Below are positions 1 to 64,000 of a stretch of 64,000 nucleotides of DNA, piece after piece (position 1 is the first letter of the stretch; each line of letters begins with the position of its first letter). The notes under the pieces are model-generated. The model was not told the DNA's origin and made no database searches. It saw only the letters and a program-made list of their open reading frames with translations. The position numbers and the translations under genes were made by a program. This DNA is from Anthoceros angustus (lineage: Eukaryota; Plantae; Anthocerotophyta). The stretch lies in assembly GCA_010909165.1 (NCBI GenBank), contig MU008171.1, positions 1-64,000 of the forward strand, in the 5' to 3' direction.

Positions 1-2139
1 AATTTAATTTTAGGATCACTTATCGCTAGCAAACTCGCCCATAATATCGTAGCCGAGCTCAGATTGTAACACTCCAAAAACCCTCAACTCTAAAAGGATA
101 AATGTGTTTCAATTCACAAAGCCAAATAGCAAGAACTGCCGTGACATAATAATGCTCTTGTGTTATATGCGCAATTGTTTGCGTTCTATTCTTAGATCCT
201 ATGGCCATCATGCTCCCTTGCTCCCTAAATAGTCGAGACACTAAACTACAAAAATGCTCCATCCTATCTCATGTGTACGGGTCGCATCTGGCTAAAATAC
301 ATTCACTGTCTCCCTTCCCCTTCAAATGGTTATATCTACCTCTTAGGACTTCAAGCTCATGGGCTCCCCTCAAATCAGCCTAGATGGTGGCCATATGCAT
401 AGGCCTGTCTATACAGCATCATGTTGGGCCACAGCATGTAGGAGGAAATCTAAACCACAATTTGTGCATCAAAATCTTGTGTCTTTACAATGTTCGGTGC
501 TCCTCTAAGCATGAAGCCATTGTCCACTCCCAGAGTTGAGGAGAATGTTGAGAAATACGTTGGAATCAAACTCGTCGAGGTAGTCGTAATAAACCCTTAA
601 GTCATTTTCTATTTATGGACAAGGTCAATGTGGCATTAGGAGCTAGGCGACTCTACATATCTCGATGCGACACCTCATCGATCATAAAATTACAAATGCC
701 CATTGCTCTTTCAAACTTCAAGAAGACGTTTTAAACAGCAAACAATCCTTAGCTGTACATAGGGTGATCAAAACTCTCGTCCTAGTGGCAAAGTAGACCT
801 GCAAAAATTAGACCACATTCGCGGGCACGGTCATCCAAGTGGGTTGGGAATCTTCTATCCACATGTTCTAGAACCCTAAGCCCGACGCAAAATCCAGAAG
901 AGTTTTACACGTACGTTAATCTCAACTTCTCACTTGAGTTCTATTCTCTCCGAAAAGTTGATGCAACTGGGGATGATCATGAACACATTTTGGTGCATTG
1001 CAACAGGCTTAGGAAGATTGAAGTCGATAAATCTGCTATAAGATTATCCTTCGACTAACTACACTTGGCTCCAGCTAACTGACATGGGGTGCAACCTATA
1101 ACATCCGGTGCGCATCCAACATGCAGGTTGTCGGTGTTGCTCCAGTCTCAACTGTAAGTGCAAGTGCAGCTCACCATGCACCATCCTGCATCCTATGCTT
1201 TAAATTTCTTGAATTTTGATTGTTAGTTATAATTTCGAAAGTTTATTGATTCTCTTCAGTTTTCGCTTCTATCGTCCAACACTTTTTTTGGTTTAACTCT
1301 ATATATATTTTTCTCACTTCTCGGTAGCGAAGATGTCATGAACAAGCCTTGATTGTGACACTCCAAACTACCTTAACCTTAGAAGGCACAATATGTTTTA
1401 ATTTATGAAGCCACATAACAAGAATTGCTTGTATTTGATCACATGATGCTCCTGTGTTACATCAAGGCATTTTGACGTATTTTTCAATAGAACACGTCGG
1501 AATATTATCAAACTCGTGGAGGTAAGTGTAACATGTGATTCTTTGAACATCACCAAAATTTGTTTGTTTCTCCACCAATGTCTCATCTTAACTCTGATAC
1601 TTATATGACTGTACCATGTCGTCAACCAATTGTCCTCCGTACACTAGTAAGACAATTGGTATCACTTGAAGGACTCAACCTTTTACCAACTTACAAAGTA
1701 CTAGAAAATTAGAACTTGGAACTTATAGTGTGTCTTGTTTCCAAGACTTCGTCCCTTGCTTCAGGATCATGTCTTGTGAAGCTAAGGGACCCTATCCTTT
1801 CTTTATATATTTTTTAACTCGTCCCACTTCTTGAGCATGTGCAACTTCCTAAAGCAAGTTGGAAAGCGCCGAGAGTCAATTTTCTTTCATGGTAATGGTA
1901 ATAGTAATGACAATGGCCAAGACGATACCTACTAGCTGGGAGACGGTGGCCCCAATGTGAACAATGCCCTCAAATTTTATGCCAGAAATGTATCAAGGAC
2001 AGACTCACTTTGCCTCCTACCAAGCAATTGGTGGTTTTATACACCCATGAGCCACCGTGCCTCCGACCACCGCTGGCGTGCTAGTCAAGACCTTGGTTTT
2101 TGCTCTCGGCCCATGCATCCGTGAGTTTCACCACACACT

Positions 2140-2289
2140 TTCACCACCGCTACCCACAATTGGGCACACTACACTTCGATCACGCCGCCGGGCTCAATCG
2201 TGCATACTACACACTTTCGACCGCAGGTTGCCGGGGCCCACAATCGTGCACACTACACACTTTCGACCGCTGGTTGCCGGGGCCCACAA
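2140..2289. repeat. Left part of a ~46-bp GC-rich tandem array (unit ~CACAATCGTGCACACTACACACTTTCGACCGCAGGTTGCCGGGGCC)
   Basis: About 3 units are visible. The same unit continues at 8265-8605 on the other side of the copia element. Confidence 0.85.
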
Positions 2290-2449
2290 TGAGAATTTAC
2301 GGAGAGTAGTTTGGTGCAACAAAACTTGATACAAAATAATAAATTGAATACAAAATTGTATGTGTGTATTGTTTAAATACTAAACTCTGAAACGGTTCAC
2401 TTAATGAAACCCTAAGTTCTTTATCCTAATGTTGGCTTTATTTCCAACA
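2290..2449 (-). repeat. 3' LTR of the copia element
   Basis: Direct repeat of 8105-8264. Preceded on the minus strand by the polypurine tract GGAGGGAG (2450-2457). Confidence 0.93.
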
Positions 2450-3099
2450 CTCCCTCCAAAGCAACTTTAGGCATTTAACATGCATTTCCACTGACACGTG
2501 TATTCAAACCCATCACGAATGATCCTCCACACGTAATCATGAACCCAAGCGTAAAACCCTTACGCAAACGACGGACTACGCCCCTCGCAAGTGTCCGCCG
2601 CCAACATCTCCTCGCCACGGCCGCGATCAAGCTTTAACTTCCACGCCCGCCATCGCCATAGATGCGACGTTGAAAGGTCTATGTCGCCCCGAGAAGACGC
2701 ACGGAGAAATAGGGCACGGCCGCCGAGCATGACGGGAGAGGAGGAGATCCGGAAAAAACTCATATGGCTCGATGGGCTGAGGAGCTTGCACAAGACATGA
2801 ACAGCCCAATAAACTCGGACCTGCTCTGTGGACCCAGCACCTCGAGAAGAGGGACCGCACCTGCCACTGACTTCCGCTTTGAGCCGCCGCCCAGTCGCAT
2901 ACCGCGCTTAGCTACCGGCTGTGATCAGGAGCCGGAGCATATCCTTGCCGGAGAAGGCTCGCCATTGATGACGACTTAAGAGTGATGAAGCCATCTTTGT
3001 AGGGGCACTGCATCGCAGGAAGATTAAGTACTAAGGTAAGCTTCATCCTTCGCGACGCATTGGTTCTCTGCTTCTCATGGATCGACGCCGATCTCGACC

Positions 3100-4420
3100 T
3101 AATCGCTGTGGGGCATTATGTGTCTGAAGATGTTGAAGGCACCACTAACAACACCTAGGGAACCTTCGGGTTCCCACCCCAACCTACGATAAGTCACCGT
3201 CCATGTGCATAGAATTCACCAGCCCAAGCCTCGACAGATGCTTATAGTGTTTCACCAAACCCTTTGTTAACACATCTGCCACGTTGTCCTCTGTGCCTAT
3301 GTAACCAACTCACAGCCCACGCCCCAACATCTCCGGCGTAGTGGTGTCAATTTCAATGTGCTTAGTGCGCGTGGAACCTGGATTACCACGAGGGCAAGTG
3401 CGTATATTATCACGAGAATTGAGGTAGGTGCTTGAGTTTGCCCAAGTCATGCGTGTGTTCTTTCCCATTCGGCCTGAAGCATGCAGGATTTATACCGCTC
3501 ATGATGTGGCTATTGAGGACCGCTTTTTGCAAGACCAATTCACTGAGGATGAGCAGGAAACAATAAGTCGAGAGGCTTTTCCGAATCGCCCTGATACCCA
3601 ATCAAGATCCGTGAAAACCAGAAGTGTAAGTTTCGCCCCCCTTCTCAGAGAAAAGTCCATATGTATGGGTACCCTTTAGGTACCTAAAAATCCTCTTAAT
3701 CGCTATCCAAAGGTCTGCCAGTGGTTCTCCAAGAACTCATATCAGATACTAACAAAGCATCAATATCCGCCCGGGTCCAGCTAAGAACAAAATTAAGCTA
3801 CCACGTGTCAGGAGGGTACATCGAGCATATCCTGGACCTCTTCTGGAGTCTGCGGGCACCGTGAACCGTAAGTTTGACCGTCAGAGAATAGGGAGTGGCA
3901 GTGTCCTAGCCTCATCAAGTTTGAATTTCCAAGAATGTCGTTGATGTACTTTGTTGTGAACAATAATCGACCTTCCTCTGTATCCTTAGGACAACCCTGT
4001 GGCAATATCTAAGCTTCCTCCAATGTCCTTCATCTCAAACTTGAGCTCAACATGTGTTTTACTTCGCCTAATGCAGATTGGTCGCTTGTTGCAGGATGAC
4101 GCCATCTACATACAACGCCAAAACCACTTGTCCTCACTGCCATTTATACACATTGGAGTCGGATGTTCGGACGAAGAGATATGTATGAGGTAATGTGCAT
4201 GGTTGTATACCAAACCCTACCCACCGCTTTAAACCATAAATGCATTTTAGTAGCTTGAACTTTGGTGGGGTGTGGGATCCTTATCCTCCTCGTGATTACA
4301 TACAGTCCTCATCAAGAGCACTATAGAGGAATGCCGCAACGCCCATTTGTTGTAGATCCAGTCCAACTCTCACCTGTAGGGATCCTCCATCAAGCCGCAT
4401 CCCCGACGTCACACTGGGCC
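3100..4420 (-). pseudogene. Copia reverse transcriptase (N-terminally truncated) and RNaseH remnants
   Basis: Minus-strand fragments LDLQQMGVAAFLYSALDED, KLLKCIYGLK, LALYVDG, FEMKDIG, and RNaseH-like KHIEIDT...ADVLTK. Many frameshifts. Confidence 0.8.
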
Positions 4421-4588
4421 ACGATCTAATGACAGTCCGCATCATTTGGTGCGAGTCCGATGGATCTGGCGCAAAGAATAGTGGGGCCATCGAAAGAAAG
4501 GTAAGAGTGCATCCGTATCCTCATCCAATGATGCTCCTCGGAGGGGACGCAGCATGTGGAGAGCCGCTATAGATTCCAAAAAGTAACA

Positions 4589-5565
4589 TCATGCTAAGAC
4601 CAAAGCCGTGTCGTAGTCATATAGTTTATACGCTTTGACATGCTCAGAACCCACAAAATGAGAGATCAAGGATCGGTTATCTAACTTTTTGCGCTTGTCA
4701 GCAGGGACAAAAGCAAAAGCCTTGGAGCCGAACACACGTAAGTGAAGTAAACTAGGCTTCCTATTCCAAAACACTTCAAAAGGAGTTTTTCCTTTAACCG
4801 AGCTGGTAAGCACCCTGTTCAAGATGTACGTAGCTGTGATGACAGCCTCTGCCCAATATGCTTGAGGCAAGCCGGCCCACAGCAATATACTCCTGGTCAT
4901 ACCAAGCAAGGTTTGATTTTTGCGCTCGGCAACGCCATTTTGTTGTTGGGTATAAGGGACAATCAACTGCCGGCTAATGCCCTGCTCAGATAAGTAATCG
5001 TCAAAAGCTTGATTGACGAACTCTGTTCCATTATCACTTCGCAGGATCTTGAGCAGGCAGCCAGATTGGCGTTGCACTGTGAGAAGCCAGTCCTTGAAAT
5101 AACTCAGTGTTTCACTTTTCAGGTGCATCGGATACGTCCAGGAGTACCGGCTGAAATCATCTGTCAATGTCAGGTAATAGAGAGCACCCCCAAGGGAAGG
5201 GGTGTGTATCTTCGTAGATATCAAGCATGCACAAGCTCTAACACCTTGGTAGCCCTATGCGTCTTTAGGGAATGGAAGTTCCTTCCGCTTTTGCAAGTAT
5301 ACGACTCACAAATGGGAAGATCCTTGAAACAACTAGGTAAGGGTTCCCGATGACAACCAAGATTAGACAAATCAATGAGCTTATTTCTGTTGGCATGCCC
5401 TAGCCTAGCGTGCCAGAGTGTAGCCAATCGGCTGGATTTCATATTAACGTGAACACCGCATGGTGAGCGCATCGGGAGACATCTTATCTCGAGCCTATAC
5501 AAGCCATGGTCTAGAATCAATGCACAGACATCGAGAGATCTTCTTGTAGAAGCAAGCATCATCAA
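4589..5565 (-). pseudogene. Copia GAG-pre-integrase and integrase core
   Basis: LWHARLGH...C..C motif, then DDFSRYSW, LRSDNGTEF, PYTQQQNGVAERKN, WAEAVITATYILNR and HLRVFGS. Confidence 0.92.
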
Positions 5566-5667
5566 TTACACGTATCTCATACGCGCATCCGCATGATCTT
5601 ACTCGACGGAAGATTTTTCGCCATGTCCGTACGCATGTAACGCCATCGATGTCCCCGCATGGACCCA

Positions 5668-6734
5668 TCATTGAAGAGGAAAGCAGGTACCATATCCTTC
5701 AACTTGCAAGCTTGTGTCACTTCGCTCATCTCCTAACAAGACTTTGTCCTTCATGTGGCGCAGGGCCAACATGGAGAATGTAGTTCGCTGCTGTATATGT
5801 GGGTGGTAGCTCGAATCGAGATACGATACCAACATCATGAACGGTGCTTGTGAGGCATCGCTAAGATCTTCACCGTTGCTTTTCCAAGATCTCCCTTGTC
5901 CTTCACCATGTGCATCGTCTGGTGGGTGCGTCACTGGGCTCCCGCCTTCTTCTTGCGCATGCCCAGTGGCCAGGTGCTCCACACCAATTGCAGTTTCCTG
6001 TTTTCTTTGTGCTTGAAGGAACAGAATCAGTAGCAGTACTTGAAAAGTACTTGCCTTTTGTTTTAGTGGGCTTGAATTTGACTGCCAACACTTTGTCAGC
6101 TTTGGACTTTGTGTTTCCTGTTGTAAACAGTCGGCTTTGTTCCTCCTGATGCAGAGCAGCCACTATGTCATCGACAGTGAGGATGCTTGCATTTCCAACA
6201 AGAATAAAGCCTGATGATGTACGCAGGTCCGTGCAGTGACAAATTGTTGAATTGATGCAAACCGCTCAACAATGACCGCGTGTTCTTCCTCAATCTTATA
6301 ATTGTAGGAAGCAAGCTGAGCATGGAGGTGGCGAAATTTGCTGGTAAAACCTCCCACTTTATCTCCGTCTTTCATCCTTAGAGCGTAAAATTCTTGCCAC
6401 ACAGCACACTTGGTCATGATGTTAGTAACGTGATAGGTTTTGCCGAGCTGATTCCAGATCTCTATACCCTTTGTCAGGTATTCAACGTCAGGAACAAGGA
6501 GTGAATCCAAGCCATTGATGATGACAGCTACAACTACTTCGTTGAGAGCTGTCCACCTGTCTTTATCTGCTTGGCTGCCAGTTTGAGGGTCTCTGCAAAA
6601 CTTCCACCCACAACACTCCAGACTCCTCGGGCTATCAGGAGAGCTTTCATGCGTACTTTCCACACATGGTACAGCTTTCCGTTGAACCTATCCTTTTCTT
6701 TCAATTCTGATGTGAAAGAAGGACCTGTAGCCAT
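5668..6734 (-). pseudogene. Copia gag, zinc knuckle and protease remnants
   Basis: FNGKLYHVWKVRMKALLIARGVWSVV (copia gag N-terminus), a CNWCGAPGHW knuckle, and protease-like HMKDKVLLGDE. Split over several frames. Confidence 0.85.
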
Positions 6735-8090
6735 GGTTTGTCTACTTGTGACGGTACGAGTGGCAGATAATTCCAGAAATAGGATATATCGGCAGCCCGC
6801 AGTCTTCTACCCTCCGGCGAAGTGGAGCTATGATCGGAGTGATCTAAGACTGCACCTAAGCGATGTCGGATGCACTATGCGCTATCTGACGGACATGCGT
6901 AAAATGGCTAAGTCCCTTTCAAAACTATGGCTTGAAAGGAAAAATAACTAGGTTAGTTATGCTCGATGTATTTAATCCTAAATGATACTCATGTGATACT
7001 AACGATGCGTGTCCGGGGCTAGTTGAGGGGACAGGAGGGATGGATCGATGTATTCTTCCTAACAGTTAGCTCCGATCCGACTTCCGGATGCGAAAAGGTG
7101 TAAGTGTGAAAAAAGACACAACTTTTCAAAAGTATCGTTTGAGTTCTTTAGTTAGGGTTTCTAACCGACACTTCTTAGTCTTGTGAATGTATATGTCGCT
7201 TGATGGACCAAACAAAAGCAAAGAGATGCAAGCAGCCAAGAGTCGAATGCAATTGTGACGCTTTGAATCCACGCCAAGAGCCATCACGACGATGCGCACC
7301 GCTCAGCGTCTCAGGGCTCGCCCGGTGCAGGTCACAGGATGGAATCTCCGCTCGCTGGCAAGAATTATGTGGAAAATCCTTGGCCAAGATCCATCGCACG
7401 CATCATTCCAGCAATCTGTGAGATGTTTCTGTCAAGTTCTGGAAATTTGAGTGTCGATGCAGACTTGCAGGCGAGCGACACCGTCTCTCAGGATGTGCTG
7501 ATTGAAGAGGAGTTTCTCAAGGGAAGTCCCTAAGGGAACCTCCACTGAAATTGGCTTGTCTTCAGCCAATCTCACAACTTGCTTCTTGTAGGAAGTAGAT
7601 TTTCCAGCAGCAATTGCGTCGTCTTCTGCAGATGTTTCTCCCCTCAGCCACCTAATTGTCCTGTTGTAATTTGGATGATTGCAGACTTCATCAAAAGCTT
7701 GTAATTCCCAGTCAGCAATAGGACAGAATTTAGGTGTGTTGGGGAATAAGGCTGAAATTGTGGACTCCTCCTCGGCACGCTTGACAAATGGTTGAGAACG
7801 AGGATCAGGCTGGTTCCTAGCAATGCACCGCCTTGTGAGAGGAATCTACTTGAGGTTCTCAAGCTGCTGCCGATGGCACGCGCCTCGAACTTGCAGGCCC
7901 TTTCTAGCAACCACCTGCTTAGCCAGATGTCGGGTAGTTAGCCTCGCATGCATCCGTCAGTAGTCTGAGGAACTCGGTTTGTGTTTGTAGCCTACTAGTA
8001 CTACCACAACGCTGCCTCCTTTGTTGACATCGATCCGCACGAGGTTCACCCCCGCCGTGCATTATGCCTTGAGAAAAGTAGAGAGCATTT

Positions 8091-8104
8091 GGAGCTCGAT
8101 ACCA
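8091..8104 (-). promoter_or_regulatory. Primer-binding site (tRNA-iMet type)
   Basis: Minus strand reads TGGTATCGAGCTCC directly after the 5' LTR. This is one base short of the canonical TGGTATCAGAGC. Confidence 0.8.
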
Positions 8105-8264
8105 TGAGAATTTACTGAGAGTAGTTTGGTGCAACAAAACTTGATACAAAACAATAAATTGAATACAAAATTGTATGTGTGTATTGTTTAAATACTAAAC
8201 TCTGAAACGGTTCACTTAATGAAACCCTAAGTTCTTTATCCTAATGTTGGCTTTATTTCCAACA
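8105..8264 (-). repeat. 5' LTR of the copia element
   Basis: Direct repeat of 2290-2449. Followed on the minus strand by the PBS. Confidence 0.93.
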
Positions 8265-8605
8265 CACAATCGGGCACACTACACACTTTCGACCGCCGGT
8301 TGCCGGGGCCCACAATTGTGCATACTACACACTTTCGACCGCAGGTTGCCGGGGCCCACAATCGTGCACACTACACACTTTCGACCGCCAGTTGCCGGGG
8401 CCCACAATCGTGCACACTACACACTTTCGACCACCCAGCACGGGCCCACGCGGTACACTACACACTTTCGATCGCCGGCTGTCGGGCCTACCGTGCACAC
8501 TACACACTTTCGATCGCCGGCTGTCGGCCCACAATCGCGGCACACACTACACTTTCGATCGCCGTCGGCCCACAAACGCACACACTACACTTTCGACACG
8601 CCGCT
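8265..8605. repeat. Right part of the ~46-bp tandem array (~8 units, degenerating rightward)
   Basis: The core CACACTACACACTTTCGA recurs every 41-46 bp. Confidence 0.9.
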
Positions 8606-9005
8606 GCATTAATCGCACCTAAACGCCATATTTAGGGCGTTTAGGGTGAGGTTGTATTTTGCAACATCGCCGTCGCAACTCACAAAACACAAAACACAAA
8701 GGGCCTACCCTTCTGTTAATGCACGTTTATCACCGTTGATTATAGTTTTGCGTGGCTTTTTGTTATTGATGCAATCGGAGCCTGGCAGTGTGTCAGACAC
8801 CATCAGCCCTCGAGGGTATCAGACACCACCAGCCCTCGAGGGTAGGTGATGCTCTGACACCACTGCCACAGCCACATTGGCGCCATAGTGGTGCAACCAC
8901 CTCAATACCACCGGCGAGTGTAAAACATTTACGAAGGTGTCTGCCAATAAGAAAGCGTCATGTTGCCACCGGCGGTGTGATGTAAAACCACCCTAAGTGC
9001 AAGTA

Positions 9006-9536
9006 CAGTCGGCCCCCCCTAATTGGGAATTCTATAAATGGGATTCCTCTCTAAATGGGACCTCCCATCCTACTCCCTTTAGTTTACAATGTAATAAATG
9101 GGACTTTTCCCTAAATGATAATTGGGACCTTTTGAAACATACATTCATGTTAGTTTCACCTCCTAATGGGATTTCTAATTTTTACTAAAAAATTTAAAAA
9201 AGAAAGGAAAAGAATCCATTATTTGAGAGCACAATAGACTTTTAGGTGTGATTGAAGACTCTTAAGCTAAGCTTTTTCCTTTATGATAGATAGAGGTTTT
9301 TGATGTCGCTAGAGAGAGTGCTAGCTTTCAAACAACTATATAAAGAACTGGTAAAAGTTATTTTTAGTGAAACCTATCAATCAAAATTTAAATTTTCTTT
9401 TTTTGAGTATTTTTTGATTTTTTAAAGTTTATAACATTTTTATTATTTTTAAATAGGGAAAATACAATCGGGACACTTCCCTTAATGGGACCTCTAAAGG
9501 CACTCCGAACCAGTCCCAATTAGGGGGGGTGGACTG
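9006..9536. mobile_element. Tc1/mariner-type MITE (531 bp)
   Basis: Terminal inverted repeats CAGTCGGCCCCCCCTAATTGGGA / TCCCAATTAGGGGGGGTGGACTG. TA at both flanks (9004-9005, 9537-9538). Repeated subterminal AAATGGGA motifs. No coding capacity. Confidence 0.8.
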
Positions 9537-9783
9537 TACATACAAAAGAGACATTTTTAGGTTTATACGGGAACTTCGAGTTGCACGACGTAACTCCAAG
9601 TAGCCGGTGGCTCTTGTGTCCAAATGGCTTAGTCTACAATAAACTTCTCTTTCTCTTTTTCAAATGGACACATATTAAGTGTGTTTAGGCTACTGGTATC
9701 ACGTCTTGTCCGACAAGTATCTACTTAGACGTCCAGCCACATGTAGTACGTTGCGCGCCTCATCTTCCGCCAGCGGTTCCTGT

Positions 9784-12373
9784 ATGATGGCTATAGTATG
9801 GCAATCGGACCCGTTGGGGATGCAACAAATTGGTGGAGCTGAAGCTCACCTCGTTACTGTAGGTTGTCAACCGCTGGGAAACAACCAAGCCTTCAGGTGC
9901 AGAAGTGTTAGGAGTCCAGCACTTGCACTTGCGAGGAAATATGTGGATGGGGACGGAATTCGCAGCGATGGTCATCGGCAGGAGCAGGAGCACTTGTGGC
10001 AACAATTTTTTCTGGACCCTACCATGTGGCGGGACAACAGACGAGATAAGAAGAGCTCCCGTTCGCCTGACTTTCGGCATAAGGGGTCCGGCGAGGTACT
10101 GTGGTTAGGAAGCATGGTCAAGCCAGCCTGGGTTGATGAGCACCTCGTTTCTTTGGACTTGCAGATGGGTCATGGTGCCTCTCCTTCCACATCCATCTCT
10201 CCAGGTAAGCCTGAACCTGGCATAAGTGAAGGATCGGGAATGGGCGTGGTGACGGCTGAAACCGTGAGCATGTTATGTCAGCAGGGGAAGCTATCTGAGG
10301 CCGTTGGGGCCCTGGAATCTCTGGCGCAGACAGGCTCTTCCATTTCTCTGGCTGTGTTTTACACTGTGCTGAAACTGTGTTCAGCTCAGAAGGATTTGGT
10401 TGTGGGGCGACGAGTTCATGATCTCGCTGTCAAACTTGGGTACCATGAGAATGCATTCTTGGGAAACCATATCTTGCGCATGTATGCATGTGGAGGTAGG
10501 TTAGAGGAGGCCATGGATGTGTTCACCAGGGTGCGCAAACCAGATGCCTTTATGTGGTTTTCCTTGATCTCCGCATACACTAAACATGGGAAGCCTCAAG
10601 CGGCCATACAACTGTACCATGAGATGCGTAGATCAGGAGTGAAGGCGAATGGTCATGTCTTTGTAGCTGCCCTTCAAGCTTGTGCATTTGCCGCCGACTT
10701 GGAATCTGGCAGAAAAGTGCACTGTGATGTGTTGCACAGTGGCATTCCTCCTGACTTGTTTGTTGGCACCTGCCTGGTGGACATGTATGCAAAATGTGGT
10801 GAACTGAAAGATGCACGCCAGGTTTTTGACAGCATGGCCACAAAGGATGTGGTGACATGGACGACCCTGATTGCTGGGTATGCACAGCAAGGGCTCAGCC
10901 AAGAGGCACTTGTTGTGTATGGACAAATGGAGCAGGAGGGCCTGATTTTGGCTAACCATGTTACTTTGCTTGCCTTCTGAAGGCCTGTGCAAGCACTGGT
11001 GCCTTACAGAAGGGCAGGCAGCTGCACTCACAGATTGTCGGAAGAGGACTGCTGGATCAAGTAGTGCTTGGAAACTGCCTGGTGGACATGTATGCAAAAT
11101 GTGGTGAACTGGAAGATGCACGCCAGGTATTTGAAAGCTTGCCCACAAAGGATGTGGTGACATGGACGGCGCTGATTGCTGGGTATGCTCAGCAAGAACT
11201 CGGCCACGAAGCGCTTGTTGTGTATGGACAAATGGAGGAGGAGGGCCTCATTTTGGCTGATGATTTTACATTTTCATGCCTTCTGAAGGCATGTGCAAGC
11301 ACTGGTGCCTTACAGAAGGGCAGACACCTGCACTCACAGATAGTGGAAAGAGGACTGCTGGATAACGTAGTGTTGGGCAACTGTCTGGTGGACATGTATG
11401 CAAAATGTGGTGAACTTGAAGATGCACGCCGGGTTTTTGACAGTCTGACCATAAAGAATGTGGTGACATGGAATGCCCTGATATCTGGGTATGGTACTTG
11501 TGATGATGGTCACAGAGCACTAGCTTGTTTTGAGGAGATGCTAGCTGCAGGGATTCAGCCTGATGGTGTTACTTTTACTTGCCTTCTAGTAGCATGCAGT
11601 CATGAGGGACTGGTCCACGAGGGTCGCAAGCACTTTGATTCCATGGCTGACCAGTATGGCATCCAACCTACAATTGAGCACTACAATTGCATGATTGATC
11701 TTCTTGGGCGTGCAGGCCATTTAGATGAGGCAGGGAAGGTGCTATTATCATGTCAGAGCCAAAATAACGTTGTGGGCTTGACGTCCCTGTTGAATGCCTG
11801 CAAAAATTATGGGGATATAGAGAGGGCGATTCGGTGTTTTGAAAGCATTGTTAGGGTGGACCCTCAAAGAGCGTCTGCATATGTGCTCATGGCCAATGCC
11901 TACGCAGATGCAGGTATGTGGGCAGATGTAGACAGGATTGAAACTCAGAGAATCGTAGCAGGAGCTAACAAGAAGCCTGCTGTGGCGAGCATTGAGGTGA
12001 GTAAGCAGGTACATAGTTTCCTGGTGGGAGAAAGGAGAGAGGATATTGCGCTTAAGGTGGAGAGCACGAATGCACGTCTGAAGCTGGAAGGAGGCCACGT
12101 ACCTCACACAAAGTTGGTGTTGAAGCCATTGGCTGAGAAGGAAAAGGAAAACATGCTTTGCGGGCATGCTGAGAAGCTAGCTCTAGCGTTTGGTCTCTTG
12201 AACACTCCAGTGGGACACCTCTGGTGGTAACAAAGAATCTACGCATGTGCAGTGACTGCCACAGTTCCACGGAGATCATGTCAAGGCTTGAACAGAGAGA
12301 CATTGTTGTAAGGGATGGGTACCGTGTGCATCGATTTGCAGCTGGTTGTTGCAGTTGTAAGGGTCGACCGTGA
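9784..12373 (+). CDS. PLS-class PPR protein with N-terminal PDF motif and DYW:KP (GRP) domain, paralog 1. Two single-base frameshifts (pseudogene or sequencing error).
   Basis: The ORFs 9679-10980 and 11064-12230 plus the terminal ...GCCSCKGRP* (stop 12371-12373) align colinearly with the intact paralog at 25305. 14 PPR motifs, E1/E2, KPAVASIE, HAEKLA. Frameshifts at ~10965 and ~12210. Confidence 0.85.
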
Positions 12374-12639
12374 GAATGAAGAAGAACTAGCTGGTGCTCT
12401 ATCGTGTACTGCTTTCCTCTTCTGAGCTTCTGAGGGGAAATATGGTTGCATTGCTCCATCAGCTCCATCCATGTTCTAACTGAGACAGCTGAGACGGATT
12501 TACCCCTCTTTTCATGTCAGAGAACGTGTGAATTCTGTGAATCTCCTCCTGTACATAAGTACTGTGAGGGAACTAAGTCAGGCCCTGATTGCAGGGGAGA
12601 CTGCAGCCATCACTACTTGCAACCCCTGAAGGCCTGCCG

Positions 12640-13231
12640 GGGGAAGGAAGGGAGAGGGAAGGTGCAGCGTCTGCAGAAGTCGGCCGTGCAAAGGGGCTTG
12701 GGTAGCCCGTCCCTGTACAGAAACTGAGAGAAAGCTATGTGACGAAGACCATGCTCAGGTTATGGAGGCTGTGGAACTTGTGACGCTGCAGATCCTTTCA
12801 TTTCCGAATCCCTCTTCTGCACTGTCCTGAAGAACTGTGCGGTCAGCAACGATCTTGTGGTGGGTAGCCGCGTCTTTCCTCTTACACCGAGACAGGGGTG
12901 CGGATCAGGCACGAGCCTGTGCAACCACATCTTGCCGATGGACGCTTCTCATGGCAGGTTGCAACACATGATGCATGTGTGTGAGTGAAGCTGCTTCCCC
13001 TGCTGCAGAAATCCGGCAGCAGCACATGCCTGAAGAAGGCAAACAAAGGGGATGCCCTCTGATTGCATACTCGCATACATGGCATGGGCTTCTGTACGTC
13101 CGAGCCTCTGCTGAGCATATCCATCAATCAGGGGGGCAGTCCATGTCACCCATCCTCACCAATATCAGCACCTTGCAAGCCTCATTCAAGCCTCCACACA
13201 TTGGCGTCCATGTTCACCAGGCGATTCATGA
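12640..13231. pseudogene. Rearranged PPR fragments: a plus-strand L-motif piece joined to a minus-strand S-P-L piece
   Basis: Plus strand ESLFCTVLKNCAVSNDLVVGSRV resembles the first L motif of the PPR genes. Minus strand TWTAPLIDGYAQQRLG...FVCLLQACAAAGFLQQGKQLHS. Confidence 0.75.
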
Positions 13232-14715
13232 CAAAATTACCCGCCCAAGGGCTCAACGATGCTTGGAACATCTCCAAAGCCAGATATGCCTTCCTTGTTT
13301 TAGGTTTGTGAAATGTTCAAACTTCGCTCTTCACACGTTGAACTTGGTGTTCAAGTGTGTTCCAACATTGTTCCTCACACATTGAAACCGGTGCGGAATG
13401 TGTTGGAAAAGTGTTGAAATTGCGCTCCGAACCAACTGGCAAACGGTAGTCGTTGGTGTCAGTGCTCTTATGAAGTTTGCAGACCCGTCACCTCAGCAGG
13501 GTAGGGGCGGCTCGGCTTCCATCATCATTGCTGAAAATCCTCTCAAACAAGCTTTCCTCCACCAGAAACAGCAGCACCGGCTGGTGGTGATGACTACCTC
13601 TGCGATGTCCTCGAAAGCATCCAGGCTGGGCCGGCAATGGATGCCCTCCATGCACACCATCCTCAACTACAACCCTAATTTCTTGCCGCCCCAAACTACA
13701 ACTTAAGCAAGGTATGCATGGCGACCCTTCCGTCACCAAGCACAGCGCTCCTGCCCTCCACCAGCCGTGGTGGTTGGGCGATCCTCAGCGCGGGGCGGCC
13801 TGTCGTCGACAAGCCGGTGCATCGACAGGCTGTCGATGCACCGGCTTCCTCATACTTCAAACGTAAGGGTGATTTCTGATTTCACCTTCGACCGCCGGTG
13901 TAGACGTGGCCATCGGGTATAGGACAGAAAGTTGATTTTAATTTTACATCCACAGCCCGTCGCATAAACGTGGATCATGCCCGGCATCAATGTGGCAGTG
14001 GCAAGGCATGTTTGGACCTAACCTACCCGGAGGTTGGTGAAGCTTTGACAACGCTAACATCATACATTTGGTACGAGTGAAAAGGTGTCATGGCGGTTGA
14101 AATATTACCTGCAACGCAGGTAATGCAATCTCTTTATTTAATTAAGTATAACATATGGTACGTGAAAATGCAAGTGTGTCCAGCGGGCAAGGCGAGCCAG
14201 ATATCCTAAAACATATTAAAGTGGGGATGCAGGTGTTTAAAGTGGGGATGCAGGTGTGTCCAGCAGCAAGCGAGGCGAGATATCCATCGACATGATGGAC
14301 CCGTAGAAGCCACAACTTCCCCACTTTACAGCTATCGAAGGACGTATCAGATGTAGTTTTGATCGACGTCCATGTTGTGGGTTGTATGGTTTAAACTTCC
14401 CCACTTTACAGCTATCGAAGGACGTATTCGATATAGTTTTGATCGACCGTCCATGTTGTGGGTTCTAAGGTTTAAACCTCCAATGTCCACAAAACTATTG
14501 TTGTCTGTCGTGCTGTGTCCACTAATCTCTGCACTTGGGTTGAGTGTTTGTTTAATATTATTGAATCCAATACTTATCTTTAAGTAATTAATTAGTCTTA
14601 ATTACTGTTGTTCTCAAAAGCACGTGAATTGGCATACTCTACAACATTCTATGTTCAAAGAGACATACTTAATCTATTAAGATTGGGTTATTACATGCAC
14701 CCTCGATGAATTTCC

Positions 14716-15222
14716 TCATTTCCGCCTTAAAACACCGAGTATATAGTCTTTAGGACGTTTTGCTATGGTGTATATAGATTTTTCTTGAGTGAACCATTCA
14801 TGCATTTTTATATGTGGGATAGTGATCCGTAAATGTGGATTATGATGTAATAATCCTAATAGTAGATGGATACAATGAGGAGAAAGATTTCCAGTCAGTT
14901 GAAGCGCATACTCGCTAATTGTAAACTCATCATCCTCTTCCACAAAAAGGTGAAAACCAGTTAGCATCTTAAACAAGGTTACCCCAGTGGACCATATATC
15001 ACATGGTGCTCCCTTGTATTTTAATCCCAGACGAACCTCAGGAGCCATGTACGTTATTGTTCCACAATCTTCGCTATATTCAAGATTTGAGTTTCCTGAA
15101 GTTCCAAAATCTGCGATTTTCAAAACTCCTTGCCACTCATAAGTAAATTCTCCGGTTTGATATCGCGGTGAAAATGCCGATTGTGGCAATGTTCTAAACC
15201 ATAAATAAGTTCACGAAAATGG
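14716..15222 (-). pseudogene. CIPK/SnRK-like Ser/Thr kinase, C-terminal half (copy A)
   Basis: HRDIKPENLL, LKIADFG, CGTITYMAPEV, CDIWSTGV, RITIPHIKMHEWF. Confidence 0.85.
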
Positions 15223-15664
15223 TGTTTAAAGTGGGGATGCAGGTGTGTCCAAGGCGGAGGCGAGATATCCATCGACATGATGGACCCGAAGCCACAACTT
15301 CCCACTTTCACTATCGAAGGCGTCGGATGTAGTTTTGATCGGCGTCCATGTTGTGGGTTGTATGGTTTAAACTTCCCACTATCGAAGGCGTATTATAGTT
15401 TTGATCGGCGTCCATGTTGTGGGTTCTAAGGTTTAAACCTCCAATGTCCACAAAACTATTGTCCGTCGTGTCCACTAATCTGCACTTGGGTTGAGTGTTT
15501 GTTTAATATTATTGAATCCAATACTTATCTTTAAGTAATTAATTAGTCTTAATTCGTTGTTCTCAAAAGCACGTGAATTGGCATACTCTACAACATTCTA
15601 TGTTCAAAGAGACATACTTAATCTATTAAGATTGGGTTATTACATGCACCCTCGATGAATTTCC

Positions 15665-16471
15665 TCATTTCCGCCTTAAAACACCGAGTATATAGTCTTT
15701 AGGACGTTTTGCTATGGTGTATATAGATTTTCTTGAGTGAACCATTCATGCATTTTTATATGTGGGATAGTGATCCGTAAATGTGGATTATGATGTAATA
15801 ATCCTAATAGTAGATGGATACAATGAGGAGAAAGATTTCCGATCGGTTGAAGCGCATACTAATTGTAAACTCATCATCCTCTTCCACAAAGGTGAAAAGT
15901 TAGCATCTTAAAACAGGTTACCCTGGACCATATATCACATGGTGCTCCTTGTATTTTAATCGACGAACCTCGGGAGCCATGTCGTTATTGTTCCACAATC
16001 TTCGCTATATTCAAGATTTGAGTTTTCCTGCGGCAAGTTCCAAAATCTGCGATTTTCAAAACTCCTTGCCACTCATAAGTAAATTCTCGGTTTGATATCG
16101 CGGTGAAAATGCCGACATTGTGGCAATGTTCTAAACCATAAATAAGTTCACGAAAATGGTGTATTAAATCTTCACATATGCAACCGCTTCGTTGAATAAG
16201 ATGCACAATGAATCATGTCCCACCGTTCTTGAACTATAAATACATTTTACCCAACTTATGCATAGTATGTGCCTTCACTATGTTTGGGTGATCCAAAACT
16301 TTTAAAGAAAAAATTCAAGCTCTATGGCTTTCATACATGTTTCACCAACGTTATTAAAGATCTTGATGGCCTTTGGTTCATCGGAGTAATGTTTTTCCAA
16401 GCATAACTTGTGCTTGACCACCTTCCCCAATACGGTTTCACGATCTCATAATCGCCAAGTCTTGTAACCAT
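15665..16471 (-). pseudogene. CIPK/SnRK-like kinase, frameshifted (copy B)
   Basis: Reconstructed across frames: LGDYEI...AIKIF...KVLDHPNIVK...HHFRELIYGLEHCHN...KIADFG...HEWF. Confidence 0.8.
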
Positions 16472-17455
16472 GCCATGTCGCACCGCAAGCATCATAGTTG
16501 CTGCCGACGCAAGAACTTGACTTGAAAGAAAAAATCAAAATTGGAAGCCCGGAGCTCCTTCCTCCTAGAGGTGCAGCTATATAATCAAGATGGGCCTACA
16601 CCACTATGCAGAGACTCAATGTCGCATCACGAATAGCAAAATACGGTTCTACCACCGACAAAGGCACGCTTAATACTTCCAACTTGCAAGGGACGAGCCA
16701 ATGTGGATGAGTATCGTTGTCTTCAGTCGTTGGAAGCTCCCAAGACAAACATCAACAATATTGTTGAACTGGTTGGCGTGATAGTGATGTAATTAACTTG
16801 ATATGATTGTTGAGCCATGGAAATATTACATGTATATATAGAAGTTGGTGTCCTTGGTTCTAAGTAAATATTCTATCACACTCACTTGGATTAAAGAGGA
16901 GAACCTAATGTCCTTGGTTCTCGGCAAATATTCTATCACACTTACTTGAACGAAGAGGGAGAGCCCCGATGATCTTTGGTTCTCGACAAAGTTACTTGAA
17001 CGAAGAGGAGAACTGGTGTCCTTGGTTCTCGATGAAGTCACACTTACTTGAACCAAAGAGGAGAACCTGACAGTGTCCCTGCCTCGTGCTCACTTAGTTA
17101 GTTAGGCACGGCTTGGATCGTCATAGCAACCCGGCTTGGATCGCCTATATAACTTGAACAACAAGGTGGAGGAGAAGTGAGCGATGAGCGGATAGCCTCA
17201 TGGACGAGCGAGAACGTGAACGGACGGGCGATCTGACAGTGCATAGGTGCATGTAAGTCGTGACGACTCTACCACTCTTGTGTCCGTGAGAGTTCTGGAT
17301 GAAAGTCGCCCCACGGCGGTGAAGAAAGGCCAACCCATTTTGTAAATGTTGCTATGAAAGCACGTGAATTGGCATACTCTACAACATTCTATGTTCAAAG
17401 AGACATACTTAATCTATTAAGATTGGGTTATTACATGCACCCTCGATGAATTTCC

Positions 17456-18271
17456 TCATTTCCGTCTTAAAAACACCGGTATATAGTCTTTAGGACGTTT
17501 TGCTATGGTGTATATAGATTTTCTTGAGTGAACCATTCATGCATTTTTATATGTGGGATAGTGATCCGTAAATGTGGATTATGATGTAATAATCCTAATA
17601 GTAGATGGATACAATGAGGAGAAAGTTTTCCGGTTGAAGCGCATACTCGCTAATCAGAAACTCATCATCCTCTTCCACAAAAAGGTGAAAACCGTTAGCA
17701 TCTTAAACAAGGTTACCCATGGACCATATATCACATGGTGCTCCTTGTATTTTAATCCTGCAGAACCTCGGGAGCCATGTAATGCGTTATTGTTCCACAA
17801 TCTTCGCTATATTCAAGATTTGAGTTTCCAAGAAGTTCCAAAATCTGCGATTTTCAAAACTCCTTGCCACTCATAAGTAAATTCTCCGGTTTGATATCGC
17901 GGTGAAAAATGCCAGCATTGTGGCAATGTTCTAAACCATAAATAAGTTCACGAAAATGGTGTACAGCTAAATCTTCACATATGCAACCGCTTCGTTGAAT
18001 AAGATGCAATAATGAATCATGTCCCTTCTTGAACTATAAATACATTTTACCCAACTTATGCATAGTATGTGCCTTCACTATGTTTGGGTGATCCAAAACT
18101 TTTAAAGAAAAAATTCAAGCTCTATGGCTTTCATACATGTTTCACCAACGTTATTAAAGATCTTGATGGCCTTTGGTTCATCGGAGTAATGTTTTTCCAA
18201 GCATAACTTGTGCTTGACCACCTTCCCCAATACGGTTCATCGATCTCATAATCGCCAAGTCTTGTAACCAT
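17456..18271 (-). pseudogene. CIPK/SnRK-like kinase, frameshifted (copy C)
   Basis: Near-identical to copy B. Confidence 0.8.
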
Positions 18272-19229
18272 GCCATGTCGCCGCAAGCATCATAGTTGTC
18301 GGCCTTGACTTGAAAGAAAAATCAAAATTGGAAGCCCGGAGCTCCTTCCTCCTAGAGGTGCAGCTATATAATCAAGATGGGCCTACACCACTATGCAGAG
18401 ACTCAATGTCGTACCGTGCGAAGCAAAATACGGTTCTACCACGGCGGTGGGCACGCTTAATACTTCCAACTTACAGGGACGAGCCAATGTGGATGAGTAT
18501 CGTTGTCTTCATATCGTTGGAAGCTCCCAAGACAAACATCAACAATATTGTTGAACGGTTGGCGTGATAGTGATAATGTAATTAACTTGATATGATTGTT
18601 GAGCCATGGAAATATTACATGTATATATAGAAGTTGGTGTCCTTGGTTCTCGACGAAGTAAATATTCTATCACACTCACTTGGATTAAAGAGGAGAACCT
18701 AATGTCCTTGGTTCTCGGAGTAAATATTCTATCACACTTACTTGAGCGAGGAGAGCGGTATCTTTGGTTCGACAAAGTTACTTGAGCGAAAGAGGAGAAC
18801 ACGGTGTCCTTGGTTCTCGATGAAGTCACCTTACTTGAACCAAAGAGGAGAACGTGTCCTCGGTTCTCGTGCTCACTTAGTTAGTTAGGCACGGGCTTGG
18901 ATCGGCTAGCAGGCTTGGATCGCCCTATATAACTTGAACAACAAGGTGGAGGAGAAGTGGCGATGAGCGGATAGCGTGTGGCGAAACGTGAGTGAGGGAG
19001 CGATCGGCCTGAGGCGAGCATAGGTGCATGTAAGCGTGACGACTCTACCACTCTTGTGTCCAGAGTTCGCGGATGAAAGTCGCCCCACGGCGGTGAAGAA
19101 AGGCCAACCCATTTTGTAAATGTTGCTATGAAAGCACGTGAATTGGCATACTCTACAACATTCTATGTTCAAAGAGACATACTTAATCTATTAAGATTGG
19201 GTTATTACATGCACCCTCGATGAATTTCC

Positions 19230-20048
19230 TCATTTCCGTCTTAAAAACACCGGTATATAGTCTTTAGGACGTTTTGCTATGGTGTATATAGATTTTCTTG
19301 AGTGAACCATTCATGCATTTTTATATGTGGGATAGTGATCCGTAAATGTGGATTATGATGTAATAATCCTAATAGTAGATGGATACAATGAGGAGAAAGT
19401 TTTCCGGTTGAAGCGCATACTCGCTAATCAGAAACTCATCATCCTCTTCCACAAAAGGTGAAAACCGGTTAGCATCTTAAACAAGGTTACCCATGGACCA
19501 TATATCACATGGTGCTCCTTGTATTTTAATCCTGCAGAACCTCGGGAGCCATGTACGTTATTGTTCCACAATCTTCGCTATATTCAAGATTTGAGTTTCC
19601 TCGAAGTTCCAAAATCTGCGATTTTCAAAACTCCTTGCCACTCATAAGTAAATTCTCCGGTTTGATATCGCGGTGAAAAATGCCAGCATTGTGGCAATGT
19701 TCTAAACCATAAATAAGTTCACGAAAATGGTGTACAGCTAAATCTTCACATATGCAACCGCTTCGTTGAATAAGATGCAATAATGAATCATGTCCCACCA
19801 GGTTCTTGAACTATAAATACATTTTACCCAACTTATGCATAGTATGTGCCTTCACTATGTTTGGGTGATCCAAAACTTTTAAAGAAAAAATTCAAGCTCT
19901 ATGGCTTTCATACATGTTTCACCAACGTTATTAAAGATCTTGATGGCCACCGTTCATCGGAAGTAATGTTTTTCAAGCATAACTTGTGCTTGACCACCTT
20001 CCCCAATACGGTTTCACCGATCTCATAATCGCCAAGTCTTGTAACCAT
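19230..20048 (-). pseudogene. CIPK/SnRK-like kinase, frameshifted (copy D)
   Basis: ORF 19908-20162 gives MVTRLGDYEIGETVLGKVVKHKLCLKNITSDE. The remainder matches the other copies. Confidence 0.8.
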
Positions 20049-21046
20049 GCCATGTCGCATCGCAAGCATCATAGTTGCTGCCGACGCAAGAACTTGACTT
20101 GAAAGAAAAATCAAAATTGGAAGCACGGAGCTCCTTCCTCCTAGAGGTGCATATATAATCAAGATGGGCCTACACCACTATGCAGTAGACTCAATGTCGC
20201 ATCACCGCGAATAGCAAAATACGGTTCTACCACGGCGGTGGGCACGCTTAATACTTCCAACTTGCAAGGGACGAGCCAATGTGGATGAGTATCGTTGTCT
20301 CTTGATCGTTGAAGCTCCCAAGACAAACATCAACAATATTGTTGAACTGGTTGGCGTGATAGTGATGTAATTAACTTGATATGATTGTTGAGCCATGGAA
20401 ATATTACATGTATATATAGAAGTTGGTGTCCTTGGTTCATCTAAGTAAATATTCTATCACACTCACTTGGATTAAAGAGGAGAACCTAATTTGTCCTTGG
20501 TTCTCGACGGCAAATATTCTATCACACTTACTTGAGCGAAGAGGGAGAGCTGACGTATCTTTGGTTCTCGACAAAGTTACTTGAACGAAAGAGGAGAACT
20601 CGGTGTCCTTGGTTCTCGATGAAGTCACACTTACTTGAACCAAAGAGGAGAAACTGACAGGTCCCTGCCTCGTGCTCACTTAGTTAGTTAGGCACGGCTT
20701 GGATCGTCATAGCAACCCGGCTTGGATCGCCTATAACTTGAACAACAAGGTGGAGGAGAAGTGAGCGATGAGCGGATAGCCTTGCGTGACGAGCGAGAAC
20801 GTGAACGGACGGAACGCGATCAAGACAGGCGAGCATAGGTGCATGGTCGACGACTCTACCACTCTTGTGTCCAGAGAGTTCTGAGATGAAAGTCGCCCCA
20901 CGACGGCGGTCAAGAAAGGCCAACCCATTTTGTAAATGTTGCTATGAAAAGCACGTGAATTGGCATACTCTACAACATTCTATGTTCAAAGAGACATACT
21001 TAATCTATTAAGATTGGGTTATTACATGCACCCTCGATGAATTTCC

Positions 21047-21848
21047 TCATTTCCGTCTTAAAAACACCGAGTATATAGTCTTTAGGACGTTTTGCTATGG
21101 TGTATATAGATTTTTCTTGAGTGAACCATTCATGCATTTTATATGTGGGATAGTGATCCGTAAATGTGGATTATGATGTAATAATCCTAATAGTAGATGG
21201 ATACAATGAGGAGAAAGTTTTCCACCAAGCATCGCTAATCAGAACTCATCATCCTCTTCCACAAAAGGTGAAAACCATTAGCATCTTAAACAAGGTTACC
21301 CCGGACCATATATCACATGGTGCTCCTTGTATTTTAATCCCGACGAACCTCGGAGCCATGTACGTTATTGTTCCACAATCTTCGCTATATTCAGATTTGA
21401 GTTTCCTTTGCAAGTTCCAAAATCTGATTTTCAAAACTCCTTGCCACTCATAAGTAAATTCTCCGGTTTGATATCGCGGTGAAAATGCCGATTGTGGCAA
21501 TGTTCTAAACCATAAATAAGTTCACGAAAATGGTGTACTAAATCTTCACATATGCAACCGCTTCGTTGAATAAGATGCAATAATGAATCATGTCCCACCA
21601 GTTCTTGAACTATAAATACATTTTACCCAACTTATGCATAGTATGTGCCTTCACTATGTTTGGGTGATCCAAAACTTTTAAAGAAAAAATTCAAGCTCTA
21701 TGGCTTTCATACATGTTTCACCAACGTTATTAAAGATCTTGATGGCCACCGTTCATCGGAAGTAATGTTTTTCCAAGCATAACTTGTGCTTGACCACCTT
21801 CCCCAATACGGTTTCACCGATCTCATAATCGCCAAGTCTTGTAACCAT
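21047..21848 (-). pseudogene. CIPK/SnRK-like kinase, frameshifted (copy E)
   Basis: CGTITYMAP and APCDIWSGVTLFKML occur in ORF 21249-21500. Confidence 0.8.
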
Positions 21849-22833
21849 GCCATGTCGCATCGCAAGCATCATAGTTGCCGCCGACGCAAGAACTTGACTT
21901 GAAAGAAAAATCAAAATTGGAAGCTGAGCTCCTTCCTCCTAGAGGTGCGACTATATAATCAAGATGGGCCTACACCACTATGCGAGACTCAATGTCGCAT
22001 CACGAATAGCAAAATACGGTTCTACCACGGCGGTGGGCACGCTTAATACTTCCAACTTGCAAGGGACGAGCCAATGTGGATGAGTATCGTTGTCTTCGTA
22101 TCGTTGGAAGCTCCCAAGACAAACATCAACAATATTGTTGAACTGGTTGGCGTGATAGTGATGTAATTAACTTGATATGATTGTTGAGCCATGGAAATAT
22201 TACATGTATATATAGAAGTTGGTGTCCTTGGTTCTCAAGTAAATATTCTATCACACTCACTTGGATTAAAGAGGAGAACCTAACGTTGTCCTTGGTTCTC
22301 GGCAAATATTCTATCACACTTACTTGAACGAAAGAGGAGAGCCCGTGATCTTTGGTTCTCGACAAAGTTACTTGAACGAAAGAGGAGAACCCCGATGTTG
22401 TCCTTGGTTCTCGATGAAGTCACACTTACTTGAACCAAAGAGGAGAAACGATGTGTCCCTGCCTCGTGCTCACTTAGTTAGTTAGGCACGGGCTTGGATC
22501 GTAGCAACGGCTTGGATCGCCTATATAACTTGAACAACAAGGTGGAGGAGAAGTGAGCGATGAGCGGATAGCCTTGCGTGACGGCGAGAACGTGAACGGA
22601 CGAAGCGATCAAAGACAGTGCATAGGTGCATGTAAGCGTGACGACTCTACCACTCTTGTGTCCGTAGAGTTCTGCGGATGAAAGTCGCCCCACGACGGCA
22701 AGAAAGGCCAACCCATTTTGTAAATGTTGCTATGAAAAGCACGTGAATTGGCATACTTACAACATTCTATGTTCAAAGAGACATACTTAATCTATTAAGA
22801 TTGGGTTATTACATGCACCCTCGATGAATTTCC

Positions 22834-23659
22834 TCATTTCCGCCTTTAAAAACACCGAGTATATAGTCTTTAGGACGTTTTGCTATGGTGTATATAGATT
22901 TTTCTTGAGTGAACCATTCATGCATTTTTATATGTGGATAGTGATCCGTAAATGTGGATTATGATGTAATAATCCTAATAGTAGATGGATACAATGAGGA
23001 GAAAGTTTTCCGCCGTTGAAGCGCATACCGCTTAACCGTAAACTCATCATCCTCTTCCACAAAAGGTGAAAACCATTAGCATCTTAAACAAGGTTACCCA
23101 ATGGACCATATATCACATGGTGCTCCTTGTATTTTAATCCCAGACGAACCTCGGGAGCCATGTAATGCGTTATTGTTCCACAATCTTCGCTATATTCAGA
23201 TTTGAGTTTTGCAAAGAAGTTCCAAAATCTGCGATTTTCAAAACTCCTTGCCACTCATAAGTAAATTCTACGGTTTGATATCGCGGTGAAAAATGCCAGA
23301 TTGTGGCAATGTTCTAAACCATAAATAAGTTCACGAAAATGGTGTATGTAAATCTTCACATATGCAACCGCTTGTTGAATAAGATGCAATAATGAATCAT
23401 GTCCCACCGTTCTTGAACTATAAATACATTTTACCCAACTTATGCATAGTATGTGCCTTCACTATGTTTGGGTGATCCAAAACTTTTAAAGAAAAAATTC
23501 AAGCTCTATGGCTTTCATACATGTTTCACCAACGTTATTAAAGATCTTGATGGCCACTTTGGTTCATCGGAAGTAATGTTTTTCCAAGCATAACTTGTGC
23601 TTGACCACCTTCCCCAATACGGTTTCACCGATCTCATAATCGCCAAGTCTTGTAACCAT
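22834..23659 (-). pseudogene. CIPK/SnRK-like kinase, frameshifted (copy F)
   Basis: Near-identical nucleotide copy of B-E. Confidence 0.8.
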
Positions 23660-24414
23660 GCCATGTCGCACTGCAAGCATCATAGTTGCCGACGCAAGAA
23701 CTTGACTTGAAAGAAAAATCAAAATTGAAGCCTGGAGCTCCTTCCTCCTAGAGGTGCGACTATATAATCAAGATGGGCCTACACCACTATGCAGAGACTC
23801 AATGTCGCATCACAATAGCAAAATACGGTTCTACCACCGGCGGTGGGCACGCTTAATACTTCCAACTTGCAAGGGGAGCCAATGTGGATGAGTATCGTTG
23901 TCTTCGTATCGTTGGAAGCTCCCAAGACAAACATCAACAATATTGTTGAACTGGTTGGCGTGATAGTGATGTAATTAACTTGATATGATTGTTGAGCCAT
24001 GGAAATATTACATGTATATATAGAAGTTGGTGTCCTTGGTTCTCGACGAAGTAAATTCTATCACACTCACTTGGATTAAAGAGGAGAACCTAACAGTGTC
24101 CTTGGTTCTCGACGAAGTAAATATTCTATCACACTTACTTGAACGAAAGAGGAGAGCCTGACAGTATCTTTGGTTCTCGACAAAGTTACTTGAACGAAAG
24201 AGGGAGAACCTGACAGTGTCCTTGGTTCTCGATGAAGTCACACTTACTTGAACCAAAGAGGGAGAAACCTGACAGGGTCCTCGGTTTTCGTGCTCACTTA
24301 GTTAGTTAGGCACGGGCTTGGATCGCTGTTAGCCACGGGCTTGGGTCGCCCTATATATCTTGAACGACAAGGTGGAGGAGAAGTGAGCGATGAGCGGATA
24401 GCCTTGCGTGACGA

Positions 24415-25040
24415 GTGATGCTGCAGACCCTTTCTTTGCCGAATCCCTCTTCTGCACTGTCCTGAAGAACTGTGCGGTCAGCAACGATCTTGTGGTGGGT
24501 GGCCGCGTCTTTCCTCTTACAGTGAGACAGGTGTGTGAATCAGACACGAGCCTGTGCAACCATATCTTGCCGATGGACGCTTCTCATGGCAAGTTGCAAC
24601 ACATGATGCATGTGTGTGAGTGAAGCTGCTTCCCCTGCTGCAGAAATCCGACAGCAGCACATGCCTGAAGAAGGCAAACAAAGGGGATGCCCTCTGATTG
24701 CATACTCGCATACAGAGCCTGGGCTTCTATACGTCCGAGCCTTTGCTGAGTATATCCATCAATCAGGGGGGCAGTCCATGTGACCCATCCTCACCAACAT
24801 CGAGCACCTTGCAAGCCTCATTCAAGCCTCCACACTTTGGCGTCCATGTTCACCAGGCGATTCATGAGAAGGATATCCGCGTTATCCGCACTAGCCTTAA
24901 TACTTAGATCTTCTTCCTTGTCTATGACTGTGTGTTCTGTGCAGAGGCATACGCTTTGAGGACTGCACGCATACATGTTACCTTGCTTCACACCCCATGC
25001 TCTCAAAGTCACTGTGAAGGATGAAGCCGGGGGCTGCCAC
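24415..25040. pseudogene. Second copy of the rearranged PPR fragment block
   Basis: 24415-24867 duplicates 12780-13231. Plus strand ESLFCTVLKNCAVSNDLVVGGRV. Minus strand ILLMNRLVNMDAKVWRLE is a decayed S motif. Confidence 0.8.
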
Positions 25041-25304
25041 AAAGACTTTGATGGGCTTCTCCCAGGCTGACTTACGGTAGATGGTTTCAGGCCGCTTTCG
25101 CTTTTTTTTCAGGCTTTGTACTTTATTCAGTATAGAGTCACACAACAGAAAGCCTCTGACATGTATTTATGTATTTGGCAACCATGTTGGACTCTCTTCG
25201 TGTCTTTCGCCATGGGTAATGAAACAACTTATACACTACCCTTGAGGGCAGGGTGGTGATGCCAATCACCAGGGCATCCTCCCATAGAAAGCAGTCCTTA
25301 CACG

Positions 25305-28292
25305 ATGGCCACAGTCTGGAAAGCGGACCCGTTGTGGACCCAACAGATTGGTGGAGCTCCTGCTCACCTCGTATCCATAGGGAGTCAACCGCTAGGAAAC
25401 AACCAAGCCTCCAAGTGCAGGCGTGTAAGGAGCCCAGCACTACCGCTTCCGATAAAATTTGTGGGTGGGGACGGAATTTGCAGCGATGGTCCTCGCCAGG
25501 AGCAGGATCACTTGTGGCAACAACTTTTTCTGGACCCTACTATGTGGTGGGACAACAGACGAGATAAGAAGAGCTCCCGTTCGCCTGATTTCCGGCATAA
25601 GGGGTCCGGCGAGGTCCTGTGGTTAAGCAGCATGCTCAAGCCACCTTGGGTTGATGAGCAGCTCAGCTCTTTGGATATGCAGATGGGTCATGGTGCCTCT
25701 CCTTCCAAGTCGAGCTCTCCGGATGAGCCTGAACCTGGCAGGCCTGCAGGATCGGAAATGGGCGTCGTAACGGCTGTAACCGTGAGCACATTATGTCAGC
25801 GGGGGAAGCTGACTGAGGCAGTTGGAGCCCTGGAATCTCTGGCGCAGGCAGACTCTGGTATTTCTCAGTCTCTGTTTTACACTGTGCTAAAACTGTGTGC
25901 AGCCAAGAAGGATCTAGTTTTGGGGCGACGAGTTCATGACCTTATTGTCAAACTTGGGCACGAGTCGGATGCATTCTTGGGGAACCATATCTTGCGCTTG
26001 TATGCATGTGAAGGTAGGTTGCAGGAGGCCTTGGATGTGTTCACCAGGGTAGGAAAACCAAATGCCTTCATGTGGTTTTCCTTAATCTCTGCACATGCCA
26101 AGCATGGGAAACCTACTGAGGCCATACAACTGTACCATGACATGCGTAGGTCAGGAGTGAAGGCGGATGCTCACGTCTTCGTTGCTGCCCTTCAAGCTTG
26201 TGCATTTGCCGCCGACTTGGAATCTGGCAGAGAGGTGCACTTTGATGTGTTACGAAGTGGGATTCCTCCCAACTTGTTTGTTGGAAACTGCCTGGTGGAC
26301 ATGTATGCAAAATGTGGCGAACTGGAAGATGCACGCCGGGCGTTTGACAGCTTGACCACAAAGGATGTGGTGACATGGACGGCCCTGATTGGTGGGTATG
26401 CACAGCAAGGGCTTGGCCAAGAGGCGCTTGTACTGTATGGACACATGGAGCAAGACGGCCTCATTTTGGCTGACCGTGTTACTTTTGCTTGCCTTTTGAA
26501 GGCCTGTGCAAGCACTGGTGACTTACAGAAAGGCAGGCAGCTGCACTCACGTATCGTGGAAAGAGGACTGCTCCATGACATGCTGGTGGGCAACTGCCTG
26601 GTGGACATGTATGCAAAATGTGGGGAACTCAAAGATGCGCGCCAGGTTTTTGACAGCTTGGGCAGAAAGGATGTCGTGACATGGACGTCCCTGCTTGCTG
26701 GGTATGCAGAGGAAGGGCTCGGCCGAGAGGCACTTGTTCTGTATGAACAAATGGAGCAAGAGGGTCTGATTTTGGCTAACGATGTTACTTTTGCTTGCCT
26801 TCTCAAGGCATGTGCAAGCACTGGTTCCTTACAGAGGGGCAGGCAGCTGCACTCACAGATTGTGGAAAGGGGACTGGTAGATAACATAATGGTTGGCACC
26901 TGCCTGGTGGACATGTATGCAAAATGTGGAGAACTGGACGCTGCACGTGGTGTTTTTGACAGCTTGGCCACCAAAAATGTGGTGTCATGGACGGCCCTTA
27001 TAGGTGGGTATGCAAAATGTGGCCAACTGGATGGTGCACGACAGGTTTTTGACAGGTTGGCTACAAAAAGTGTGGTAACATGGAATGCCCTGATTGCTGG
27101 GTATACAGATCAAGGGCTGGGTCAAGAGGCGCTTCTTCTGTATGGACAAATGGAGCAGGAGGGCCTGATTGTGGCTAACGATGTTACTTTTGCTTGCCTT
27201 CTGAAGGCCTGTGCAAGCACTGGTGCCTTACAGAGAGGCAGGCAGCTGCACTCACAGATTGTCGAAAGGGGACTGTTGGATACCATACTTGTTGGCACCT
27301 GCCTGGTGGACATGTATGCAAAATGTGGCGATCTGGGAATGGCACGCCGGGTGTTTGACAGCTTGGCCACAAAGGATGTGGTGACATGGACGACCCTGAT
27401 ATCTGGGTATGGTGCTTGTGATGAAGGGCACAAGGCACTGGCTTGTTTTGAGGAGATGTTAATTGCTGGTATCCAGCCTAATGATGCTACTTTTACTTGC
27501 CTTTTAGTAGCATGCAGTCATGGAGGACTGGTGGATGAGGGTCGTAAGCACTTTGGGTCCATGGCTGAAGAGCATGGCATCAAACCTACGACTGAGCACT
27601 ACAACTGCATGATTGATCTTCTTGGGCGTGCAGGCCATTTAGATGACGCTGAGAACATGCTACTGTCATGTGAGGGCCAAAGTAATGTCGTGGGATTGAC
27701 ATCTTTGCTGAATTCCTGCAAAAGTCACGGGGATATTGAAAGGGCGACACGATGTTTTGAGAGCCTGATTAGTCTGGAGCCTCAAAGTGCATCCGCATAT
27801 GTGCTCATGGCCAATGCCTATGCAGATGTAGGTAGGTGGACCGACGTAGGGAGGATTGAAAAGCAGAGAATGTCAGCAAGAGCTAATAAGAAACCTGCAG
27901 TGGCAGGTATTGAGGTCAAGGATCAGGTACATACATTTGTAGTGGGAGATAGAAGAGAAGACATTGCGCTCAAGGTAGAGAGCACGAATGCACGTCTGAA
28001 GGAGGAAGGAGGCCACGTACCCCACACAAAGTTGGTGTTGAAGCCACTGGGTGAGAAGGAAAAGGAAGATGCGCTTTGCGGGCATGCCGAGAAGCTAGCT
28101 CTGGCGTTTGGTCTCTTGAATACGCCCAGTGGCACAGCTCTGGTGGTAACCAAGAATCTGCGCATGTGCAGTGACTGCCACAGTTCCACGGCGATCATGT
28201 CTAGGATTGAAAGGAGAGAAATTGTTGTGAGGGATGGGTACCGTGTGCATCGATTTGCAGATGGTTGTTGCAGTTGCAAGGGTCGCCCGTGA
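25305..28292 (+). CDS. PLS-class PPR protein with N-terminal PDF motif and DYW:KP (GRP) deaminase domain, paralog 2. Intact, 995 aa, intronless. Candidate organellar U-to-C RNA editing factor.
   Basis: 18 P/L/S motifs (including one SS and P2-L2-S2), E1, E2, KKPAVAGIEV, CGHAEKLALAFGL, CSDCH, C-terminal GCCSCKGRP*. N-terminal WQQLFLDPTMWWDNRRDKKSSRSPDFRHKGSGEVLWL. Confidence 0.95.
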   Translation: MATVWKADPLWTQQIGGAPAHLVSIGSQPLGNNQASKCRRVRSPALPLPIKFVGGDGICSDGPRQEQDHLWQQLFLDPTMWWDNRRDKKSSRSPDFRHKGSGEVLWLSSMLKPPWVDEQLSSLDMQMGHGASPSKSSSPDEPEPGRPAGSEMGVVTAVTVSTLCQRGKLTEAVGALESLAQADSGISQSLFYTVLKLCAAKKDLVLGRRVHDLIVKLGHESDAFLGNHILRLYACEGRLQEALDVFTRVGKPNAFMWFSLISAHAKHGKPTEAIQLYHDMRRSGVKADAHVFVAALQACAFAADLESGREVHFDVLRSGIPPNLFVGNCLVDMYAKCGELEDARRAFDSLTTKDVVTWTALIGGYAQQGLGQEALVLYGHMEQDGLILADRVTFACLLKACASTGDLQKGRQLHSRIVERGLLHDMLVGNCLVDMYAKCGELKDARQVFDSLGRKDVVTWTSLLAGYAEEGLGREALVLYEQMEQEGLILANDVTFACLLKACASTGSLQRGRQLHSQIVERGLVDNIMVGTCLVDMYAKCGELDAARGVFDSLATKNVVSWTALIGGYAKCGQLDGARQVFDRLATKSVVTWNALIAGYTDQGLGQEALLLYGQMEQEGLIVANDVTFACLLKACASTGALQRGRQLHSQIVERGLLDTILVGTCLVDMYAKCGDLGMARRVFDSLATKDVVTWTTLISGYGACDEGHKALACFEEMLIAGIQPNDATFTCLLVACSHGGLVDEGRKHFGSMAEEHGIKPTTEHYNCMIDLLGRAGHLDDAENMLLSCEGQSNVVGLTSLLNSCKSHGDIERATRCFESLISLEPQSASAYVLMANAYADVGRWTDVGRIEKQRMSARANKKPAVAGIEVKDQVHTFVVGDRREDIALKVESTNARLKEEGGHVPHTKLVLKPLGEKEKEDALCGHAEKLALAFGLLNTPSGTALVVTKNLRMCSDCHSSTAIMSRIERREIVVRDGYRVHRFADGCCSCKGRP

Positions 28293-28641
28293 GATGGAAC
28301 GAGAACGGCTTTTTTCTGTTGAGGAGTGCATGTTCTGCTCAGGTCCATGGCTGTTGAATCCAATGAATCTCCTCCTGTACATAAGTGCTACAGATGTCCC
28401 CGTCTCATGAATCATAGGCACAAGAAGACTGAACAAGGTCTGTAACGAGTTTGGAGGAATGGAGACGTCTAGACCTAGTACCAGTTGCCTGCCGAAAGGC
28501 CCATCAATGCCATTTCCTTCTTATTCCCTGCACCATTCATGCATCGATCTGGGCGGACCTCCGAGAGGATGTACATCAGGTTGTGGTCTACCCGGCTCTT
28601 TTCTGAAAAGCCCAGGGACCGTGAGAAAAAAGCAAGCCTGG

Positions 28642-28797
28642 GTACCGAGGTAGCTCAACCGGGCTCCCCAACCGGGCTGGCTGATCAGTTCACCATCTCG
28701 TGAGGTCAGCATGGTTGGATGTACTGAGGTAGCTCAACCGGGCTTTCCAACCAGGCTGGCTGATCAGTTCACCATCTCGTGAGGTGAGCATGGTTGG
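28642..28797. repeat. Two-copy ~79-bp direct repeat
   Basis: GTAC(C/T)GAGGTAGCTCAACCGGGCT...CATGGTTGG occurs twice. A 31-bp doublet follows at ~28900-28955. Confidence 0.8.
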
Positions 28798-30555
28798 CAA
28801 ACCTGGTTGTGCTGGGAGGAGGCACTTCCATCGATCTATGCTACTACTGAATTTTGTATTACTGAATTTCATACAAAATTCGCACCTTCAATTCGGCTAG
28901 TTTGCTTCAGTTCCAGGCTAGGTCAATTTTGCTTCAGTTCCAGGCTAGGTCAATTTCGAAGTGAGCTCGAACTAGCACACGGACATAATCCATTGTGGCA
29001 ATGAGTTTGCTGACAATCTGTTGACGTAGCAAGTAGTTATTGGGTGCCAATTAGATTTCTCCCAGCTCAGACCCCAAACTATACTCCTATGGATTATTGA
29101 CAATCGGGACGAACAAAAATGAAAAAAATAATGTATGCTATACAATTTATATGAATCATGGGGCGTTCACTTCAGTTCAATTCGAAATTGAAGTGTCCAC
29201 TTGGCGCACAGTTTGATGAATTGAACTACTCAATTGAACGGACATCAGTTTGAGGAAATTGGCACTCCGTAAGGGTCCAAAGATAAAGCATTCAACTCTG
29301 TTACATCTTCCTAATTGGGAGTATTTGTATATATGTACATATCAAAATATTCAAGAGTTATATGCAACGTATCATGGATAACAAGTGCTCATACCACAAA
29401 CCTAAAAGGAGACAGGAGATAAAGCTATTGTGACAATACAACTATGTTTGATACAAATGTCGCACAACACTGTGAATACATTAAAATTGCATTTTGTCTT
29501 AGAGAAGCATATTACCAAACAGCACATAGTCATTGCATCCAAACAGCTAGGTAAAGAAGTATTTATGATTATTATACGTAAAACCATTTGAACTTCAAAT
29601 ATTTCTTACATTTTATTTTTTTAATTTTAGATATATTGGGAACATATGAGAGTAGCTCCCATAGGTTCTCAATTAGGCAGGTAGACTTGCTATGCATACT
29701 ACGAAGACCAAGAGGAAGATTTTCAGATTAGATATAATAAAAAATATTTAAGAATATTGCTCTTCAGCGGGCGCTCTCAACGGCGATTCTCCATAAGGCG
29801 GCGACAGTGGGTGATGCCTTTTCCTCTTCCTCTGTGGTTTGCAGGCCGTTTATTCTACACATATGACATTGTGTGCATTGGTCACTTTAGGTAGGGCTGT
29901 TGCTCTCTTCACTCCGACCCCCGGGTCCCCATTTGTTGTCCCTTCCTAGATGGTCTCTTTCCATCGTTCTTTCACCTCAATAAATCATCTCATCTCTTTA
30001 AGAATGAATGATTTATTAATTCTGATCCTTGTCTATAGGCTGGTCTTCAAACACAAGAGCATTGAGAGTCCACAACTACCTGCTCCCCCATGATTATGCC
30101 TCCTACTATAGGACCATATATATGTTGCAGAATAATATCTACTATAAATAGGATATATTAACCTTATAATGGTTAAGTATTATAAAATATAGGAAGTACT
30201 AACCATATATAGGACAATTAGCTATATAACAGGGAAGTATTATAAAATATAGGAAACACTAAGCATAAATAGGAGCGTTTGCACGGAGACGAAGACGCCC
30301 AGTGACCGAGGGGATTGACAGGCACGGAAGCGCGGAGGACAGGAGCCTGAGGCATTTGCAAACATATCGGGTTCATTGAGGGGCTAGGGTTTGTAGAGAG
30401 AAGGGATACCGGGTAACCGGCAACTCCATGTGTCGTAGGTGCCATCGTGGCACCTAAAGGGTGGGAGCGACCCGCGTGTATGCTGCCAAAGGCCTACATG
30501 ACCTGCCGACGTTCCGAATTGGAGGCTTAAACCCAGAACCCGCGCCTCGCTCGCG

Positions 30556-33500
30556 ATGGGGAAGAGGTCGAAGTTGAACGACGGGGTCTGGCTGGCTGCG
30601 GCGGCTACTGCAGATGATGAAGCAGACTTTCCGAGAGGTACTTTGCCGTTTCCTGGATTAACGCACTATGCTGCCGTTCTGAAATGGCTGCGTAACTCCT
30701 TGCCTGTGCCATGGTTTCAGTGCCAGTTCTTGAATTTCCTGCTGACTCCCGGATTGCAGGTGGTGTTGAAGCAAAGACACCAGGATTTTCCTCGGAGGAG
30801 AGATATAGGAAGCAACCTGCGAACAAACGTAGTCTTGGCTCAAAACATCTTTCCAGTTTTCCCTCTGAGGTCGCTGGATTGCGTTTTGGCTTAGGGGATG
30901 AGGGGGGTCGGCGGAAATCTGTACAAGTACTGCGGTACAAGGTAGTCTGATGTTCGAACAATCTTTCGTGAAGCTGAATCAAAGACCTTCCTTGCTTTGG
31001 AAAAATTGTGAATCCTCCCTCATACTTGTCAGATGGGATGGAGCTAGCATTGGTTGTGCTTTTTATGCAATTGGGATGGATCATACACCTAGGGGAGAAA
31101 CGACTACTACTCTGGCTTCCTTGTGAATCACTTCGGAGTTGTCCTTCTCAGTTTATTCTTGTCTGGGTGCAGAATTTAGCCGTGGGCATGAAAATCCTAG
31201 GAATTATTATGGAGATACGACGGAAGGATATGATTGTTAGCTTGCCAGGTGGTTTGCGAGGCTTTGTTCCAGCCGAGGAGTGCATTGACATTATCTCCAG
31301 AGGACGTCCACCTGATGCTGTCAATACGAGTGGGCTTCCAGAGAGTTCATCGGCCCAGCAACATGATTTGGCAAGTTGGTCATTTTGACCATTTCGACCT
31401 CGATGGTATGATTGAGCAGGGTGCATTTGCCAGGTCTGACTCAGAGTCGTAATTCCTTGCAGGGAAGGCCTGGGTCATTGCCGAAACTCTTTCATGTTGG
31501 GCAAGTGGTGCCATGTACAATAATAAAGCTAGACCTCCACAAGTCAAAGAGGTTCAAGAAAGAGACCAAACGGATAGAGCTCTCTCTCCGGCTTTCACAT
31601 CTCTACAATGGCTTCAGGCCTGACATGCTGCACGAGGGAATGGTGAGGGCTAGTATGTCATTTTTAAATATGTGTTGCAACTGTTTTCAGGGTATACCTG
31701 TTTGTTATCAGAGGCTTGTATACTGTGATTGTCCTTTTGGCTAGTGCCATCCTGAATCACGAAGGACAATATTGCCTGGATCAGCTTCAACCAGGAAAAT
31801 CCTCAACCAGTGCAAGTGTCGTATTGGCTAACCAGGGACATTATTTGCAGGGTATAATTGCGTATGTGAGCAGTGTTGAGGACCATGGCTACCAACTCAG
31901 GGTTGGTGTAGATTCTGTTTCTGGATTTGCACTCCACAGAGATTATGGAGGTGTGCACACTCTATCTACACACACCAGGATGTTGTCTGTAGCCTTTATG
32001 CTGGATGTTCAATGAACTCTGTGCATGACTGATACCTATGGACTTTGCAATCTGACCACTGATAGTTTCCGTTGAAGCAGGTGATGAGGCACAGAGACTT
32101 TGTCCTGGCCAAATGGTGTTTGGAGTGATTTCTGTCGCAGACAGTATGCAGGGGACTTTTGTTTTAAAAGAATATCGCAAATCGCTGTTTCCGTTCGTGG
32201 TATTCTTTCTATTCAGACTGTTTGTTTCAGTGAAAATGTTGCACTTGTGCGTGCTGACAATGGCAAGGATTGTGTGAAACAGCAGAGGCTGTCCATTCTG
32301 TCATTTACCTTTTGCGGCCTGATGTTGTATTGCTGAGGTTCTTTCTCACCTTCTATTGGGTTTATCTTAATTTCCCTGGCTGGGCTAGGTGAAAGAGCAT
32401 GAAGGATTAAGCCTAGAGCACCTTGTACCAGGTTCACTGGTTGAGGCCTGGGTGCAAGCGGTTGCCAGGTCCGGTTTGGTCCTATCTTTTCTGACATTCT
32501 TCAGTGGCACGGTGAGTACTTTTGGAGTGCATTGTACTTTCTAGATAAGGTCAAATTCTGGTTTAAACTGATAATTTATGGTCACTGTGGTTTCTGTTTA
32601 CCAGGTGGATGTTTTCCATCTTGACAATGCCCTCCCAAGTTCGGACTGGAGTGCACATTACTCTGTGAATCAACGCGTTAGTGTCCCTTCACACTCTTTT
32701 TGTCAGTAGTTTCATTGTGTTCATTTCCAAGAAGGAGTTTTTCTGAAAACTTATCTAATTTTGGTACCTGGTAGTAGAGGGGTCATCCGGTCCTCTGTTT
32801 TTTGTTCTCTGATATGCTGGTTACCTCACTTGCAGGTAAGGGCACGTGTTTTGTACATTGATCATAATAAAAAGTGTGTGGGGCTAACTTTGAACAAGCA
32901 TCTTGTTGAAGGAGTACAACCACTCATGGTAAGACCATTATTTTTATGATTTTAGTTAGTTACTCGCTGCTATTTATCCCCTTGCTTGTCGTGGCTGATT
33001 TTTTTATATAACTCCATGGCATCAAGTCTCTGTGGTCATTCCGTGTTTGGTGGATTCCTTGTTGTACCCTGAGGGATGTACAAGCTGTAATGTCTTGGAA
33101 GTTTTGTTAGTCAAGAACATTTTCCAGTCAATTGTAAAACTATGTGTGAATGTGGAGGATATGTCAGCTCTGCAGGATTCCTTGTTGTACCCTGAGGGAT
33201 GTACAAGCTATAATGTCTTGGAGGTTTTGTTAGTCTCAGGAACAGTTTCCAGTCAGTTGTAAAAGTGTGTGTGAATATGGAGGATACGTCAGCTCTGCAG
33301 GAAATCCTCAAGGAACTTTTGATGGCTCTTTAATTCTGCGAGATCTCAGTTGTGGGAGCGATTTAAAATCCTAGACCCTAGTAGCTAATCTTTTGTCATT
33401 CAGTAGGCCCCTTCTATATTATTGTGTGCACTAGCTGTAAGATTACTTGGACAGCTGGAGCTGGAGGGTTGCTTTTACTCCTACGGAGTCGGTGTTTCAA

Positions 33501-36500
33501 GGGTAGTATTGAAGTACTCAGCCGGTATTCTAAAAGGTTGTTGCTGTGTCACTGAACCGTGCAGCAAGCGACTGTTGGAGAAGTGTTGGAAAATTCTCAG
33601 ATTCGCCGGATCGATGAAAGGACTGGGCTGTTGTTAGAGCTATCCACAAAGTCAAGAGTGATAGCGGCATATGCCCATGTAAGTATGTGCAATGGCAGTG
33701 ATGTAATTGGTTGTGTTTTCCTGCATCTTAGAATAGCAGCTGTTATCGTTGTCGGTATTGATTAGTATAACCTTTGTACCACATTGTTTGTAAAGATTTC
33801 CCATGTCTCCGATGAGCATGTTGAAAAGCTGGAAGACAAGTTCAAGGTGGGACAACTAGTTCGAGCAAGGGTGATAGGCTCCCGACCAATTGATGGCCTT
33901 GTGACAGTCACAATGAAGGTATATCATTTAAGTAGATTTATTGAGGTTCTGGTTTATTTTTCTGATATTAGCATTTCAACCATTTTCACAGCTTATGTGG
34001 ACGGATTTCTTGTTTTCTGTTGTCTAACTTTGTTTTGTTTTTACATGTTTTACAGAAATCCTTGCTTGAGCAGCCTGTCTTAAAACTTACAGATGTCAAG
34101 GCGGGACTAGTTGTGCAAGGAAGGATTATAGCTGTAGAAACAGGTGGTCTCTCGGTAAATCTGGGTTTGGGAATAGATGCATTTTGCCCTTCACGACAAG
34201 CATCAGAGTTCGATGGTGTTCCATCCAGCGAGAAGTTCCGGGTATGCATCCTGCAGTCTTTATCAATCTTCATAGTGTGAAGTCAATATCTAATTGGTGC
34301 TCTTGCCTTGTGCTGCTGGTATTTCCTGATTGGCAGGTCGGTGCTCTGTTAAAGTTTCGGGTTTTGGTTTGTCCTCCGTTATCCCACAAGATTAGTATTA
34401 CTCACAAGAAAACTCTGGTATATCCGTGTGGCCTTTGTCAGAATGTCAGGTATTGATGTTGATATAGTGCTATCCAGCTGGTCTATGTACTAAATTAAAG
34501 AGGATTTTCCAGGTTGAATCAAATTTGCCTATTATCACCTGCTATGAAGATGCTGTAGAAGGTCTGGTGACGCATGGCTGGATATCATCAGTGGGGGATT
34601 ATGGGTGCATTGTGAGATTCTACAACAAAGTGAAAGGACTTGCACCCAGGCAAGTAGACCTCCGTTTTTTAAAATTTCCTTGCACCTTTCCGCCATGACA
34701 TCTCTGAGAACGTGTGTGGTTTTTTTTTTTCAGGTCCGAGCTATGCCTTGATAGTCTTACTCCCGTCAGCTCATTATATAGTCGTGGTCAAGTAGTCAGG
34801 TGCCGAGTGCTGAGGGCAAGTGCTCAGTCCAGGAAGCTGACAATCAGTGTCAATTTCTCTCATGGAAGGTTTGTCCCGAACTGGTTCCATGATAGTAGCA
34901 ATGCTTGTTCTGACTTGGTCTGGGAAGGTCTGTTCCCGGGTGCTTGTGAAGTTCCTGATGGTCGGCTGGCTGTCTCTCTTGTTGCAGAGTCAATCCATTG
35001 CTGTCTGTAGATGTTAAACCCGGAAGCATTGTTTCTGGAGTAGTACAAGAAGTGGGTGAGAATGGCCTGATGCTGGGGGTTTCACTTCCGAATGGATCAA
35101 CCTTAGGGACCATGGAATTTGCTCATTTGTCTGATAGTCCAGGTGGTCAATCTTTCCTGTTTCTTCCTGAAAGGGAAAAAAAATTATTCCAGCTGCATCA
35201 TGCTGGGTTATGAGCTCAGAATTTCATCCCCACTGCAGGCCATGTGAATCAGCTGAAGGTTTTGCTAAAAGTGGGCTACTCATTCGACCGGCTTGTTGTC
35301 TTAGGTATGCTTTCTCTGAAATGAAAGAGAGATAGCTGTCGCTGTGGGATTATAGTGCTTGCAAAGTTATATTTGCTTTACTGCTATAAATTCGTATTTG
35401 AGGTCCAAACTTAGAATCTTGGATTTTGCAGATGTCTTAGAACACAGCGTGCTTCTCTCTTCAAAGTTTTCTCTATTGCAAGCTGTTCAGTCTTTGCCAT
35501 CTGACATCAGCCAGCTTGAAGCACATGCAGTCATACCAGTAATAATCGTCTGCAGTCTGTGTTGATTACTGTTGGGCATTTTGTTGATATGGGTCTTCCA
35601 ATTTTTTTTTTCAACTCCATGGCTTAGCAGTGTGCATCTATTGCAGGGTTATGTGGTCCGTATAACTGCATTCGGTGTGTTTGTGAGGTTCCTTTCACGG
35701 CTGACCGGGTTGGCTGTCAACTCACAAGTGAGTGCCGTTCTTGTTGATTATTGCAGAACTTGTGTTAGTTTGCTTTGAAGATAGGACCAGATCCTCTAGG
35801 AACTCAATGATGGCGTGAGAGTTGTTCATTTGTGGAAAGTTGCAGTTAATGAAAATATGGGAGTTGCGGTTTGTCCCACACCCATAAGACTGTGAATGGA
35901 CATGAATGGCATTCAGACCACTGGCCAAATCTCGTGGTGGGAATTCTTGTAACTGGCTGTGTTGGATGGCTTGGCATTTCGGGTATTGCAGGTGTCGGAT
36001 AGTTTTGAGAAGGATCCCTCTTCTTGCTATTGTGTTGGGCAATCTGTTCGTGCTTACGTTCTTGAGGTGGGGTAATTTATCTTTGCTTCTGCCTCTGTGG
36101 TTAAATATCTTTCTACCAAGCACTTGGGGAAAGGCATTTTGTGATAAATGTAGTATGCAGGTGGATAGAAATGCTGGAAAATTCAAGGTCAGCCTGAAGC
36201 AGTCTGTCTGTTTCTCCAGGGATGCAACTCTGATGGAAGGGTACTTCATTGACGAAGCCAAGGTGAACTAAACCTGGGACTGATTAAAGTCTTTGCATGT
36301 GGCATGTGATTATTTGAGAATGCCGTCTTTGATGCTAACTTGCTCTTGAAAGCTGGAATGAAGATTAGGGAGTTGGATACGTCAGGCCGTGTGGAATGTG
36401 TAAACGACATACAATTTGGATCATTTGTTGAAGGCAAGGTACAAGATGTTAAAGACTACGGTGTTATAGTCAGGCTGCGAAACTATGAGGAAGTGGTAGG

Positions 36501-39500
36501 ATTTATTACTCAATATCAAGGTATTCACCTCCTTGAATCTCTGTTTGTTGTCTCTTGTTATTTTGTTCTGAGCAATTTGTATTTTTACAAGTTCTTCATG
36601 CAACTGTTGTTGTTCAGTTGGCAGTGCTGTCAAAGTCGGGCAGAAGGTCACAGCTCGTGTTTTAGATGTGGCCAAATCAGATGGCATTGTTGACTTGACT
36701 CTTAGAACTGGGCATATGGATGAACTAGAAAAGCTCAAGGTGAGTTTGAAGAGGGGTGATTTTCTTGGCTGCAAGTAGATCCAGAGTAGTGACATCTTGA
36801 GCTGGTCATAGTTGTCATCTAGGAACGAAATATCCACTTTCTAATGCCGAAATCAATAGTAGAATCAGCCACCAAACAGAAGCAGCTACTTATGCAGAAG
36901 GATGCACACGTACTATTTGAAGTTTTACACAATGATGTGCCATCTCTTGAAAAGACTTTATGGTCTGTGTTGTTTGATCACAGAGAAATGCCCAAGCTGC
37001 AGTGCAGACTCTGGAGGTTGGTGAAAAAGTTGAAGCATTGGTTGAGCTCGTGAAGGATGAGTACCTGGTCAGTGCTGATTGTGCCTTGGTTGCATGCTGT
37101 ATTTGCCCTAAAAACCTATCCTATTGATTGGACTCAGTTGTGATGTAGTGCAGGTCCTATCACTGCCTGCTCATGGTTATCATATTGCATTTGCATCAAC
37201 TCGAGACTTCAATTCTCGTGTGTTGGATCCCCACCACCAGTTCAGACCGGGTCAAAGGTACTATGACACATGTCACTTCCTGGCCTTGGAGGGAGTTAGT
37301 CTTCGGTAGTCACTGGCACACTCAATTTTTCCTTTGCTCTCTGGGATTGAATGGTTTTGTTGATATCTATTCGGGTTTAGCGGTACGTGGTATCTGGTCA
37401 CTTTCTCGAGCGCCTGTTGGGAATTAGGACATCATAACTTGTAAAACAGATTTCATCGCTAAGGGGTGTAGTCTATGTGTTCTTGTGATAGGTTCGGATA
37501 GATATTGTGCTGAAATTGTCGGTAACTTTTTCTCTTGTGTCCGCAGAGTTGCAGCAACAGTTTGCCGTTTGTCAGCTGGTGGAAGAGACCTTCTCCTCCT
37601 TTCAACTTTCAGTGATCCTCTGGTGGTCCGCACCAAGAGTTCCAGGAAGGATGTAAAATATCAGACTGGCGCCCTTGTTCAGGGAAAGGTTTATTTCAAT
37701 CGCCACACACTCCCTTTTTCATGAGTGGCTGCTTTGTTTCATCTGCATATCTTGCAGCTGTAACACATGCCCCTGTTCTGTAGTGTTATATTGAGTTCCA
37801 TGTTAGTGTAACTAGCATGGTCCCGTTGTTGTATGAGTCATTTTAGTTTTTCCTTTTGGATTGAATGAACTTTCCTTGTGCTGTGCTGAGGTTCTGATCG
37901 ATTTTGGATTCTGGTTGGACTCAACTGAGTTGCTTGAAAAGGATATGGCTGGAGTTCGTAGAAATGTTGAATGAGCTGATCGTCTATTTATGCTGGCATG
38001 CAGATCACCTTGATAGAATCTGTCTTCATGTACTTGTCGGTTGAGAATGCAGTCCAAGGAAGAATCCATATCACAGAGGTCTTGTCTTTTCAGTTCTTGC
38101 TATTGGATTGCATGCCTATTGAGTATTATTTCCATTCAGTTTAGTATTCAACTTGCATTTTTCTTTTCCAAACCGTGAATGCAGGTGAAGGATGACTTTG
38201 AGGAAGGCTGCCCTTTTGATGTTTTTTCTATCGGAGAAGTTCTAACTGCAAGAGTGTTGGAAAAATCGAGAGTTTCAAAGTCAGCGGGAAAGAATGTTAT
38301 CCTTGAACTTTCAATTAAGCCCTCTTCTATCTCAGGTGGAATCTTTTTTACTTCTTTGCCTACAGATTTCAAGCTACGTAGCTTGTTTGGTTTATTGAGT
38401 CCTGTGCTGTATGGTGTCCCCTTGATTTAGATTCTGGTGGAGCAACTAAGGCATCATGCAGCCTCCGACCATTGAATGACTTCAAAGTTGGAAACACAGT
38501 GACAGCGTTTGTGCAAGAAGTAAATGATGAATGGGCTTGGCTACTTGTGAATCGTCATTTGCGAGGCCGATTATCTGTTCTCGATTCGTCTACTTCTCCA
38601 GCTGAACTTCAAATTTTCAGAAACCGATTCCGCATAGGGCAGGCAGTGCGATGCAAGATATCACGTGTAAATTATGAGCATGGCACGGTAGACCTATCAG
38701 TACTGGTTGATGATTCCAACACTCTCTCAAATTCCTTTACTGGACAGGAAGATGCTGCCATGCGGGTAGGAGACGTGGTAGGTGGAAGGATTACACAAGT
38801 TTTTCCTGGGGCTGGAGGATTAGCTGTCCAAGTTGGTGCACACACTTATGGCAGGGTGCACGTCACAGAGATGGCTGATGTTTGGGAGGATAACCCAGGA
38901 GAAAAGTTCGCTGTTGGTCAGTTTGTACGATGTGTTGTTTTAGGGATCAGTGATGGAGACCAAGGTAACGTCCAAGTTGACCTGTCACTAAGGGCGTCAT
39001 CCATAAGGTTTCTGCAAATGCCTTCCCACACTTCATGGTTTGGAATTTACATTCAGTGGGGGGATTACTTGACCTAAATGTTGTTCACATGTTACAGCGT
39101 GCAGTCATACTTATCGACCTTAGGGGACTTCATACCAGGGCAAGAAGTACAGGTTGGCCTTCTCCAAAGCTCTGTGTGCTTGGTTCAAGGTTAGCAGTAT
39201 GATTCATTCTATCCAAGGTCACCCCCCTATTGACCGCTAGTCTGACTGTTGCCTAGGCCTACATCAAGACAATATCGAGTAAGGGCTGTTTTGTTACAAT
39301 AGCTCGACATGTAGATGCAAGAGTACTTCTTCGAAACCTGTCTGATTCTTTTATTGAAGATCCCATCCACAGTTTCCCTCCTGGCAAGGTGGTTAAAGGA
39401 AGGTACATTGTTAACTTCTTGGTCGTTTTCTGTTCAAAGTACCTTGTTGGCCGTTCATTGCAGGACTTGACTGTGCAGACCTGTCAACTGTTCAGAATAT

Positions 39501-41760
39501 CAAGTGTGGATGCTGTCTCTGGGCTTATTGATGTCAGTTTAAGAACAAGAGACATGCCTTCGAGGCAGATTGATCCACAAGTTATTGAAGACCAGCTGGA
39601 AAAGCTCCGTGTTGGGGAAAAGATCTCTGGGATAGTGCGGAGGATAGAAAAATTTGGTGTTTTCATCTCCTTACAGCCGTCGAATCTAGTATGCCCCAGC
39701 CTGCTTTGTTTTAGAGCACTTGTCCATGTGTCATTCCAGCTTCCGAGTGCATGTGCTCAATTTAATTACGTCAGACAAAACTGTTTCTTCCAGTATATCT
39801 GCCTTTTCATTGAGTCTCAGAGTGTCTGTGGTTCAGGTGGGAATGTGCCATGTCTCAGAACTTGTCGATGGGTACGTTGAGGACATACTGCAGCTCTACA
39901 AGGTTGGCGAGAAAGTTTTGGTCAAGATACTTAAGGTGAGAAGCTACTTGGATCTCTCACTTTTTGGGTGAACGGAGTCTATAGCTTCCAATAGCTGCTC
40001 TGTCTGGCTTACTATTTTACCCTTCGCAGGTTGATCTTACCACCAAGCGTGTCACACTCGGTATGAAGCCGTCATATTTCAATCTGGAGGCAGGTGCTGA
40101 GGTTGACTCTTTGCCAGAAAGTCTGCTTTCTAAGTTGGAGCGATCAGGCAAAGAGGACAAGGAGCACATGTTGGGTGTGATAATGGGGCAGGGACAAACA
40201 GAGGAAGAGGATGCAGTCAGCAAGCCAGATAGGATGTCAGACAATGGTCTGGCACTCTCTTCTGTTCCTTCTCTTGACTTGTTTTCTCAGATACGAGATG
40301 AGGCAGTTGAGGAAGCTGGACTGGGTTCTGAGGACCTGAATCCATCGGTGACAAAAATGTCTAAGGACTGTAAGAAAAGACTCAGGTACTTGCAGGCGTA
40401 CATATTTATTTGATGAGGCAATGCATGGTGGCTATCTGCCCACGAGTTTCAGCCTGATTCTAAACTGCAGGCCCCAGCTCATTGGAGGAAGCACTCAGGA
40501 ATCTACGAAGCTTACCAATGATGCAGTACTTGAGACTGCAGAAGACTTTGAGAAGCTCTTGGTTGTGTCCTCCTCCAGCAGTTTCCTTTGGATAAAGTAC
40601 ATGGCTTTTATGCTAAGCATTTCGGAAGTGGAAAAGGCTCGTGCAATAGCAGAGAGGTATTAGAAAGTGGAGACTACACAAAGAACAAAGGGTCTGATTT
40701 TGCAACTAGTCTTGGCTGTGTTTTACTGCGGTTGGCATGAAATGTTTCATTGGTAATCATGCAGGGCAATCCAAACCATCAATTTTAGAGAGGAGACAGA
40801 GAAGCAAAATATTTGGGTAGCCTACCTGAATCTTGAATATGAATATGGGCCTTCTAACGGGGTATGTCATGGTTTCTGACAGTTGAGCCCTAGGGAATTG
40901 TAAGTGTTGGATTTGTGATGTTGTCTCTTGTCATCTGCAGGAATCGGTAGAAAAAGTTTTTCAGAGGGCACTTAAACAGTGTGACCCAAAGAGCTTGTAC
41001 TTCAAGTTAATGAGCTTACATGAACGACATGAACAAAATCAGCGGTGTGAGGAGCTGTTGAAGATCATGTTACACAAATTCAAAACATCCACTAAGGTAG
41101 GTTCTTGGTTGGGGGTTGGAATAGTTTTGAGAATCTTTAAGATGGTGCTACAGAGGCATCCACTGATACATGATGCAACGTGACAGGTCTGGATCAAACA
41201 ACTGGAGACCACTGTAAGCAGAGGAGTTGAGGCCGCAGGCAAAACTGTGTTTGAGCGAGCTCTTTTAAGCCTGCCACGACAGAAGCATGTGGGGTTCATA
41301 ACTCAGGCTGCTATCTTGGAATTCCGACGCGGCTCTCGAGACAGGGCAAGGGCGATTTTGGAAGGGGTTTTGCTGCACTACCCAAAAAGAGTGGATCTGT
41401 GGAGTGTATATCTCGATCAGGTGAAGGTTCTAACGTTCTATGGTTTGTGATAATAGTCTGAGAGTCTCACGAGCTTATATTTTGGGCTGTTTTGCAGGAG
41501 ATACGAATTGGAGAGGCTCCCATTGTGCGAGCACTTTTTGAGAGGATAATTTGCTTGGATTTGCCTCCGAAAAAGATGAAGGTGATGTCTGCCGATACTT
41601 TCAAAGCCTTTTCTTTTTATCACCATGATCTTCTCTCACTCCAGTTGAGCAGGTCTTTTTCAAGCGGTTTTTGGAGTATGAGAAATCAACTGGTGACAGT
41701 GCCCGTGTTGAGTATGTCAAGCTTAAGGCGAGATCCTATGTGGAATCAGAGCTTGAGTAG
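30556..41760 (+). CDS. RRP5: rRNA biogenesis protein RRP5 (PDCD11 homolog), many small introns; span given, not exon by exon
   Basis: N-terminal DFPRG|G. Serial S1 domains ([10 protein letters not shown]...[46 protein letters not shown]). C-terminal HAT repeats ([63 protein letters not shown]). Stop at 41758-41760. Confidence 0.95.
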
Positions 41761-41904
41761 GTCACAAGTCATTCTGTGGACGGGGGCATGTCTGGAGCGT
41801 TGCTGGTCAAGGCTGGAACTAACTTTCGAATGCTTTTCCATGCTGCTGGTAAACTTCTGAGCGTCCAAGGCGGTTAGCAGTTTTTTATATTTATCATCAC
41901 TTTA

Positions 41905-42663
41905 TCAGCCTTTTACAGTTCCAAAAATAAGGGAATGTGAGGAGGTGTGTGTGTGAACGGTTCTTTCCCGCCCATAAGCATTGCCAGCAAGTACATTTTT
42001 GTTTAGGCAAGGGAGCAAGTGGAATGTGTTATCCAGATAGGGGAGAGTGTGGCGGCGGTAGGCTTCGCCAAATTGAGGGTACAGCCAAGATCGGCTGGGA
42101 AAATGCATGAGAGGAGGGAAATCCCCTTCCAAGTCTAATCGGGAAGTGTTATTCAATTTCTACTTTGTCTCTACAGGCCTTCTGAGGTTGTCAAGTCCTA
42201 TTGCTGAGAGCAGGCCTTCTATGGCATCTGTCCATAGGCTAGTTGTATGCTGTCTTCATTTGTGCGTGTATGGAAAGTGGGCTTTGTGTGTATGTATGTT
42301 GAGAAATCGCGCTCCGTTCCTAACCGTGCAATACCCGTTCCGTAGATACTTGCCCCAGGCGCGCAGTTGATGTCCCTGCCCTGCCGCTGCCGATGCCGAT
42401 GCTTGCCGTTCTCGCCGCCGTGGGCCAATGCCCCCTGCCGCGGCGGGGCCAGGGGCATCGGGCGTCAACAAGAAACTTAAAACTAAAGACTTCCCTTTTG
42501 CAAGATGTTCTCTACAGGCGGTAGATAGCCCAGAAAGCATCCAAACCTCGCGATTGACCCCACAATGACCGGGGTCTCCGGAGCTATTTTCTTCATAAAT
42601 GGACACCGAGACTCTTCTTTTTCCTGGCGCCGATGCCACCACAACAAAACCTGAGAAATCCAT
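41905..42663 (-). pseudogene. Intronless protein-like frame (~252 codons) with two in-frame stops, family not identified
   Basis: The ORFs 42256-42663 and 41905-42156 share a frame. The 33 codons between them read TGA-RQHTTSLWTDAIEGLLSAIGLDNLRRPVETK-TAG-K. Confidence 0.55.
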
Positions 42664-42976
42664 GTTTGCCCCAACATCGCACGCTCTCTGTCTGTCATTC
42701 TTGCCCCCATAGACTTCGATAGCAGCCTTACTAGTAAATCACCGCATCGTTTGTAAAGTTTCAGTTGGGCCGACCCAAAACATGGGCGCCCTACATGTGT
42801 GTCCAAATGGCTTAGGCCAAATGGACACACATTTATAAGAACGTAGTGATTGAGCATCATGAGCTTTGATTGGTACTTAGATGGGGTGCCTAAACCGAGT
42901 GGATGCCCTTGGTGCAAGTAGCTTAAGCACACCATGGTACAAGTTGTTAAGTACCAAGTCCCACGATAGAAATCTG

Positions 42977-43130
42977 TCTTTAGTGGACCTCAATAAATTT
43001 TTTCTTCTTCTACTAGAAAAGGGCAAAAATCCGTCTTCAATAAATTTTTTCTTCTTCTACTAGAAAAGGGCAAAAATCCATCTTTAGTGGACCTCAATAA
43101 ATTTTTTCTTCTTCTACTAGAAAAGGGCAA
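42977..43130. repeat. ~50-bp tandem repeat (3 units, middle one partial)
   Basis: CAATAAATTTTTTCTTCTTCTACTAGAAAAGGGCAA recurs three times. Confidence 0.8.
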
Positions 43131-43889
43131 CTATGTTACACTTTATGTTAAGATTTGGATCCCTTAATGTTATAATTATGTTGAAATCTTGGGGTCTTGT
43201 TACAGTTTTTGGGCTCTTCGTTATAGTCAGGTTTGGAACCACCCCCTCCACCTTATTACACTGTTGTTGTAGTCTTGTTGCAATTATGGTGCAATGTAGT
43301 GAGAGGTGGTATGTGTCCCCTCTTCAAAATTTCAACATAATTGCAATGACCAAAGTCTTACATGCTGTCTTGTTACACTTTTGCAAATTTGGTACCGAAT
43401 CTCCTGCCCATCTACTGTTGCTTTGTTGCTTCTACTTCCATTTTTCCTTGTATCATTATTGTAATACGTGTATGGGTCAATACATATATTTTAAGTATAT
43501 GTTTTTACTGCCGTATTTTCTCAATGTGATTATTCCAACACCTATATGGAGTCTTCTACATATTTCACTTGTATACTCTTTGTGCCATATTTTTTTATAT
43601 ATATTTTTGTAACGTCCACCCGGTTGTCTATGTATTTTACGTGTTGCTTTGTCCCTTGTATGCTATATAGTATTTTATATATCACTTGTATATGTGTATG
43701 GTACGACTGTATAAGTCACCCATGTAACGTAATTGTATATGCAAACCCTTACATTTAAAATATGACATATCAATATTTTATTGCAATGTACACAAGCTGG
43801 TGCATCCGATCATTTAAAATTGCGTTTTCACATGCTCATCTAAGCAAGATCCCGCCATGCTACGCATCACCTTGTTTGACGTCACGAAA

Positions 43890-44195
43890 TAGTTACGCAT
43901 TAGGCTCTTGAAAAATGCTACCTATTACCCTCTCTAACATCACTCAACAGTGACACATTAGCTTGGAAAATGCTGCCCATCACTTACTCTGACGTAACTA
44001 AACAATAACGCAATAGTTACGCATTAGGCTCTTGAAAAATGCTACCTATTACCCTCTCTAACATCACTAAACAGTGATGCATTAGCTTGGAAAATGCTGC
44101 CCATCAATTACTCTAACATCAATAAACAATTACGCATTAGCTTGGAAAGTGTTGCACATTACCTTCTCTCTAACGTCACTAAACAGTTACGCATT
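43890..44195. repeat. Degenerate ~55-65-bp tandem array
   Basis: Recurring TTACGCATTAG(G)CT..GAAAATGCT(A/G)CC(T/C)AT(T/C)AC...CTCTAAC(A/G)TCA. Confidence 0.75.
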
Positions 44196-44646
44196 AGCGT
44201 GGAAAATTTAGATATGCCATCAATCAAAAGGAGCCATCACACCATCACCAGAATACACACCGGTACCATCACTTGGCCCTCACATGGTGAAACTTGGTTG
44301 CACCGGTAACATCACTTCATACATCACGGTCTTGCTAAACCTCAAGCTTTTGTAGCAAACCATCAGAAAAACCCATCACCATAACATCAAAAATGATACG
44401 GTAGCCGTGCAGGCTGAAATGCTAGATATGTTTCTCTCCTTACTACCTACTATCGTCAAGTAGCATATGGCCTCCTTAGCATACATGGCCTCCTATAAAC
44501 CTACATCTCGAAATGCTCACATGCACAACACAGTGAGCTCAAGGTCATACACCCATCGCCCCCACAATCACATATTCCTTAGCTGCACATAGTTTTAAGC
44601 ATGGGTGAAGAACCGAAACAAAGAAATACTGTTGTATGTTTCCGCC

Positions 44647-45042
44647 CACTACTTGGAAGAGGGGGATTACAAAACCCCTTTCGTAAATTTCCCAATCTTT
44701 ACAACGTCTAAAAACCCTGTTGTAAATTGGTTTAAGTTTCGTTGATGTGGCAAGTTTTAAGACGCGGTTTACAGCGAGGGTTTCTAGTTCGATGATGTGA
44801 CACTCTTTTGGGTGCTCATTTACAACAACCGATTAATGACATGGCTCCTTTGTTGTAGATTACGTTATAAAAGCTTTTTCTCCTGACTTGATCTTTATTT
44901 TTCTAAAAATATTTATTAATATTACTAATCACAAAAAATGATTGGAGGCCACTTACAATGATTGATGACGTGGCTCCCTTGTTTTAGATTACGTTATAAA
45001 ATATTTTTCTCAAAATGTGTTCTTTATTTTTTCAAAAATCTC

Positions 45043-45102
<60 letters not shown>

Positions 45103-45290
45103 TAAAAATATTATTGGAGGCCATTCCCAGCAACGGATAGATGATGTGGCTCCCTAGTTGTAGATTACGTTATAAAATATTTTTCTCAAAATTTAATATT
45201 TGATCTTTATTTCTTGAAAAATATTATTAGAGTTCATTTGTAACAAGAGATCGATGATGTGGGTCCCATGTTGTAGATTACGTTGTAAGG
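44647..45290 (+). mobile_element. Possible CACTA-type left terminus with subterminal repeats
   Basis: CACTAC at 44647 is followed by TTTACAAC/GTTGTAAA motifs and four copies of GA(C/T)(A/G)TGG..CCC..GT(T/A)(G/T)TAGATTACGTT. No matching right end or TSD was found. Confidence 0.4.
45043..45100. repeat. (TAT)n microsatellite, ~19 units
   Basis: Direct reading. Confidence 0.97.
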
Positions 45291-45489
45291 TACGAGTGAT
45301 TTTGTAAAATGTAAGATGGGGGAAGGCGCCACCTCTACGCAAAGTGTGCACTGTCTAATCGTACATGATTCATGTTCCGAGCCATCGTACATGTTCGTAC
45401 ATACCTTCTGTCGTGGGCCATTGTATGGCCATCCATTGTCGGGCGTTGGACGCAATAGTATGGCAAGTCATTATGGGATATTGGGCGCC

Positions 45490-46500
45490 ATTATTGGATA
45501 TGGAGAAGCCCACCCTCGGGGCGCGCCCTATCGCCGTTGGGGAGGCATTCTTGCGGCTTATTAATCGCAGCATTGCCATACTCCGGGAGCAGTTCCAAGC
45601 CCATCTTAGCTTATTAGTCGCAGCATTGCCATATTCCGGGAGTTCCAAGCCCATCTTAGCTTATTAGTCGCAGCATTGCCATATTCCGGGAGTAGTTCAA
45701 GGCCCATCTTAGCACCCACCAATTTGGGATTGCTACTCTAGGGGGCTGCGAGTCAGTTGCTGTTGGGATTGAGACAGTTCTTCAGTCCCATCTGGATTGG
45801 GTTGCTCTTCAGGTCGATGTTGAGAATGCCTTCAACAATGTCTCTAGGGTGGCTATCTTCGACGAGCTCAAGGACGTAGGTGGGTTACTGACAAGTCGTT
45901 TTCCTTTTGTCCACTTATTCTATGGGTCTCCCTCCAACCTCTATTATCAACATGGGCTCTCAGTGGAGGAGGTTTTAGTGCTCAACTTGACGACGGGAAC
46001 GAGGCAGGGGAACCCTATGGGAGGTGCTCTCTTCGCTGTGGCGCACTTCAGGGCTCTCTCTCCTTAACTACCTCTTCGGTTTTGGGAATGTCTGTATTTG
46101 TCAATGGTTGATAGTAGCCATATCCTTGAGCCAGGAGAGAAAGTTAAAGAGGCTTTTGAACTCTTCTCCTCGGAGCTCTTCCTTGGGCTTGAAAGTCAGG
46201 ATCTTAAAGTGCAGGGTTTGGTCCCCCACAGGTATTTGGGTCCCCTCTTCATTATGCAGAGGGTGATATTGCTTCTCCGCAAAGACTTCGTATTCTTGGC
46301 GTCCCAGTGGGGCCTCTGGCTTTCATATAGGAATATGCGGACGCGGCTTTGAAGGAGGATTTGGTGCATATAGGTGATCTTTCTCAATTGGGGGACCCGG
46401 AGGTAGCGTTCGGTGTCCTTTCTTCCTACTTTGCGTGTCGGTCGGGGTACCTTATCGGGATTGTACCTCCATCCCTAGCTTTTTTGTCTAGCCTGAGGGG
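45490..46500 (+). mobile_element. Degenerate non-LTR retrotransposon reverse transcriptase, CRE/early-branching type
   Basis: Cross-frame motifs RPIAVGEAFLRL, QFGIATLGGCE, LQVDVENAFNNVSR, TGTRQGNPMGGALF, GL...KCRVWSP and FRILGVPVG. Confidence 0.8.
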
Positions 46501-47349
46501 ATTTCTCCAGGTTCATTAAGGCCTGTGCCAAGGCTTACCACAACCGCAAGAATGAGGTTGGTCTCTTCCTTTCTTGCATTGTGGCTTTCTTGAACAGATG
46601 TCTATACTCAGCAGGAACAACGTGGCGTATAGACGGCCGATGGATGTGGCATCTTCGGCACTAGTGATAGGTAGGCCCTTTCATATTCCAGACCACAACA
46701 TTCTTGGAAGGATAAAAAATTTCAAGATGGGTGATCGCAGACTAGCCCCCAAGCCTGGTGCCCTCCTATGGGTTGTTTCCCTTTACATCGGGGTAGATAG
46801 GATTTCCCATCTCTTTTTCCTTCAGTTAAGTCTTCATTAGGTTCCTTTAAACGTTATGAGACCGGCCAAGACCATTTGGTTCCACACGCCGTGCGGATGG
46901 CATCCTATATTGTTCAATGGAGTATCTTTGAGCATAGTGCAATAGTAGGAAACCGAGATTTTGAATGATAGGTAGGTACATACAGTAGATACGTAGGCTC
47001 CAACGCCTTGGCTCGCACCCACAGATGTAATGGAGGGAATGGACATCGGAAGGCCATGTGACATTAGACCCCCAGGGTGGTGATTAATAATAGGTACCTG
47101 TAGAGGGAGATGCGTGGGTAAGTGGGCAAGACTGTCCCGTCAGTCGAAGGTACCTACCCACCTCTGTGAGATGAGAGAGCTCGCTCCACCCGGCGCAGGG
47201 CTGGCCAGGGAGTCACCAACTCTGTGTGGAGGGCTGGCCAGGTAGGTAGGTCCTCCTGCCTCTGCTCCTGCCTCTGCCTCTGCCTCTGGCTGAGCCTCGG
47301 CAATTGTTCTTCTGGTTGCATCTCCATCACCAGCGCCCCACTCGGGTAG

Positions 47350-50155
47350 ATGGCCACATTGCTGATGCGGACGCCAGAGCTCTCCAGCAGCGCTGACAGC
47401 CTCGGCCTCCCCAACCACGCCCGCCTGCATGTTGCTGACACTGCTCCGCGCTTCTCCCGCCTGCCGCAAGCCGAGGTGACGGTAGCCAAGGGCCAGGGCC
47501 AAGCTCCCTGCGCCGGCCGCTCAAGAAGGGCCAAGAGTGTGCACAAGAAGCAGCCGCAGCGGGGACTCGGAGTTGCGCAGCTCGAGAAGCTGCGGCTGCA
47601 GGAGCAGAGCAAGCAGGAGGCTGCCTGCCTCGCCTCCTTCCACGCCTCCTTCCCGGAGCAGTGCGCCACCTCCTTGTGCTTCCAGGCGTCTGCAAACCCG
47701 GCCTGCCATGTCAAGGCTCACCTCCCGCTGCCTGTCCCTGCCCTCTCCCTCGCCACCTCCAACGACTCGCCCCTCACCTCCGACACCGATGCCTCGGGGT
47801 GCATTGTGTCCCTCGGGCCCGCGCATTCTTTCCCGGGATCCAGCTCCCGGCAGGTGAAGCTCGGACGGCCGCACGATGACGAGGCTGCACTGCCGTCGCT
47901 GGAGCTGCGGAGTCCCGGCACGCCGGTGGTCGCATTCTGCCTGGATAAGCTGGACTCGGCTGGGGCTGGGGCTGGGGCTGGGGCTGGGGCACGGAGGCGG
48001 AGAGCAGGGTTGGAGCTCGGCTCAGGGTTTGCCCGCCTAATGCTGCTTCCCTGTTCCCGAATGTATTTGCTGCGCAAGGTTCTGGCATGGATGCCCACGT
48101 CAGGTCGGAGGAGGAGCAGGAGGAGGCCAGGCGTCAGGCCAAGAGGGTGTATGGGGAAAGAGGGAACGAGGCTACTCGCATCAGCGGAAGGGATCCGCTT
48201 ACGTTCATGGATCTTGATTATTATGACTCGGACGCCTCTCACCTGCAGAGGAGCCACAGGCTAGAGGAGCTCTCTTCTTTCCAAAGCTTTTCAAGCAACC
48301 AAGTCTGGTCTTCCGGGGAAAAGGCAAGCGTTTGGACCTGGCGTCTAGTGTGCGCTCTAGTAGGGGCTCCCCAGTTTCCTGTCTCTTTGGGCTATATACT
48401 GACTGACCTTAGGCGTGGAAAGGCCAGTGTAGTGCAGTGTGGTGTTGTTTGTCAGATAGCAAACGCGTTGGTTATGTTGCCGGCACAAATGAGCATTCAT
48501 CTCTCCATTTCGATTTGTTTGACAACGCAGATTCTTGGAAGGAAACGACCTTGGGGTGCTATGCAAGACAGACTCAAGTCTCTGAACAGCTCTAATGGAC
48601 TGGATCTCAACTCCGAAAGTTGCAAGCAAGATGTGCTGCAGACGGAGCAGCACAGCACGAGTGCTGCTGCCCACGTAGCAGACAACCAGGCCGGAGTTCA
48701 TTACACAACTGGAACTGTGAGGTACTTATACTTCACTGCTTCACATTGTTGCGTCGTGCTGGTTCCAGGGCCCTTCCTCGAAGATGGCCTCACCACGTTT
48801 TGAAGGCAAGTTTGCTAAACTGTAGACCCGGCTGGCTTTCCAGAACGGCCCTGGGCCAGACATCGTGTCTACCCATCATGAGTAAGGGAAAGCAGAGTTG
48901 CCCAACCTCTCAGAGGCAGGACAGTGGGAGCCCTTCCTCTGTTAGCGGATGTTTTTCAGAGATGAGTGTCTTTCCTGTCCCGGCCCTGCATTCGGAGTTG
49001 TGTACAGTGAAAGACAGTTGCTCAAGCGCATCTCCAAATAGTACATACTCTGTTGCTGGGCGGATTGGAGGCTTGGAGATCACAGACGTTTCAGATGATG
49101 TTGGCATCAGTCCCCCAGTATCCGACAATGATTTTTTGAGTCTGGGGCTCTCAAGCTGTGCATACCTTCCCCAAGAACAGTACGACAACAAAGAGGGTAT
49201 TCGGAGTAGTGACGGGAACACACAACGACAGGATAGCTTGAAGCAAAGCATGTCCAATACCTGTATCAATGGTCAATCTTCTAGCAAAGTGCAGCTATCA
49301 CTGAATTGCAAGGTACTCGACTTTTGCCTTTCACCGTAACCTACCATGGAAGTCCTAGTCTTCTGTTTGGTAAGTAGAGCATGGAAGTGGGATCTGGAAC
49401 GTAAAGGCGTGCTTTGCCTGTCCAGCACCTCAGGGGCAGCTTGCAGCAGGGACAATCCACGTGACCCCGATGAGGTTGCTTTCTTTCATTATGTCACACA
49501 GCAAATCTTACGTCGTCGGGGAGTTTTTATTTCTTGCTGAGCTGTAGTGGGCATGCTTTCAGAAGCACTCGGGAGTCAGTGTCTGGATATCAGTCCAAGG
49601 GCAAGGGAAACTATCTTGGTACAATTTTTTTCCCACTTTTTTGATCCACTTTGAAAGTCTAGGTGTGTCGAAGAGAGAACCCATATCCTTGTCCCAAAGT
49701 ACTTCAGGCGTGACGAGCGGGGGAAGCGGGGTGTGGGGAGTTGGGGAGGGGACAAGAGGAGTGTAGACAAATGCTCCATGGAACAAAGGTCCCTTGCGTG
49801 TTGTCATCTGGTGCACAGCTGAGAATGCCATGCTCTGCTTTGGTATGTTCCCATGTTGTCCACGATGTAGGAACGCTGGCTTAGAACTTGCTCTGACGTT
49901 CGAACATTTGTGTCACAGGAACAAAATTGTGAGGTGGCTACGGACAAAAAGTGTTGCAGTTTTGACTCCGGCCAGGAGAGGAATGTGCTCACCTCAAGTG
50001 ATTGGACGGGCCTACCTAGCACACCACTGGAAGTTTACAACAAGACTCTTGTCTCGTCATATGGTAGAGGCCTCGAAGGCAACCATGAGCTGGTGCTTTA
50101 TCTAAAGAAGTGTTCCGAGGACAGCTTGGATTTGAGCCTGAAGTTAGCCTTGTGA
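47350..50155 (+). CDS. SPOROCYTELESS/NOZZLE-like EAR-motif transcriptional repressor (SPEAR/TIE family), multi-exon, one apparent frameshift near 47960-47990
   Basis: N-terminal SPL motif KKQPQRGLGVAQLEKLRLQE (47545-47603), internal ILGRKRPW and DFLSLG, C-terminal EAR motif LDLSLKL (50126-50146) just before the stop. Confidence 0.8.
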
Positions 50156-50413
50156 GACCTGGCTAGCCGTAGTGCTTTGTGCAACCTTAGGCTTTGACAG
50201 AAGCCACAACTCTTGCTACGCACAAGGACGATCGATTCCTGGATTGTGAAGTAGGTCCTAGTTCACAAATCCGCTGTCGCAAGACATATCATGTATCTGC
50301 TAATTGTGCATGTGTTTTTCCTTAAAAAGCCCAACTTGAACTGGAGATGTGACGGTCCCTTCACCGAGTGTCATGTTACCACCCAAGCCTCGTGAGGAGT
50401 GTGTCCCACTGCT

Positions 50414-53025
50414 ATGGAGGGTGGCACCAGGGAGGGTGAGACGTGCTCACCTAGCGGTGAGCAGCTCCTGGATCGTCTGGATTGCATCTTCGAGTGGGAT
50501 CCCCTTATGTACTGTCTACCCTCTCTTTCGTGGTCCGTCGTCTTCCCTGTGGCTGTAGGGGATCCTCACCTGGACTGCCTTTGGTGCTTGCAGCGATGAA
50601 GTCGGCTTTGTCCATCCGTCACAAGTGTCAAGCCTGCACCTTGCGGGCAACTGCTCGGCCAATGACCTTGCGCTCTCTCCCTTGGTTGGAGAGATACCTC
50701 ACGATGAGGACGGTGCTCGCGATAGACTGGTGGTCTACTGCGGGAACCACAAGCTAGCCATCGCCTTCCCGGCACTACAGGCCTTGTACAGGACCGCCAG
50801 ATCCATCTTCGCCAGCGCCAGCGAGCAGTACAGGTCTTGCTCACCGGTCCATGGAACTCGTGTCTCCACTGCGGAGACCTCCAAACTGGAGGACACGCTT
50901 TTGAGCTGCTCCAGAGCTCTTGTTATCGTCAACTGCGATCATGCCAGTGCTTGGAACATCCGGTATTTTCTTCTGCTGCTGCCTCTCGAGTTCACAGGTT
51001 TCGTTTTGTGGCTGGCTCCGGTGTGAACTTCCAACTTCCTATGTTTTGCAGGAAACGGATTTTCTCGGGCAGGCCTGTCACTTCAGATGCAATGACTGCA
51101 GAGCTTCGCCTATCTAGCGTTGTCCTCTGTTGTAGACCAAAAAGTGAGGAAACATGGAGTCACAGGTGCGACTGCGCTTACATCCGTATCGCTCGTTGGT
51201 ATGGCTGAATGATTGGACGGTGACCAACACCCACTTTTGTCTTGATCATGTAGGCGGTGGGCGATAAAAATGTTGCTTGCACATGGGACTGGGTCTATTA
51301 ACATTGATAAAGTCCTTGAGGATGAATCATTGCTCGTAGAGCTCTTCGCCGAGGTAAACAATGTGCTGTAATCCCGTTCTGCAGGGTTGAAATTTTGCCA
51401 TGGTTTGGGTTGAAGGGGGCCTCATGACAATAGACCGTAAGTTCTTTTGGGTCCCTCGGTTGTCATACTTGCACATGCTGATTGTTGATGCCTGCTTGTA
51501 ATGCTTGTTCTTTTCTCTTATGTCAGTACGCCATCCTCGGAGTGCAGACAGGGGGCTTACAGCCGCCTTCTTGATTGGGGTGTGGCAGAGATCACACATG
51601 AATTATCGAGCATGGCGACATCGCTACTGGCTTGTCTCATTCATGTCACTGTCCCAGGTGGTGCCCATTGTTCCTTTCGCACGTGTCCTGCCGTTTCTGT
51701 CTCTGTAGGCAGATGTTGCTCTTGTAGTTTTTTTTGGACTCTCAGTTCTGTCATTTTCTGAGCACGTTCAGTTTTTGTTATGTTTGAAGTCTTTAAATCT
51801 TTGTTTCTGCTGTACAGATAACCTCAGAGCTGAAGAGAACAAAAGCATGGGCTCAAGCTCATGTTTCGGACAACTGCTGTTTTCATTATCGAAGGGTCTG
51901 AAATCTGTTATATACCACACCAAGCTCTCCTTGTATTTTTTCATGACCATGTGTTCTGGTTCTGAAGCTTGGCAATTGCATGGCTATGCGTATGATTTTG
52001 TGAGCGGCCAGTGGATTCATGCAGCAATGCATCACGTCATAGTCTTGGCATGACAGTGAGATATCCCATGGTTGAAGGATGCTGCTTTGCTGTTGCCAGT
52101 GTTTGTTGCGACGAGTGCGGGAAGGAAGCCCTTCCGACCTACAGGGGAGGGATCGCTTTAGTGCAGCCAGTATTTTGGACTGTGCCCCAGCTGCATACTG
52201 GAAGGTACATGCCTCGTCGACCTGGAGTGTTTACAACTTCTCAACCGTTGCTGGCACCTTGTTGCTTTGTGGTCATGGAGTCTGGTTTGTTTCCTCTTTA
52301 TTTTGACCGATTCCCGCCCTTGCAGGAGGAGCTTATTTGGAACAGAGACTTGATTTGCCGTTTCTTAGGGCATGAGGTGAGCCGTCTCACTGTTCAAGAC
52401 ATGCAGCTTGTGGGGATTCCCGTTTCACCTAGGATCTCCCAGTGCCGCTCTATGCTGCTGCCATTACTGATCTCTGACCTCTCTGCTTGCCTACAGGCCT
52501 TGTGGGTGCATCGGCGGTTTCTGGTAGGATCTTGGCCATGGCAGTCAACGACCGATCAAGATGGGCATAGTCACATCAGTCCAGTCAGCAGCGAGGATAA
52601 CCTGTCACCTGTCTCGACCATCTCAGTCAAAAGCGAGCTCACGATGGCTGATCTGTGCATCTCCTCGTGCACGTCGTCGACACCAGATGCCCTACGGCAG
52701 CGGGAGTTTGCTGCTACTTACAAGCTCTGGCTTCTGGCCCAGGTAGGCAGAAAGATGCTGTGCTCGCCAGCCGGTTTCAGGTTGTTTTCTGCCGGGACAC
52801 TGTCGGTGATCGATGCGGTCGTGCTGATGGCAGGATGAGAAGAAGTGCAGTGAGTTCGCTACCACAGGCCTGGACCTTGATAGCATTGGAAGTCTCTTGA
52901 GCGACGCTAGCGGGCATCGACAACGTCTCTGGGATGGGCTGGTGCCCAACCTTTTCCAGCCAAGGGGGAGTAAGAACAGTGGAGCGGATGTCGTGTTGTG
53001 CCACTCTATTAGTACGCTCAGCTAG
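50414..53025 (+). CDS. PTAR1: Protein prenyltransferase alpha-subunit repeat-containing protein 1 (PTAR1-like), multi-exon
   Basis: Exonic motifs DEVGFVHP, HKLAI, ALVIVNCDHASAWNIR, PKSEETWSHR, MNYRAWRHR, WAQAHVSDNCCFHYRR, EELIWNRDLICRFLGHE and ALWVHRRFL. Confidence 0.85.
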
Positions 53026-53580
53026 AAGCATGTATATGTATGTCCATTGTATCTACTCCTTCAAACGAGTCCGCTACTTTCTCCCAGCCATTGGAGGGCA
53101 AGGCATATCCAAAGGGCAGAGCACCCATCTCGTTGCGCCAGTTCCTCGCACTGTTGCACGACCTCATGCAGAACCTCGCAGATTCGCATCGCTTGGAACT
53201 ATGCGGCTTTGCTCTACAAATCCAATGGATCAAAGATCTGCTACTTCTTGTTTGCACTTTGTCGGATCTCAGAGGGAATCGTTTACTGTTGTAGCTACCT
53301 CGATGCCATTTACAGCGGAATGGAGATACGTTCGTTTGCGAGCTCCTCGACACACTCTCCACAAAGCACACAGCAACTCTTCTTTGCAGCAAGGGCCACA
53401 CAACTGGCTGGGTGGGCCACCAGCCTCGGTCAAGTCTGTGAGCTTTGGCCATGGGTATTTTGCCCAACTCCATCTGCAGGGCCAGTGGAGGTGGCTGCTG
53501 TGGTTCCAAGCTTCCAGCAGGAACGTAGCCGTGTAGATCCTCCCTTAGCTCGTGGGAGGGGGTTGGGGAAGGCAGCTGGT

Positions 53581-55564
53581 ATGGCAGATTTATATGGATG
53601 GAGCCTTGGCGTGTTGGGTCTCCCTTTGTGGAGCATTCTCCTAGCTGTGGGAGTGGTTGCCCTTTTTGCTGTGAAGCGGAATGGAAGGAAGAGCAGCAAT
53701 CTCCCGCCTGGTCCACTTCCGCTTCCGGTTGTGGGAAATCTGCACTTGTTTGCAACCTCCAGACCATTGCACAGGGAACTTGCCAAGCTGGCTGCCAAGT
53801 ACGGCGAAATAGTGTGGGTAAAGTTGGGCTCCAAGGGAGCGATAGTGGTCTCCTCACCAGCCATGGCTCGAGAGATTCTCAAGAACCAGGATGCCGTGTT
53901 TGCTTTTCGATCCAAGACCTTTGCCATCGCCCAGCTAACTTTCGATGACATATCCTTTGCACCGTATGGTCCAGCGCTGCTCCAATCCAAGTAAGTTTTG
54001 TGGGTTTAATCGGAGTATCGTACTGCCCAATGCCCATCATGTATGCAGCCCGGCCGGACGGTGCCAATGCTGACACCACCGTACTCTGATAGGAAGGTGA
54101 TGGCGTCAGAGCTGATGTCTGGTAAGAGGCTAAAACAATTCGAGGGAGTACGGTCACAGGAAATTGCTGCCGTGGTTGCCACAATCCGAAGTCACGTTAC
54201 CAAGTCCGGGTCTGGGGCGGGCAGGCCATCACCTGTGAACGTCACTCTCCTGCTCAACCTTCTGAATTTGAACTCCATAACTCGTATGGGCATAAGCAAG
54301 AAATTCTTTGACTACGATATACAAGAAGATACCGAAAAGCAAAGCACCTCAGATGCAAACAAGGTAGTCGGATTCGACTTGCTTTCACGATCGGTCTGGT
54401 GTACTAACAGGGTCTCTCGGTTTTGTCTCTCTTACGCTTGTTGGGACTTCGAATGAGCAGGATATTTGGGATGCACAGACTTTCCTCAGCCTCATGAAAG
54501 AGCTCATATCAGTGATTGCAACCCAGCTGTTCCGGGATTGTATCCCCTATCTGTCCATTTTCGACAACTTGAATCCTGTCAAGTACAGAATTCAGCGGAT
54601 CCGCAAGCGGATGGGCCAATTCTTAACAGCTGTGATCGAGGAACACCGCAACGAGTTAAGAAAAGACTCGGGCCGACGTGCAGAAGACTATCTTGACGCC
54701 TTATTGCAGTTGAATGAAGAAGGGCAGCTATCCAACGATTCTGTGAAGGGACAGGTCATTGTAAGCCCCCAACTGAGAGCTACGGTGACCTGTGTGGTCG
54801 AATGTAGGAAAAGTTCATGTTAGCTGGGTTAGCAACACTGACGCTCGATTTGAAGGACATGATTTTGGCAGGGACCGACACAACAGCCTCTACTACGGAA
54901 TTTGCGATGGCTGAGTTATTGCGACATCCTGCAACTTTGGAGGGAGCAGCAAAGGAGGTGAATTCTGTGGTGAGCAGCGATCGGCAGGTTACCGAAGCAG
55001 ATCTTCCGAAACTGCCGTATCTTGGAGCCATAGTGAAAGAGACGCTCAGGTTACATCCAGTTGTGCCTTTGTTAGTTCCTCATTGCTCTGTGGAGGACAC
55101 CAAGGTAGCAGGCTACGACATTCCTGCCCAAACAATCGTGTTTGTCAATGCATGGGCCATAAGTACAGACCCTGCTGTGTGGAAGGATCCCCTCCAATTC
55201 ATTCCGGAAAGGTTTATCGACAGGTGCCCATCATTTCCTTAGTTTCAAGTTTCATTCGTGCCCTGCCATAGCTCACATCACGGTGACTCCAGGGATTGCT
55301 GTACGACTGTGCAGGCCAGACGTGGATATTCGGGGCCAGAGCTTTGAGGTCCTACCTTTTGGTTCTGGAAGAAGAGGTTGCGCAGGCACGAACTTAGGTT
55401 TATCAATGGCGCACCTCACTCTTGCGACTCTGCTGCACAACTTTCTGTGGTCTCTTCCCGAAAACGTAAAGCAACCTCAAGACCTGGACATGACCGAGAG
55501 GAAGGGACTCGGCATGAGCAGGGTTGAACCCTTACAAGTTGTGTTCTCGCTTAGACATGGTTGA
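53581..55564 (+). CDS. Cytochrome P450, CYP71 clan (A-type), 5 exons
   Basis: Hydrophobic anchor plus LPPGPLPLPVVGNLHL, I-helix [18 protein letters not shown], and heme motif FGSGRRGCAG. Inferred introns start at ~53991, 54364, 54761 and 55224. Confidence 0.92.
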
Positions 55565-56871
55565 GAAGAGACTAATATCATGACTCTCAGGTTGCTGGGC
55601 TCCATTTTCTCAGTCGTATGTTTGTTATGAGATTGTAGAGTCCGCCCAGTCCCAGGAAAAGACACAGGATGATGATTGATTTCGTTCAAGCTTCGCCCGG
55701 ACTCGAACTAGAAAGCTTCCGGGCGTTGGACTGACGCGATAACTAACTAACAATATCAACAATGATATTCACCAAGCCTGAAAGTTAAAGAGCAATCATG
55801 ATAATATTTTATCGAAATCAATCATGATAGATCAGGATGTTTTCGTAGTAGATTTCTTCTTCTTCTTCTATTATGAATATATTAAATAAAAAATTATAAC
55901 ATATCAATGCATCAGCCATTTTAGCTGAGTGACGGAAGTTCATTAATTCTGTTAAAAAAATTTGTACGGAACAAGTTTTCTTGAACAAGCGGCACATGTT
56001 AGTGAGAAAACAATGTAAGCAGATACAATCCCCGTTGCAACCAACCCTACAAATATCTTGCTAATAGCACTTCATAGCATTTCATACAACCACTACTAGA
56101 GGCATTAAGAAAACTAAAACTATGACGATGACCTCCGCGTAGGCCATGCAAAAAAAAGATGGGAAGAGGCAGTGAATGTTGCCCATTCAAGATCAATACA
56201 AAAAGTCGAGATGGCTGGCACAAGCCTGGGCCTTAAAAGGGCTAGGGCAACGGCTAGGAAGTTGGTGAGCTAGATGCCTTGGTGAGTTAGGTTTCAGTGG
56301 ATCAGCAGCAAATTTTAGAGGCTGTTTTCACCAGTACCGAGGTTTTCCAAGCTCTCCAGGCTATGCCATTGACAAGTCCCTGAGGCATGATGGCATTTCT
56401 AAAGAGTTTGTGGTTCGGGGATGGGAGTTTATGCATTCTTCGCCTCAGGTAGCTATGGAGGATATGTGGCAAGCTGGCTCGCCTTGTTCTTGGTTTAATG
56501 AGAGCTTGATAACTCTCTTACCCAAAACTGATGTGGCCTGGATAACCTAATGTTGCGTCGTAAAGCAAAATGGTAGCTTAACTAACAGAAGATACCACCT
56601 ACCTCCGCCCTTGGACTTTCTTTGAGACATAAGACTTTGTGGAGTGACATTTTCTTTGGCGTTTGTCTTCAATTCGGCTTCGGGCAAAGTTTATCCTGTT
56701 GGGTTGCTATCTTCTTCGAGGATGATGGAACCAGAGTGTTATCATTATCATTATTCACAAAATGATCTCGCACTTTAGACCTCGCACGAGGGAGACCGGT
56801 GTGCTTAGAAACTAGGATGATTGCAAATGTTTTTTTAAACAACTAAAGGGATGGCACCACATCCTGCATCG

Positions 56872-57500
56872 ATCCTGCAACTTTGGAGGAGCAGCAAAGG
56901 AGGTGAATTCTGTGGTGAGCAGCGATCGGCAGGTTACCGAAGCAGATCTTCCGAAACTGCCGTATCTTGGAGCCATAGTGAAAGAGACGCTCAGGTTACA
57001 TCCAGTTGTGCCTTTGTTAGTTCCTCATTGCTCTGTGGAGGACACCAAGGTAGCAGGCTACGACATTCCTGCCCAAACAATCGTGTTTGTCAATGCATGG
57101 GCCATAAGTACAGACCCTGCTGTGTGGAAGGATCCCCTCCAATTCATTCCGGAAAGGTTTATCGACAGGTGCCCATCATTTCCTTAGTTTCAAGTTTCAT
57201 TCGTGCCCTGCCATAGCTCACATCACGGTGACTCCAGGGATTGCTGTACGACTGTGCAGGCCAGACGTGGGGCCAGAGCTTTGAGGTCCTACCTTTGGTT
57301 CTGGAAGAAGAGGTTGCGCAGGCACGAACTTAGGTTTATCAATGGCGCACCTCACTCTTGCGACTCTGCTGCACAACTTTCTGTGGTCTCTTCCCGAAAA
57401 CGTAAAGCAACCTCAAGACCTGGACATGACCGAGAGGAAGGGACTCGGCATGAGCAGGGTTGAACCCTTACAAGTTGTGTTCTCGCTTAGACATGGTTGA
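56872..57500 (+). pseudogene. 5'-truncated duplicate of the P450 C-terminus
   Basis: KETLRLHP and PERF are present. There are small deletions in the heme exon and no N-terminal half. Confidence 0.85.
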
Positions 57501-58210
57501 GAAGAGACTAATATCATGACTCTCGGAGTTGCTGGGCTCCATTTTCTCAGTCGTATGTTTGTTATGAGATTGTAGAGTCCGCCCAGTCCCAGGAAAAGAC
57601 ACAGGATGATGATTGATTTCGTTCAAGCTTCGCCCGGACTCGAACTAGAAAGCTTCCGGGCGTTGGACTGACGCGATAACTAACTAACAATATCAACAAT
57701 GATATTCACCAAGCCTGAAAGTTAAAGAGCAATCATGATAATATTTTATCGAAATCAATCATGATAGATCAGGATGTTTTCGTAGTAGATTTCTTCTTCT
57801 TCTTCTATTATGAATATATTAAATAAAAATTATAACATATCAATGCATCAGCCATTTTAGCTGAGTGTGAAGTTCATTAATTTTAAAAATTTGTGAACAA
57901 GTTTTCAAGCGGCACATGTTAGTGAGAAAACAATGTAAGCATAATCCCGGAACCAACCCTACAAATATCTTGCTAATAGCACTTCATAGCATTTCATACA
58001 ACCACTACTAGAGGCATTAAGAAAACTAAAACTATGACGATGACCTCCGCGTAGGCCATGCAAAAAAAAGATGGGAAGAGACGAAGTGAATGTTGCCCAT
58101 TCAGCATCAATACAAAAAGTCGAGATGGCTGGCACAAGCCTGGGCCTTAAAAGGGCTAGGGCAACGGCTAGGAAGTTGGTGAGCTAGATGCCTTGGTGAG
58201 TTAGGTTTCA

Positions 58211-58450
58211 GTGGATCAGCAGCAAATTTTAGAGGCTGTTTTCACCAAGATGAGGTTTTCCAAGCTCTCCAGCTATGCCATTGACAAGTCCCTGAGGCAT
58301 GATGGCATTTCTAAAGAGTTTGTGGTTCGGGGATGGGAGTTTATGCATTCTTCGCCTCGTAGCTATGGAGGATATGTGGCTGCTTGTTCTTGGTTTAATG
58401 AGAGCTTGATAACTCTCTTACCCAAAACTGATGTGGCCTGGATAACCTAA
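58211..58450 (+). mobile_element. LINE (L1-like) ORF2 fragment; second copy at ~56290-56550 and a YLGLP fragment at ~58965-58990
   Basis: KSLRHDGISKEF..RGW...FNESLITLLPK resembles the L1 KSPGPDG..EF...W...NES.ITLIPK motif. Confidence 0.65.
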
Positions 58451-59339
58451 TGTTGCGTCGTAAAGCAAAATGGTAGCTTAACTAACAGAAGATACCACCT
58501 ACCCTCCTGTCCTTGGACTTTGCTGAGACATAAGACTTTGTGGAGTGACATTTTCTTTGGCGTTTGTCTTCAATTCGGCTTCGGGCAAAGTTTATCCTGT
58601 TGGGTTGCTATCTTCTTCGAGGATGATGGAACCAGAGTGTTATCATTATCATTATTCACAAAATGATCTCGCACTTTAGACCTCGCACGAGGGAGACCGG
58701 TGTGCTTAGAAACTAGGATGATTGCAAATGTTTTTTTAAACAACTAAAGGGATGGCACCACATCCTGGTACTGATCCGCCTGCAAGCTACTTAACTGTAG
58801 AATTCTAATCTCCGCTAGTGTATGTGCACCTCTGTCTTCGAGGGTGCACATACACCTACTGGGGGCTCACTCGCAAGTTCAGTATCAACCGTTTTATTCG
58901 TTAGGGCTATTTATCATCATCTTTGATTTCCTGATTTAATCATGTTCTTAGATAGAATGAGACTATGCGCTATCTAGGTCTTCCCTTCAATGTTCAGGAT
59001 GAGAACAAAAGTATCAACAAGTATGTTTGTCTTCAAATTTATTAAGAAGGCTTGCTCCAAGCAGCTTATCTAGATGTTTGTGGTTGGTCATGTCATTGCT
59101 ATAAACCATCTTTTAACGCTTATGCTACAAAATATGGTAGCATAAATGTTAAAATATGTTAGCATATTTTAATATTATTTAGCATATATGTTAAATATAT
59201 TATCATTTATAGTACCAATTTTTGATTTTGTGGGCTCCTTTTGTTGCGGAGTTCGAGAAGCTACAAAGGATTAAATATTTTCAACTTTCTTTGGAACAAA
59301 CCAGCTAATGCATGCCTCTTCTGCTCTTAAACGTCTTGC

Positions 59340-59690
59340 TTGAGCCTGTGAGCGAGAGCTGTGAGCTGTGAGCTGTGAGCTGTGAGCTCGAGAGCTTGTG
59401 AGCTTGTGAGCTGTGAGAGCGGCGGCAGAGCCTGGCGAGCTTGTGAGCTGTGAGCTCGAGAGCTTGTGAGCCTGTGAGCGCGAGAGCTTGTGAGCCTGTG
59501 AGCGCGAGAGCTTGTGAGCCTGTGAGCGCGAGAGCTTGTGAGCCTGTGAGCGCGAGAGCTTGTGAGCCTCTGAGCGGGCGAGCCTATGAGCATGAGAGCC
59601 TGTGAGCGCCTGATTCTATGAGAGCCCGTGTGGGTTTGTGCGAGTTTGTGTGGGCCGTTGTGAGTTTGTGTGAGTTGAATGTGTGAATTT
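59340..59690. repeat. TGTGAGC-based low-complexity array (higher-order ~24-bp unit)
   Basis: GAGCTTGTGAGCCTGTGAGCGCGA is repeated ~6 times, with flanking GTGAGC runs. Confidence 0.9.
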
Positions 59691-60099
59691 GTGTGAGGAT
59701 CTGTAACATGATAATTTTTGAAGGGGGTGAATAATCTCAAAGGGGGTTTTCCGTAAATAATCTTTGAAGGGGGTTTTTGATGGGCCCTAAAACAGCGTTT
59801 TTAAGGCATTCCGGAAAACATCTCCGAAAAAAAGGGTGTCACCCACTAAAGTTCCTACTTTCCATCCAGCAATGTTTCTATCGAATGGTGGTTGCAAACT
59901 CGAACCTATGGGATTAATGCAAAGTAGGAACGGTAAGGAAGGCCGTTCCTGCCGGGAAGGGACGACCGTAAATTCAGTTTTGGGAGGAAAATGTGGTTTA
60001 GTAAGGACACAACAAAAGCCACGGACAGGGTATTTCCAAAACACATAACATTTGGAACCAGACGTTCAACATTCACGCTGGGACCCCGGGACAAACCGT

Positions 60100-60830
60100 G
60101 ATTTCAGTTTCACTCATCACCAGAGTTCAATCCTTCATCATCACTTGGTCCAGCTTCTCCAGCATTGTCATCACTATCTTCAGCGACACTTTGACCCATG
60201 AGGTTGTGAAGCAACTCATGAGCTTATCCCTTATCGCTTTTTGTCCACCGCATACACATGTTTCCGTCGTTCAACACAAACCCATGTCTGGGATGTTGTT
60301 TCATTCACAAACACCTCCTGTATGTTTTTTGGGTAATGGACCTTATTCCCTTTTTCCTCGGCATCAGACCAGATGGGTTGGCACTCTGACGGACTATGTA
60401 TTCCTACACATATCTCCCTTCATACGCATCTGTGTGCTCGGTCCGATACCAGTGGATAAGAAAGTGAGGTCGTGGTGCATCTAGCTTCGCGTCAATGACT
60501 CTCCCCAATCCAGAATGGCCTGTTATGCGTGTCCGTAGTGCACGACCGCCAAACATCCCTCCGATTTCCATTATGTCCCCATTCATCCGAGCCATTCCCT
60601 CTGTTGCCTTCCGCATTTTGATATGCCCCCACATACATATCACGTGGAGGTCCCTCAATAATGCCTCATCTAGCAAAGCTTCATCCGCACTTGAAGTGGT
60701 CAGTATGATCCACTTACGCGTGAAAACCACTTCCAAGGACGCCAGCACTAGCCCAATGTTATTCTCCACAATGATAGCAATCTCCTTCGGTCCACCCAAA
60801 AGGCTTCCCACCACTTGTACTCTTCAATAA
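60100..60830 (-). mobile_element. Degenerate ORF remnant, probably transposon-derived
   Basis: A 136-aa ORF (60404-60814) continues past stops into an acidic tail. It lies between subterminal-like repeat arrays. No diagnostic motif was recognised. Confidence 0.3.
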
Positions 60831-60949
60831 TCACCTATGGACGCAAATCTTTTAACCCTTCCCGCAAATGGGCCACACCTTCCATCGGTGATAGGATACC
60901 GCTGCCCTTCTTGTCCCCCTAGCTTCACCCATGCAGTAGGATGGTGCTA

Positions 60950-61165
60950 AGGGAGGCGACCGGCGCCCTCCCCGGCCCTGCTCATGGGCGGCGTGCGCCC
61001 TCCCCTAACACCGCCCATGGGGCCGGCCGGCGCCCTCCGCCCCACACGCCCGCCCGCCATGGGCGCCCGCCCGCCCGCCCGCCCGCCCCACACGCCCGCC
61101 ATGGGCGCCCGCCATGGCGCCTCCCCACACCACCGCCCATGGGCGCCGGCCGCGCCCATGGGCTC
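60950..61165. repeat. GC-rich repeat cluster (CCATGGGCG / CGCCC)
   Basis: Multiple CCGCCCATGGG and CCCCACAC units. Confidence 0.75.
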
Positions 61166-62249
61166 CTCATAGTTTCTTCAAGAAAATATATATTTAGCGC
61201 CTCAAAGAGTTGCAACTTGGGAGAGTGTTTGGGAAATAAGTGTAGTAATGAATAGGTTTTGTGTTCAAAACTCATATCTCCTTAACAATTCAATTTTGTT
61301 GATTTTAAGGATGCTTGCATGGGCATGGGCAACTAACTTTGTTCATTTTAAGGACGGCATTGCCTTAAAGCCCAAGTGGTTGCATTGAGTGCCGAAGGTT
61401 GAAGACCACGACCGGCGACCTTTTGGATGAGGGCCCTTAGATGTGGCGCCGACACCGCTTGACTGGCCCAAGAATGGTACTATTGAAGGCGAGCAAGCAA
61501 TGGAGGAGAACGACAACTTTGAGGCGGAGGATATGGACCGCCTCGAATATGGCGGTGGTACTTGACTGGCCGCAAGGCATGGATGAGTCGCCAGCCGCAC
61601 TCTTGAATGACTATTGTCGATGCTGATGACCACTTCTTCCTTTAGTAGTTGTTTGTTGCAATGTTCTCACGACCATTGAAATAAGACTCCCGCTAGTACA
61701 AGATTATTTTCATTGTGTTCCACCACTTGAAAGTAAAAGTTTTCGGTTGTAATAAACATATGAAAATGGCAGCCCTCTATGCATTCTACAAAAACGCAGA
61801 CGGGCCCACACCCTATTGTGCTCCAGTTCTCCAGTGTAGACTTGAAAGTGCGTCTTTTATCACAGGTATGACCTCAGAAAGGGTCTGTGCATTATCAAAG
61901 TAGGGCACATATGCTGTTCTAGGAAAGGTGTTCTTCGTGACAAGGGGGTGCTGTCTCGACCGAAGGAGGTTACTATATTCCCCCCCTTCAAAAATTATCG
62001 TGTTCTGTGTTCATTTTGGGGTTTAGAGTCGCTTGCATTTGGTAGTAGCATTCCATTTCTCGTGTGTCCCACTAATGCACAACAAGGTGCAGCATACAAA
62101 ATTTACAACAAAGTACGTTGTAAAACACTTGTTGTAAATATGCCCCATTTAAAGAAGCTGAAAATATATATTTGTGTTATTCATTAATTTGTATTTTTTT
62201 ATAAAAGTTTTTTTTCATATATATATATATATTACTTAAAAGGGCGTTG

Positions 62250-62900
62250 TAATTTAAATGTTGTAATTTCTTTTGCAATTGGGATATTGTAAATGGTTTT
62301 GTAAAACTGGTCGTTGTAAAGTGCGGTGTACCCACACCGAGACGTCTCAAACTTAGATGTTGTAATTCCTTTTGCAATTCGGATATTGTAGATGGTTTTG
62401 TAAAACAGGTTGTTGTAAAGTGTGTTGTACCCACACCGAGACGTCTTAGACGTTGTAATTCCTTTTGCAATTGGGATATTGTAAATGGTTTTGTAAAAAA
62501 GGTTGTTGTAAAGTGCGTTGTACCCACACCGAGACGTCTTAGATGTTGTAATTCCTTTTGCAATTGGGATATTGTAAATGGTTTTGTAAAACTGGTCGTT
62601 GTAAAGTGCGTTGTACCCACACCGAGACGTCTCAAACTTAGATGTTCTAATTCCTTTTGCAATTGGGATATTGTAAATGGTTTTGTAAAACTGGTCGTTG
62701 TAAAGTGCGTTGTACCCACACCGAGACGTCTCAAACTTAGATGTTCTAATTCCTTTTGCAATTAGGATATTGTAAATGATTTTGTAAAACAGGTTGTTGT
62801 AAAGTGCATTGTACCCACACCGAGACGCCTCAAACTTAAATGTTGTAAGTCCTTTTGCAATTGGGATGTTGTAAATGGTTTTGTAAAAGGCATTGTAAAT
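62250..62900. repeat. 93/99-bp tandem array, ~6 copies
   Basis: Unit TTGTAATTCCTTTTGCAATTGGGATATTGTAAATGGTTTTGTAAAA...GTACCCACACCGAGACGTCT(CAAACT)TAGA. Confidence 0.92.
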
Positions 62901-63252
62901 AGGTGACATGGCAAGGGTTGCTGACTAGGCACCATATGGCAATGGGCACCACGTCATCACATGGTGATGTGGCGATGAGGGTCATGTCATCAAATCATGG
63001 CACGTCATCACCTGATGATGTGGCAATGAAGGGCCATGTGGCAACAACATGCCATGTCATCACTTGGTGATGTGGCGGTGATGTGGTGCCATATCACCAC
63101 TTTAATGACATGGCGCTGGAACTGGCCATGTCAACAATTTTACTACGTCATGAAGCTCTCGGTTTACAATGGCGTTGTTGCGCCGTTTTACAACGCTGCG
63201 TTGTCACACCCGTTATAAAAACCGTTGTAAAAACCCTCATTCTCTTGTAGTG
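62900..63252 (+). mobile_element. CACTA (En/Spm) right terminus with subterminal repeats
   Basis: Ends in TCTTGTAGTG (63243-63252, reverse complement CACTACAAGA). Preceded by GATGTGGC/CATGTCA and TTTACAAC/GTTGTAAA subterminal motifs. Confidence 0.7.
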
Positions 63253-64000
63253 CAAGCTGTATAGGGTATGGGCAATTAGTAGACCCACACTCTAAAATGC
63301 AAGCCTTGTATGCTCTGTGGGTTCTTAAAATGCTTGACCCCAACTCCTATCCCTTGGAAACCTTTCTTATATTATAAACTAAACCTCATATAGGACGTTT
63401 TTGGTGGCACATTGAGACATCCTAGATAATAAACTTGTTCTTAGAGTATATGAAGCTTGAGGACTGTAAGGTCCGAGCTTGGAACCTTACAGCTTGCACT
63501 ATTCTTCTGAGCTTTCAAGGTCATGAACTGTGTTGGTGTTGTTCTCCTTTGGTTATTAAATCTAACACTTATGCTAATATATATCCATACCCCAAGGGAC
63601 GGTTCAACCGAAATAATTAATTTTTAAAAGTGAATCCGGGAATCCACCTAACCACACCCTGATTATCAAAGACTTGAACCAATAAATGCTGCACAAGGCA
63701 ATGAGTACCTAGCCACCTAAGTACCTACCTCGCTTTGGTTGTCACAAGTATTCTTCGTGCTATGGCATGTTGTGGGCTACGGACTTCCCTTGGAGGTTAG
63801 GAAATAAGTTGGGTTTTGTTTTTTTCGTAGGTCCGAAGGGTAAAATAAGGCGGAAAAGGAGGAATAGGATCAGGCCGGACTGCTGAGTGTACTCGGACTC
63901 GGAGTGGGTAACGGACACCACTCACGACGAGCTACGACCGCACCGGGTATCGGATAAGTCCGGACCCCACTCCGGTCAAAACAGATAAGTACGCCAGGGA

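Follow-up and report, generated by a model that had tools for sequence, protein, structure and literature searches.

The usual description of a PPR editing factor comprises a targeting peptide, a PPR tract and, at the C-terminus, E/DYW domains; the region ahead of the tract is overlooked in motif-based surveys. Chains in which a PPR tract is combined with a further nucleic-acid-related module of non-PPR type are known: maize PPR4, which has an N-terminal RRM, the PPR-SMR proteins and PRORP. These proteins carry other domains on P-class tracts and act in splicing, RNA stabilisation and tRNA 5' processing. To our knowledge, none of them has a PDF.

Among editing factors, the closest described systems are the hornwort GRP-subgroup DYW:KP proteins (Gerke 2020 and Gutmann 2020, cited in PMC9478123; KP2/KP3). 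As characterized there, they have a PLS array ending in P2-L2-S2, E1/E2 motifs, KP in place of the PG box, the HxE and CxxCH motifs, a lysine at domain position 88 and a C-terminal GRP. These descriptions cover the PPR motifs and the C-terminal domains only, and within them an N-terminal PDF is not mentioned. In parallel, the synthetic GRP-type editors KP2 and KP3, composed of PLS and C-terminal motifs, were found to convert U to C in E. coli at about 22-26%; they bear a thioredoxin/His tag at the N-terminus and no PDF in the described design (PMC9478123).

The PDF, a motif of some 50 residues that carries a Pro-Asp-Phe signature flanked by W..WWDNR, LWL and P.WV residues, is so far treated as a hallmark of the OSB proteins, in which a central SSB-like OB fold is followed by one to several C-terminal PDFs. 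The PDF of AtOSB1 was reported to be sufficient for ssDNA binding and AtOSB2 to be tetrameric (PMC6963530), and OSB1 and OSB2 were reported to favour ssDNA over dsDNA or RNA (PMC4166229). PPR proteins are not mentioned in a 2026 survey of OSBs (PMC13393729).

Gene structure and domain organization

The window is a stretch of 64,000 nucleotides of the Anthoceros angustus contig MU008171.1, and all features given below lie on its plus strand. An intact open reading frame of 995 codons plus stop runs uninterrupted from 25305 to 28292. An in-frame stop is located at 25257-25259, and the ATG at 25305 is therefore the earliest possible start in the exon. The product is composed, in order, of a basic disordered N-terminus, a PDF, a disordered linker, 19 PLS-class PPR motifs, E1/E2 motifs and a DYW:KP domain ending in GRP.

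The first 59 residues (25305-25481) are disordered in the predicted model (pLDDT <50), and the first 55 of them include 6 K/R and 1 D/E, giving a net charge of +5; by composition and model, this stretch is probably an organellar targeting presequence. It is followed by the PDF domain (aa 60-130, 25482-25694), modelled with confidence as a helix, short strands and a helix, and by a Ser/Pro-rich flexible linker of about 23 residues (aa 131-153, 25695-25763; pLDDT <50 for aa 131-152) that joins the PDF to the first PPR motif.

The PPR motifs span aa 154-794 (25764-27686) and are arranged as four P1-L1-S1 triplets, one SS motif, one further P1-L1-S1 triplet and P2-L2-S2. These tandem P-L-S triplets ending in P2-L2-S2, with the E1 and E2 motifs behind them (aa 795-861, 27687-27887), place the protein in the PLS class; the PPR motif boundaries were placed manually, following the repeat pattern. 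A Pfam scan of the 995 residues matched PPR (6e-91), E_motif (aa 808-870) and DYW_deaminase (aa 903-993, 7e-33). The DYW:KP domain occupies aa 862-995 (27888-28289). Its zinc ligands HAE and CSDCH are present and align to those of the solved DYW domains 9kfx, 7w86 and 7o4e. KP replaces the PG box, as the domain start K-PAVAGIEV aligns with PGCSWIEV, and the chain ends in CKGRP, with GRP in place of DYW. The equivalent of KP6 Lys88 was also found, namely the K of TKNLR, which is residue 88 counting from the KP pair. By the DYW:KP and GRP subgroup definitions of PMC11845758 and PMC9478123, the product of the intact nuclear gene at 25305-28292 is an organelle RNA-editing factor of the hornwort type (PLS-E-DYW:KP, GRP subgroup).

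An OSB-type PDF ahead of the PPR tract

The first-pass annotation had placed an OSB-like PDF motif of 52 residues before the first PPR motif. The segment 25509-25664 translates exactly to the string that it quoted, and the proposed similarity lies far above chance. When aa 55-135 were searched by phmmer against 1.84 billion representatives, 674 matches were obtained at E<=1e-3, of which 227 reached E<=1e-10. The matches include a Populus 'protein OSB1, mitochondrial-like' (1e-26) and a Euphorbia 'organellar single-stranded DNA binding protein 3' (7e-24). Word-indexed protein searches were nearly blank, with one OSB-like match for region 60-125 in a 300-aa frame and no matches for regions 60-125 and 1-200 in the full-length frame. 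Given the 674 HMMER matches over all representatives, this reflects a prefilter and length-window effect and not absence.

In an alignment of 103 PDF sequences, all six invariant columns (D, R, K, D, F and P) are kept in the hornwort protein. PPR-linked and OSB PDFs have in common the conserved aromatic and basic positions LW, P, WWDNR, K, PDF.HK, LWL and P.WV. An AF2 model of aa 61-129 reached a pLDDT of 91.8, and its sole matches in the Swiss-Prot part of AFDB were Arabidopsis OSB1, OSB3, OSB2 and OSB4. The comparison with OSB1, in which both structures are predictions, as for OSB2-4, gave a TM of 0.87, an rmsd of 1.3 Å, 42% identity and a probability of 1.00; the other confident structural matches were OSB-like AFDB clusters, again predicted on both sides. 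The identity of aa 60-130 as a PDF is thus secure by sequence and by predicted fold.

Pfam and NCBIfam scans of aa 1-152 gave no PDF match. A PDF model is apparently missing from both libraries, because named OSBs are matched there through their SSB/OB part only. A sequence search of the PDB with aa 1-152 gave no match, and a solved PDF-domain structure was found neither by this search nor by Foldseek or VIA-align wide. The helix-strand-helix order of the model had brought to mind a dsRBD-like fold. Neither this nor another solved nucleic-acid-binding fold was retained as a candidate: Foldseek returned no match below E=4 against the PDB, and the best Z of VIA-align wide, 4.1, is under its stated noise level.

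Across the OSBs, identity to the hornwort PDF is 38-46%, with TM of 0.70-0.87 and rmsd of 0.7-1.3 Å to the predicted OSB structures. The likeness is confined to this domain. No SSB match was obtained by Pfam over all 995 residues, whereas named OSBs give weak SSB matches, and a lone PDF stands on the N-terminal side with a PPR-E-DYW body after it. Since the OB fold is absent, the product is not an OSB and shares with OSBs the PDF domain alone. The evidence supports a single chain that carries a true OSB-type PDF domain, a PPR array of the PLS class and a deaminase-fold domain of the DYW:KP (GRP) type. The range of contexts known for the PDF is widened by this finding. The first-pass annotation knew of no description of this architecture and none was found here, although an earlier mention in Gutmann 2020 (Mol Plant) or Gerke 2020 (New Phytol) is possible.

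Distribution of the PDF-PLS layout

A presequence followed by a PDF, with a linker of about 15-35 residues leading to the first PPR motif, was also observed in proteins of Adiantum (KAI5076972, KAI5061374), Ceratopteris (KAH7429238), Pteridium (a transcript) and the lycophyte Diphasiastrum (KAJ7231026), and in two Logan proteins. The fern and lycophyte proteins continue into a PLS array. They are annotated merely as hypothetical or PPR, and they differ from the hornwort protein in having no DYW domain as modelled or, in Diphasiastrum (L002), a canonical DYW:PG domain behind them; some have two or three PDFs. Their PDFs cluster with the hornwort one in the PDF tree, where one group, weakly supported, holds 8 of the 10 PPR-linked PDFs. 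An artefactual fusion of reading frames is ruled out, because the PDF-PPR layout recurs in the second hornwort copy (copy B, described below), in P0146 and in proteins of ferns and the lycophyte.

A special tie between the PDF and the KP type had also been suggested. The fusion of PDF, PLS array and DYW:KP domain stands, but the tie does not hold: the PDF+PLS proteins of Adiantum, Ceratopteris and Pteridium lack any DYW domain, and at two interrupted loci, one in Diphasiastrum (L002) and one on a Logan contig (L003), a canonical DYW domain with a PG box follows the PDF-PLS frame. The layout is shared by deaminase-less PLS proteins of ferns and lycophytes and also precedes DYW:PG domains; as judged from these sequences, it is therefore old and not KP-specific.

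A paralog in the same window

About 15 kb upstream of the intact gene (copy A) lies a paralog, copy B (9787-12387), with 84-85% nucleotide identity to copy A. It keeps the PDF-bearing N-terminus and lacks about 400 bp of the PLS array present in copy A. Its frame is broken near 10965 and near 12206, in each case by a 1-bp deletion within a homopolymer run. In the PDF, nonsynonymous divergence is below synonymous divergence, with a Ka/Ks between the copies of 0.32 (57 codons; copy B frame-broken as assembled). The Ka of the PDF, 0.072, is the lowest among the four segments compared.

Possible roles of the PDF

PPR tracts lie on the RNA that they read with the N-terminus towards its 5' side and the C-terminus towards its 3' side. 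A PDF tethered closely to the N-terminal side would accordingly land on the RNA immediately 5' of the footprint, at a distance of some 25 nt or more upstream of the base that is edited. If the PDF remains on the mature protein after import and binds single-stranded nucleic acid irrespective of sequence, it could add affinity and keep the target in single-stranded form as the DYW:KP domain works on the 3' side. We give a slightly better than even chance to this full proposal, namely a retained, sequence-independent single-strand binder just 5' of the footprint that is accessory to editing, and such a grip on the RNA is the most likely role. By comparison with KP2 and KP3, which edit U to C without it, the PDF is an accessory module outside the catalytic core. 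The low editing by these PDF-less designer GRP-type editors (about 22-26%, PMC9478123) was counted in favour of this accessory role.

The PDF might instead hold organellar ssDNA in transcription bubbles, R-loops or replication intermediates, concentrating the factor at nascent RNA for co-transcriptional editing. The sole biochemistry reported for PDF domains is binding of ssDNA, which OSBs are reported to favour over RNA; this agrees with a DNA tether no less well than with a clamp on RNA, and PPR-linked and OSB PDFs conserve identical positions. Yet a lone PDF outside the OB/oligomer context of OSBs may bind weakly, and the position of the domain, on a short linker where the PPR tract meets the 5' side of its RNA, also suits contact with that RNA; we regard a nucleoid tether as unlikely, while granting it some weight. 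A further step, in which the PDF would deliver the deaminase-fold domain to ssDNA for action on DNA itself, appears extremely improbable: its sole support is that one chain contains both an ssDNA-binding motif and a deaminase fold, but members of this family choose their targets through the PPR tract, a reader of RNA, and the PDF is also present on PLS proteins without a deaminase.

Such deaminase-less fern proteins bring in another possibility. PLS proteins without a deaminase are thought to rely on partners acting in trans (PMC12548569), and AtOSB2 is reported as a tetramer, so that the PDF could recruit or oligomerise OSBs, other PDF-PLS proteins or DYW donors in trans, with no nucleic-acid binding in this context. 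The conserved exposed aromatic and basic residues are nevertheless typical of nucleic-acid binders, which makes a purely protein-protein module rather doubtful. It is very unlikely that the PDF has no mature role, being cleaved with the targeting peptide or decaying as a relic of an old exon capture. The PDF does directly follow the presumed presequence, and copy B is frame-broken; however, the fold prediction is confident, no invariant family residue is lost in the hornwort, fern and lycophyte copies, and the Ka/Ks ratio of the PDF also argues against decay.

A conserved putative nucleic-acid-binding domain before the PPR tract, common to hornwort, fern and lycophyte, would be an extra component of the editing machinery in the plant groups with the heaviest editing. 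We propose tentatively, and with less confidence than even, that the PDF is ancestral to the PLS editing factors of seedless land plants and functions in them as an accessory module, gripping upstream ssRNA or coupling editing to nucleoid ssDNA. If so, its omission would be one reason for the poor performance of designer GRP-type U-to-C editors, and restoring it would raise their efficiency. Protein engineering offers a direct test, as this native N-terminal module has apparently never been included in such editors.

Expression

In an RNA-labelled run that is only presumed to be RNA, contigs exact to the gene cover 24838-25538, 26645-26801, 27803-27989 and 28231-28704, and depth is zero at 23300-24234. 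No contig bridging the PDF to the first PPR motif is among the exact contigs listed for this run. The first contig, 701 nt long with 0 differences, takes in the 5' leader at 24838-25304, the start codon and the first part of the PDF. Copy A offers a useful intact reference with transcript support.

An OSB-type PDF domain ahead of a GRP-type editing factor

The gene at 25305-28292 on the forward strand, hereafter copy A, is one uninterrupted reading frame of 995 codons, preceded by an in-frame stop 45 nt upstream of its ATG. A Pfam scan of the protein recognized PPR repeats (6e-91), an E motif (aa 808-870) and a DYW deaminase domain (aa 903-993, 7e-33); the same scan gave no match at all in aa 1-152 and no OB fold. 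When the motif boundaries are set manually according to the pattern of repeats, the PPR array extends over aa 154-794 and comprises 19 motifs (four P1-L1-S1 triplets, an SS motif, one P1-L1-S1 triplet and P2-L2-S2), followed by E1 and E2 (aa 795-861) and by a C-terminal domain of 134 residues. The latter can be aligned with the solved DYW:PG domains 9kfx, 7w86 and 7o4e. It displays K-P at their P-G position, HAE in place of HSE, an intact CxxCH and a lysine at position 88, numbering from the KP pair, and the protein terminates in GRP. Judged by its sequence, it belongs to the GRP subgroup of DYW:KP domains under published definitions (PMC11845758, PMC9478123). This subgroup is one of two hornwort variants, and the designer proteins KP2 and KP3 made on GRP sequences performed U-to-C editing in E. 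coli at ~22-26% (PMC9478123).

The first-pass annotation had attributed a 52-residue string, which is the exact translation of 25509-25664, to the PDF domain of OSB proteins (organellar binders of single-stranded DNA), and both sequence and fold bear this out. When aa 55-135 were searched by phmmer against 1.84 billion cluster representatives, the matches at E≤1e-3 numbered 674 proteins, of which 227 also satisfied E≤1e-10 and 20 even E≤1e-30. The top matches were proteins with multiple PDF repeats, for instance one (P0001) in which a weak SSB/OB match precedes five PDFs. Named matches included 'protein OSB1, mitochondrial-like' of Populus nigra (1e-26) and 'organellar single-stranded DNA binding protein 3' of Euphorbia peplus (7e-24). 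In a 103-segment alignment, all invariant columns (D23, R25, K28, D35, F36 and P53, numbered within aa 61-129) are present in copy A, together with the W, P, N, K and L residues that are nearly invariant. The AlphaFold2 model obtained from this alignment is a small helix-short strands-helix domain with a mean pLDDT of 91.8. In the Swiss-Prot part of AFDB, Foldseek matched it solely to Arabidopsis OSB1, OSB3, OSB2 and OSB4, each with probability 1.00 (all others E>2), the OSB1 match having a TM of 0.87, an rmsd of 1.3 A and 42% identity. In the same way, AFDB clusters yielded OSB-like proteins only. No solved structure with this fold was found by Foldseek against the PDB (E≥4) or by VIA-align wide (best Z 4.1).

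Neither Pfam nor NCBIfam gave a profile match to the PDF, which is probably why the fusion is unannotated; named OSBs themselves match only SSB in these scans, and weakly. The copy A protein has the PDF in common with OSB proteins but is devoid of their OB fold, and it is therefore not an OSB. The first-pass annotation knew of no description of this architecture. In the full-text literature searched, to which the PPR surveys Gutmann 2020 and Gerke 2020 did not belong, nothing connecting the PDF with PPR proteins was found, and a 2026 survey of the OSB family does not mention PPR proteins (PMC13393729).

Proposed function

A 200-residue model computed from nine PDF-PPR N-termini gives the layout of this region. 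The PDF (aa 60-130, pLDDT 85-94) stands between two segments with pLDDT below 50, namely aa 1-59 and a linker rich in Ser and Pro (aa 131-152), and helices of the first PPR motif start from about aa 157. The first 55 residues contain 6 basic and 1 acidic residues, a composition that fits a putative organellar presequence. The architecture, the homology of the PDF and its conservation are established for copy A.

The PDF of AtOSB1 was reported to be sufficient to bind ssDNA (PMC6963530), and OSB1/2 to favour ssDNA over dsDNA or RNA (PMC4166229). A tether to ssDNA or to the nucleoid is an unlikely role for the PDF of copy A, and a protein-interaction module is somewhat less likely still. Conserved aromatic and basic positions are identical between PPR-linked and OSB PDFs, so that the biochemical activity is probably kept. 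A PPR tract lies on RNA with its N-terminus facing the RNA 5' end and, given the linker of ~23 residues, the PDF would reach the RNA immediately 5' of the PPR footprint. There it could add non-specific affinity or keep the RNA open, and such an RNA clamp is the reading that we rank first. That the PDF has no function in the mature protein is improbable, and an action of the protein on DNA is very unlikely. The PDF is accessory, because designer GRP editors without it are active (PMC9478123).

Expression and paralogs

Logan contigs of four runs were mapped to 23300-28900. One run (X1), whose RNA label is a guess, comes from the same organism as judged by exact matches. Its gene-exact contigs include 24838-25538 (701 nt, 0 differences), which covers the ATG and the first PDF residues, as well as 26645-26801, 27803-27989 and 28231-28704; none of those listed runs from the PDF into the first PPR motif. 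Over 23300-24234 the depth is zero, and past 28720 it declines. With the library type guessed, this coverage fits a transcript of ~24.4-28.7 kb in window coordinates and argues against an obligatory downstream translation start, short of proof. Copy A contributes an intact PDF-PPR-DYW:KP copy with transcript support, the same guess applying. In each of the four runs, contigs of 90-95% identity are stacked by the hundreds to thousands over ~25357-28348, PDF region included, where individual variant positions occur in 22-49 contigs per run. The pile-up reveals a very large family of expressed paralogs in three organisms, many of which have this N-terminus in common.

A paralog (copy B) lies at 9787-12387 on the forward strand, with 84-85% DNA identity to copy A. 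Two 1-bp deletions in homopolymer runs break its frame (TTTT to TTT near 10965, CCC to CC near 12206), its PLS array is ~400 bp shorter and R replaces the second W of WWDNR in its PDF. It is either a pseudogene or a bearer of assembly errors. Nei-Gojobori Ka/Ks between the two copies was 0.39 before the PDF, 0.56 in the linker and 0.34 in the first 400 PPR codons; the PDF, a small sample of 57 codons, gave 0.32 with the lowest Ka of the four segments (0.072). This agrees with the deep conservation across hornwort, fern and lycophyte proteins, which is the much stronger argument.

Two direct repeats of 455 bp, ~95% identical and 11.6 kb apart (12780-13234 and 24415-24870), could be mobile-element ends or a segmental duplication. 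The second, covered by contigs of the presumed RNA library, ends 435 bp upstream of the copy A ATG. Between the repeats, and between the two PPR genes, lies a tandem array (~14500-24400) of at least 5-6 units with a period of ~1.8 kb.

Distribution of PDF-PPR proteins

PDF and PPR are combined in 8 of the best 150 of the 674 representatives. An intact protein of 753 aa from a Logan contig (P0146, contig L001) has PDF, PLS, E and DYW:KP with a GRP end. PDF and PLS without DYW as modelled are found in Adiantum capillus-veneris (P0085), Ceratopteris richardii (P0103) and Pteridium aquilinum (P0117). A second Adiantum capillus-veneris protein (P0065) bears two PDFs, and a Logan PPR protein (P0006) three ahead of its array. 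The remaining two, with PDF and PLS, are from Diphasiastrum complanatum (P0125, locus L002) and Logan (P0122, locus L003). At L002 (MU835231.1, 3900-7400), the PDF-bearing PLS frame is interrupted and followed by more PPR motifs, then by an ORF with an E motif and a canonical DYW:PG (PG box, HSE, CSCGDYW); the gene model places introns within the PDF, and the annotated start is closely preceded by an extra partial PDF. At L003, the PDF ORF undergoes a frame change before a long PLS-E frame running into a PG-box DYW domain. PDF and DYW:PG on one protein are thus probable at both of these interrupted loci. A specific association of the PDF with the KP type, raised in the first-pass annotation, was not borne out across fern, lycophyte and Logan PDF-PPR proteins and was rejected because of these two loci and the deaminase-less fern proteins.

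Domain order is identical and spacing similar in all aligned PDF-PPR N-termini. A PDF tree of low resolution unites 8 of 10 PPR-linked PDFs (SH-aLRT 85); the PPR-linked PDFs may have a single origin. Elsewhere, three PDFs occur in a kinesin-motor protein of Coptis chinensis (P0035) and 13 PDF stretches in a 1160-aa protein of Kingdonia uniflora (P0002).

Other features of the window

The forward-strand ORF at 53047-53994 encodes a terminal proline-rich hinge, PPGPLPLPVVGNL, after which the sequence resembles a cytochrome P450 N-terminus, and probably represents exon 1 of a P450 gene. On the reverse strand, the 225-aa ORF at 62232-62909 consists of tandem repeats of ~29 aa (YNALYNN...KTIYNIPIAKG) and probably represents tandemly repeated DNA in translation rather than a gene.
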